The notes under the pieces are model-generated. The model saw nothing but the letters and a program-made list of their open reading frames with translations, made no database searches and was not told the origin of the DNA. DNA of 63,100 nt, the filler included, from Sphacelaria rigidula (Eukaryota): assembly GCA_964200075.2 (NCBI GenBank). It is 7 parts of 7 records of this genome, joined end to end, with 100 filler letters (N's around TTAATTAATTAA, not from the genome) between each part and the next. Parts side by side here need not be neighbours in the genome. Positions count along the whole stretch, not along the records: positions 45,146 to 54,073 come from CAXNAA020009732.1; 6 more parts are not named here. One strand, 5' to 3'. Below are positions 1-63,100 of the stretch, piece by piece. Position 1 is the stretch's first letter; each line of letters begins with the position of its first letter. The position numbers and the translations under genes are program-made.

Positions 1-1494
1 GTCCCGGCTTTGTAGGGATGCGAGGTCAATGGTCTGATGACTATGGCATGCATGATCATGAGTACACCCCTCAAAAACTCGAATTTCCGATCTTGGGGCG
101 TGCGTGTCCCGAAAAACGTGTTCAACTGCCCCTTGAACCCAGTACGGTTCGAAAGCTCATGGGCAACTATTGAACCGATCCTTTTGGCATCCGAAGTAAT
201 TCAGGGTAAATTTCACGGCCTGTTGCTAGGTCTCTTCTGATTCATACGCACACACCCTGGAGTCCACCCAACCTAGCCCCTCCCTCGCAACAACAGCTCT
301 TCTTTCAGCTTGACCGAAACCTGCCGACAACGGGTCTGACCATTTTTACGATATGGTTTTGTCAAAATAGCAATCATAAAGAATGCTCGGTTTGCTGGCT
401 GTGTGCACCCGCGGATGCTGACTACCTGTTGTCCGGACCCTGTGTGGGCATATCTCTCGGCGGTGGAGAAGCGTGTCTTCCCTTCTAGTGCAGGTGGGCT
501 TTGATAGAAATATGATCAATAGTGCTATACAGGCGACGCAATACTTCGCCAGTATCCTCTCATCAACAGTTGAACTGGCGACTATACACGGTTCGCATGT
601 ACTGTGCAGACAACGGCAGTTTGCAGCAGCTCTGGCAACATTTCCAGGCCCTTATCCTTCCACAGCACCCACTGTAATGTCCTGCACGGCCATGTTGCAC
701 CCGGCCCTATCCTGTACTATCCTGTACTATCCTGTACTATCCTGTAGTACTGTATATCATTATACTGTACTGTCCTGTCCTGTCCCTGGCGTCTCGTCGA
801 GCTGTGCCTCTCTCCGGCGGGCTAACTTCGCAGAAGAGTCTTACATGCAAGGTTTTTGGATACTTACTGTAATGGAGATATCTTCAAAATGCCCATAATG
901 GCGATCGACTGGCTAGCTGGGGGCTGTACTACACTCTGCTGTAGGGGAGTATCAGACAGTCAAGACCGCAGTATCCAAGGGACAGCAAAAAATCATCTAC
1001 ACCAGTTGAAGACTTCAAGATTAGCTATCCATCGGCCTGGTAGGGGATCAGTGGACAGTGAGTGCAACGAGCAGCGACATGGGCCGCGCACCTTGTAATG
1101 CCTCATTTCGGAACACCCTCGCTAACATGCGTGGTTCGAGCTCCATGAGCCATGTTTGAAACCCAAGTAGTTGAATCTCTGCTGATTGGTTACACGCTGA
1201 TTGCATTCAACATGCATCACCGCAAGATGCGTAGCAGTGAGTCGCCGATTCGAACTCTGTGACGAAGCAGGAACCAGCATGGGGCGTTTCCTCCCGTCGT
1301 GTATCATGAAAAGGCGGACGGCACACGGCACACGGAAAAAGATGCATGTTGCGGGGGAACTTTTTTGTACTTCAATCGAGGTGGAAAATTGGAAGAGGTG
1401 TAATGCAATTCAATGCCTGTTTTGTAGCACGTCTTTGGTTCACAGTCTGTGTCAGAACTCAGGCCGCGTGTTATTGCAAACAAAGAAGATCGTG

Positions 1495-1865
1495 TGAAAC
1501 TGCTATTTTGGTCGTTCTGCGTCGTTTTTCTCTTTCAAAGAGGGCTAGGTCGATATTGACACCTTGGAATGTGTTGCTATATCCGTTGAGACCGTTCCAG
1601 GAAACCCCGTGCGTCTACCGTTTTTTTTCTTGACAGACCTGTATTTTTGTTCAAGAAACGGTCAAGTTCAAGAAAGCAGTTTTTCCTGGGCTTGACCGTT
1701 CTTGACCGTTTTTGGCCGTTCTTGGACAAAAATGCGACTTTGGCCAAAGAGGAAACTGCGGCAACCGGAAAACACGAAGGTGTCCTGGAACGGTCTCAAC
1801 GAGTTGAGCAAGTCATTCCAAGGCGTCGACGTCGGTCTATCCCTATTTTAGGGCGTAAAACGAAG
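1495..1865. mobile_element. Palindromic repeat family E (MITE-like)
   Basis: GACACCTTGGAAT...GAGACCGTTCCAGG is inverted within the copy; relatives at ~45870-46630 and ~53365-53530. Confidence 0.7.
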
Positions 1866-3400
1866 AACCCTGTCTGTTCGTATCGGTTGTTGATTGTATC
1901 GTTGATCGGTGGCTTTGCGGTACTCCCTGGTGTGTGTCTGTACCTACTTTGCTACTCGAACACTGAATTTGTTTTGTCTTGTTTGATTTTGTCTTTTCTT
2001 CTGTGTTTTTTTTTTTTTTAGCGAGTGTATCAGTTTTTTTTTGTCTTGGGTACGTACGTCTATCATGCGACCATGGCTGGACCCCTGGGGGGTCAGGTGA
2101 AGTGCGACAATCAATCAAATCGTCCATAAGAAGCGGCCTCCAAGCTCCAATATGGAAATATTTCACACCTTGGACAATATATGGTCAATGGTTGCAGTAG
2201 ACGAGAAAGGTACTGCATAAAGTATAGGCCTATACTTTATGGAGTACACTTCTCGTCTATTGCATCTATTGACCATATATTGTCCAGGGTATGAAATATT
2301 TCGAGCTGTACGATCCCTTCGTGCTTGCTTCTGGGCGCGATCGACGCCCATCCTAAACAAGGCCGTGGAAGGAGGTTGTGACTCAGCTACTTTTGCAGAA
2401 TCTCTTATACACGAGCATGGCAGGCGCGAGGCACAGACATTAATTTGACGTAAGAAAATAAACAAAAAACAAGACAAATAAATCGAAGCGAACAAATGAA
2501 AAAAGTTGCAAGAAAAGAAGTGTGTAGAACTTTGAATTGCCGAAGTCAACGAGACTTGATTTTGATCTTTTTTCTTATTGGATCACGACTGTGTTTGAAT
2601 TGCGATCACAATTGTGCATATGTATTGAAGGTCACGGATCGACGGCCGATATCAATACGGCCGCCTTTGACAGTAGGGGTGAAGGAACACGCAATAGGCT
2701 GACTGCTCTCTACAAATCTTTATGCAGGCAATCCTGAAAAATGGGAACAAATTATGCTTTGACAGCCATTTGATTCGATGTAATAGTTCAGTATATAATT
2801 TTGGCGTCTGTTCGTTCCCGTAGGAAAACCTCGTTCCCCTTCTTAAGGATCGTCTGAACTTCGCGCGGGTGGGTTGCCATTCGGCCAGCAGTTGTATGAA
2901 GCCCATTTATAGACAGTAGTAGTGATGCCCTGGCGGCGTTTGCTTGTGTACAGGTATGCGGCTGCCTGCCGGTACATGAACGCCGTGGCTTGCAGCACCA
3001 ATTCGTTGGCTTTCCATTTTTTTTCGCTGTGCATCTTGCCGTAGGTTTTGCCACGTTGTGTAGCTGCAGCAACCCCCGATGCAGTACCAAACAAACGCTG
3101 ATATCAAACGGTGGAGTGCACGGAGGAAAGCCCAGCGGGGAGGGCACACCGCGGAAGTATTCGTACTGTGCAAGAAACGACTGAGTCCACCAGCCGCGGT
3201 TGTGCTCTGAAGCTACTTCTGGTGAAAGCTTTTGAGTTTCCAGTGTAGGGTGGTACTCGATCGCAAGATACCCTAGTTCACAATTCGGTGGGAGGAAAGC
3301 GTAACTTAGTCCTCTCTCTTTTGTGCTCACCGCCACTAAAATCAACCCTGGACACTTGTTGTCCATGGAGTGAAATCGGAGATGAAATTTTTTCGCTTGA

Positions 3401-3659
3401 GAGCAATGCTACGGTAGGGGTGCACTTTTTGCGCAAAATGTTGTCTGGTTGAGGGGGTCCCAACTAGGATTCTAGATGCACGAGAATATGGATCAGGGCA
3501 TCCCCGTTTGCAAATCCATTCGAGATATCCCTAGCACATTGGAATAGTAAGCTCGGTGCACTCTCACGTATTTCATATGTCGTGTTTTGGATTAGTCAAA
3601 GGGCTCCTAACAATTCTAGCCTCAGAACATATTTATGCACCTCTACCGTAGCATCGCTC
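3401..3659 (+). mobile_element. Sola2-like MITE, family D
   Basis: TIR GAGCAATGCTACGGTAGGGGTGCA / TGCACCTCTACCGTAGCATCGCTC; flanks TTGA / TTGC. Confidence 0.82.
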
Positions 3660-3665
3660 TTGCAG

Positions 3666-3853
3666 CTGACGGTCGTGCATGCGTCTCAACGTGTCCTCCG
3701 TGTTCGAAAGGTGACGAGCTGTCGTGCTGCCCGGCTGTGCGAAATGGGCGACCAAGATGGGTTACACCCGGTTGCACCAACCACCGCGCCCTCAGGTGGC
3801 TCCATGCCTTCCAAGCTCGTTGTCGTTTCTACCGGTCTGTGGGGGGCACTATG
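3666..3853 (+). CDS. Candidate exon of an unidentified gene
   Basis: TTGCAG acceptor, TG|GTAAGA donor; frame ...KLVVVSTGLWGAL(W) joins in phase to 4782-4881. Confidence 0.35.
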
Positions 3854-4781
3854 GTAAGAAACAGTTCATCTCAGTACTCCTATCTGTAGCGAAGGTCATG
3901 TACTGTTTTCAGCAAAGAGTAGTCTCTGTACGTCATTCCGGTGGTATAGCATGTACGGCCCATTTGATCCTTAAGCAACGCGAGCCGAACACACGCGAGC
4001 TGTCATCTCGGCAAGTAGTGTGACCTGTTGCAATACTCTACACGAGGACTGTGCAAGCTCCAGAGCCAATGCCGTACCTGGTATGACTCTCGGTACTACT
4101 GATGCATCAAGTGAGGGCAAGCTGCGCCACAGTCACGCTGTCTCAAGTCTACAGTAGTAGTGCGGTGCTGGCTCAACTTCACGCAATGGAGTATGACACC
4201 TCTGGCGTGGTGCATCTTGCAACTCCGAATTTCTAGAGCGAACAAGAGCAGCACTCCTAACGGACAACATTCATGGAAAGATCTAGGGCGAGACATTCCC
4301 GCCGACACGTATGGTCGCCGAACTTTTGAAAGAACTCGGAGTCGGAGATATCCTCAACTTCTTGGGTGTAGTCTAGCACAAAGCACACGCCTGACTTGCT
4401 TCAGTTGCAAACCGACTTCGTTCGTGCTCGCTGGTCGGGTCCGTGTTTTTTTGCGAGTTTTTTGGGTGGTGGGTTAAGGCCACAAGATCTCACATCTCAT
4501 GACCCATGGGTCTGGAGGCTAAAAGCGCAATGACTTGGTACCTATCTGTCGTGTCGAAGCCGAAATATTTGACGAAATGGTGCCCCAATTGTCACGAAAT
4601 TGTGCCGCAAATGCACTAGTACAATCGATTTTTGACTAGTGCACAGTAGAGTTACCGCGCGTTCGCTTGTTACGGCGCAGTGACAATGCAGCTATCATGC
4701 ATCGTGAGTCTGTGGCGTAAGCCTCGGTATTTGTTGTTGTGTTTGTCGCGCGTGTCGTGCTTGTGCCTGTCTCTTGTGAAG

Positions 4782-4881
4782 GAATGTAGAATTCATGCGT
4801 GAGCGTCTGCAGCAGGCTGGCGGAGCCGGCGTGCTGGTGTACTCTGCGGTTTGCAACGCCCTGCTCAACTCGTACAGTGGG
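4782..4881 (+). CDS. Candidate internal exon of an unidentified gene
   Basis: AG acceptor after pyrimidine-rich tract, GGG|GTGAGT donor, GC3-rich codons: NVEFMRERLQQAGGAGVLVYSAVCNALLNSYSG. Confidence 0.5.
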
Positions 4882-5027
4882 GTGAGTCTGCACCATCGTT
4901 ACCTACTGAATAGTATTGCTGTTGCTGCTGTTGCTGTTGTTGTTGATGACGGTGATGACACAGCTACTGTTGTTATTGTTGTTACTATTACCATTATTAA
5001 TTATTATTATGGTAGTGACTGTGTAAA

Positions 5028-5775
5028 TCGGCCGCCCCCCCAAGCAATGGGAGGATACCCTAAAGGAGAACCTACGTGCACTAGGGGCTGTCCCGCACAA
5101 AGGAGCCCGACGAAAGTGGTTCGTTTACGGTCTAGAGGTCAACGATGCACACGATTGTGTCACTGCGGCGAAGGGCCTGGGCAAATGGCATATTGGAGTC
5201 GAAAAGGGAGCGGAAGAGTTTGAGGACACGTGGCGACGCGCGGACAAGCGAGAATCAGACCAACATCACAAGCGAGAGGCTGCCACGTCGAGGGCTGCCA
5301 ATCGGAAAATCCTGTCCTCTCATATCGGTTGTTGGTGTTGTCCTTAGTCGGTGGCCCCGCGGTGCCCACTGGTGTGTGTCTGCCTCTACTCTGTTGTAAT
5401 GAATCCCTTAGCGTTTTTTGTTTTTCCTTTTTTGTTTTTCTTTCTTTTTCTTTCCCCATCGTTCCATTGTATTTTTTTATTCAATGTACTTTCCTCTTGT
5501 TTTCCTCTTTCTTGCTTTAGGGCGGCCATTTCTTTCTGCGCTTTGCTTGTGTTGCATTTTTATTACTTTTTTCTTGTCACGACTTAGTCTGCTGTGTCGT
5601 TCTGTTCGACCCCTCTTTCTTTCTTTTTCCTGTTCCTATTATTTTCTGTTCCTTTTTTTTTCTTCACCTTAGAGCGTGTTTGAATTCCGTTTTTCTTGAG
5701 TACGTCCATGATGAGACCACGGCTGAACCCCTGGGGGGTCAGTTAAGGTGCGACAATCATTCAAAATCAATCAAA
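5028..5775 (+). mobile_element. 5'-truncated RTE-like LINE (ORF C-terminus, 3' UTR, CAAT-type tail)
   Basis: RPPPKQWEDTLKENLRALG...KWHIGVEKGAEEFEDTW; ends CCCCTGGGGGGTCAGTTAAGGTGCGACAATC. Confidence 0.8.
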
Positions 5776-7324
5776 ATTATTTGTTGTTATATTGCTGTTG
5801 TAATTGTTAAATGTTGTTGCTGTCCTTATTATCATTATTATTATTATTGCTATTACTATTATTTCCGCACATTAGCCCGACTTCTCGAACCGGTGGTCGC
5901 ATTCGTCATTGTAGTATCCATGCGATTGATCAGCTCTCAAGACACGTTATTTTGGGGGAGGAAATTTGTTACATCTTTCAGCACTCCAAGGCACGCCGCA
6001 TCGTGCAGTGAAATTAATAGATGTATTGTCCCGATGGGAGTTCGTAGCAGGTCTCCTCAGGAGCGATAGCCTGAAAAGCCTCAGATCGGTAGAAAAAGGG
6101 GTAAGGGACGGCGGCTGTGTATATCCCCGTGTTATTTGTCACTACGTCGCAGTTGTACTAGCCCATTATCCAGAAAAAAAATGGATTGATGCCTAGGCAC
6201 TGTCTGGGATGTGAGAGAGCCATGTTAGGCTTAGAACACAACTCTGATGAGCCTGGATTTTGCCCAAAAAAAACGTACACAACGCCTGGATACTGACTGA
6301 ACTCTGAGACAATTTTTTGGCGTCGAAATAGCGGTGAGACTTCGTGTTTGGTCCAAACAAATCGGCGGCGGCGGGCGATGTGGCTTCTGGAATAAAAGTT
6401 ACAAGCCCCCTTCATTGTTTTTTTTTTGTGTGTCCTTGGAGGAAGGAAGAAAACCCCACCCAACACTTACCCCGCGGACTGGTGCGTGTGCCGATCACCC
6501 GAAGGCTTGGCTAGACCACTGTGTGGCGGTCATATGCGGTTGTCGCCTCGAGCGTTCGGGAAACATCTCTCGAGGCAGTGCGGGAGTTGAACCCCCTAAA
6601 ACCCCCGGTCGACTTGGCGCAGTGCACGCGACGCCCTACTCGATGGCCTCGGCTCTTGTGCGCATGTGACCGAACTAGGCTAACAATAACAAGCTCATGG
6701 GAAAAAGGCGTAACTCGTGGAAGTGTCGGTACAGTGCGGCCCGCTATAGCGCGGAGTCCCACTGCAGCTTCGTCAAAATCCCAGGCAAAACCTCCGTCCT
6801 ACTGTGGTCGGGTGGTCTCGGTACAATGCGGTTACCGCGCTGTATCGGGACTACCGCACTATAACGGGAATGATCACCCTTGTGAACTACAACCCACTAC
6901 ACACGGCACCCGCCTGGAAGGTTCCACAGGAAAATTTGAACATTTGGGCACTCGAAAGTCGAAATCTCAACAACTGCACCAGCCGATCGCTCAATTGATG
7001 CAGTACCTAAATTGCGAGGAAATCTGCACTTAAGCACTGTCTCTGTTGTGGTTAGTTACCGAAGCTCTGCTTGTATGACCACTTGCGACCAACGGGAAGT
7101 GTCGATTTTGTTTCGCTGTGACATGTGAATGAAGAAAGGTGAGTTACGAGTGCGAAATGACAAAGCAGGGCCCGGTCGACCCAAGACCAAATATGTCTCC
7201 CCTTGCAGCAGAGTATGACGCAGAATCAACACGGCAGGCAGAGATGTTGGCGCGTTTTCCCGAAGCTTAGGGAGAGGAGGGCACTGCTTTGGTCCTGTTC
7301 AGCAGACACAAGTGAACGCTTCAT

Positions 7325-7960
7325 TTAATTGATTGATTGATTGATTGTCGCACTTTGACTGCCTTCCCAGGGATCCAGCCGTGGTCGCGTGACAGACGTA
7401 CCTACCCGAGACGAGACAAAACTGAAACACTCGCTGAAGAAAGAGAAGGAACAGAAAAATGTCGAACAGAACAATACAGTAGACTGAGACGTTGAAAAAA
7501 AAATGAAAAGAAAGTGAGCAGAATCAAAGCACAGAAAGAAATGGCCGGTCTGAAACAAAAAAGGGAAAAAGCCGAGTGGATTCAGGGCAGCAGAGTAGAT
7601 ACAGACACACACCGGTGGGCGCCGCAGAGCCATCGATTAAGGATACAATCAACAACCGATATGAGCAGACAGGATTCTTCGATTGGCTGCCCTTGACGTT
7701 GCAGCCTCTCGTCGGTGACGGCGGTCCGATTCTCGTTTGGCCGCGCGTCGCCACGTGTCCTCAAACTCCTCCGCTCCTCTTTCGACTCCAATGTGCCATC
7801 TGCCCTTGTTGTTCGCCGCAGTGACCCAATCGTATGCATCGTTAACCTCTACATCGTAGACACACCATTTCCGTTGGGCTCCTTTGTGCAGGACAGCCAC
7901 TAGTGCACGTAGGTCCTCCTGGAGGTTACCCCCCCATTGCTTGGGGGAGCGGCAGGCCAA
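7325..7960 (-). mobile_element. 5'-truncated RTE-like LINE, same family as 5028-5775
   Basis: Homologous peptide (ORF 7649-7975) and GTGCGACAATCAATCAATC tail; shorter copies at 1866-2120, 8241-8470, 62285-62330. Confidence 0.8.
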
Positions 7961-8930
7961 GTGTGGCAAAAACAAAGTGTTGAACGTTTGGATCCGGCGT
8001 GTCTGTGATTGATCAAGCCTGTGTGTGGAGAGTGTAGAAACACTTGGATTCGCGTCGACGTTGCTGTGTCCGGGGCCTTTTTACTGTAAAGTGCTGAAGT
8101 GCTGCTTGCAGCGTGGTGCTTGCCGTTTGCCAAGATTTCGATGGAATGCAGTCCACCCTTTTGAATGGCATCATGCTGCATGGCGCCGGGTGCGATTCGA
8201 TGCAAGTTGTCCATTACCGCCAGGGACAGCGTGGAAGTCATTTGATTGATTGATTAATTGTCGCACTTTAACAATGATCACATGACTAAGGCAAGCAACA
8301 AATGAGTACGCCCCCCCAGGTAGTCATGATCCGGCCTTGGTCATTATCCAGATGATGGACATATCCGAGATAAAACGGAACTGAAACACTCGCTGAAGAA
8401 AAGTGAATAGATAAAAAACAGAGAAGGTAAAACAGACACATGGAGTAGACCAAAAAAATGAGAGAAAATGTGTATGCATGCAGTAATTCATGCACCTCCT
8501 AAATCTGCAGTTAATTGGCAACGGACGGGTCGATTATGAGATACGCATCGCTCATTGATCATACAATATATTTCTGTACAGGGATATGTATTATAACTAT
8601 ATATGTACTTCCCTGTGTTAACACGTCTGCGATCAGGATGGAGGTACATGCTGCGTGGCAGTCTGCATGCACTTGAGAATGAAGCATTCACTCCACGGCC
8701 AAATCGTGCTTCTCCCGTATACCAATGTATTGTAAATGGAAATATAGACAAAATCGCACCGCGAAAATGTTCGAAGGGTCCATGGGCCACCCCGCATACG
8801 GACCTGCTCCGTCTCGAAAGGGATCCGTGGTCAATGGTCAAATGACTAAGGCAAGCAACAAATGAGTACGCGACACCCGCCACCCCCACACCCCCAGACC
8901 CCCCACGTCACTCCACCCCCCACCGAGGAC

Positions 8931-9030
8931 NNNNNNNNNNNNNNNNNNNNNNNNNNNNNNNNNNNNNNNNNNNNTTAATTAATTAANNNNNNNNNNNNNN
9001 NNNNNNNNNNNNNNNNNNNNNNNNNNNNNN
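8931..9030. other. Artificial contig linker (N44-TTAATTAATTAA-N44)
   Basis: Identical 100-bp six-frame-stop spacer repeated six times; flanking contigs shrink from 8930 to 8927 bp. Confidence 0.98.
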
Positions 9031-12000
9031 CTGTCTCGGCTTTGTAGGGATGCGAGGTCAATGGCCAGATGGCTATGGCATGCATGATCATGAGTACACC
9101 CCCCCAACCGTGGATCGGCCAAAAACACCTAGAGTCAACGTATGTTCGCGATGATTGTTTCTGAAGTGACAGTACGCCTACGTAAATGAAGAGATGAAGG
9201 TTAAAGTTTGCGTAGAAATCACTGCAGAAGATTCTTCTCAATCGCTCCTGAGCCAAGTCAAGTTTCGCACCTTCGGTGAAAATCAGTTACATCGGGTACA
9301 TGGTTGTATAAATGGTGCACGCGGGCTACCACTACTTCTGCGATACCTACTTCTGCAATAAGCGCGAACAACATGCACCACGCCTGCGCCCTTTTAGTCT
9401 TCGGTTTTCGAGGCCGGGCTGGGATACGTTCATCATGGTTTGATATTGCCCCATGTCACATAATCTGAACAGTACACAATGCAGTATACTGTGCCGCTGC
9501 TGTACCGTACCTGCCTTCTTCATCAGTGCCTGGATACAGCAGTACGAATACAGCCAGTTTCCCACCGGTTTCTACTGTACACAGTGGTCCGCACTGTTTT
9601 CATCTCTTCGTAGCATTCCACAACTGTGTCCAACTATCTTGATACCACATGGGGAGCAGGCAGATATCAAGGAATGCTGCGCAAGGAGAAAATAAAACGT
9701 ATTTTTTTCGTGCTTCAATAGCCTAGTGGTCGCTATACAGAATATTATCATGCAGTTTGACTGCGACATCATTGAAGGTAGAAGGGATAGTCGACTTGCA
9801 CAAAAGCATGGTGTACCATTTGGCCGATCAAAACTATCGAAATGAAGACTGCCTTACATCCACTGGGAAGTTCCCTGGAAACCACGCATGGTTGATCTGG
9901 GTGCCTTATTGATTCATCTGGGAACCCGCCCCCCTGCCCTCTCAAACAGCAACCGCTCGCCCTCTTCATAAGTGGGGCAGGCATCTGGTGATTTTATTCC
10001 AAGACGAAACTCGCAGTCAAAGGGTGAAACCAAACGCGGGGCGAATAGTTCGTGCTACATGACAGCTTCCTTCACGTAAACTAAGGCACTAAGAACGAGA
10101 AAAACGAGGGAGATCAGTTATATTTTGTAGCAGCTCTTTGCTCCGCCGTAGCGTCAACGGTCAGCCTTATCAAAAATCCGTTTGCTCCAGCTGAAAACGT
10201 CTGAGCACGTGCTCCTTGGCGTGGTTGTTGCCATTTCCTTAGACCAGACTGTGGAGCCCGAGACTCGATCAATCGCACGTATTTGTTGAGATAACGTGAG
10301 GGAATAGCATGCTAACGACGGCCTACTTCCCAGAATGATCGGGTTTAGATTTTCAGGGTTCACAGCGGCGAGAATGGTGGCAACCTCGACCTCAACAGGC
10401 GATTGATATTTCGAGCTGAAACGTGTCATGCTCTGGGTGCGTTCGACGCGCACTCTCCTCAGACCACAAAGACGAGACGATGTTCTCGGCCATTTCGCCA
10501 CGGGAGAAAAAAAACAGTAGTCATTGCGTGATATTTCGGCGGACACATGTGGGTAGAATCAAGTATCGTGGGACTTGGTGAGACCTAGATTTCTCTGGAT
10601 TCGGATCGCACCTGTATCGCCGTACAAATAGGTGTCTAACAGCCGTTCTGAATGATGGAAACATGTGGCATTTCCCTCGAAATTTTCCGAATACGGCTAT
10701 TCTTCTTTCCATGATGACTTTCCGAATATATTATATTGTAGCGATCATACCTATTATCATTTGCCTCAAATCTCTTCTTGACAGACAGGTGTCATGTAGC
10801 CACCACTTCGCCTCTACTAGTACATTCCTTTTACGCGCTGTGTCCTGCATAGCGTGATGGCGTTGCGATGCGCTCTGTGTCTGTGTCCACGTTTCAGCGG
10901 ACCCCTCGATCGTCAGCAGTGCCGCCATGTATCTCGATCGCTCATTTGTGGTATCGGCATATTTTTTTACTTGAAAATTGAATCGGCATCAAGTTCGTGT
11001 GACAATCACTAGACACGAGATTAAATCGTGCTGTCGCTCTCTGTTGAACACAGTCTACCTCTCGGGGCGGGGCTCGCGCACCTCCAGCGTGTTTGATCTA
11101 GCATGCGTGTGCCATTGTTTCTACTGCACTCCTGTTTTCCCTGTCTCTGCACTGCTGCTGCTGCAGATGATGCTATGTACTACTTTTATGCCATATGCAA
11201 GTATTTTGTTCACTTCGGTTTCGACGTTGAGTCGGCATCGTCTCAACAGGTGCTGACCCGTTGTGTGCGTGTGCTGTGCGCGGGTCTCACACAAACAATC
11301 GTTTCTCATTGAATTCCAAAACGCTTTGTGCAAGGTCACGCACCACGTGCTCAGTTGAGCTCCACTGCACTGCACTGCATGTGTGATCTTTCTGTTCTCT
11401 GAGGCGACCATAGCGGTGGTGGGCGCTGCGGCGCTTTTGTGATACGATGAGATCGGGTTCGAAAACTTCCAACACGTCCGTCATGGAAACTGCCGTTTTT
11501 GTCCTCGTTTTCCGATTAGAATTTGTAAAATATATAAAAAAGACGAGGGCAACGTAGCGAGAGGATCCCATCGTGTCGAAGGTGTTCAAGGCTATGAACT
11601 GTAGGTCGACATCACTAGCTTTTCCAGCGATGAGGGTACCCCAACAAGGCGTAAGCTGTGCTCTACACCCTACTCCGCCAGAAGGTTTTCTGTGTATCCA
11701 GCAATAACATTACTATCTCATCTATGGTATGCAGTGCAGTGGTATGCTTGCGATATACTTCCATGCATAGGCACGCGGCTGGGTTGGCGCACGAACAGGT
11801 ACTGTCGTTTGTAAATAGCACTAAAGAGCTTGCTTTTTCGTTGGCATGGAGGCACGAGGTCGCTAAGCGCGATATGCACCGATCTCGTTCGCGCAGCCAA
11901 TCGTATTGCACAGCATCCCTGTAGGCTTTAGGGAACGAAATGCACGTATGGCAGTCGTGGACTCCCAATCTTGAACCCCCAAATTCCGTACACGTCCATA

Positions 12001-12123
12001 AAACAGAGGTCGTGGCTGCGCCATGTCTACAGCTTGCGTTTTCGAAGGGTTGCGCACGCGGAAGCACTTATTCCCTCTCCGCGTCGTATCTCACAACGAC
12101 TCTGGTAACGCAAATTTCCGCAG

Positions 12124-14167
12124 GTGGCGGATCTCGTGTCTTCATGATGGATGACCATAGGGAAATTTCCCTCTTGGAGGAGAGTATGAGATCATGTAGG
12201 GGGTCTTGTAAACGCCTCGCCGACCGGTGGTATAGCTGTTGTTTCATTGGTCTGTGTTGGTCGAGACTCGCCGAGGCTCGTCGTGAGATCGACGGTTTAT
12301 GGGTCGGGGTTCATCGTGATAAGACCCAAAACATGAAACGGTCTCCCCCTTTGTCAACATGCGCCCGGACGCCTGGCTGGTCACCTGTTGGCCGGGTTTG
12401 CGGGGGGGGGGGGTGGAGGGAGGTCGGAATCCTCTTTTTCGCGGAATAAAAAACGCCAACTACGAAAAGCCGTTGCCACGCATCTGTTGGGACCAAAGTG
12501 TAATCGATGTTCTAGAGTAAAATGAGGCGGCACGAGAGGAGAGAAAGCAGAGATTCTTAGTGCTGTGGTGTTTGACACCTCCTCGCAGATCAGCGCCATG
12601 GTGTTGCGAGAGACGTTGACTTTCCCGATACATTGCTTATCATATGCCCATCGCAATGAGAACCTACGGCCGGACGGATAGGGTGACTCGTGTACAGGGC
12701 CCAGCTGGGGGACATTGTAGGAGCTTTGATCGGTGAGGAAGACCCTACCTAGTTGGGGAAGAGGGATACTTTCAAGTCCGAGACTATCTGGGTGGGGGGG
12801 CACTTCAACCTTGGTGCCCACCCGTACACCCGACCGGACTACCTAGCCTTCGGGCTGGGGACGTACGGCGGGTGGAGTGCACTCGAATGCACTGCACGAA
12901 ACTAGAAATAGCCAAGTGCATGGTGAAAAGTTCCTTCCTGTCTCCTGGGGACGGGAGGGGGAAAAAATGCCCATCGCAACGAACGTGACCTCAATTATCG
13001 ACGTTTTGTGGCAAAGGGTCTGACGGGTTCATTTAAATTTCATCAGCTAAACACCTTAGTTGAAACCTGGCGACGTGTCGGAAAACTCGACTTGACCACA
13101 CAACTCACGTGACTCTAGTAAGAACTGTGCCTAGGCAGCTACATGCTTGCTTCCGCTGCGCTGATATCAAGCGGGGGAAGTCTTAGGAGCTATGTTTTAT
13201 TGGAACTCGAAAAAACAGATGTATGCGATCGTCAGACCACGACAGATTCACTGCGAATGATCTGACGGGACTTTATCCTTGCCATGAAATAAATAACATG
13301 ACAGGAATTGGACATTCTAAATACCAAAAGCCTGCATGATCTTGCTTTTCTACAGCCCATACCCAACGCAGACTGCACAGTGTTGTTCTGGCTTTCGAAC
13401 CCGAAAAGCTGGTCCACACACAGCGTGTCAACTCCGAGAGCAATGCCACGGTAGGGGTGCACTTTTTTTTATTCTGGCGCTCTTCGCTGTAGGAGCCTTC
13501 CGATGACAAATATCTGGGCCTTAGTGTGTAGCCTCAGAAAACGTTGAGACTGGCAAGAGCACCCCTAACTCGGCATTACTCCCGAGCAAGTATGCAGACG
13601 ACGTGACACTTACCTGAAGGGCAACATACAGCAACACTGCACGTTATGAGTGTAGTATGAGGCCCAGGGAGCTTGGGTCGCCAGCAAGAGCGAAGCCGCC
13701 GCGCTTGCTAGGTTGCTTGTAGTGATCGTTTCCACGGCATGCTCTCCGCCCATAGATGATAGACCGTACACATCGCTGGGAACATCTTTACCAATTTAGA
13801 GCCAACCAAGATACCTCAATATACGCTGTGTAGCCAAGACACATGGCTACCGATGCTATTCAATGCCGCTGTGACTCACCCATGCCGTGCATGACAACCA
13901 AAGGAGAATTCGAAAGCACGACAAGCAAATATCGCAACATCTACTGAGGTGATGAACACGACCTTGGCCTCAAACGATGGCTTTGAGTATGTGCTACTCG
14001 CATGTGCAGAGGCGTTGTGTGATGTGCAGCGTGAGTTATCCGCGATCGACGATCGGACGGCAAGGACGGAGGATTACTTTAGCACCTGCACAGATGTCGA
14101 CATATGGTGTTGGTGCTTGATCGAGTTCGTCGACTCCGCAGTGTCTCGTTTCGCCACCGTACAAAAA
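12124..14167 (+). CDS. Three candidate exons (~12124-12295, 13356-13450, ~13904-14167) resembling a divergent dynein heavy chain N2/linker region
   Basis: WSRLAEARREID, HTQRRLHSVVLAFEPEKL and LLACAEALCDVQRELSAIDD...YFSTCTDVDI occur in the order and spacing of remembered DHC_N2 motifs; by-eye match only. Confidence 0.35.
13438..13581 (+). mobile_element. Sola2-like MITE, family D (short copy)
   Basis: GAGCAATGCCACGGTAGGGGTGC ... GCACCCCTAACTCGGCATTACTC; perfect 4-bp TSD CCGA. Confidence 0.8.
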
Positions 14168-14725
14168 GTGACCATATCCCCGATGAAACACTACATTACT
14201 CAACATAAATTCTACGGTGGTGGGTGTATTTTTCTAGCGGTGTACCCCCGCCAGAGGAGTGATGTTTCTCAGGCGTACCGTTGCGGAACTCATTGCATAC
14301 CTGAGCAAAAGTCTCTGCGCAGAGAAAATCTACTTGAAAATACGCATACATCAAATTTTGAAGCAAGAGACTTTTTTCCTTTTCTATTTTTTTCTTGGCA
14401 AAGCTGCGCTTAAAGCATTGTCCTCGGGAAGTAAAACTGACCTCGATCTCTGAGATAAAAAAGCACGATTTTCTTGTCGGCGGCGTCCCCTCAACAGCCG
14501 AGGCGGGGGGGCGGGGGGGCGGCGTACTCATTTGATGCTCGCCTCAGCCGTTTGGCCATTGACCACGCATCCCTTTCGAGACGGAGGGGGGGGGGGGGGG
14601 GGGGGGGGTGGTTTTCCTTTGGGGTGGCTCCCTTGCCCACACCACACACAAAATTAAACGGTGGGACACCCGCCCGAACCTACANNNNNNNNNNGGGGTG
14701 GCGCCGAGGGCGTGGGGGGGGGGGG

Positions 14726-14758
<33 letters not shown>

Positions 14759-15047
14759 CATTCTCGTTTGGGCTGCATCCTTGCACCACACGACCAATAC
14801 ATTACTATAATAATATGTTGGCTACGCCAACGTATTCCATGAACGCACATGATGACATTCGGTTACCGTCTGAGCTGCAGAAACACAATTGTCAGTAGAC
14901 CTATGAGTATTATCTACAGCATCCGATTTTCTGAGAAGCCTGCTCACCTGGGTGAAGCTTATTGCTAACTTAAGCTGTTTCGTGTTGTACAGATCACCAT
15001 GCTGTGTGTGAATATTGCTATAATAGTTTTCATTAAGTCAACATATT

Positions 15048-15335
15048 GCCACACCCTGGTGGTGTAATGGTCCGACTATAACCAGTAGGATTGAGAGAGC
15101 GCGGGTTCGATTTCCCATGGGGTGGGTATATTCTTCGGAGTATCTGATTTACACCATTGAAAGCGTGAGTTTCTTGGACGAGAGTTGACGCGGTGCGGGC
15201 GTGCTGACCCAATCTGCGAAATCCCAATGCAAGACGTGTACCGGGGAGAGATGGGTTGATCCCTTGAGACCACGAGCTCGTCTCCACGAAGGGGACGCGT
15301 TCAAGTGCGGCAAACAAAAAAACTTGATAATAGTA
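15048..15335 (+). mobile_element. tRNA-derived SINE followed by (AAT)n tail
   Basis: A box TGGTGTAATGG, B box GGTTCGATTTCC; 3' part GATCCCTTGAGACCACG...AAGTGCG also at 36120-36250 (minus). Confidence 0.72.
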
Positions 15336-15346
15336 ATAATATTAAT

Positions 15347-15408
<62 letters not shown>

Positions 15409-15480
15409 TAATAATAATAATAATAATATTGGCGATAAAGCAGTAATAATGATAATAATAGTAATAGTGATGATAAGGAT
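15330..15480. repeat. (AAT)n microsatellite
   Basis: Direct observation. Confidence 0.95.
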
Positions 15481-15484
15481 AATA

Positions 15485-16155
15485 CAAGGTTCGGGCCTCC
15501 TGGGGGTGACGCGAGTAGAAAATATATGTTCAAGAGAATCTACTGTTGTATCTCAATGAACAGTAGTGATCGTGGCTGTATAAAACATCGCATGTGCTAT
15601 CGGATGTCGTTCGGAAATATGGGAATTCGGACGGAGGCCGACGGCGGAACCGCCGGCGTAGGACATGTGTGGTATACCCGAGGTGCCAGAGTGCAAAGTA
15701 GCTCTCGTGCCACTAAGACATGACAGCGGGAGGCACTTCCCGGAAAATTGGAATGTATGGAACATTCCTATGGCATGTTATTTGTACATCATTGTGGCTT
15801 CCACATCACCGGACCTTTTTTGTTAAAACAGGTGATTGTTTTTGCGGCACAACATTCCTGTGCTGCCGTGCTGCTGTGCCTTGTTCAACTCGCCAACGGC
15901 CCATTACACGGTCTTGTGTTTGCCGCTGACTAAGGCCAAGGCAATGTCCAATTGTGTTCAATTGCTTTGCTCTCATATTCTCGTGGCATTGGCGGCATAG
16001 CCGGTGTGTTCGTGCTCCCAAATGAACGAGAACGCGACACAGAGAAACACGGGGGAAAAATACCGCGGCAATGGTAATCCTGTTTCAAGTTCTGCAAGAC
16101 CTTTAACAGGCTTTTCTGGTTCGGGTTCCTGTTTCAAGTTTTCCATGATCTTGAA
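15485..16155 (+). repeat. Unclassified interspersed repeat of about 600 bp
   Basis: Collinear reverse-complement copy at ~43490-44070 on another contig. Confidence 0.8.
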
Positions 16156-16389
16156 GAGGCTTTTGTGGTTCGGGATCAACACCCCGCGAAAAAGGGCCAG
16201 TTTAAGCGACCTTCGGTGGCCAGAGCACGCGCCACAGGTATCAGATGACGCCCAAACCTGAATGGTGATTTTCCGCTGAGCCTTCTCAGTGCGCCGCAAA
16301 AGAAACCATGAGAAGAAATATCTTGCCGGAAGGAAAATTAGACAAAAAGGATGAAAACTGCGAAATGATACATGTACACATAATGGTAA

Positions 16390-16970
16390 TATAATGAATG
16401 AATGAATGAATGAATGAATGAATAGGTGGAAAAATAAATACATAAATACATAAATACATAAATACATAAATACATAAATAAATAAATACATAGATATATA
16501 AATACATGAATAAATATATATACATATTAACTACTTAATTAATTAACGAATAAAGGAATGAAGAAAGGAATGAAGAAATGAAGCAATAAACAAAGTAATG
16601 AATAAATAAACGAATAAATGAATGAATAAATAACTGAATAACTGAATACATGAATGAATGGATAAATGAATAAATGAATGAATAAATAAATAAACGAATA
16701 AACGAATGGACGAATAAACGAATAAATGAATAAATGAATAAATGAATAAATGAATACATGAATACATAAATACATAAATGGATAAACGGATGAATAAATA
16801 AATGGATGAATGGATGAATGGATAAACGAATAAACGAATAAACAAATAATTGAATGAATGGATAAATGAATGAATGAATAATTGAATAATTGAATAAACG
16901 GATATACAGATAAATGAATAAATGAATGAATAAATGAATGAACGGATAAATGGATAAATGAATAAATCAA
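16390..16970. repeat. Compound (GAAT/AAAT/ACAT)n microsatellite
   Basis: Direct observation. Confidence 0.95.
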
Positions 16971-17457
16971 TTACTATAATTATTTTTCACATATCAGACA
17001 TATTGCCTGCGCCCATCTGTCTCTACTTCATGTGGACCGATGGAACCGACCGATACACGACCCTCCTAGTGCGCAGGTGTCTGCACACGAAGACCACCGC
17101 AGGAAGGTGTTTGATATTGAGAACTGATCACCAGCTCCCCAGGATTCAACACTGAGCCCAAGTAATTGATCGAAGTTGGGTTGTGTCACATGTTGAAAGC
17201 AAAAGTTCTCGGAACTGGTTTTTGGGATGTTCAGATAGCGAACACATGGAACGCTGCTGCACCTTCTGACTGGTCAGATTGGGCTCGATGATTGTTCGTG
17301 CAGGAACTACGATCAGCAGGGCTTTGCTGTCTCAAAACAAGACAAATATCATGCACCATACAGTACAGTACCCGTGGTCGTACGAACAGTGGTGCATGCT
17401 TGTATTCAGGCCGCTTCTTGTAGTCTGACAACGAACTCTCTGAGACCTGCCCTTTTT

Positions 17458-17843
17458 GAGCCTTTCATGGCCAACATTTGATGAAATACGGGACTTGGCA
17501 GATTGGGCCTCTTCGGGAAGAACTGCTATGCTTTCCAAGAGATTCTATTTTGCGCACGTTTCCGATTTTTCGTGCACCCGGTTTTACTCTTGGCCATATC
17601 CCCGTTTTTTTCAGTCGCCCAAAATATTTTCGCGCTGTCGTAAAAATCACACACTTTCCCCCGACAACTTGAAGAGTTTTGGGGCGACCGGAGAAACTCG
17701 GAATTCGGTCAAAAGCAAAAGTGGACGCACGAAAAATCGAAAGGATGCGCTAGAACCCTCTTGGGAAGTACGAGCTGGACCAGTAGTACATCCCGCATTT
17801 GCATGTCCCACCATAACTCGTCCAGTTTTTACCAAATGAGCTC
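17458..17843. mobile_element. Old degenerate foldback element
   Basis: Imperfect inverted arms (CGATTTTTCGTGC / GCACGAAAAATCG; GTCGCCCAAAA / TTTTGGGGCGAC); GAG..CTC ends. Confidence 0.55.
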
Positions 17844-17959
17844 GACTTGAGCATATCGTGAACTGCAGACCAACCTGGTAATGCACGGCACCGCCGCCGG
17901 TCGATTGGCGAAGTTTTGGCGATGATGTTATTGTACTGCATTGAGTACCGGGAACGTCT

Positions 17960-18059
17960 NNNNNNNNNNNNNNNNNNNNNNNNNNNNNNNNNNNNNNNNN
18001 NNNTTAATTAATTAANNNNNNNNNNNNNNNNNNNNNNNNNNNNNNNNNNNNNNNNNNNN
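17960..18059. other. Artificial contig linker
   Basis: N44-TTAATTAATTAA-N44. Confidence 0.98.
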
Positions 18060-18856
18060 TGGGTACATTATCGCAATATTTCACCACAGGCTTATCCAAT
18101 GAGATTTTCCAAACGGGCTTATCTTGTGGGACAGAGAGAGTATATACCACCGTTTCAATTTTCATCGTGAAAAATGGTGTTGTCTTGGGCCTTTTCTCAT
18201 GTCACATTGATATCTTGCAACAGAAAATCTGTGACAGGAAACTTCGTTTATTTTTAGAACTTTAGCAGTACAACTCAGTACAGTATCATAGATAGTGCAG
18301 ATATAAGACACAGTCGCGGACAGCGGGTGGGTGTGACTTATCCTACCCGGACAGTGGGTGTATGTAGGTCATAGGTTCTCACTCGGTGAAAGGGTACGGA
18401 GTGTACTGAGCCGAGACGTGGACTTGGACTGGACGGACTTGGCAACGCATGGTTTGGGTTTAAACACAGAGTGCCTGGGTAGGGGGCTCCCACGGGAGAG
18501 CCTCCGAGACGGGAGAATGACGATCCCAGACTGGGGATTGAAGAATGACAGTCCCAGGGTGACAGGCCCGGGAAGCCGGTCCGGGTTGACCACCCCGGGG
18601 TTATTAGTAACCGGGTCGGGTCATATGGAGGTCCAAACAGCACAGAGTATTACACTGAACACATTACAGAAATCCAACAGTATTTTTAGAACTTTTTAGA
18701 ACCGACGGTAGACTACATGAATAGAAGTGTACTGCATACACAATACAGAAGTCCCACAGTGTGTTCAGGCCTTTTGAGAACCAGGTCCCGACGGCGGGCG
18801 GGTATGTTTTCTGTACAGTGTAGGAGCGGAGAGACTGTTGCTCCGGTACGCAGTAA

Positions 18857-19301
18857 ACACGGGGTCTTACAAATTGGGGATGGATCATTTATTGGGGATG
18901 AGAAACTCGGAGAATTAAAATCTTCACACCCACGCAAAATCTTCGAAATATGGTTCCATTTCTTCACCTACTGATAGCTATTGACGACTGCTACACGTCA
19001 TAGGAATTTGGATTTCGATCACCGAAACGTTGGGGTCCTAGGTGAAAAAACAATTCCGGGGAATTCCGTGTGCTTGAACGGACGCCAAGATGGTTCCGAA
19101 ATTGTTTTTTCACCTAGGACCCCAACATTTCGGTGATCGAAATCCAAATTCCTATGGCGTGTAGCAGTTGTCAATAGCTACCAGTAGGTGAAGAAATGGA
19201 ACCATGTTTCGAAGATTTTGTGTGGATACGAAGATTTTAGTTTTCCGGGTTTCTTATCCCCTATAAAAAATCCATCCCCAATAATTTGTAAGATCCGGTG
19301 C
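18857..19301. mobile_element. Foldback MITE, same family as 35155-35670
   Basis: ACACGGGGTCTTACAAATTGGGG ... TTTGTAAGATCCGGTG, near-complete palindrome. Confidence 0.88.
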
Positions 19302-20681
19302 TATTCTTTTTCCCCACAACCACGGCCGGCCCTCTTCCTACATCGAATGCGTTGTCGTCAAACAAACAGCATTCTGTCGCACGAGAAGTAGCTTGCGAGG
19401 AACCAAACAGTCAAGACTTTTCCCCGTCGAGTACACACCCCAGCACCACAGCGCTGACACATACACTTTACAGTATGACTACTGCTGTCTGTGGTGTTGG
19501 AGAGATGGTGGCCATGGAGATGAACTTCATCAGCCGTATTCTTCAGCAGCCCCGAAGGTCCCCACGGCGGGCGGGTATGTTCGTGATCTTAGGTATAAAA
19601 TTGTACAGACGCGAGAGCTTCAGTAGATTTTATACTTAATGAATGTCAAGTATTTCTTTCCGTGCTTCTACTTGTATGCCGATTATGCTCCTTTTCCATC
19701 ACAACAAAAGGAAAAAAAAGTTGGCATAAGCGCGATGCAAAGCAGAGCAATCTATAAAACCTAACATTGACGAGTGAACAGAAATGCGGTAGCCACCGTG
19801 ATAGTAGTACGATGCGAAAACCAAAGCATTACGCTAGCGACCTTCAAACTCCGGGTTTTCCAACGGGAGGTTTATGGGTGGGGGGCGGGGGGAAAAAGAG
19901 CGAAAAATCATCCATCCCAGAGCACTCTAGGAGATGTGCGCATAAACGATTCCACCATGCTTCACCCTTCTGGGAACAGATGTGAAGCTCCCATGCACCT
20001 TTGCACGCCGGATGCCCGACACGACCAGGTATACCGCTGCAAAGAGACTTGAGTGACCAGCAAGACCCTCTAGTCGTGTTCCACCCACTAATAATGCCGT
20101 TGTAGGATTGTTTGGTGCGCGCTGTCGTTCGTAACAAGCGAGAAAAAGTGAATGAGTGGGGGGCGATCTTGGCACCCCTGAGCCAATTTTCGCCCGCGTT
20201 TCCCTCTTCGGCGAGAACCAACACTACAAACACATGCAGTTAACCTTCTGCGCGGCCGGGTAAGCGGGCGAGTACGGACGGGAAACTGGTTCGTCGAGTG
20301 AAAAACCGCCCAGACGTTCGCTGTTGGGTTTTGTACCAGTTTAGCACAACATACGTTTCCGGTGTGGTAAGGCATATACCATTGTTATCGATGCTGCATC
20401 TGCGGCTTCCTCCAGAGTGTTTGCTGAAAACACATTTTCGTCCATTTGCAGCGCACCCCGCGCACCCTCAACTCCTGCGATCCCAAACTATGAAGAGAAG
20501 CGTAAGACCCTACACGCAAATAAAAGGCAATATTTCCCTCGCAAACGGTGGATGAAGTGCGTGTCTTGCCCTGAAGGCTAGTTCGCACGATAAAAATCAC
20601 ACTACCACACCAAATCTCCGCAAAAACGACCCAAAACACTGGTACACATGCTCGTAGAATGCTGACGAAGTGAACGACGAT

Positions 20682-20842
20682 TCAGCTGACGACGACACTT
20701 TGGAAGACGGGCACGAGATACTTGATGTTGATGAAGGCGTCCTCTCCGCCGTTCACCTCAAACGCCTCCAGGGTTTCCATAATGAGCTCCCCGAGGTTTT
20801 CCCGCCTCTGCTGGCCGTAGTCGATGCCGTCTCCCAAGTTGT
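20682..20842 (-). CDS. PACRG: Parkin co-regulated gene protein (axonemal inner-junction protein), last exon
   Basis: CAG acceptor 20845-20843; encodes (D)[52 protein letters not shown], the characteristic PACRG C-terminus. Confidence 0.95.
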
Positions 20843-22107
20843 CTGAATTATACAGAAAACATTCGAACAAAGAATTTTTGGTTTAAACCGTCTTTTTTTT
20901 TTTCATTTTTTTCGGTCACCATGATTCATCACGGCGAAAACGTGATACCAGAAATTCGGATGGACAGAGTTATCAGCTCCCGCAATAAATACTGAAAGGA
21001 AAGTCTTATCTTCAATCGATTTTGAACGACTTAAGAGCTAACCGTTCGTTGAGGGTACTACAAGCGTAGATATGCCCGGGTTCAGACCATTCCATGTTTT
21101 CGATGGATCAAACCAACCCCATCGTTCTCGTGAACGCTTGTCCAGACTCAGCTTTCGCAGTTTCTGGCTTTTTTTTGCGCTAGAGCTTGGCCAGAAGAAA
21201 ATAATATATATATATATATTTTTTTTTTGGATCAAACTACGGGTAGTAACAATCCCCACAAGATGTAATTTTTGCCCCGTATTGCACAGGCAGCAAAAAG
21301 TTGAGATTTCTTTCCCACGTGCGATCTATTCTTCTAATGTCTACCGGTTCCACAACTTCCGAGTTGCCGGTTCCACAACTTCCCAGTGCGTGGGAATGAA
21401 AAACGGCCTGTAAAAAATCCCCGACGGCGTGGATTTGAGGTGTAAACGTCGCCCACAGTTGTAGTAGTAGCCGTCAGTTTCTTTCGAGAACTTGTTTGCA
21501 TCCGTTCATGTGTCAACTTGATCGGAATAGATGGACACTTCGAAGGAGACTACATATCTCTCCACTGTTTTCCCGGGAAATGGGGTGCGACCATCCGCCG
21601 GCAGTGACCCGTACCTTGCTTTCCGGCTGGGGAATGCAATGACAACACAACCACCATCGGAATTAAACAGCGATGTTGCATGGAAGGGGGGCATTTCGTC
21701 GAGCCGTTGGAGAGATGCTTGAATCTGCATCGATGAGTGCACCACATTTACTGTGTTAATTCGCCGATATAAAATGGTTCTGCTCCAAAAGGAGTACAAC
21801 ACTAGTATCGATGTCGGGGGCTCAAGGTCCACGAGTCGTTCGCCAAATCCTACGACGGCACAGGCAGAACAAACGTATGGCATTGGACGGCCCTCATCGC
21901 CAGAGATAGTGTTGAACTCGGCCTCTTTATCCACACGGATAAGGGTACAAAAAAGCGGCGGTCAATCCAGTCGCTGCCCAAACTCGCAATGAGTAGATTG
22001 GCGCACCAAGCAAAGTCCTTTGCTCGATGCTGCAAGAAAAAAAAAAACGCATATCGAAGACCTCACACACCGATTCTTCGTCTCGCCTATGATAGGGACG
22101 CGCTCAC

Positions 22108-22275
22108 CGTTTTGTCTAATGAAGATGTTGAGCACTGGCAAGATCTGGCGGTAGTACGGCACAAGAGCCTGGCCGATAAGCCCCTGCCCCTCGGGCCCCT
22201 GATCACAAGTCACCAGCGCTTGGAGGACCTTGAGAACCTTGACGATGACACCCTTCTGTCGTGTGTTCAGTGCCG
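22108..22275 (-). CDS. PACRG: PACRG internal exon
   Basis: CAG acceptor, GTGAG donor; (T)[21 protein letters not shown]...[23 protein letters not shown]; phases match both neighbours. Confidence 0.95.
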
Positions 22276-22893
22276 CTGCGTACGCACGGAAGCACGGTGA
22301 CGCAAATTATGTCGCACGGGGAAATATCAAGGGTTGTATGACCAAACAACAACACAGATCGACTACTGTAGACCTTGTGTATGTCCGTGAGAGGAGGTTC
22401 TGCCATATTTCCTCGTTCATGTGGAGACGGAGAACACGGGATGTTTTCCGCAAGAACGTAGCTCTCGAACGCAAAAGCCGTTGAGCGGGTGGACGCGTGA
22501 AAATCTCTGACTTTTCCCATGATCACTTCCCCAGGGGCAGCTGTAAGCATATCGTTGCTTGTGTACAGGTTGGTCGTGTAAGCTGGATATGTATTTTGTG
22601 TCGAATCTGCGATGTCGAAGAGGATCTACCAAGTACGAAGTAGTGCCGCGCTTGACGTGTGGCGTTTTGATTGAGTACACGTGTGAAGGTTTTACACCCC
22701 TATCGGCATGTTGGAGGACTTATGTGTGCATCTGATATATATGTGATGGAACCGCGCTCCTTGTCGCCCCACCATATCACTCTCTGCTTGGCTATCCCAG
22801 CGACCTACGCTGATATACTACACCATGTGATCAACTCTCTACGGGTGCACGAACCATCCAACACAGGTATCCGACGGAAATACTACATGTGTA

Positions 22894-23376
22894 AAACAGC
22901 CGATAATCGAAATCGAGGATGGAGCTTTCCATTGACGATGAGAACCAGGAGGATAAAAATATTCGTATCCACACCAAATCTTCGAAATAGGGTTCCATTC
23001 CTTCACCTACTGGTAGCTATTGACAACTGCTATATGACCTACAAATTTGGATCTCGATAACCGAAATGTTCGGGTCCTAGGTGAAAAACCAGTTCCGGGG
23101 AATTTAGGTGATCCGGTCGCCCATCGCCTAAATTCCCGGGATTGGTTTTTCACCTAGGATCACCTAAATTCCCCGGAACTGGTTTTCACCTAGGACCCGA
23201 ACATTTCGGTTACCGAAATCCAAATTTGTAGGTCATGTAGCAGTTGTCAATAGCTACCAGTGGGCGAAGGAATGGAACCATATTTCGAAGATTTGGTGTG
23301 GATACGAATATTTTTATCCTCCTGGTTCTCATCGTCAATGAAAAGCTCCATCCTCGATTTCGATTATCGGGTGTTG
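22894..23376. mobile_element. Foldback MITE in a PACRG intron (TA flanks)
   Basis: Long inverted arms; core shared with 18857 and 35155 but different tips (CCGATAATCGAAATCG). Confidence 0.85.
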
Positions 23377-23662
23377 TAGGTCATACTCTCTGTGAACCGC
23401 ATGGACAATACTTGCGGGCTGACCGGCAACTGTGACGCGTTCAGACAATGACTAACTGAAATATGTTATGACCTATTTCCAGCGGGTGAGAGACCAAGAA
23501 GTGTTGCCGGCGATGTGTGAATCGGGATTCAAGCGTTCGGACCTGAAATATCTTAGGAAGTGGACGAATGGACCATGTGGCCATCTCGTAGGCTGCAGTT
23601 CTCTCTTTCTCTCGTTTTTCTGTCTCTGTCTCTGTCTCTGTCTGTAGTTTTGACAAATGGTG

Positions 23663-23870
23663 CAAGGGCAGGTCGAGTAGAGTATACTCAATTGCGGGGT
23701 ACTTCGAAAGACGTACTTGAAGTACTCAGATTGGGGGTAGGGTGTTAGGAGTCGTACCTCAAAAATAACCGGAAAGCAACCCCTAACACCCTACTCCAAT
23801 ATGTGTACTTGAAGTACGACTTTCAAAATACCCCGCAATTGAGTAGTATACCCTTCTCGACCTGCCCTTG
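23663..23870. mobile_element. hAT-like MITE in a PACRG intron
   Basis: TIR CAAGGGCAGGTCGAG / CTCGACCTGCCCTTG; 8-bp TSD AAATGGTG / AAATGATG (7 of 8 match). Confidence 0.85.
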
Positions 23871-24509
23871 AAATGATGCATATCTGACTGCACCACTACT
23901 AGAATAAAGATGTGCACTCATCCCGCGAATTGCCCGCGGAAAACTATGGTAGAACAGATTTTCAGGTTGTCGATTTGCTCCTCTCTTCAAAATCTCAGGT
24001 TCCCGACAACTCTCAAACTTCCAGGGGTGAACCCGAGGAACGAGTGGGTATGTATGTTTCTACGGACTCCGAAATCCCACACATAGTTGTAGATGCTCCC
24101 CCTATAGTGCTCGTTTGACCATGTCACTTGAGCGGTAACTTGACATGTGTCGACACAGGAATCGCAGTGCTCCCTTTGATGTCAGTACCGGGCACACCGG
24201 AGTTCAGGGCAATCGAGCCAGGACTCAAGCATGCTGTCTTTTTCTACTGCATTAAATCTTTCCCTAACTGCGACGAGCAAGTGATACATGGTGTGTGCTC
24301 GAGCAGTGTGGGATAATGCAAAATGTTCGAACGATCCATCAGGGCGCGCGGCGCAATTCGGGGTGGTTGTACGACTGCAGGGAAGTTACGTTTTGTGTCA
24401 TACTTTGCTACTTTTGGCGCTGCCTGTTAAGGACACGCTTCTTTAGCTCCCCTGCTGGGGCCGTCCTATATGGTTGCTATCCCTCAAAGCAGAAGCACTG
24501 ACTACTCAC

Positions 24510-24666
24510 TCTTGATCGGGATGATGAGTTGCGGGATGACCGGCAGCACCTTGTTGGAACCTGCGCTGAGCATATCGTACACGCCCTGCTCGGCTAGGAA
24601 GGCGTACGGCATCTCCAGCTCACGCAGACCGTCGAAGAAGATGGGGAGGTAGTGGTGGAAATCCAA
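24510..24666 (-). CDS. PACRG: PACRG internal exon
   Basis: CAG acceptor, GTGAG donor; [52 protein letters not shown]. Confidence 0.95.
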
Positions 24667-24980
24667 CTGTTCATCGTTTTTTTGTTTTCAACGTTCAACA
24701 CCAACAAGCAAATGGTTTTGCCGCGTTACGAGGTATTTCGGAAACAATGTAGTCGGTGGTACCGTCACATTTTGATCCCCAGACAGCCCGGCAATCTTGC
24801 GTGCAGCGGGAGGTTATGCCTGGATCGGACGCCCACGGGCAAGGTCTACAATCTCGGCTACAGACATTTCGGAATCAACAATGTACCGTGATGCCTGAGG
24901 GCCTAAAACCTGGAAATCTCTTCAGAGTATGGTGCTTGGTACTTTACTGTTTGGCCGACGTAATGTAGCTTATCCCTTGC

Positions 24981-25109
24981 CTTTTGGATATCGACCTTCC
25001 ACGCTATGCGGTTGTGCACGCCACCATGGTCAATCTGAACAGGGAGATCTCCGCGCTCGTAGAACCTCCGGAATTCGGTGTTCGGTGGGTTTGGGCGCTC
25101 CGCGAATGC
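24981..25109 (-). CDS. PACRG: PACRG internal exon followed by a GC-AG intron
   Basis: [43 protein letters not shown]; donor AAG|GCAAGG joins in phase 0 to LDFHHYLP. Confidence 0.92.
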
Positions 25110-25914
25110 CTGTTATTGTGACATACGAGGACACCCAGCAAAAACACGTTCAGGAAACAGATCGTTCAGGTCAATGCTACTACTGTACAACACGCAAAGC
25201 GACATCTGCTTGCTTGGGTTGATATTCCATGGTGGGCAGCCTACGGGTTGGTATCAACCCGACGATCTTACCGTGAGGTGATACTAGGTGGGGAGCTATC
25301 CGCAATCCAGGTCGTCGAGAACCAAGACCCAGTTTTCGAGGGTCGCTACCCACCGCTAACGTCTCGGAGTTGGAAACCGAGGACAGGGACAGGAGCGCAT
25401 ATACTGGATGACGTCAAGACAAGCGCTGATTGATCGCAGCTGACGTGTCTGTGGCCACATTATGTCTAAATACCTCGTCGTCATGAAAAAATGATATGCC
25501 CACAGCGATTGCTTGCTCCGACATCACTATAATAGGCAATTGGCAGCATTTCCGTTGAGTTGAATTCGCCGCCAAAGGTACGCGGCCTTTCCCCGTCGTA
25601 CAAGCTCAATCTTGGATATAGATACCCGTCTCGGACGGCCATCTGTGCGTCCGTAGCGCGACGCTCTATCACCGTGCACTAACCAACATGGCACACCCTA
25701 GCAGCGCTCCCCAGATATTGTGACCTACAGGGAAACACTGCACTGCACTCTACATTACAAGCCAGCCCGAATATATGACCGGCGACGCACACTTTGTCCA
25801 CAAATATGGATAAGAGCTGCACTTACGTCAGGGGTTGGGCTAGATTGGGTGACCAGTGTGAATTTGCACTCAGGAACAATTCACCGACGCGGCGAGCTGG
25901 TCTCAGCAGACAAT

Positions 25915-26115
25915 TTCTACCAGGTGGACATTCACGTCCCAGATGAACGTCCCAGGTGGGTACCTAAGGCCCAGATGGACATCCCTGACGGATGCTCACG
26001 TTCCAAACGGATACCCCGGGTGGATGTTTCAAACGGATTTCCCAGATGGATCGAAGATGGGCATCCGTATCCGAGACGGATAGCCCGGGGCAACAATAAC
26101 CGTCCGGGTGTCAGC
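25915..26115. repeat. Short degenerate tandem repeat (CCCAGRTGGA / ACGGA) in a PACRG intron
   Basis: CCCAGGTGG / CCCAGATGG recurs every ~20-35 bp. Confidence 0.65.
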
Positions 26116-26139
26116 GGGGAGATCAGGAAGTAGTAGTAC

Positions 26140-26403
26140 CTGGAAGTCTCGTAGTTTACTCCTCTTGGGTGTTGCTTTTCCCTTCGCAGCAGGAGTACTG
26201 GGCTCTTTCATGGTAGGTGGAGCGGTCGACCCTATTCCGTCGTGACTGCCGCGGCGACTCGTGGCTGGGATAACCGTTCCTCCGTTTCCAGTCCCGCGCT
26301 TGAGAAAGCTCTGCGGGTTCTGGTGCGTCGTTCTTCGCGAGTAGGAGAAGGCGGATACATCGATTGGCTTCGCCGGTAGGGTGTCGTGTCCGCCGGGTCG
26401 CAG
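26140..26403 (-). CDS. PACRG: Probable upstream PACRG exon (88-aa N-terminal extension); start codon not located
   Basis: Pyrimidine tract + CAG acceptor, CAG|GTACTA donor, phase 0 at both ends, open frame LRPGGHDT...FLKRGTGNGG...KLRDFQ. Confidence 0.6.
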
Positions 26404-26988
26404 CTGTTCGAAGGAAAGATAAAGCAGTAACATCATTAAGTTAGTGTCTCGTAGGATCATCAGTTGGTCGTGAGCCTGCACGTTCTGTTTGTTATATCCG
26501 CTTTGGGCCGAGCTGATTACAGCTTTTGTCGTCCAGTGGATTCGGCTGGTTGAGGTGGGCAGTCAAAATAATCGGTAGAAGAGGGACCCTGAGAGCTTAC
26601 ATGTAGCCTGAAGTGAGCTGTGGAGTTTTCGTGCGGAACAGCTCACACGGAATTCAAACTCTACGAACGCTCGTATCGCATGAACCCCCAAACACTGGTA
26701 ACGTCATGCTGCGGATTGCACACGAATGTGAGCGGGGTGCGAGAGCGATATAGGTAGTGTTCCGAGAGGAATAATACGTGGACGGAGGTGAGCGAATCAA
26801 AACTTGAAGGGGAAGGGGGGCGGGGGGGGAGAGTGTACTCATGATCTGGCATGCCGTAGTCATATGACCATGAACCTTGCACCCCTACAAAGCCGGGACG
26901 GAACATGCCACAAACTTTGTGGGGGGGTGTACTCATGATCATGCATGCCATAGTCATCAGACCATTGACCTCGCATCCCTACAAAGCC

Positions 26989-27088
26989 NNNNNNNNNNNN
27001 NNNNNNNNNNNNNNNNNNNNNNNNNNNNNNNNTTAATTAATTAANNNNNNNNNNNNNNNNNNNNNNNNNNNNNNNNNNNNNNNNNNNN
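26989..27088. other. Artificial contig linker
   Basis: N44-TTAATTAATTAA-N44. Confidence 0.98.
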
Positions 27089-27639
27089 TCTTCCCTGCAA
27101 AAGAGAAATGCCACTTCAACCCCATATTTTGTATCAACCCCATTTTCTAGGATGCACTGTTAAAAGGTGTTTTCTCACCCCAACATTTGGAGTTTGAGCG
27201 TGAAATTTGGTATGGATAATGCATGGGGCATTAAAGACAATTACGTCGGTCCCAAACAGGTTTTTTCATGTGTGACGGGCAATAATCACTTTTCAGTTAA
27301 CAGCAAAATGCCCTCAACTCATGACAACAAGAAACCTTTAAGTACCGACGTTATTTGTTTTTATGCCCCATACATCGTCCATACCAAATCTACACTCCGA
27401 CTTTTAATATTGGAGTGAGCAAACCCATGTAAACTTCAAATCCACCTCTAGGTTGGCCCAGCTCGTAGTATATTCCTGCTCTCCCTTCTCTTTTTCTGTC
27501 TTCCTCTTTTTTTTTCTTTTGTTTCCCCTCAGTTTTTCTCCCTTTCTTCTTCTTCTTTCTCCTCTTTCATCTTATACATTTGCTCTTGTTCTCTTCCTTT
27601 TCCTCTTTGGTCTATTCCTTTTTCTTTGCCCTACCGGAT

Positions 27640-27870
27640 CATAGCCCGGACATAAGATATAAAATGATGAAGTTAAACATGTTGTCTTTCTTCGTTCTGT
27701 CTATCTACCTGAACACGGCCCGGATACAGACATGAAATCATAAACGAAGCAAACCACGTTTTCTTTGCATTAACCACAACATAGCCCAGACATTGACATG
27801 AAGTAGTAACGAAACTAACCATCTTCTTGTATGCTTTGACCAGATTACAAGCCAGATATAGACCTGATTA
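27640..27870. repeat. Three to four degenerate ~70-bp tandem units
   Basis: GCCC(G/A)GA.A.AGA.AT.AA motif at ~27641, 27717, 27781, 27850. Confidence 0.6.
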
Positions 27871-27899
27871 TCTCGATCCAAAACGGATCTTGGGCATTG

Positions 27900-30464
27900 A
27901 AAAACGTTGCCTTTTGAAATCGAACTTCAAAATGGCGTTCCGCCGATCTCTTCTCGACTGTATATGTCAAACCCCATCCTTACCAAAAGAGTCAATGCCA
28001 TCTTTATTTGAAAGCTGGTTTAACCCAACACTCTTCTTCTCCATGGGCCTCGCCCCTCGTGTTCGTCCCCACAAAGGATGGAAACATACGCATCACCGTG
28101 AGTTATTGACGACTGAATCGCGTCACGTGTCGTAGGAAAAGTTCTGATCCCTCGCATCGATGAAGTCTTCGACTCTCTAGGCGAACGCAAAAGTTTCAGT
28201 ACCTTCCATTGCGCTTCTGGATTTTTTAAGAATGCCATTCACCCTTACACAATTCCATACACAACGTTCTGTACATGTTTCCGGGCTCTACGAATGGCTC
28301 CGTATGCCATAAGGCGCCGCCATTGCACCAGGTTGTTTCCAACGTTGATGCAACGCGTCACAGAGGGCCTCAAACACGTCATCATGTGCTTGAACGATGA
28401 TATCGCCTTTGATACCTCTCCTGTTGCGCATGGGCGCACCTTACGAGAGTTTTTTCTCGCCTACGGACGCATGATTTGAAACTGTCCCCATCCAAAGCTC
28501 GCCTTGGCGCGACTGAATTGGATTTCCTGGGACATTCACCAGCGGGCCTGCCTCCGGATACCAACAAAGTCAGGGTAATGACTGAAATGTCGACGCCTAC
28601 CAACATTCCCAGCTCCGCTCATTGTTAGGTGGACTGTTCTACCATCGCAAATTCTTGCCCAATCTGTCCAAAGGAACTCGTCTCATCACAGACTTGCGTT
28701 AAAAAGGCGTCGTGTTTGTGTTCACCAACGACATGAAAGCTATGGTTCGCGATTCGTTGGAAACGTTTCCGAAAAATATCGGTTCTATGTTTTCTAGACT
28801 GAGATACGGTGCAAGATGGCTCTCGCCTCTTTCAACTGCACATAGACGCCAGCACCGACGGGTTCGGCGTGGTTCTGAATCAACCTCAACTTCATGGCTC
28901 TGTTCGACCCATCCTTCAAACCAGCCGCGCCACCCTGCCGAACGAAGCCAACTGGAGCCTACTGGAGTTGGAAGGCGGGATCATCACTTGGGCTGTAAAG
29001 CGCCTTCGACAATATTCGTCCCACGTGCCTTTCCATAGTTACAAGGACCACGGAGCACTCGAACAACTCGCTAGGGTTGGCGAACGCAATCCGCGTGTGC
29101 AACGCTGGTTGGAGTTTCTGACAGCATACCAGTATCCTGTCAAACACCGCCCAGGCAAATCAACGGGGAAGTTGACCCTCTGTCCCGCCTATCCCTTCCT
29201 CCAATGGCCGTAAACTTCAGCCCAGCTCGTCGATTAACTGAACCCCATGAACCAGGCGTCTATCCTATCTGGCGTTTTTCAACGTTCATTTACGCCCTTG
29301 ATCTTCACTGCCCAGAAACGGTTATGCATCATGGGCGGCCCTTATCCCTCACCGTATGATGCAGTCTTGGGTGGGCTGAAACCCACAACCGACGATATCG
29401 TCGATTTCCGTACTTTCGGTCGGTCCTCGCGCGAATAAATATTTCTTCCCCGCCGCCCCCAGGTATCCATCTCATTTCCGACAAAACGTGCTCTCAGTCT
29501 GCCGCCGGCGCCAACCCCCCCCGCGCCCCGCCGCCACCGACAACACCTACTGCTCCCACCAGCAGCGTAGCACCGGCTCCCCGCAACAGCGCGCCATGAG
29601 CCTCATCAAAACCCGCCACGGACAATGCACGCAACAAGCGCCGATCATGTCCCCCGGCGCGCACTACTGCGGCAACGCCGCCCTCCGTGGCACCGTCAGT
29701 GCCCACTCCTTCTGATGGTAGAATGGACGCCTTCGATCCTGATCCCGATGTGAATATCGACGTTGGCACCCTCACCCCGTCGCCTGTCCAACCACTTCCT
29801 GAGCCACCATGCCTGGCTGCCCTCTCCGGTGGAAGGTCAACTGCGCGAGTTCCTCGCCAGCTACTCCCATCGTGATAGGGCTCATGAACAACAAGCAGAA
29901 TCAGTATGCCGCGCTACCATGCGGTACTTACAGGTCGGCGGCCCTGTCCGTATCCCTGTCAATGTTCTGCCCCCGGCTGGTACACTGCCACCACCAAACG
30001 CTTCTGAGGTGTTCGAACTCGCACGTAAAGGTACTACCTCTACGACTGATGACGGTATCCAGCTATTCGTCGGCCACCCCACGCCCCACGCCCTAGCCGG
30101 GTGCAACTTCAGCCGTGACCTCTGGGCGTCATGCATGCCTACTCGATGACGAACCCAGCCGGGTATATGTACCATTTTTGATGCGACCATGGGTCATGAG
30201 AGCCTGCCATACTGACTTGTCTCGTCACCTTGATGTCACGCGCACATTAGCGCTACTTGAAGGTTTTTACCGATAGATATGTATGGAATTCCCGTTTTTG
30301 GATTCGCCGATGCTTCAAGTGTCAAGCTCGCAAAACCACACGACAGACAATACGTTGTTGGCCCGTCATTTCTATGGAACTTTCCAACGCCCCTGGGTGT
30401 CTCTTGTCGGTTGACTATCTCGGTTCTCTACTGACCATTGATCGTGGCAACAGCTACATTTTAC
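27900..30464 (+). mobile_element. Degenerate Ty3/Gypsy LTR retrotransposon pol (RT, RNase H, integrase zinc finger), truncated
   Basis: SSPWASPLVFV, IPRIDEVFDSLG, ELDFLGH, LHIDASTDGFGVVL, LELEGG, RVQRWLEFL, H..H..CFKCQARK; many stops and frameshifts. Confidence 0.93.
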
Positions 30465-32935
30465 GAGATATACCATGTCCCTGGTGATGGCGTCATCCCC
30501 GCTAAATTGCACGAGGACTATCTCGAGCACTGCCGCGAAGAAGATGTTGAACAGCAGGGGAAACAGTACACATCCTTGTCGCAGTCCCTGTGTGACTTCA
30601 AACCACTCCGAGAGCTCCCCGTCGTCCATGCGTACGCGGGCCTGCATACTGTCGTGGAATTGGCGGATAATTGCTATCATCTCATCCGGAATACCAGCTC
30701 GGGCCAGTATCTACCACAGAAGCTCTCGGTCGACCGAGTCATATGTCTCCTGGAGGTCGACGAAGCACATGTACAGCGGTATTCATCGCCGCCGTCCCAG
30801 CTCCTGGAGTCGGCGTACTACGAACAGCATGTCGACAGTGGATTGATCAGGTCGGAATCCGCACTGTTCCTCCGGTCATATCCCGTGTGTTTCGCAGTAG
30901 TCGCTGAGGCGGTTGGCCACTATCGTCAGGAGCACTTTCCCTGCGTGCGATACCAGAGAGATACCCCTGTAGTTATTACGGCTGGGCCGGTCCGAGTTCT
31001 GGTACAGCACCTTGATGGTTGTATCTTTCCACTCCTGCGGGACCTCCCACCCGTTCCACATCTCGACCAGAATGGTATGGAAGCGTTCGAGGACGATGGG
31101 CTCGGCGCGGCCGTCGATCTTGAGTAGCTTCACAGGAAGGAAGACGTGTCCTGGCGCTTTCCAGTTGTGCATCCCTCGTACTGCTCGTCTGGTTTGCTCC
31201 AGTGTTGGTGCTGCCCCAAGCGGTACTGAATCCCCGGTGGTTGGCGCTGCCGGTCGCTGTTTCACCTCCTCAATGATGGCTGGGTTGAGCGTGGGCGATT
31301 TGACGTTGAGCAGGGCGTGGAAGAATCTCGCCCACCGTTTGAGGATGGCAATTTTGTTCCTCAGTAGGACGCCGTTCTCGTCCTTTAGGAACTGCTGCCC
31401 CCCGTATTGCCTTCCACCAGACCCATCGATCTCCTGAGGTGTTTGTACAAGCCTCTCATGTCGCGATCCTTGTAGATCGCTTCTAGCCTTGACACATACC
31501 TCTCGAGATGTGCATGGATGCCGTCATCTACCGCTGCACGGACGTTCTTACACACGGCTCTGAGTTCTTTCCACGATGCTGGGGTCCGGTGATGCTTCAT
31601 CAGTTGGCGTGCCTCCCGTCGTTTGGCGAGCGCTGCTTCCACTGTTGCTCTCGTGCCGGGATTTTCACACCATTCCGGCATACGTGGTATCCGTGCCTCT
31701 TCCTGTCTGCGCTGCTTCGAGGATAGCTTCGGTAAACTGCTTCGCGGCCGCCGGTACGGTGGTGATTGGCTGGTATTTTTGCTCGGCGAGGTTATGTGGG
31801 AACCTCTCGGTCACGTGCCACCTTGCCATTTCGGTCTGCAGCTGCTGTCGACTAAATTGCCGCTGCTTCGACTTGGTGCGTACTTGGCGGCTGTGGGCCA
31901 GGCGGCCACCGAGGTCGACAGTGGCCACCACCATGTTGTGGTCCGAATCCGCTTTAGCCGGGGGTGCGGGTTGGGGGTGTAGGACTACGGTGCGTACTCT
32001 ACCTCGGTGTTCCTGCCGGGTAAGGATGTAGTCTATGCGCTTGAAGTCGATCGTGCGATTTCCCACACCACCGTTGTATGTGTGCGAGATTCCGCCTTTG
32101 TGCGTGCTAAAGAAGGCGTTCGTGATGGCTAGTTTATTGTCGGTTGCGAAAGTTAGCAGAGGTTTGCCGTTATCGTTCAGCTTATCACGTCTATAGGCGC
32201 CTAGGACCCCTTCGTCCTCTAGGCCCTCTCCTGCTTTATCCGACACTTTCTACGATAGCCCCCCCCCAAAAAAGTGCATGTTTTGGGGGGGCGAAATCTC
32301 CACGTAAATCGAAATGGGAAAAGCCGCGCACAACGAGCAGCTGGGAATTCCCACGCTTGGGTTCACTCTAGCCAATGTCGCCAATATGAAGCGCTTGATG
32401 CAACCTGAACACAAACATCAGTCGCTCTATGGCCATTTGTTTAGTGGCACATTTGGGCTGGTTTGGGGGGGGGGCTATCGTAGAAAGAGTCATCCCCCGT
32501 CCGCACTTTGGCATCCATCAGCGCATACACACATTCCTTCGACGGGATTCGCTGTACGAGATCGTCAAGCCCATCCCAGAACGCTTGCTTCGTTTCGTTC
32601 TGGACGACTTCAGTTGGTGCACACGAAGCTACGAAATTGATCGCTCCGATCTGCCCCGATATTTCAAATCGCATCGCCCTGAGGCGCTCGCCAACGTACT
32701 CAGTGGTACAGGTGGCATTATTACGAATCGACTCTTTCACGGCTATTTCCACACCGTGTTGCCCACCTGACTCGCTCCCACGGCAGAAGACTCTGAACCC
32801 TGCTGCTGTACAGTCTGTTCGCCCCGCCCTTCGTGTCTCCTGCAGTCCCACCGCCGAGATGTTAAGCCTCGCAGCCTCGTACAAGACGCTGTAGTTTCAC
32901 CCCCATCCGTTCGCCCCTTTCACAGCTAGAGAGTC
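30465..32935 (-). mobile_element. RTE-like LINE fragment (AP endonuclease + N-terminal half of RT)
   Basis: [57 protein letters not shown]; ends before the catalytic YADD motif. Confidence 0.93.
32242..32491. mobile_element. MITE with 4-bp TSD inserted in the LINE endonuclease
   Basis: TIR GACACTTTCTACGATAGCCCC / GGGGCTATCGTAGAAAGAGTC; ATCC on both sides; removal restores the frame VRTGDKAGEG. Confidence 0.9.
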
Positions 32936-33160
32936 AAACGAATTATTCAAACAACGAATGAGTACGCCCCAAGCACCACCGCCCCCCACCCCCCACACCC
33001 CCCCACCACACATGTCACCAAAATCGACAATGACTACGAGAACGGAAGACGCAGCTCGAGCAGCGAGCACGAAACTGAGCGAATCGATCAGCGAAAGTTC
33101 GCCAAATCTACCGCCGACGGCATTGTAAATATCGAAAGCTTGTAAACGCTGCCGCACAGC

Positions 33161-35958
33161 TCATGCCAATGATGCAGCAGCAGCAGTCGCTCCCCGGGTG
33201 CGTTTCGAAGGTGGCGAGGGCGGGCCACCCTCACGTACGCGCTGATTTGCCCGGCCACCTGGGGTACCTACTGTCATGGACGTACCGCGTCCACCTCCAC
33301 CTCCTGTAGCAACTGCACCGCGGGTAACTTGTGTAGTGTGCGCAACCCTTCCATGTCCCGAGAGATCACTTCCACGTCCTCTCGCAGACACCCCACGCCT
33401 ACCTCCTGCAGGTACCCTACACCCACCTTCTCCTACAGGCATCACGCGCCCACGCTCTGTAGCAAGCCTCCCAGGCCCACCTCTTCTCGCAGGCATCCCA
33501 CGCCCACCTCTTCTCGCAGGAATCTCATGCCCCCCTCTCGCAGGCAAACCACGTCCACCGTGTCCTGCAGGCACCCCACGATCACCCTGTGCCGTAGGCA
33601 TCCCACACACACCTTTCGCAGATACCTCACGCCCACCCCTTTCGGAGGCACTCCACGCCCACCCACCCCATACCCATCACCACCCACTCCTTGGCCACTA
33701 ACCGGGGCTTCACCATGACCCATGCCCCGTCCTTCACCACGGCCTGCAGCGGCAGCGGCAGCCTCCCGTGCTGCCTTCTTGGCTAGCCGTGCGGTGGCAC
33801 GATCGGCCTTTGCTTGCTCTTCGTCCCGTCTTTAACGCCCGTCCTCCTTGTATCTTGCCATGACCTCGTCACAAGTGAGGAGGCCTCCCCGGGCACTTCC
33901 ACTCGCGCACCTGGAGATCGATGGACGCCTCCTTGCTTCTTGATGCTTCGTGTACCAGCCAAACATGACCGTACTAACCCGCAGTCCAGGCGTTGTGTGG
34001 CCTTGGCTTTAGAGCTTGCGCACAGCACGATCACCGAGTGCAGAAGCGAGCACGTTCTCGCTTATCGTGACTGGCACGTCCGCCAAAGGTGACCGAGCAC
34101 CCTGCAGCCCCGATCGTTGCGATCCACGCCCGCGTAGCCTGTTCAGAGCCTAGTGTATGTCCACAGGCCACAGACCTGCTCCCTCAAACGATGCCTAGAC
34201 CTGTGACGGCGTGAAGCTCAGCGAAAATGCGTCTCGAATCACTTTGACCATGTCCACTTTAACGGGAATCTTGCCACCGTTGCGGCGTGGGAACGACTGC
34301 AATGTTGACGTAATCTCCCTCTTGAAGATCCCAAGTGCTGCCACGTCCAGGGGCTGTGTGATATGTGATGAATGCGACGGGAACTGAAACAGCTCAATAT
34401 TCAACGACATCGCCAACTTAATCGCTTCGAAGGTGAGGTGGGAGGCTTGCCCATCAAGCATTAGCACGTGCGGCTTCCCGTCATCCTCCCCGGTGCCAGC
34501 AATGTGCTTGTAGAACGCCTTTATGTGGTTTATGAACACCGGTCCCTGCATGGAGGATGACTCGGTTGAAGCGTACAACGCGCCCGGTGGACTCACGCCA
34601 TTGACCCACGCCGCCTGCACTCGCTGCCCTTTGAAAATGATCAGCGACAGAATCACCTCGCCCGCCGCGTTGATGGTGGCGACGGCCATAACATTCTCGC
34701 GACAGTTCGAGCGCTTCGTGCCGACGACCTTTCGTCCTTTCTCGGCGATGATCTTCCGCGCCTTGTTCCCTTGCGGAGTAACACCTTCGGCGTAAATATC
34801 CACGGGTGACGTGTGTAGTAGGGGGGGGGGGTATTCAATGATGTCGCTGTACAGAGTACCGAGTATTACGTCGAGTATCGGGTTGTACGCACAGTACTGG
34901 CACCACCTCTGATGACGGTGCTTACGACAACTCTATAGACAGTATAGGCAGTACCTCTACAAAGCGTGAATACAACCAACAGAACACGCTGAGACAGTAG
35001 TACGACACGCACACACAAACGCCAAGTGCTGCAGAGGATAGGAAAGCGGCGAGGCTAACACCGTTTCAAATGCGTCATATAGCTCTAATCTAAATCAGAG
35101 CACACAAACAACAACTCCACAGCTGCAGCCTCTGGCTCTTGGTCTAGACAAATAACACGGGATCTTACAAATTGGGGATGGATCTTCCATTGGGGATGAA
35201 AAAGCCAGAGAATAAAAATCTTCGAATCTACCCCAAATGTTCAACATATAGTTCCATTTCTTAACCTACAAATAGCTATTGACAACTGCGACACGCCATC
35301 GAAATTTGGATTTCGATCGCTGAAATGTTGGGGTCCTTGATGAAGAACCAATTTCAGAACCATTTTGGCGTCCGTTCGGACACCCGAAATTCCCCAAAAT
35401 TGGTTTTTCGCCTAGGACCCCAACATTTCGGCGATCGAAATCCAATTTTCTATGGCGTGTACCAGTCGTCAATAGCAATCAGTGGGTGAAGAAATGGAAC
35501 CATATTTCAAAGATTTGGTGTAGATACGAATATTTTAATTCTCCGGGTTTCTCATCCCCAATAAAAGGTCCATCCCCAATAAAAGACCCATTCCCAATAA
35601 AAAATCCATCCCCAATAAAAGATCCATCCCCAATTTGTAAGATCCATCCCCAATTTGTAAGATCCCGTGTTAAATGCGTTGTGTCACATAAGCGGACCGG
35701 CTCTTGACATACTGTAAAGCACCTGTCTCGTCAGTGTTCGAAATGTGGTCGGCTGCTGGCTTCTTGTTCACGTAGTCCCGCCATGCGGCGTAAAACTCTC
35801 GCGTGCAATCCTCGTGATCAGCCACAACTCGGTCGATCTCGTAGATGCGGCTGCTGCGCTCTGCTAGCCGCGGGTGCCTCCGAAGGAACAGTTCGAGCCA
35901 TTTTCGGCCTGGGCCTACTGCCGGGTCCCATGGCACCGGTCGATTGACAGGGGATTCT
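33161..35958 (-). pseudogene. pogo/Tigger-like (CENP-B HTH + DDE_1) transposase pseudogene with one intron (34785-35722)
   Basis: PGRKWLELFLRRHPRL, NTDET/G, VLMLDGQASH, FPSHSSHITQPLDV, SFEGAGLWP, LLTCDEV; in-frame stops downstream of the DDE domain. Confidence 0.88.
35155..35670. mobile_element. Foldback MITE (TA TSD) inside the transposase intron
   Basis: TA|ACACGGGATCTTACAAATTGGGGATGG ... CCCAATTTGTAAGATCCCGTGT|TA; arms about 200 bp. Confidence 0.88.
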
Positions 35959-36017
35959 ATAAAATGAGGTTCATCAATGAAATGAGGTTCGAGCCCAAAA
36001 CCGTATTTTCTCCACAC

Positions 36018-36117
36018 NNNNNNNNNNNNNNNNNNNNNNNNNNNNNNNNNNNNNNNNNNNNTTAATTAATTAANNNNNNNNNNNNNNNNNNNNNNNNNNN
36101 NNNNNNNNNNNNNNNNN
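36018..36117. other. Artificial contig linker
   Basis: N44-TTAATTAATTAA-N44. Confidence 0.98.
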
Positions 36118-37149
36118 TTGTTGTTTATTCATTTATTCCTTTATCTGTCGCACTTTCCCCCCCCCCCCCCTCCTCGGGACGAGTTCGTGGTCTCAAGGGA
36201 TCAATACATGTCTCCTTTGTACCCGCCTTGCATCTTGGTCTCGCGGATTGGGTCAGCACTTCCTCACCGCGTCAAATAAGCTCAGTCAACTACTTTTTTC
36301 ACTCACGTTCTCACGCTTTTCATGGTGGAAATCAGATACTACGAAGAAAAAGCCCGACTTGTCGGAAAGTCGAACACTCGTTCTCTGCACCATGATGGCG
36401 ACAGTCGGACCATTACAGCACCGGGACGCAATGTGCGCTAGAATCCTCACATCGAGTACAGCCAGTCATTTCTAGATGGCAGAATCCGCCAAGTCGTCTT
36501 CTCTGGCAGAGACGTCGTCGAACTTTCTCGGGCCATTGCCTCAGGCTTGTCTCGTGAACAGGTTGATTATTCGCTACATAGCATCGTTGCTTGGACCGTT
36601 TAGCTTACGTATGATGTCCCAACGCCTGGTGGACGCATTGAACGTCATCAAACAGGACATCTACTCCATCCCATATTAAGGGCTTCCGCTTGAACCACGA
36701 ACTAATCGAGTCGATGAAGTCGTTCAAAATATATACTTCATTTCGTCAACATGACATTGGTTCCTCATCTCGCGAGTAGTTCAATACTTCCCCGATATCG
36801 TCAAAACTCATACTTAGCCTATGCCGTTCGCCGTTGAGCAATGTGTCTGGAATGCTTAAGTGGCCGTCCGTCGGTCCTTCTCCCAAATCATGTTAATTGA
36901 TGCATTGATTGATTGTCGCACTACCTGATCCATTGAAAATTGAGCCCTAGTGCCAAAATAGACGACGGCGATGACGACGACACCGACGACGACGACGATC
37001 TTTTTATCAGCTTATCCTCTATGCCACGTTCGATTCTTGGTGATTCCATGTTGATAACACGAAGGCCATTGGCGGCGTATCTGGCGCAGATCGGTCCCGT
37101 GCCGCAGCGTGGATTCCACAGGATGGCGGTCGTTGCGCGCATGATGTTT

Positions 37150-37870
37150 CAGGTGAGACCGAAAGCGTGCGCACCGCCATCAATCATTCAGGTTTACGGC
37201 GTTCTCTTGACTTCCTACCATCATCAATCCCCCCGTTACATTGTCAGGTCTCCCTCATGACACGTACACGTGCACTGTACGATCCTGTAACGGAGACTGT
37301 TGTGGGGAATGATTTGCGCCGTACGTGTGTAACACTGGGTCTTCCTCCTCGTGTGCATATCCAATTGCTGCGACACCGAGGGCGCCCAGCTACTGCAGTT
37401 TATTGTGGCGGCCGATGGAATGACGTTGATGCACAAGGACATCTCTATGAAGAACTTATTCGTGAGGAACGCAGCAAACGCGGAACAGGCGGAGCTAGCA
37501 GTTGGTGGATTCGGGGCCGCGCAGATGGGGCAGACAAATGTCAGTTGTGAGGGTTTGTGATTCATGTACCCTCATGCTGTGCATGGGACCGGTGTTGCGC
37601 CAAGAAATGAAGAATTTCCCGCACGATAGAAGAGGGTCAGCTTGCTATCTTGCTATGTACAAACGGCGAACTCCATGCTGCTAAACACATATATAGTACG
37701 GCCGTACCCCTGGCACCAGCAAAATGATAAAATGGGTGAAATACCATGCAGGCCAACACAGCACCGCACCGGTAAGGAGCACATGACCATTGGGGGCTGC
37801 GAATAGTGACAGATGTGGAAAGCCGGACGTACTAATGGCGCTTGGATATTTAGCTTGCAACACTGCACGC
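37150..37870 (+). pseudogene. Decayed protein kinase
   Basis: Collinear, frameshifted remnants: PSIIQVYGV...RYIV (IV/V), HKDISMKNLFV (VIb), AVGGFG (VII, DFG-like), PDVLMALG (IX). Confidence 0.55.
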
Positions 37871-38825
37871 GAGCCAGATGACGCTACATTCTTGTTGTGT
37901 ATGCCTTCATATTCCTATTTCATGTACATGAAGTTCGTAGCGGAAGCATCTTATGTCGAGGGAATTTACATACGTCAGAACGCTTGATGTACCTACATGA
38001 AATATCATTATGCAAGCACCGAGATTGAATATTGAATTGTTGTCCTAATTTTGATCGCCCCGTGCGTCGCAACGCAGCATATCGGGCAGGATGCATCCCA
38101 CAACCATGAATAACACCCTTGACCGTCCTTATTTCCTTTTTATTGGCACTTCCACTTCATCTCCCCTCTCCTCCCACTCCGCACCCGTGGAGACATGTCA
38201 AGGCCGGGGTTCACAACCCCACGTCTGTAGTGCTCGGATATACGTACCGCCGTGCGTAGGCAGGGGTCGTGTTGATTCATGCTTAGAGTAGACCGTTGCT
38301 GGACGTTCTGTGGCGACGCTGAAAAGCGCCTCATTTATACTCCACATATGCGCCATGGTGTACAACACGAAGCCTGCTTGCCGCCGCGGAAGTTAGAGCT
38401 TTTGTATTACATATGAAGGTTATTTCCGTGTGCTTTCTTCTGCGTGCTTCTTCTCAACTCCAGGAAGAAGACGAAATTGTCTACCGCTCCGAGGCGTACT
38501 CATGGGAGAACACAAGCCCTCGTTTGGTGAGTGACCCGTGGCAGTCTTCTCGCGCCTCCCGGATGCATACGGCTACCCGATCTGGGTGTCGGCACGCACA
38601 ATGACAACTGAGTTATCACTCAGCGCTGACAATCTGTGTCCCTAAAACTTTCATGTGCGCTTTCACCAAAGTAAATACCATAGTGCGCCCAGCTGCTAAG
38701 CTGTCTGGGTTCTCACACTGGGAAGTGAGAAAAACCGTGTAATCGGCTGTCGAAAGGATGGTCGTCCTCTTCTCGTTTTCAGCTGTGCCACTCTTGTACC
38801 GACATGGAACAGACAATTCTATTAA

Positions 38826-39207
38826 ACGAGGTTGTACGATGAACAGAGGCTCAAACCCCAAAACAGTGCTTTCCTCACACTTTGAGCGATGGTGTCCAAT
38901 GGCGTTTTTGTCGGCCTAATGCCTCTCGATCGCGTAGATACTCTTTCAGCGCATTCTACCGACTCTGTGAGCTTACAGCGCTGACCGGAACCGTCGTTTC
39001 GCGTGATATCACGCCTCTCCTGCAAAATGAGGGAAAATGACGGTTTCGGTCAGCGCTGTAAGCTCACAGAGTCGGTAAAATGCGCTGAAAGAGTATCTAC
39101 GCGGTCGAGGGGCATTAGGCCGACAAAAACGCCATGAGGCACCACCGCTGAAAGTGTGGGTAAAGCACTGTTTCGGGCTCGAACCTCATTTCATCGTACA
39201 ACCTCAT
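38826..39207. mobile_element. Foldback MITE flanked by TTAA
   Basis: Inverted arms of about 175 bp; a related tip lies at 35960-36017. Confidence 0.85.
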
Positions 39208-39956
39208 TTAACATATGCATCTGTTTCGGGCATCATCGCGGAACCTCTGCTCAGTCTGCGCGCAAAACCTCAACTAAACATCGCCAGTTTACACACACTG
39301 AAACGGCCTGTGATGGTCAAACGCATGAGGATACAGGGCGCCAACATCGACAGCACAAGCGTTGGCTGTGTACGAGGTGAAAGGATAGAAGACGCGTATC
39401 TACATGAGATCAAAGTGCCTGCCACTGATTCAATTTTTCTCTTTTATGTACTTGACACAATATCCGATCGATTTTACAGATCGAGTTCATCAACAGGCAA
39501 ATGGTCGAGGAAGGCATCGCACGCGAACACATAAAGCTGGATAGGCAACTGACGTTCTACAACGACATGTTCGGTTGGGCAAGGACGGCGTACGAAGCTC
39601 TGACCCACTATTCCCCACCCGACATACTCCTCGGCTCAAGATCACAAGGTGCGACCGAGTGAAGCCTGTGGTTACCCGGTTTGCGCACAGATTATACGCG
39701 ACGTCGCGGAGTGGAATAAGATGTCATATGCCGTACGTGTTCGCGATGGGGTACACCCTCGGGCAACCTGAATTACCAGTTGATACCCTCGGTGCTCTGG
39801 GTGAGGGTCGAGTTTTGTTCATCACACTCTCTGCTCCGCCTTAACTGGTTTCACGATGTACCAGAAAGCCTGTCGGGGCGGGGGGACTGTGCGCAGTACA
39901 GCGGTCAACGTAGGTGTTATGGGTTCATGGAATCGGAAACATTTCGTAGACTATCG

Positions 39957-40376
39957 AACAATGAATTCTCGAAAATGGGATTGAAAAAAATGAGGTTCAA
40001 ATCATAAGCCGTGCTTTCCCTTCCCTGGACTCATGACAAATAACAATCATACGGACGACCTCATCCCTCCCGACCTCCCTAAAACTATTTCGGGGGATTC
40101 CTGGCCTTCCGTTCCCCCAGAGGATATGCGCGAAAGCACACTTTTGCCGCGATTTCGGGGTGAAAAAGGACGTTTTTCGGCCCAAACCTCGTGCTTTTGC
40201 ACATAGCCTTTCTTTGGGGGAACGGAATGCTAGAAATCCCCCGAAATAGTTATAGGGAGGTCGAGAGGGATGGGGTCGTCCATATGAAAGTCATTTGTCA
40301 TGAATTTAGGTCAAGAAAAGCATGGCTTTGACTTGAACCTAATTTGTTTTCAACCCCATTTCGAGAATCCACTGTT
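39957..40376. mobile_element. Foldback MITE with 4-bp TSD
   Basis: AACAATGAATTCTCGAAAATGGG / CCCCATTTCGAGAATCCACTGTT; ATCG on both sides. Confidence 0.85.
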
Positions 40377-41369
40377 ATCGGTTATCTTCGCTGGTTCTCG
40401 TAGATGTTTGGCCACCTTCACTCGAACGTTCGAGAATCGGTAGATATTGATACAGGCTGGTTCACGCTAAACACCCAAAAAACACTTACCGGCAAAACCT
40501 CATGTCATTTCAAGAAGTTATACCGTGAAAGTTCGCACAGATGTTCTATGGGGCATTTCACAACTTTCGGAGGTCCCAGTTTTCTAGAGGGAACATCGAT
40601 CCAGTCGGACCCCCGTAAAACGGTAAAAAAATGGAAAATAGCAACCCTCGTTCATCCGAAGTTGCATCATGATCAATAACACAGTTGTGCAAAATGTCAG
40701 GGTCTAACTTCTCAAAACGGCGTGAGGGTTTTCGCTTTTGTGCTATGAACTTTCCCGTGCCGCGGTAAAACCTGTAGCCGAATGATCCCACGCCGTAGGT
40801 TTCAGTAAAACCGCATGCATGCTTGAAGCAGTGGGAGGGAACAGGGAATACTGGATCGATGGCCCTTTTCTGTGTGGCCCCTTGCTGTCTGGCTCGTGGT
40901 GTGATCTGTTGAGGATCATTCCGTGATAATAACAAGTTAGAAGAAAGGACTTGTCGAGCACGCGGCCAGCGATACTGGAGGAGTCCCTCGTTGAATGCCC
41001 TCTTGTCCAGATCGTCTAACAGAGGCTATAATATCTAGATATTCTTCTCGGCACTCTCTTGGAGGAGTTTGGCTGAGGAGAGGGGCCGCAGCTGGAAGCC
41101 AGTTTGGGCCCCCATGTGTGTTGTATCCGCCTGTAAAAGTCTTTCCTTCTTCATCGATGCCTGGCTGGGGGACAGGAAAGCCGTCCTCCATAAGGTTTTC
41201 AGAACCATCTTTATTTTGTGCATTCAGCTCATAATACTCAAACTCTCTAGCTTTCACAGGTCTTGCGAAACCGGTGCAGTTTGTTAACGTGACCACTACT
41301 GCGCAGACGGGAGGTAGCTATGATCCGGTTTGCCTGCCGTACTGCCGACAGCGTCGCGTGAAAGCCACA

Positions 41370-43487
41370 AGACCCTTGCTGTCGGCGGTTGATGGCGTGG
41401 GTCTCGAATGCAACGACATGCAGTTGATCGCAGAGCACTCTCGTCTCCCCTCCCGAGTTGTGATTATCCATGACCTCCTGACATCGGAATAGTTATTAGT
41501 TATGGGAAGGTACTCGTGCTGTACCGAGCTGTCCACGCGACCACCGTGTGTATGCTGCAGATTGCCTATGCGCCACGCTAGCGACAGTTAGGTCACCACC
41601 ATAAGTATCTTTTTTCACTTCGCATGTCAAAAAGGTCTCTACAAGTGTTTGATCTCTCATGCACCCCCCTCAACTGGCGTGTGGCACGCCCTTCTGCTCG
41701 CGCGCCCGGCTTGGGGAGGTCGGCGAAAATCAGCGATGAATAACACCTCCTAAGTTCAAATTGGATATATCTGTTATTGCCGCCGCAGCACCGCCCTTGC
41801 TGGCATGTGTGTGACAGAGAACAGTAGTAGCGGTGACGGGAACATTGCACTACTTTCCCAACATGTTTTCTAGCGCACAGAGGCGCGTCCTGTCCAAAAG
41901 GAGAGCAAAAGAGAGATCGATCTTCGCGTTGGCGACAGGCAAGAAGAGACGACTGAATCTCTCCGCACGTCGATGCTCTGGCACATGGGAAAATGGCGCA
42001 TCCTGGTGAGATCGTTGATGCCAGTCTCTCGAGAGTTTGCTAGTCGCCGAGCGGGGACACACAAAGGACACGGGCGAGGAGCTTCCTCTCTCCCGTTGCT
42101 TCTCTCTCATATCGTCATCGACACGCGTGTACACCGCATTCGTTAGGTGCCCCTAGCCACAGGTGCTCAACTGCTGCGGACATTTGGGGGGGAAGATGGC
42201 TTCGCTCAGTCGGAAGTGTTTCGCGTCTTCCCTGCAAGAGAGAAATTCCACTTAACCACCATTTTTTTTATAAACATCATTTTCCAAGATCCACCGACCT
42301 TTGCTGTCGGCGGTTGATGACGTGGGTCTCAAATGCAAAGACAAGTGATTGATCGTGAAGTACTCTCGTCTCAGCTTATAATGCATGATCTCCTCCCATC
42401 GGAATAACTCTGGAAAGCTACTCGTACTGTACCGAGGTGTTCACGCGACCAGCGTGTGCTCCAGATTGCAGCATGGACGGACTCCTATGCGCCACGTTAG
42501 CGACAGTTAGGTCACCATCATACGTATTTGAGTCATCCTACGATAGGGGAGGGGGTATTTGGTTGCACGAAAGAAAAAGCTCGTAAGTGTGTCAGACATC
42601 CTTCCACACTTACGTTGCGCTTGTATTTGGTTCCAAACGGTGTCAGGCAGGATGGATGAGCGTTATTGATCTCCAACAAGCTTGTTCGAATAACCGTTGC
42701 TGCTTTCAACGACGATCTGACTCGAAAGTTCGAACAACAAATGACCCAAAATCCCCCCCCCCCTATCGCAGGATGACTCATTTGTTTTCACTCTGCATGT
42801 CAAGAAGGTCTCTCTCTACATGTGTTTGATCTCTCATACACCCCTCAACTGGCGTGTGGCACGCTGTTCTCATCGGCCACCCAGAGGGTCAGATGTGGGA
42901 AAAATCAACGATGAAGAACACCCCCCAAGTTCAAATTGAATCTATTTGGTATGGCCGCACCACCGCCCTTGCTGGCACGTGTGTGACAGCGAACAGTAGT
43001 AGCGGTGACGGGAACATTGCCCTGCTTTTCAATGACATGTTTGTCAGCGCACAGAGGCGCGTCCTGTCCAAAAAGAGAGGCACAGAGAAATCTATCTTTG
43101 CATTGGTGAGCTCGACAGGCAATTGTAAGAAGCGAGGAAAACTCTCCGCAGCTCGATGTTTCGGCACATGGAAAATTGGGCACGTGCTGGTAGCATCGAT
43201 GATGCCAGTCTCTCGAGAGATTGGTAAACGCCGAGCGAGGACACACTAAAGACACGGGCGAGGACCTTCCTCTCTCCCGTTGCTTCTCTCTCTGGTGATA
43301 TCGTCATCGACACGCGCGTACACCGCATGCGTTAGGTGCACCTAGACACAGCTGCTTAAGTGCTGTGGACATTTGGAGGGGCAGATAGCTTCGCTCGGCC
43401 GTGAGTACTTCGCGTCGCCCCTGCAAAAAAGAAATGCCACTTCAACCTCTTTTTTTAGATGGACCCCATTTCCCAGGATCCACTGTT
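41370..43487 (+). repeat. Diverged tandem duplication of a ~0.93-kb unit
   Basis: TTGCTGTCGGCGGTTGATG at ~41375 and ~42300; units collinear; same right end at 27089-27161. Confidence 0.85.
42530..42779. mobile_element. MITE with GAG..CTC termini and 4-bp TSD
   Basis: GAGTCATCCTACGATAGGGG / CCCCTATCGCAGGATGACTC; TSD ATTT; absent from the paralogous site near 41605. Confidence 0.9.
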
Positions 43488-43489
43488 TG

Positions 43490-44070
43490 TTGAAGATCAT
43501 GGGAATATTCAAACAGGATTACTTTCGGCAGGGTATTTTTTCCCGTGTTTCTAGTTGTCTCGTTCTCGTTTATTTGGGAGCACGAAAACACGGGTTATGC
43601 CGCCAATGTCACGAAAACGTGAGAGCAAAGCAGTTGAAAAATATTGAGCATTGCCTTGGCCTTAGCTAGCAGCAAGCACAAGACCGTGCAATGGGCCGTT
43701 GGCGAATTGAACAGGGCACAGGAGCACGGTAGCACTGGAATGGTTTGCCGCAAAACAATCACCCTGCTGATAAAAAAGAAGGCCCCGTGATATGGAAGCC
43801 ACAGTGGTGTATGAAGAACATGCCAAAAATGTTCCACGTCGTGTCTTTGTGGCACGAGAGCTACTTTGAACTCTTGCACCTCGGAAAAATCACACACGAC
43901 CTACGCCGGCGGTTTCGCCTTCGGCCTCCGTTCGAATTCCCATATATCCGAACGACATCCGATAGCACATGCGATGCTTTATTCAGCCACGATCAAAACT
44001 GTACATTTAGATACAACAGCCTCTCTTAACCATATATTTTCGACTTGCATCACCCCCAATATGCCCGTAC
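43490..44070 (-). repeat. Second copy of the ~600-bp interspersed repeat
   Basis: Shares CATCGCATGTGCTATCGGATGTCGTTCGG and further blocks with 15485-16155. Confidence 0.8.
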
Positions 44071-45045
44071 CAACCTCCCGAAGGGGATCCTTATACATAT
44101 ATATATATAGAGAGAGATTCCCCAATTTTGGGATCAGACATTCATTGTGGTGAGTCCAAGAAATCGCAAAACTTGAAAATATTGCTTTCAACTGAAACGC
44201 ACTATCTCTGATGCTGACTGCTATATGTAGCACCTCTAACAGCCTGGGTCCGTTTTTGAGGTTCAACAATTGGGTGAGGTTGAAAATTCATTTGTTTCGT
44301 CCAATAGGCTCGGGATTCGCAAGCGGTTTCGACCATGTAGCCCAAACCAAGAAGTTTCTGTACGGTAGCCCAAGCATCATGAACAGTCGGACAGAAAAAC
44401 CACCGTCATTGTGTGACATCTTTTTTGAGCAGGACCTGCGTCTAAGCGCTACGGAACACGTCACAAAGCATACATGCTGAAAACACACTTCTTTGGACTA
44501 GTCATCAAGTTTCGAGCGCCTCTTGTTAAGTATCTGAGAGAGACTTCATACTGTTGCGCCGGCGACGACCGCCGTCAGCGAAACCATCCAATACGGCGAC
44601 AGACGTCAGCGATCTTTGAAACCCAGCATCATCCAGCAGTCTGCTGAGATACACCATCACCAGAGTACAGCATCACTACAGTGCAGTCGTCTATTTGGAA
44701 CAAATGGATGCCCCACAATAAAGCTGCAAATACACACAACGGAGGTAAGGGTTAGCTCCACGCTTGTGGTTGTTTCGCCAGTGGCGCCCGTGCGAGGCGC
44801 TTCATCCAGTGTGAACCAGCTTTCACGCCTTGTATGGCCACTTCCGCCGTGACTATGTTGGGAAATGGTTTCGGGGTGGGGCTGTCGAAGGATACTGTAG
44901 TGCGACGCGCTTGCAAAATCCGAGCCGTTTTTATTTATTTATTTGGAACCCGCATCAGCTGTAGTTTGAATATCCCTCCTGTCGGTCTCAAGGGGGGTCT
45001 GAAGTAGCGACGGAAAGTGCTGGCACCCTCTCCCTCTCCCTCAGA

Positions 45046-45145
45046 NNNNNNNNNNNNNNNNNNNNNNNNNNNNNNNNNNNNNNNNNNNNTTAATTAATTA
45101 ANNNNNNNNNNNNNNNNNNNNNNNNNNNNNNNNNNNNNNNNNNNN
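45046..45145. other. Artificial contig linker
   Basis: N44-TTAATTAATTAA-N44. Confidence 0.98.
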
Positions 45146-45294
45146 TAGAATCGTTAGGAGCCTCTGAACCAGACAAAATTTCGCGAAAAAAGTGCACCCC
45201 TACCGTAGCATTGCTCACAACATCACCAGATGACAGCAACAAGAACAAAATAAAACAAACACAAACAGAAACACCAAACAACACAACAAGATGG

Positions 45295-45800
45295 TTATCT
45301 CGCATTACGTGCAGTAGCTGATTGGAATACTCCAGCTTGTGATGATGAGAAAAAAAAGGGGAAAAATGATCGAAAATAATACGAGAGACAAGAAGACAAA
45401 GCCAGGCTCGTTTCCGGGGGGGGGGGGATGCACAGACGAAACAAAAACAGACAAGAAACCACCGAACATAGTGCTTTACGTATCATGCGTAGGCTATGAT
45501 GAGTTGGTGTTGGTACTGTCGGTGCATCTTGGCCTGCAGCTTTCGCGTGCCGTATCGCTGCCTCTGCGTCATCCTTTTGGCACCAGTCCGCCATGAACCC
45601 TTCTGCTCCCTGTTCAACACAGCTGTGCCACTCTACTACATTCAAGGCTCTGGTAGCCCACCCCTGCCATTCGATACCGAACGCCTTCATGTCTTCCATG
45701 TGTTCTTGTCTTTACATTAAAAAAACGCTCCGACCTCTGCACGGTACTTCGTAACATCGTATTGGGCATCTGATGCGGATGCCTCCCGTGGTTACAAGCC
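45295..45800 (-). mobile_element. RTE-like LINE C-terminal fragment
   Basis: EDMKAFGIEWQGWATRALNVVEWHSCVEQGAEGFMADW. Confidence 0.65.
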
Positions 45801-45869
45801 ATCTACCCCCCCAAAAGGTGGTGAAGGATCGCTACTTGTGGCAATCAGGAAAATAAAATCCTGAAAAAT

Positions 45870-46630
45870 TGCCTTCTGGGTTCTTCTGCGCGTCGTTCAA
45901 GACCCCAAGAGACACTTAGGCGGATGTTGACACCTTGGAATGCCTTGCTCTTCCAGCTGAGACGATTCCAGGACACCTTTGCGTTTCCCGGTGGTGTCCG
46001 CAAATCTTGTGGGCAAACCTGGAGTGATGCTACGGAAGGGGTGCACAGATATTTCATGAGGTTAGAATTGTCAAGAGCCCTGTATCTCATTCAAAAAACC
46101 ACTCATGAAATATGTGAGAGTACGCCAGGATTACTATTCCGATGTGCTAGATGCTCCGACCCACACTGTCGTACATCTAGAATCGTTAGGAGCCCCTGAA
46201 CCAGAAAATAATTTGCGCAAAAAGTGTATCCCTACCGTAGCATTGTTCCCTGCGTTTTTGCCCAAGAACAAAAATCGAGACTAAAGAGACCTGCTGTTTG
46301 ACTAAAAAAACGCGAAAAACGCTGAGGTGTCCTGGAACCGTCTCATCGAGTACATCAAAGGCTTTCCAAGGTTTCCGCTTAGTCGTCAGTTAGGGCGTAA
46401 AATGACGCACAAGGGCCAAAAGGGCGGTTTTACGGGATATTTTTTGTTTGTTCCAAGGTTCAGACAAATGATTTGACCGGTCTCCGAGAAAAAATGCAAG
46501 TTTGGGCAAAATAAAAACCGCGGCCGCGGGAAACACTCACAGGTGAGTTGGAGCCGTCTCAACGAATACAGGAAGGCATTCCAAGGTGTCAGAATCCGCT
46601 CATCTGTTTTTTAGGGCGTAAAGCAGTTTG
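45870..46630. mobile_element. Palindromic repeat family E, compound copy interrupted by a family D MITE
   Basis: Same arms as 1495-1865; one forward and two reverse arms. Confidence 0.68.
46022..46248 (-). mobile_element. Sola2-like MITE, family D, nested in a family E repeat
   Basis: TIRs; perfect 4-bp TSD CCTG. Confidence 0.85.
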
Positions 46631-48059
46631 AGAAAAACAATCGGCTCCTGTTGGAACACTTCCCCTCTTGCATCCTCGAGTCGGGCGCCACGTTATTTCA
46701 AGACGTATGTGCAGAAAAGAAGATGGGACACGAACGACTCATGCTTCCATAGGGGAGAGGAGGAGGAGGAGGAGGAGATATGTTGGCCAGGATTTCTTAC
46801 GCGAAATTCCACTTCAAATCGTGGTTGAAAGACAATTAATTGCTGTCCGGACGCGCTTGTTGCCGGTAAGTAAGGCTCATTCATACTGCTCGACACCTAC
46901 TTTTACCCAAATACATGGGCACCGCGAGTGAATAAGGTCGTGTGACACACTTAATGAGCCTGTTTCTTCGTGGAACCAACCCCCCCCTTCCTCATCGTTG
47001 CATGACTCGAAAACCGATCGCGGTCATGGATACGGAGCATGATAAATCCAGCAGCACAACTAAGGCCCATATACGAAAAAGAGCACCCCGGTATGGTCGG
47101 GTTCGTTTGCTCTGATGATAGCACGCTGCGCGTCGAGTGCGCCCTCTTTATTCATGCCATGTCGGTGGCTCAAGAGTCCCCTATTGCGAATCGGTTGTCT
47201 TCAACCCCTACTAGCACGTCAAGTTGTTCCTATCCGTGAAAGCAGCAGGAAGTGGCGTGCAAAACTGCAAAACCCCACACCACATCACTGTACTTGCTAT
47301 AAGGTACAATGACTGTTGACAGTGATCATGAACAGATGAGGGCATGCTGTTGTTGTCTTTACATAAATAAACCCGTATCGATATCTGCGCACTGCTTGCT
47401 TCTATTCCCGCGGTGGGCACCTGATGCGGACGCATGCCGTCGTCACAGCCTACTACTACCCAATATAAGGCGGACTGAAAATAAAAATTTCCGGTGCCGC
47501 AGGCGACAATTCGGACTACTGGAGGCAGAGCCCAATGTTTCCACTCGGCACGCGAAGCCAACAGAGGTGGAGCCAAAATCATGAACTAAAGATCAGCAAC
47601 AGTAGCGAGCAAGATCGCATGGAGTATCGAATCACTACACGAAAAAAACTATCCATCGACAATTCTGACCACAGATCGCACCTCCCACCACATCGACGCG
47701 CAGTGCTCTGTGCGCCATTAAACTTCGATACCCTCCGTGAATACCGGAAATTCCGATTCGGTCAGCCCAAATCCGCAAGTTCTCGTCCACTGTTATTTTT
47801 TCCTTGGCTGAATTCGGTGGTGTAACATGTGATCACGGATTTCGGTCCAGCATACCATTCATATCCACCACGGCTACATACCAAAATGACTAGAGCTCGG
47901 AAATGGCACCACTTATAACTGGCCATCATCATCATAATGGTATTAGAGATGATGGTTACATGAAAAATTTGGATCGTGGTTTCAAACCAGTATTTACCGT
48001 TACCGGCTTGATAAACTGTTACCGGCAACGTATGCTAATTTCGGCGCGTTACGGGAGGC

Positions 48060-48760
48060 CCATTGAGGATTCCTGCTGAGGTGCCTCAATAAGCATACCT
48101 CGAGCCGCAGCGCCCCTGACCACCACATCATGCTGCCATACCACGAGGTCCTCGAACGAATTAGCTGCGAGTGCATTGGGGCCACCGTGATGAAGCGAAC
48201 CCTCCTACGCGCCGGCCGCGTTGGGCACATGCAAGGTGAACACCTCCCCAACATCGTCATGCGTGGAGTCATGGTTGGGGGGGAAAGGAGGGCAGGCCGA
48301 CCAGCAAAGCGCCTACAACACTGTATCACGGACTACTGCTCGTAGATCGGAATAAATGCGACATCGTGGACGCAGGTTGCCCAAGATGTGTCCGAATGGT
48401 TCCGAGTTGTAGAGGAGGAGGCTAACACGTACATGACAGCCTGGACGAAAGCACACCACGCTAAGGAACTATTTGCTGTGCTACCACTAGATCTCCTCCA
48501 GTGCCTACCGAGGAACCTCAAGAAGTAACCAGTAGTCCATCGGGTAGTGCACTCACTAGTACATCTGCGATCTCTCCCAACAGCTGTGGTGGTGGTCAGC
48601 GAGGGTGCCTGGGGTTGTTTCTCGAGTTGCCTCCCGCCAGGTGGCCGTGCGAATCCCTTTGTGTCATTTGCTTTTTTTTCTCTTTTTTTTTGTTTCATCC
48701 CGTTGAACTCAGGGAAGCTACTTCTCATGTTTTCCCTTGGCGTCTCTTTTCTTATTTTCA
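48060..48760 (+). mobile_element. RTE-like LINE C-terminal fragment
   Basis: LPYHEVLER...RAGRVGHMQGEHLPNIVMRG...RRAGRPAKRLQHC...WTQVAQDVSEWFRVVEE. Confidence 0.75.
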
Positions 48761-49435
48761 TCTTGGTAATATTTTAGTTGATTGCGTTCGTTCCTGTAAA
48801 TAGGCTGGAGTCTCAGACAGGAAGGATAGAGGACCAAATGTTTCAAAAGGAATAGCAGGGACGGTATTGGAAAGACGAGCCTACGTCCGTGACCACGGGT
48901 TCGAGAGATCGGACAATTGTGCAGAAATAATATTGATAAATGCCACATACACCCCTTGAAAATTGGACTAAAGTCGACGTATTTTTTAGCTTTAGTGCAG
49001 CCAAATCGCGTAGAAACGTGCCTCCGGCACGGCGCCTACAGCGGAGCCCTCCGGGGGCGCCTCCTCCTCTGCTAGAGGGGGGCTTTTTGGCTCGCGGCTG
49101 TGCCAATCGATGACCAAACCAACATTCACCTTTTTATTGCTTAATAATGAGACAAAGCAATTCCGAGTCCTAAAAATGACACATGTTAAACCCTGGCTCA
49201 GTGGCCCACCATACCGTGCCGTGTGGAGATATTGAAACAACCCCAAGGCCGCATATGGCTCAAAGAACATCGTCGTGCGGGTAAGACATCTAGGGTAGCA
49301 CGACAATCTCCAAATACCGTCACAGACGGAATGATGACTCAAATTTATACACAGCGTTCGTCAGAGAAGCAGATCGCTCGACCTGATGGAAGCAAAACCT
49401 GGTGGGATACCGATTTTCTGGGGTGCTTGACCATG

Positions 49436-49803
49436 ACTGTGTGTGTGTGTGTGTTGTCGTCCCATTTATTCTGGGCACCAGTCTACACCTTTCGGTACAT
49501 GTGGGCGCACCAGCCGGGGTCACACAGGAGGAAAGTCAACACGCGAGCTTTTTCTCTTCAAGTTGTTTTCAATACCCCACCTTCCTTTTGCGGTGCTTGC
49601 CTTCATCCTTTATCGCGAGAGGGGTCCAGCGGTCCCTTTTCCTCGTCGACCGTGGAGTCGAATTTTGTGTACCCACGACATAGTCGCTTTTCACTGTTGG
49701 GCATGGTGTAAAAAAAGATTCCAGATCGCTCCGGGAATCGAACTCCTCTACTCAACCATCAGAAGGTAACGAGGTTACCAACTGAGCCCCCGGGGCGACC
49801 GGC
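49436..49803 (-). mobile_element. tRNA-derived SINE with (CA)n tail
   Basis: GGCTCAGTTGG A box, GAGTTCGATTCC B box; 3' part resembles 57240-57312. Confidence 0.72.
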
Positions 49804-49852
49804 TGTATGTAGTATAATAGTGTTGGAAGATGGGCACGAAATACGTAGCCTG

Positions 49853-50103
49853 GAGGGATGCTACGGAAGGGGTGCGCGAATATTTTCTGAGGTTACAATT
49901 GTTGGGAACCATTTATCTCATCCAACAGTTATGAAATATGTGAGAGTACGCCGGGACTACTATTCCAAAGTGCTGGGGATATCCCGAATGGATTTGCAAA
50001 CGGGGGTGCCCTGACCCATATTCTTGGGCATCTAGAATCTTCAGGAGCCCCTGAACCGGACAAGATTTCGCACAAAAAGTGCAACCCTACCGTAGTATTG
50101 CTC
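49853..50103 (-). mobile_element. Sola2-like MITE, family D
   Basis: TIRs; flanks CCTG / CCCG; partial copies also at 45146-45216 and ~51655-51779. Confidence 0.82.
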
Positions 50104-51551
50104 CCCGGTTTGATGGATTTTCTTGAAATATCGACACAAAAGAAAGAGATGATACCGATATTTGTAGATGGCTCCTATACGGACGATACGCACGATACTC
50201 GATCCCGATGCGATGCTAGACATCTTTTGTATCGGTCAACCCGAGGAACAGCAGTAAAATACATTGGATTAGTGCAGGTTCCATCCAGTGTACCACAAGA
50301 GTGCGCTTTAGCAATGGGCATGAACAGCACCCTGTATGCCTGTTTGATGAAGTACTCGTGCACCGGCAAGTTGATCAGAGCAGTACGACGTGCGTGGTTA
50401 TTGCTTTGCGTCCTCAATAAAACGTGCTCATGAAGATGGTGTTGATGATCTTTCTGTTCCCATCGATCAGCGCATACAGTACCCCACGTTCAAAGTGGGA
50501 AAATCGATGATTTCTTCGTGATCGGCGATTTTCTCAAGTTCTTTCGCTTGCCACCGCTCATCACATTGGGCACCTAAAAATACTGGTATCCGCTCCACAT
50601 TCCAAGAAAAAAAATCATCTCCACTCTATAATGAGTGACGTACGAGCTGACCGGCCATCGGGGGTCCTGCCACTCTTCAGCCCACATTCTGACCAATCCG
50701 TGTTTTCGGTGGATCAAGCCCGTCCCGATCGTATGTATGTAGAAATGAAAAACTTGTTTTTTCCAAGTTTACCCAATTATTGCGCTAGTGCCGAATAACT
50801 GTGTTTCACGGTCAGTAACAGCCTCCTGATAAGCGGGGTATCTACGCGTATCGCCTGATAGCATCGATCAACACTAACTTGGGCACTGGGGGAGAAGACA
50901 ATCTGTTCATTTCCCCAAATCTTATCGACGCTACTCGTAGCAAATTCGGGTTTTGTCAAAGGGTACGCGAGGAAAACCCCAGCTTAGACCGTGCCCATTT
51001 CGAACGTGGGGTACTATACCTCCACTCCATGCGCACATTTACTGCGTGTTTCTCGGCAGAGACCCTTCAAATTGAACATGCTGAACAGAATACCTCAACA
51101 AGTAGACCAACAAAATATCGAGCTCTGATTGCAAGTTTATAATGCGAACAGTTTCTATGAAACACGACGAAACTTCCACTTGAAATTCAGAGGAAGAAAA
51201 GCAACAAAATACACCCATTAACTTCCCCACATTCCGAAGGACAAACAGCTCATCTGTGCCAGATTCCGAGGGGAAATGAAAAAATAATAATCAACGACCA
51301 GGACGACAGACTTACGGAACTGTACTTCAGCACGGCTCTCATGACCGCAATTATACTTCGCCACAGGCCCACACAACGGGCGGAAACTCCCGCTGAAACA
51401 GCTACCGCCTCCACACGCAGGTGAAGATTGGATACTCTGGCGCTCATCCCTCATTACATCGGAAATGACGTCGCTACACGCGGCAGAAGCGAGATACGGC
51501 ATCGGGCTGCACACCTTGCGGTTGCTCCGTCGCACGACTCCTGGGGGGGGG

Positions 51552-51615
51552 CGTACTCATTTGTTGCTTGCCTTAGTCGTGTGACCATTGACCACGCATC
51601 CCTTTCGAGACGGAG
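51552..51615 (-). mobile_element. Short poly(C)-tailed repeat with 17-bp direct repeats
   Basis: CGACTCCTGGGGGGGGG at 51535-51551 and 51616-51632; homologues at 1-70, 8273-8317, 8806-8870, 9031-9105, 14522-14586, 26830-26988 (two), ~32950-32970. Confidence 0.8.
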
Positions 51616-52796
51616 CGACTCCTGGGGGGGGGTAAGTGAATCATAGACCAGAAGGGACCCCGCGGAGTAATCCTGGCGTACTCTCACATATTCCATGAGT
51701 CGTGTTTTGGATAAGATACAGGGCTCCCAGCAATTCCTGTCCCAGAAAATACTTGTGCATCCCTAACGTGGCATCCCTCAGGCGCTTGCTCTCGATAAAT
51801 AACGCTCATCCATACTACTTTAGACCGCTTGTAACCAAATACAAGCGCACCGCGAGTGTTTTGGGTCGTTTGGCGCGTCTGTGAGCACATTTTTTTACTT
51901 GTCGTTGAAATGCCCACCATGCACAAGCTCTCGGAACATGGGGACCCAAAGTGGAGAAGGAACGAGAATCGAAAGCCGATACTCGGTACTGATTCGAATC
52001 AACACATTCCGGGTGTTCAGCCGACGGTTCTGATTCATAGAATCGCCGTTTCAAATCGGCAGCTCGACATCGATATCCGACACTGGTCTACTAAATTTGT
52101 CAACTGTCGCGCGAGAGCAGCCGAACTCGGGGACATCAACAATCATTCTACAACGACCAAGGGTCTGTCAAGAATATATTTCGGAACACGTGGGCCTCAA
52201 GATCGAAAAAACGAGTTTTTGAAGGGGGGGGACACCCAGCCTGCTGTCCCCTAGTTTATTGCATGTGGCGTTGGCGGATGCGGTCAACTACAGTGTACAG
52301 AGATCCTTGGCATGGAGACCGCTGAGATGACGGATACACCGCCCCTCCAAGCTCATCACCCACTATGATTACATTTATATAATCACGTTCTGTGTCGTGT
52401 GCCCCGATCACCTACCGCTAGTAGTCCGGGCAAATTTGGCGAGGCATGAGATAATATTGCTACTTTGCCTACAGGCTGCCGCTACTGTGCGTTCGTGTAT
52501 CGTACATGAACGTGCGTGAGCGTTGCCGGCATTGAGTAATCGGGACAGGGCGGGCAAGGAGCAGAAGCAAATCTCGAAAGCCCGGTAGAATTTTCGGTTT
52601 TCGTCAGTGTTTGTTGATCAATTTCCTCCAACAATTTCAACAAGAACGAAAAATTCACAGTGGGATCCCCCCCAAAAATTCGAAAACCATACCTGTAACA
52701 ACTTCTGAAAAAATTCTCTCAACAGACCCTTGCAACAATTCAGATTAGTCAAGATGGAGTTTTACAAGGCACAAGTCAGGCTTCCATGACTGGTTA

Positions 52797-53325
52797 GGCC
52801 GGATGTTATGGCAAACAGATTTTTGGCCCACGGATTGTCCACTTTTGGGACGTTTGAGCCTCCTTTTGCCCCCCAAACCAAGAAAACCGCCCACACACGT
52901 CTCGGACACTTTGCATCACCCCACAGAGAGGAGCCTAGTCTGCGTTTCAGATTCGATTCGCTCCGAGGTTTCGAAATTGGCCGCTGAACAAAACTTCGTG
53001 CGCAAAAAACTGTGCATGTCAATCCCCGCCGGTTTGGGATTCCTCTCTTTGGGGTGATGCAAAGTGTCTGAGACGTGTGTTGGCGATTTTCTTGGTTTGG
53101 GGAGCAAAAGGAGGCTCAGACGTCCAAAAAGTGAACAAATCGTGGGCCAAAAATCTGTTTGTCATAACATCCGGATTACCTTTTCACCCCCAAACAGGGA
53201 AAACTGCCAACACACTCTTCCCCGTGTGTTGGTGGTTTTCCCTGTTTAGAGGTCAAAAGGTGGGTCGAACGCCCCAAAAGCGAACAATATGTGGGCCAAA
53301 AATCTGTTTGCCATAACATCAGGCC
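52797..53325. mobile_element. Foldback MITE with GGCC termini and a duplicated right end (PIF/Harbinger-like, tentative)
   Basis: GGCCGGATGTTATGGCAAACAGATTTTTGGCCCAC is inverted at ~53140-53175 and again at ~53290-53325. Confidence 0.72.
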
Positions 53326-54073
53326 CGAGACCGATTCTAGTGGGAGCCGTTCAAAACTCCTGTTTAAAACTGTCTTTTTGGCCCTTCGTCGTCGTTTTAC
53401 GCCTGAAAAGGGGGCTAGGCTGATGTTGACGCCTTGGAATGACTTGCTATACTCATTGAGGCCGTTTCAGGGCAACTTTGCATTTCCCGTTGGCCGCAGT
53501 TGTATTTTTGGCCGAACAAGGATTTGAAAAAAAAAACAGTCAAGCGATAAAAAAACAGCGGGAAATTTTCATCACCTGACCGTTCTTTACTGTTCCAAGT
53601 CCCAAGTGCTTCTACTCGTAGGCTCCATAGAATGTGCTCTTGTTCCTAGTGTCCAAATCAGCGCCAGGTTGAGGTCTGCTAACGCACGCCATGCCAAGAC
53701 CAGCCTTCCCCCGTCCCAGCTTTGTCAGGGCGGACCCCCGATGGGGTTGTCAACGTTACGCTGCAAAACACGCCACTCGATGTCTAAGCGAGGCAAGCAG
53801 GTTACCGATTTTTTTTGTGCGCTCACGTTTCTTTGTTGTAACCATGACGGTGATCGAGCTAAATCATGTTGTGCGGCGTGGGAGAACCTCAACTCCGCAC
53901 AGTGGGGATGATCGTACCACGTGGTGTCATGGTGAGGCACCCGTGAGGCAGTGTCTTCGGGTCGAACAATCTTAGCAGGATGCAGCTCATCCTTCAGGCG
54001 ACTCGCCGAACACACCACGGCGCTTCGCGCTCCGTGATTGATTACGAGCCTGATCCGGCGAAAGCCCGGCGTG

Positions 54074-54173
54074 NNNNNNNNNNNNNNNNNNNNNNNNNNN
54101 NNNNNNNNNNNNNNNNNTTAATTAATTAANNNNNNNNNNNNNNNNNNNNNNNNNNNNNNNNNNNNNNNNNNNN
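54074..54173. other. Artificial contig linker
   Basis: N44-TTAATTAATTAA-N44. Confidence 0.98.
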
Positions 54174-57100
54174 AAGACAGCGAAAAATTAACGGAAAAAA
54201 AAAACAAGGGGGGGGGGGAGGGGGGAGACGACACAAAGAGGGGGGGGGGGGGGGGGGGGGGGGACAGGCACGCCCTTGTCGAATTACTTTAGATGATTAG
54301 ACCGTTCAACAACAAAAAACAAAGTGAGGCATCGAAAGTAGCTAGGAACTCGGATACTGCGACCAAACGGCTACCCGAGAGTGTGTCGTGAGCTCTGACT
54401 CGGCCAGTTGGACTCATCCCATTCTGGCACACCCAGTAGGGCCTGCTAGTAGGGCTTGCAGTTGAGGCGCACGTTAATACAAGAATAACCCATAACATCT
54501 TCTTCTTGCTTGGTCGTCCTGAAATTTGTCGTGCGCCTCGCTGACACCAGGGTGAAAACAACGATAGCTGGAACGACACCCATTTCGTCGCCGTTCAAAA
54601 GTTGTGACCAGAGACAAATGATTGGCAAGACACGGACAAGCACGTGCGAGATATTCCAGCTATTGAAAATGTTCATATCTAGGATTCTGACCACGATGCT
54701 TGATACTTCGGAGCTGACGTTCGGAGAAGAGAGGAGCGCATTCAGTATTCGAAAGCGTCACTTACACTGTTTTTTTTAAATCTCAAAAGACACCTCGGTA
54801 TCGTCGACTCGATCGAACGGATCCAATTGCCTTCAAACACGCGTGAAGGGAGAGCTGCGGTAATGACGACCTTCGAGAGCCTACTTGCCCTCTGCCTAAC
54901 ATCCAGGTTTCAACTCACAAATCTCGACCCAAAGAATCGTCAGACACTCTTTGGTCTCCTTCACTGGCTGAGACCGACTCGTAGCACTAAATCCGCATAC
55001 GACAAGAAGAAAAAACGATCATGCGCTTGCCACTCGTGTTTGCGTGCAGGCAGGCGACTGCCGATCCGAACAACACGACACAATAAACATCAAGACGCAC
55101 CTACTCCCTTGTACCAACGCTCCATACACAGCTGATGCGAAATTACGGCATTTCCCCGAGGTTCCTTGCGACGCGCTGCGGCCTCTCTACGCTACACTCT
55201 CACGAGAATTGACGCGTCACAATATTCCAGAGGACACGGGGATGAGTAGTCCCTCTCTCTTGGGGTCGGCTCAACGCCAAAACCTCACCTGCTGCTGGGA
55301 TGTAGACGTGATTATTCCATCTGTTTCCATCACAGCGTAGGCTTTGCCCAATGGCCCTTCGAATCCTGACATGATGCCGCTTGGAAAAAAAAAAGAGGGG
55401 AGACTAGCCCCGGACACGGTGGGTAAGCAGAGTTGGCGTTGGCGATACCTGGTGCAGCGCAGGAGAGTAGAGTGGTGGCGGTGTGAGTGAAATGCGTTCG
55501 GGAAAAGGCTGGGGATACGATTGGTTCCGTGCCCCGGTGGCTCACCTTTAATGTATACTAACGACAGTCGGGGCGTAGGTCGTTGGTTCGAATCCCGACA
55601 GTGCGTAGCGTGACCCGAACACGTGACAACATATCTTTTGAAAAAATAAAAATAAATGGTGAAAGTGGACGGCCTGCGACAGTGTTCATGTAAATGGTTG
55701 ACGATAACATAGTGCAACGCAGAGATGGTACCTGCGGAGAGATGAGCTGATTCTACGGCAAAATAAAAATCGCGTTGACTTCATACCAGGAGGTGCAAAA
55801 AACATGGGCTCGTCCTCAGTTCGAAGGCCTAAAAAAATCATGATGAAAAAAAAACGAACTGCCGGCCGTACGTCCTAACAGACCTACCTACCGGACAACA
55901 TACGAATTCGCGAATACCAAATTGTCTCTCACGCCTGTAACGCTTTCGCAATTGTGGCTTCAGAATGATATTCTACGAACAGCTTTAGTTTCGCAGTCAA
56001 CGGTGGGCACTGGGAAGCGACGAAGAAAAATCTGTGCTGGGACAGCTAGGGTATCCTTGCATCCAACATCAAGTCATCTTGTGTGTAATTTTGGCCGCAG
56101 TGGACGTGGAAACGAGTGACCGTACAGCCAGACGTATGCGAGAACGGAAAATAACGAGACAAGAAAACAATTCCGGCAGTATGATCCACACGGTCATGCT
56201 CGACCCAATTTGGATGTCGCACCAGAAGTCGATCCACACAACGATATTTTGTGAATACAGCCACCCACAACTTCAGTGCATTTCAGACTACGGTACATAT
56301 ATTTCGATTGCACACGGCCTTCTACTCCATCGCTTGGAACTCATGGCGGAAACTGCGGCTTGATGGCCCGAATACCTTACTCCATGGCCAGCTTCCGTAA
56401 GTATCAGAGATGGACCAAGGAGTGGACCGATGACGCTATGAACAAGGAAGAACACAAAAAACGGGATTATAAAACTGCGGATGGATTTGGTTTTGAGGAT
56501 GAGCGTTGGGAATTCTCATACGCATCAATATATTTTTGAAAACGATGCAAACGCCCTCTCCGGTCGTAGTGTGTGGCCTCGCTCACCCTCAGAAGAGGGT
56601 CCATCCGCATTTCTTGACATTCCGTGTTAGCAGCGGGTTCTGAAATATGGGAACGGATTTTTGCTGAAGAATGAACGGGGACCGACTTCGCTCGGAATAA
56701 TCACGGAATTTCAAAAAAATGCGGGTGGATTTGTTTTCAGGATGAGCTAGGTCATGCATCACGGCCGGAGAGTACATTTTCATCGTTTTTTGGAAGTATT
56801 TCGATGCCTTTGAAGGTTCCCAAGGCTCATCTTCAAAACAAGATCTATTCGCAATGTGTAAATTCCCGAGTGACGAACTTATCAGCATATTTTTTCCAGC
56901 ATGCCACGCGGAATGTATGATGGTGCCAAGTAAGATCTCATCGTCTGTTTCCATAACTCCAGTTCAAAATCAAGACAGCAGCCACTAACCAACATGAGAC
57001 GAGTCGAGAGCCTGAATTATACGCATCCCTTGCTGTACGTGCGCGTAGAATACCCTATGGCAAACCACACCCTGTCCGAGAATCTAACTATATTGTCGGA

Positions 57101-57467
57101 GACACACTGCATCATTGATCCACGGCGCGATGGACAGGCGAACTCACGACGGTTCTAGATACACCATCAGCCTTGTTCGTCATTCCGAGTATGCCAAGCA
57201 ACCCGTGGGGAAAAAAAAGCTGCTGTGTTGGCCTTCCTCCTGTGCGACCCCGGCTGATACGCCCACATATACCATACGGTGCAGACTGGCGTCCAGAATA
57301 AATTAGATGATAACTATGTTACTATACCGTTGGAGGTTTATAAAGTGGAGCAGGACGAATCAAGGCTTTTTTTCGCGAATTGGGTCAGAACTCCCGCATC
57401 GTGTCGACTCTTGGTCGAACAAACTCAGTCGAATATTTTGCTACTCACGTCCTCACGCTTCGATGAT

Positions 57468-57856
57468 TGATTTGATTGATCGATTTAATTCATTTAGTTG
57501 ATTTTGATTGATTGTCGCACTCCAACTGACTCCCCAGGGGTCATGATCCAGCCGTGGTCACATGATAGACGTACCCAAGACAAAACAAAACTGAAACGCT
57601 CGCTGAAGAAAAGAGAAGAAACAGAAAAAGGAGGAACAGAACAACATGGTGGACTAAGATGTAGAGAAGGAAATAAATAAAGAAAAGAAACAGGAAAAAA
57701 AGAGCGAAGCAAAGAAAGAAGTGGCCGGTCTCATCCTTTCAACAATGAAAATCAGATTCTTTGAAGACAAACCCAAACGCACTCTGGCGGGAATCGAACC
57801 CGCGTTCTCACCACCCTACTAGCGTCAGTTGGACCAATACGCCGCAGGGGCGGGGC
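57468..57856 (-). mobile_element. tRNA-derived SINE with RTE-LINE 3' tail
   Basis: A box GGCGTATTGG, B box GGTTCGATTCC; tail is the same family as the LINE ends at 5715-5775 and 7325-7450. Confidence 0.78.
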
Positions 57857-60800
57857 ACAGTACTGTCGGCCGTCTCACCCTTTGTTCATTCCGTGGAGGA
57901 TCATAGGCCATCCATTTCTGTTTGTTCCCACGCCCATTTTCGAGTTCACGTAACGCGTTGTGGTATGCCCCCCTGTGGCGATCACGTACCGGTCGCTCGA
58001 CTGAAACTGTTGTCAACTTTTGCCGACGGGTTGACAACGACAAAACTCACGCGAACCTATCTCCGCCATGAGATGCGGGCGAATTTCGCAACCGCCTTCA
58101 AGAAAGTAGGAGGGCAGTCGCGAAAAGATCGTATCCACAAGAAAGACAACATCCGGTGTAACTTGCGCTTATCTGGCCCAGCGTAGGTACGATTTGTTTT
58201 GGATCTCAACTCCCCTTTCTTCGCGTACGATCATATGGAGCGATTTTTGTGTCGTGTTTCCCGTCATTTTTCAAGGACCGGGTACGGCACTTGCAGAGCA
58301 GTGTCACCAATCGCGCGTGAAGGGAGAAAACTAGTGTCCTTGATAGCCTATGTGCGAAGATATATCTTTCCTGACCATCGCTTTTTATTTCAACAGGGAT
58401 AGAGAGGTTGGGGTGGTGTGTGAGACATGTAGAACTCAAGATATACCACGGATAGCGCCGACATCAGGTTACAGAACAGATTGACCATTTGTTGACGTTA
58501 GCCTGGGTCGCTGTTGGACTATCCGCACAAGCACGAGAGTCGTGGATCGAGCAAAGGTTTGCAATTTACTCCACATTACATTTCCCAAGTGTTCTGCAGC
58601 AGTACAAGCTTGCGTGTAGGCGAATGGCCTCGCGCGTACCACTAGTGGGGAGCGGCCAAAAGCGGGGATCGTGCAACAGTGCAGTACAGACAGTGCGCTG
58701 TAGGAGGTGTGGTGTGTGCTGGTGGCCGGTAGTGTAGAGTAAAGTCCTTTGCTGCCACTGCCGTTGCAGTCCACAGGAAAATACCACAAAAACATTTCCC
58801 CACAGAGGGCCTCTTCATCGTACGAGGAACCGGCGAAGGCGGCGATACATTAAAACGGAGTAGTGAATGTGAAATGCCAAAATACTATGACTACGGTAGT
58901 ACTTTTTTGTCCTGGTCTCATCTAATTCTCAGCATTCCACACGGACTGAATTAAATGCGTTGTATGCTACATCTGACTGATCCGTGCAGTCAAACCTCCG
59001 CTCAGTCGAGTTGCCCCCAACCCGTCGCCAAATTATTTTCCTGGAAAATTCTCACCCCAGTGCATAGTACAAGCTTGGCCAACGTGAAAACAAATCTGAG
59101 CGTTGCAGGCAATTGTGCAGCTCAGTTTTGAGAGTTGTGCTTTGAACTTTGGTGTGGAGATTCGCATGGGCATACTAGAAAACGCTCTTGTTGGACGTTG
59201 GGTTATTCTTTTTTCCAATATTGAGGGATATTTCATGGAGAAAAAAACTCAACTCGTAATAACACTTTCTCTTTTGCGCATGTGCGATTCTTCACCCCAA
59301 ATTTCAAAGCACATATCTCCAATTCGAGCTACACAACCCAGACATAGTGCATTTAGTGCAAAATCTTGACCTTAGTACGGAATATTATTTCAGCCTAATC
59401 TCTCGATAGATGACGAATAAGAACAAGGTGAGGGTATCGATCATTTTCCCGTGCCCCAAGGAAAGTTCACACCATAAATCAGCGCCATCCGTTGATTACA
59501 ATGTGAAGGGGTTCCGTACAGAGTTTGGTATCGAGACATCTTCGTACATGACGGCAGTTACTCGACATGGCGTTCAATCACCGAGAAAGCATCTGAAGGA
59601 GCTGTTGGTTAGATGGGTATCTTCCCCTTGACTACACCATTGCCGAAGTGCGGATCACGGCCCAATTCGTCTGCGTCGATGAAATGTGATTGTGGTAGCC
59701 TAAACTCGCTTTTAGGCTGGCCCAGCTCGTAAACCATTGCACCGGCAATTTCTCGGAGCTAAGGGTACGGTCCCAGCTGGTCGCCCGCGTACGCAGCACG
59801 CGAATTTGCTCAAATCCGCGCCCGGGAATGCTATTTTGAGCTTTCCCAACGCACAATGTCTCTAGGGACATTTTTACACGCGCATACACTGTCGGCTTGT
59901 CTTTTGTTGGGGATAGGCCGGGCCCATCAGATGTACCCCAGATGGACACTCCAAAAAATGTGAAAAACGGTGGCTTTGCCCAAATTGAAAAGGCGACATT
60001 ACACGAATGAGGGGTGCAGGACTCCGGAATTTAGTGCAAGGGGGTACTATCAGGAGTAAGCGCGTGATGTGGAAGTACACTGAAACCAATAGAACGACGA
60101 AAGACAGACACTCGCTATTTGCATCCGACGTTTTCACAACCCCAGCGGCAAATCACGAATCAAGCACAGACTGGCAACGCAAGCGAAGGCCTCTGAAAAG
60201 CAGTTGTCGGGACAACATCACTCAGCATCTCCTTTGGACTGCCGGATTATCATCATCTAATGTTGACGGACCGCTGTACTATAGTGTGAGACTGTCATGT
60301 ACATCCCATGCAGGCAATGAAGTACTGCACTGTCAGTACCGCACGCCATTCCAATCTGTACATCTTGGGCGGAACCTAATACGCACATTTGCCGCGGGAA
60401 TGTCAACTAGAATATTGAACCGAAACGAGCCCCGGCGCTCAAAGGACTGAATCAACCGCGTATCCATGGGTTTTGGCAATGGGTTGGGATGAAGGCCTCT
60501 GTGTGAGCATCACAACACCAGCAGTACGAGGACACGGCCATACAAGAGCAACACGTATCGTACAAAACCGCGTTCTTCACGGGACATGTTCGTGGGTGTT
60601 GTGACGATGTTTCTAGCGGCTCATGTAAACATGGCAACAGAAATCTGTGGTCGACAATATTTTGTTTTGTAAAGCCCTTGTGTTGACCTTGACCCCAACC
60701 CTTACCCAAGACAGACCGAGAAATCTCGGGCAGGGTACCTGCAGAGGGTGCCTCGGGCAAATTATGCTCTTAGAGGGCTCAAATCGGCGCTCGTCTTTCT

Positions 60801-60984
60801 CCCTATATCTCGATTTCATGCAAAACAGTACAGCGATAATCTAGCGGCGACAGCGGGAGGCGTCTGTGCTTTGCACACAGTGGACAATATGTGGTCGATA
60901 GTTCCAACTGAAAAAATGTATTGTGTAAAGCATAGCCTATTGCGCCTACTGCAGCGCGTGCTGAAACTTTGCAAGGTTATTTCT

Positions 60985-61440
60985 GAAGGGTAGGAGATTC
61001 CTTGCAGAACATAGAGAAATATCGGGTACCGGTATGAAGGTCTTGCAGAGATTACAAAACTGCCGGGTGCCGGTTTAAAAGTCTTGCACAAATTACAGAA
61101 CTTGTCGGGCAGGATATGGGAGGCTTACAGAAGACATCACCGCCGATCGGGTATTTCTTCAAGGGCATACCCGCGCTCTGGGTACGGGTGTACGTTTTAG
61201 ACAGAACTCACAAAACTACTATTGGATAACGGTATGGGAGATGCTCAGAAAACCGTACCCGCAACCGGGTATCTTATCGAGACCATACCCGTGCCCCCGG
61301 TAACGGTACGGGAGGCTTACAGAAGCCACAGAACTATCAGGTAAGGGTATGAAAGTCTCACAGAGTTTACAGAACTGCCGGGTACTGGTATAAAAGTCCA
61401 ACAGAAATCACAGAACTGTCGGGTACGGTAAATACCCAGG
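60985..61440. repeat. Degenerate tandem repeat (ACAGAACT..CGGGTA..GGTATG units)
   Basis: Roughly ten imperfect units of about 35-45 bp. Confidence 0.8.
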
Positions 61441-63100
61441 AAAATTAGGCTTTAGCTTCGTATGCGCGCGTGAAGTTTAGCTTAATTTGGGGTCCTTGGG
61501 CTTAAAATAAGCTTCTTTTAAGGCTCAGAATGAGCTAAGAAATTCTGAAAAACTCATCATTTTCTTGGAAGGCGCATAAAGTTGCGACCATTTTTTATGC
61601 CCCTCCTGCAGCCATCGTAGCAGCTACCTGAAAGTGCCCCGTATGGGCCATTGTCGTCACCAGACAGGCTTCAATACTTCATGCTGCCATGGTTGCGGGT
61701 CTGATCAGAAAAACGTTCCGCTGTATATTACATTCACGTGATACTATGTTGATTTGTAAAATGTAATCAAGATTTTGTACAGCCAATGTCCGAAGAGTTA
61801 GGTGACCGGATCGAATCCGTGATTATGATCAAGTTCAATCGGAGCCGGAAGTTTGACAAGATTTCAAATGTCGACTGATGGTGGATGATGGGGGGGCGGG
61901 GGCAGTAGCTTGTAGCTTTTAGTTTGCCGGGCGAGAGACCAAAGGCTGCAATATCCTGCGTCCAGAGACCATGCCCGAATGCTGTATCATGTATGATGAG
62001 TGTATGTAGTGGCATTTATTGTTTCGATAAAACAACGTTTTCGTGAGACTGAGTAGAGGATGCGGTTGAGAGAAGCGGTCAATTGATGAATAAATACTAT
62101 AGTTCCAGTTCTGAAATGCCCCTCCACGAGACCCGATGCGCTTTCTGCAGTAGCTCGCCAATGAAGCCCTTGATATCCCCATGTAGGATATCGTGTAGCT
62201 GTAAGCACACGCCAGTCTTACCGGCAAAGAAAATGCACAGAGAATGCGGAATCGGTCAAGTGAGAGCGAACGATAAATGCCGTCCCTGGGGGGTCAGTTA
62301 AAGTGCGACAATCAAACAGTCAAGCAATCAACCACTCTCAACCAACGCTCTATTAATAGTCTCAATCTCACGAAAACCCTGTCATAAATATAGGTGGTTT
62401 GGGGTGGCCTTCGAACTCAATGATCGAAGATAAGTTCTATCTTTCACTTGAAAACAAACTTGAAAACTTCGAATCCCCAGATTGTCGTCTTCTCCTTACA
62501 CTTCAAGGCTCGCCTCGTGAGGGGATACTGCCATAACGCCACAACAAGGACGCGAAGGAGGCGCATAAAGTACGCATATTTTGCCTGAAAGAAAGCTTGA
62601 AGTGGGGCTCAACCCCTTTGGTACTGGCAATGGAAAAGTGTTGATTTCGAGGTGCTGTTTTTTTAACAACATATGGTTGATTGTTTGCAGCTTCCAAGGA
62701 CCACTATTTTGCCCAAGGCGTGTTTTTCAGACCCGCGACCGCTTCCAACTGGCGGTGAATCGCGTAAATACTGTATCGCACCTCAACCTTTCCACGCGTG
62801 GTGAGGGGATTTCTGTGTACTTGGCCATACTGCTTTGTTTCTGTGATGTAGCTTAGCACGTTTGCCAAGTGTTGAGCGTGTACGACCTCCGGACTGCAGC
62901 ACAGCAATATTCCGGTGGGGTGCGTCACCTATATGTATGTGTGTGTGCCGCAGTGCCATACGGGACTATATACGGGCTGGGCCAACTAAGAAGCTCACTT
63001 TCCTTCAGCCCGTTCTAACTGGCGATATATTGCGAGTTGTGCCTACTACGACACATCGTGGCAATCGGCAAATCAGCGCGCGTCTTCAAATCCATGTAGC

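What the first reader, a model, noticed from the sequence alone, without database searches (positions are those of the whole stretch)
51535..51632. Poly(C)-tailed short retroposon-like element inserted at a C-run with a perfect 17-bp TSD
Seen: on the minus strand the site reads CCCCCCCCCAGGAGTCG-[64-bp element ending ATGAGTACG]-CCCCCCCCCAGGAGTCG. The element has no TIRs and no pol III boxes. Established: a long TSD starting with the homopolymer that abuts the element's 3' end is the signature of target-primed reverse transcription, as in L1/Alu poly(A) priming on T-runs. Inference: this is a C/G version of that mechanism, a poly(C)-tailed RNA primed on genomic G-runs. I do not know of a described family like this.
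Basis: partly seen in the sequence, partly recalled or inferred. Interest (0 to 1): 0.8.

Follow-up and report, generated by a model that had tools for sequence, protein, structure and literature searches.

The report
Truncated poly(C)-tailed LINE retrotransposon insertion
The 64-base insert with a perfect 17-base flanking duplication is the tail-end stub of a jumping gene (a LINE retrotransposon of an alga or protist) that ends in a run of C instead of the usual run of A and appears to copy itself into G/C runs.

Summary
CGACTCCTGGGGGGGGG stands at 51535-51551 and 51616-51632, with 64 bp between.

The 64-mer is not a separate short element. It is the extreme 3' end of an autonomous non-LTR retrotransposon. 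In three public contigs (L038, L066, L121) the same 64-mer continues upstream into a long open reading frame:
- The frame has an RVT_1 reverse transcriptase domain; in L121 it is an intact 1382-aa frame.
- It ends ...GAPSRKGCVVNGQMTKASNK, then TGA, then GTACG, then a C-run.
- Full-length relatives (P0002, P0003) have an APE endonuclease plus the reverse transcriptase.

All 12 family copies examined end in a C-run or C-rich tail. Copies of about 34, 39, 64, at least 1200 and about 4150 nt share that 3' end, which is a 5'-truncation series.

In contigs of public runs the 64-mer is laid at about 3x10^5 times the depth of its flanks. It often lies in head-to-tail arrays separated only by G-runs.

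The "element" is a 5'-truncated LINE. My searches found no description of poly(C)-tailed LINEs.

Still open: TSDs of other copies, an empty site, RNA evidence and the LINE clade.

The parts
51616..51632 (-). Upstream copy (in element orientation) of the target-site duplication, C9AGGAGTCG. Its last G (51616) could equally be the LINE base that precedes CTCCG, a 1-nt junction microhomology.
   Evidence: the LINE reads ...GGTG|CTCCG in L038, L066 and L121
51552..51615 (-). 64-nt 5'-truncated LINE fragment: the last 19 codons of the ORF (APSRKGCVVNGHTTKASNK; first codon starts at 51616), stop TGA at 51557-51559, and the 5-nt 3' UTR GTACG at 51552-51556.
   Evidence: tblastn of P0002 residues 1342-1360 on 51616-51560, 89%; 97% nucleotide identity to the LINE ends in L038 and L121
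51535..51551 (-). Downstream TSD copy. The C9 (51543-51551) abuts the element's 3' end and cannot be told apart from a tail; AGGAGTCG is at 51535-51542. On the + strand this is the inferred primer, 5'-CGACTCCTG9-3'OH.
   Evidence: the mechanism is inferred
51575..51586 (-). Candidate 3' hairpin GGUC-ACAC-GACU (family pattern GGYC-NNNN-GRCU).
   Evidence: One covarying pair (UA to CG in 2 of 10 sequences). Four of the five variant rows listed for the 64-mer (at three of its four variant positions: 51579, 51581, 51582) fall in the loop; the other (51575) turns a G:U pair into G:C. Weak evidence.
8805..8930 (+). Second copy of the same 64-66-nt LINE end (8805-8870), with a degenerate C-rich tail running to the end of the piece.
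8272..8317 (+). 39-nt copy truncated further at the 5' side (8272-8310) plus C7. It sits directly after ...TGTCGCACTTT, a motif that elsewhere precedes a C14 run (36157).
14492..14608 (-). Third 64-nt copy (14523-14586) with tail CCGC7GC7GCC (14492-14522). It abuts a C23 run on its 5' side (G23 on the + strand at 14586-14608, the copy's first C merging with the run), which fits insertion into an existing C-run.
32933..33004 (+). Diverged copy of about 34 nt (ends ATGAGTACG at 32958-32966) with a C-rich tail.
1..70 (+). Related family B 3' end (…GGGATGCGAGGTCAATGGTCTGATGACT…ATGAGTACA plus C4) at the start of piece 1.
9031..9105 (+). Family B copy plus C7 at the start of piece 2.
26807..26988 (-). 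Two family B copies head to tail (26928-26988 with C7 at 26921-26927; 26834-26899 with tail CTCT-C8-G-C6...) at the end of piece 3.

Best explanation
The site is a 64-nt, extremely 5'-truncated insertion of an autonomous APE-type non-LTR retrotransposon (LINE). The LINE's genomic copies end with the ORF stop codon, a 5-6-nt 3' UTR (GTACG/C) and a run of C.

Inferred mechanism:
1. The element's endonuclease nicked the strand carrying the G-run, at 5'-CGACTCCTGGGGGGGGG^TAAG-3' on the window's + strand.
2. The freed G9 3' end paired with the C-run at the 3' end of the LINE RNA and primed reverse transcription.
3. Copying stopped, or switched template, after only 64-65 nt.
4. A second nick 17 nt away on the other strand, followed by repair, gave the 17-bp target-site duplication C9AGGAGTCG.

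Because each new copy ends in a C:G run, it is itself a good target. This would explain the head-to-tail arrays and the excess of G/C homopolymers.

Shown: the repeat, the TSD, the identity of the 64-mer with the end of a LINE ORF, the constant C-run, the truncation series and the high abundance.
Inferred: the nick site, priming by G:C pairing, and low processivity.
For: 1. TSD: a perfect 17-bp direct repeat sits exactly at both boundaries.

2. LINE identity:
- In L038 the 64-mer is the end of a 514-codon open frame (P0001) with RVT_1 (E 7.7e-14, above the cut-off), FADD and a CCHC motif.
- L066 shares about 1200 bp upstream of the 64-mer with L038 at 89.6% identity.
- L121 has an intact 1382-aa frame ending ...ASNK, TGA, GTACG, C13.
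- Relatives P0002 (87% identical to P0001) and P0003 carry Exo_endo_phos, Exo_endo_phos_2 and RVT_1, and the same C-terminus.
- tblastn places that C-terminus on 51616-51560 and on 8806-8862.

3. Tail: 12 of 12 family copies (5 A and 4 B in the window, plus L038, L066 and L121) are followed by a C-run or C-rich stretch. Eight have a leading run of 4-13 C; the other four have 20-21 C in the next 30 nt. Window C content is 25%.

4. Truncation series sharing the 3' end: about 34, 39, 64-66, at least 1200 and about 4150 nt.

5. Reads:
- Summed depth over the 64-mer is 3.2-3.9x10^5 times that of the flanks in X1, X3 and X4.
- Loose ends on the tail side are G-runs (1185 contigs in X1, in the four rows shown).
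- Loose ends on the other side read ACCGTTCCTAC (570 contigs in X1). This is the reverse complement of the LINE sequence just upstream of the 64-mer in L038, L066 and L121.
- 174 X1 contigs, in the eight 'goes back' rows shown, join one copy to the next through a G-run only.

6. G/C runs are far over-represented: 104 matches to G8 against 1.93 expected.
Against: - Only this copy has a clear long TSD. The 8272 copy shows none that I could find. The 14523 copy has C-runs on both sides, which is ambiguous. The 8805 copy is cut by the piece end. L121's 5' end and TSD were not found.
- No empty-site allele or paralogue was seen.
- No shown contig bridges the right junction.
- The two C-runs are equal (9 and 9). 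Nothing at this site therefore shows a tail brought in by the RNA, as opposed to a run supplied by the target.
- The tool warns that summed contig depth is not a copy number.
- The LINE clade is unresolved: PDB phmmer gives human L1 ORF2p 6.6e-21 and R2 8.8e-20.
- All full-length evidence comes from other records (two metagenome contigs and one contig filed under a bacterial MAG), not from this assembly. The window holds only stubs.
Confidence: 0.85

Rival explanations
1. The unit of 64-76 nt is a separate, SINE-like, non-autonomous retroposon: a minimal 3' recognition module plus C tail. It would be transcribed, for example from the head-to-tail arrays, and mobilised in trans by the LINE, rather than arising as a truncation product of full-length LINE RNA.
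For: - Three of three 64-mers in the window start at the same base.
- In one search, 94 X1 contigs have a G-run directly at 51615, and many joints link 51613-51616 to the next G-run.
- All four family B copies carry an in-frame TAG upstream of the conserved end, yet keep the nucleotide core (reading frame by eye).
Against: - There is no promoter-like head, no tRNA and no Rfam match.
- The letters between joints show several end points (+1 'A', +6 'ACCGTT', about +12) rather than one (tables 5c and 7).
- Shorter copies (39 and 34 nt) exist.
- The sequence is identical to the LINE coding end.
Confidence: 0.2
2. The direct repeat is not a TSD. It would be a by-product of tandem-repeat dynamics (slippage or unequal exchange between G-runs in a minisatellite of about 74-81 bp), or of templated repair.
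For: Head-to-tail copies separated by G-runs are very common in the reads. Two B copies are tandem at 26834-26988.
Against: - Only one unit is present here.
- The 8 non-homopolymer bases AGGAGTCG are not part of the family consensus. Loose-end consensus beyond the G-run is unordered (agreement 0.36-0.46).
- A tandem duplication of the 81-bp unit would give two 64-mers.
Confidence: 0.04
3. The 64-mer is the terminal inverted repeat of a GGGG-ended DNA transposon or MITE.
For: Copies lie in both orientations in the window.
Against: - No inverted partner at a fixed distance, and no TIR at the ends.
- The sequence is the coding 3' end of an RT-bearing ORF.
- Truncations are one-sided.
Confidence: 0.01
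4. Assembly or sequencing artefact: for example poly-G read ends from two-colour chemistry, or a chimeric join through a high-copy repeat.
For: - Pieces of the window begin or end in family B copies, so the assembly does break at these repeats.
- The right junction is not confirmed by a shown contig.
Against: - The run is always on the same side and strand of the element, in four independent sources: the window, L038, L066 and L121.
- A chimeric join would not give matching 17-mers on both sides.
- Contigs from two studies (X1 and X4) carry the left junction.
Confidence: 0.03

Closest known systems
L1/Alu-type target-primed reverse transcription with a poly(A) tail on T-rich nick sites (recalled knowledge; human L1 ORF2p is the best PDB sequence match)
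   Same: - APE endonuclease plus RT in one protein, with a C-terminal CCHC motif.
- A homopolymer at the 3' end.
- A TSD that begins with that homopolymer.
- Frequent 5' truncation.
   Different: - The homopolymer is C, not A. It follows the stop codon after only 5-6 nt.
- It cannot come from polyadenylation, so it must be templated or supplied by the target.
- Membership of the L1 clade is not shown.
'Stringent' LINEs with non-A simple-repeat tails and a 3' stem-loop recognised by their RT, such as eel UnaL2 (TGTAA)n, the CR1 octamer repeats and I factor (TAA)n (recalled, not tested here)
   Same: - A non-A tail that is part of the element.
- A conserved 3' terminal 50-60 nt shared between families A and B, even where B has an in-frame stop.
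- A candidate hairpin.
   Different: The tail is a mononucleotide run of C. The evidence for a hairpin is weak: one covarying pair, and fold z-scores near 0.
Microsatellite- or telomere-repeat-specific LINEs of the R1 group, such as Waldo, Mino, Kibi/Koshi and TRAS/SART (recalled)
   Same: The target is a simple repeat that matches the element's own 3' end, so the target DNA can pair with the RNA end.
   Different: Here the target would be a G:C homopolymer. The specificity is inferred from one TSD and from arrays, and has not been measured. Clade relationship not tested.
Zepp of Chlorella (recalled): LINE copies nested head to tail by insertion into earlier tails
   Same: Head-to-tail arrays of 3' fragments joined through the tail (joints; 26834-26988 in the window).
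   Different: Zepp uses poly(A). The arrays here consist of stubs of about 64-76 nt at very high number.
LINE ORFs of the brown alga Ectocarpus sp. CCAP 1310/34 (P0004 and P0005, named by the source)
   Same: 71% (P0004) and 53% (P0005) identity to P0001, with the same C-terminal motif ...GAPSRKGRVANGQMTTASNK / ...RGRVVNGLTAK.
   Different: They are annotated only as 'unnamed protein product'.

Membership tests
Non-LTR retrotransposon (LINE), APE type | Reverse transcriptase ORF contiguous with the repeat | tested here: met
   The 64-mer ends a 514-codon frame in L038 with RVT_1 at E 7.7e-14, 52.3 bits against a cut-off of 29.6. L121 has an intact 1382-aa frame.
Non-LTR retrotransposon (LINE), APE type | Apurinic-like endonuclease domain N-terminal to the RT | tested here: met
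   P0002 (87% identical to P0001) and P0003 carry Exo_endo_phos (47 and 55.6 bits) upstream of RVT_1. The L121 frame was not scanned itself; by eye its N-terminus matches P0002.
Non-LTR retrotransposon (LINE), APE type | 3' end marked by a homopolymer or simple repeat, with no LTR or TIR | tested here: met
   12 of 12 copies are followed by a C-run or C-rich tail. No inverted repeat at the ends.
Non-LTR retrotransposon (LINE), APE type | Target-site duplications of variable length flanking insertions | tested here: inconclusive
   Clear here (17 bp). The other window copies are ambiguous, cut off or without a detectable TSD. None was found for L121. The whole genome is not held.
Non-LTR retrotransposon (LINE), APE type | 5'-truncated copies sharing the 3' end | tested here: met
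   Copies of about 34, 39, 64-66, at least 1200 and about 4150 nt all end ATGAGTACG plus C(n).
L1 clade specifically | RT phylogeny with L1 references; poly(A) tail | tested here: inconclusive
   PDB phmmer does not separate L1 ORF2p (6.6e-21) from R2 (8.8e-20). No reference set was available for a tree. The tail is C, not A.
SINE | Pol III promoter head derived from tRNA, 5S or 7SL | tested here: not met
   ARAGORN found 0 genes. Rfam found 0 at gathering score and nothing relevant at E up to 10. The unit is LINE coding sequence.
TIR DNA transposon / MITE | Terminal inverted repeats and a fixed-length TSD | tested here: not met
   No TIR at the ends; one-sided truncation.
Stringent-type 3' recognition (works like; not a family membership) | Conserved 3' stem-loop supported by covariation | tested here: inconclusive
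   1 of 11 predicted pairs covaries, in 2 of 10 sequences. Single-sequence folds have z-scores from -0.38 to 0.68.

The most novel reading that the evidence does not exclude
A lineage of algal LINEs has replaced the poly(A)/T-rich-site logic of target-primed reverse transcription with a poly(C)/G-tract logic. The element needs only about 60 nt of its own 3' end (a small hairpin, the stop codon and GTACG) plus a C-run. It is primed by genomic G-tracts, and each insertion makes a new G:C tract. It therefore creates its own targets, piles up in head-to-tail arrays of stubs of about 64-76 nt at the order of 10^5 copies, and is the main source of the genome's striking excess of G/C homopolymers.
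Probability: 0.35. Interest if true: 0.7.

Novelty: new variant of a known kind. Interest (0 to 1): 0.55.

Why it matters
How far base pairing between the nicked target and the RNA 3' end decides where and how LINEs integrate is still argued. The argument rests mostly on poly(A) elements and a few microsatellite-tailed ones.

A natural, highly successful LINE whose tail is poly(C) would be a clean contrast case:
- The tail cannot be made by polyadenylation.
- The primer must be a G-run.
- The products are mostly tiny stubs.

It would also explain why this genome is littered with long G/C runs. Such runs can form G-quadruplex or i-motif structures and cause trouble for polymerases and assemblers. 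It would also explain why its assembly breaks at these repeats.

For annotation, the practical message is that these 64-mers should be masked as LINE 3' ends and not treated as a new class of element.

Tried and rejected
- **Whole genome:** not held, so no genome-wide census of TSDs or truncation points was possible.
- **First metagenome scan:** I used an 18-letter pattern that was too short. An nhmmer profile run over all fetched loci (119 metagenome stretches plus one viral locus, L120) gave the full element only in L038 and L066, plus 6 weak partial hits that I treat as chance.
- **Viral contigs:** 1 chance hit and then 0.
- **Rfam and ARAGORN:** nothing.
- **Single-sequence folds of either strand:** no better than shuffles.
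- **RNA evidence:** no RNA holder listed among the sequencing runs.
- **Laid contigs:** no joint corresponding to an empty site among the 15 joints shown (51 more not shown). No shown piece bridges the site.
- **Empty-site paralogue:** the neighbouring repeat (51666-51779) has paralogues at about 46022-46135, 49850-49961 and 3546-3660. It starts 33 bp from the insertion, so it gives no empty-site paralogue.
- **L121:** no TSD or 5' end found in the held part, nor in the last 110 bases of its contig.
- **LINE clade:** source names were uninformative apart from Ectocarpus. The protein atlas gave only generic endonuclease/RT clusters.
- **Literature:** 8 of 10 searches used. 'poly C tail' with 'retrotransposon' gave 0 papers. 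'poly C' with 'non-LTR retrotransposon' and 'target-primed reverse transcription' gave 0. 'Ectocarpus', 'retrotransposon' and 'poly C' gave 0. 'non-LTR', 'poly G', '3 end', 'tail' and 'endonuclease' gave 0. Broader searches listed nothing relevant by title or abstract.
- **Papers opened:** I looked at passages only of PMC3812793 (no 'poly C' or 'poly G') and of bioRxiv 10.64898/2025.12.07.692804 (LTR centromere elements, nothing on LINE tails). Repbase and Dfam could not be consulted.
- **Earlier findings of this scan:** none.
- **Microhomology idea:** the recurrent 64-nt boundary might be explained by microhomology at the only CC dinucleotide of the 64-mer. I keep this only as a loose idea, because other boundaries (+1, +6, about +12) are also common.
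Full report
**1. The observation**

On the + strand, CGACTCCTGGGGGGGGG stands at 51535-51551 and again at 51616-51632. Both copies are perfect, and 64 bp lie between them. With up to 3 mismatches the 17-mer matches 3 times in the window against 0.07 expected; none of 100 shuffles reached 3. The 64-mer has no terminal inverted repeat, no tRNA and no Rfam match.

One point about the material. The window is not one stretch of genome. It is seven pieces of about 8.9 kb joined by N44-TTAATTAATTAA-N44 linkers. The site lies inside piece 6 (45146-54073). No whole genome is held.

**2. The 64-mer is a repeat family, always followed by a C-run**

A self-BLAST and a small nhmmer profile found further copies:
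- 8805-8870 (+), 95% identical.
- 14523-14586 (-), 90% identical.
- A 39-nt copy at 8272-8310 (+).
- A diverged copy of about 34 nt at 32933-32966 (+).

The two short copies lack the end far from the homopolymer and keep ATGAGTACG plus the C-run.

A related family B (...GGGATGCGAGGTCAATGGTCTGATGACT...ATGAGTACA plus C-run) has four copies: 1-66, 9031-9098, 26928-26988 and 26834-26899. Three of these sit exactly at piece ends, so the assembly breaks at these repeats.

**3. What the 64-mer is**

A metagenome scan with a pattern that was too short gave mostly chance hits. Two contigs, L038 and L066, carried the full 64-mer plus C-run. They also share about 1200 bp upstream of it at 89.6% identity.

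In L038 that upstream sequence is a single open frame of 514 codons (P0001). It has RVT_1 (E 7.7e-14), the FADD box and a CCHC motif. It ends ...GAPSRKGCVVNGQMTKASNK. Its stop is the TGA inside AAATGAGTACG, 5-6 nt before the C-run.

A second scan found L121, a 5259-bp contig filed under a bacterial MAG and evidently eukaryotic contamination. It has an intact 1382-aa frame with the same end: TGA, GTACG, C13.

Full-length protein relatives P0002 (1360 aa, 87% identical to P0001) and P0003 (1328 aa) carry Exo_endo_phos, Exo_endo_phos_2 and RVT_1, and the same C-terminus. tblastn puts that C-terminus on 51616-51560 (89%) and on 8806-8862 (95%).

The 64-mer is therefore the last 19 codons, the stop and the five-base 3' UTR of an APE-type non-LTR retrotransposon. 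The only relatives that carry an organism name are from the brown alga Ectocarpus sp. CCAP 1310/34 (71% and 53% identity). The runs that hold the locus are labelled with a coded organism, 'algae metagenome' and 'protist metagenome'.

**4. The tail**

In all 12 family copies that I could examine (5 A and 4 B in the window, plus L038, L066 and L121), ATGA(G/C)TAC(G/A) is followed by a C-run or a C-rich stretch. Eight have a leading run of 4-13 C. The other four have 20-21 C in the next 30 nt. The window background is 25% C. Four further matches to the 9-letter pattern lack the family context, and I treat them as chance or internal matches.

**5. Abundance and arrangement**

I laid Logan contigs of four runs on 51100-52100.
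- The flanks have depth 57.7, 11.8 and 28.5 in X1, X3 and X4.
- The 64-mer bins sum to 20.3, 3.76 and 11.1 million, ratios of 3.2-3.9x10^5. The tool warns that summed depth is not a copy number, so I read this only as 'order 10^5'.
- X7 lacks almost all of the flank (14 of 30 bins have any depth) but has 1.9 million over the 64-mer, so the family also occurs in something else.
- Loose ends on the tail side are G-runs (1185 X1 contigs in the four rows shown).
- On the other side the commonest continuation is ACCGTTCCTAC (570 X1 contigs). This is the reverse complement of GTAGGAACGGT, the LINE sequence just upstream of the 64-mer in L038, L066 and L121. So this organism's own reads contain longer LINE copies.
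- 174 X1 contigs, in the eight 'goes back' rows shown, join the far end of one copy directly to the G-run of the next. These are head-to-tail arrays. The letters between units (none, A, ACCGTT, and others) show several closely spaced 5' end points.
- G/C homopolymers are greatly over-represented in the window: 104 matches to G8 against 1.93 expected, at 18 runs of 8 or more.

**6. Mechanism**

The anatomy is that of target-primed reverse transcription. On the + strand the junction reads 5'-CGACTCCTG9 | CGTACTCAT...

The simplest reading has three steps:
1. A nick at G9^TAAG freed a G9 3' end. That end paired with the C-run at the RNA's 3' end and primed cDNA synthesis.
2. Synthesis ended after 64-65 nt. 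The base before CTCCG in the LINE is G, and the last base of the TSD is also G, so there is a one-base microhomology at the 5' junction.
3. A second nick 17 nt away produced the duplication.

These steps are inferred. Because the two C-runs are both 9 long, this site does not show whether the RNA brought C's of its own. A C tail cannot come from polyadenylation, so it must be transcribed from the source copy or supplied by the target.

Families A and B share the nucleotide core GGGATGCG.GGTCAATGG.C....G.CTA.GGCA.GCA, although all four B copies have an in-frame TAG upstream of it (frame read by eye). A small hairpin GGYC-NNNN-GRCU shows one compensatory pair in 2 of 10 sequences. In the reads, four of the five variant rows listed for the 64-mer (at 51579, 51581 and 51582) fall in its loop, and the other turns a G:U pair into G:C (table 3). 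This hints at a 3' recognition structure, as in 'stringent' LINEs. The evidence is weak: single-sequence folds are no better than shuffles.

**7. Rivals**

- A separate SINE-like stub mobilised in trans remains possible (about 0.2). Three of three 64-mers share a start and the arrays are abundant. But there is no promoter head, several end points occur, and shorter copies exist.
- Tandem-repeat dynamics do not explain the eight non-homopolymer TSD bases or the single unit.
- A TIR transposon is contradicted by the ORF and by the one-sided truncations.
- An artefact is unlikely. The run has a fixed side and strand in four independent sources, the two 17-mers match, and contigs from two studies carry the left junction. 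The right junction is not independently confirmed by a shown contig.

**8. Comparison with what is known**

These comparisons are recalled, not tested. The element works like L1/Alu TPRT with the homopolymer changed from A to C. It also resembles:
- non-A-tailed stringent LINEs (UnaL2, CR1, I factor);
- microsatellite-targeting R1-group LINEs;
- Zepp of Chlorella, in its nesting into earlier tails.

It meets the defining features of an APE-type LINE: RT, APE in full-length relatives, 3' homopolymer, 5' truncation and no LTR or TIR. The generality of TSDs is untested. I could not assign a clade: PDB phmmer gives L1 ORF2p 6.6e-21 and R2 8.8e-20, and source names are uninformative.

Five literature searches aimed at C- or G-tailed retrotransposons gave no relevant paper. 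Three broader ones gave nothing relevant by title or abstract. I saw only passages of two papers. Repbase and Dfam were not available, so 'undescribed' is not established.

**9. Verdict**

The correction is that the 'short retroposon' is a 5'-truncated LINE 3' end. I rate it a new variant of a known kind. It is of moderate interest for its unusual tail chemistry, its very high number of stubs and its link to the genome's G/C homopolymers.

Noticed in passing
window 8931-9030, 17960-18059, 26989-27088, 36018-36117, 45046-45145, 54074-54173: The window is seven pieces of 8927-8930 bp joined by N44-TTAATTAATTAA-N44 linkers, so neighbouring pieces are not contiguous genome. Pieces 1 and 2 start, and piece 3 ends, exactly in family B LINE ends.
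   Followed up: yes
window, 18 sites (e.g. 14586-14608 G23, 14727-14757 G31, 54240-54263 G24, 36157-36170 C14): G/C homopolymers of 8 or more are strongly over-represented: 104 G8 matches against 1.93 expected.
   Followed up: partly
window 14727-14757(-), 42753-42763(+), 45416-45427(-), 36157-36170(+): Other sequences that end in a C-run and look like 3' ends of further retroposon families...AACGAGAATGA-C31...AACAAATGACCCAAAAT-C11; C12 within the long stop-free frame 45298-45711(-), which by eye looks like a LINE ORF C-terminus but has no Pfam hit; and ...TGTCGCACTTT-C14. The last motif also directly precedes the truncated copy at 8272.
   Followed up: no
window 32246-32487: A perfect inverted pair, CTTTCTACGATAG-C9 ... 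G10-CTATCGTAGAAAG, bounds about 200 bp. It interrupts the endonuclease-coding part of a different LINE on the minus strand. Its origin is unexplained; a foldback or template-switch event is possible.
   Followed up: no
window 28803-29210(+), 30375-32896(-), 34198-34932(-): Piece 4 is a nest of transposable elements. It holds an LTR-retrotransposon RT_RNaseH domain and a LINE only 26-31% identical to the P0002 group, with a weak RVT_1 hit below the cut-off. It also holds a DDE_1 transposase fragment.
   Followed up: partly
window 51666-51779(+); paralogues about 46022-46135(-), 49850-49961(-), 3546-3660(+): A repeat of about 114 bp lies next to the finding (75-80% identity between copies), with laid depth 10^3 to 3x10^5. 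In minus orientation it contains ...TGTGAGAGTACGCCAGG, reminiscent of the LINE end, but it has no C-run. A second repeat island lies at 51800-51881.
   Followed up: partly
window 67-110(+) and 52184-52231(-): A C-run followed by T(T)CAAAAACTCG..TTTCGATCTTG.GGC occurs at both places, once after a family B copy and once without one. This may be another repeat that starts at a C-run.
   Followed up: no
window 15149-15529 and 15973-16986: Low-complexity tandem repeats. The frames translate as long runs of I and as FIHSFIH-like repeats. GC falls to 0.39 in 16001-18000.
   Followed up: no
L121 (whole locus): A contig filed under a bacterial MAG consists of an intact eukaryotic LINE: a 1382-aa frame, with GC 0.455 for the held 5149 bases. 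This looks like binning contamination.
   Followed up: partly
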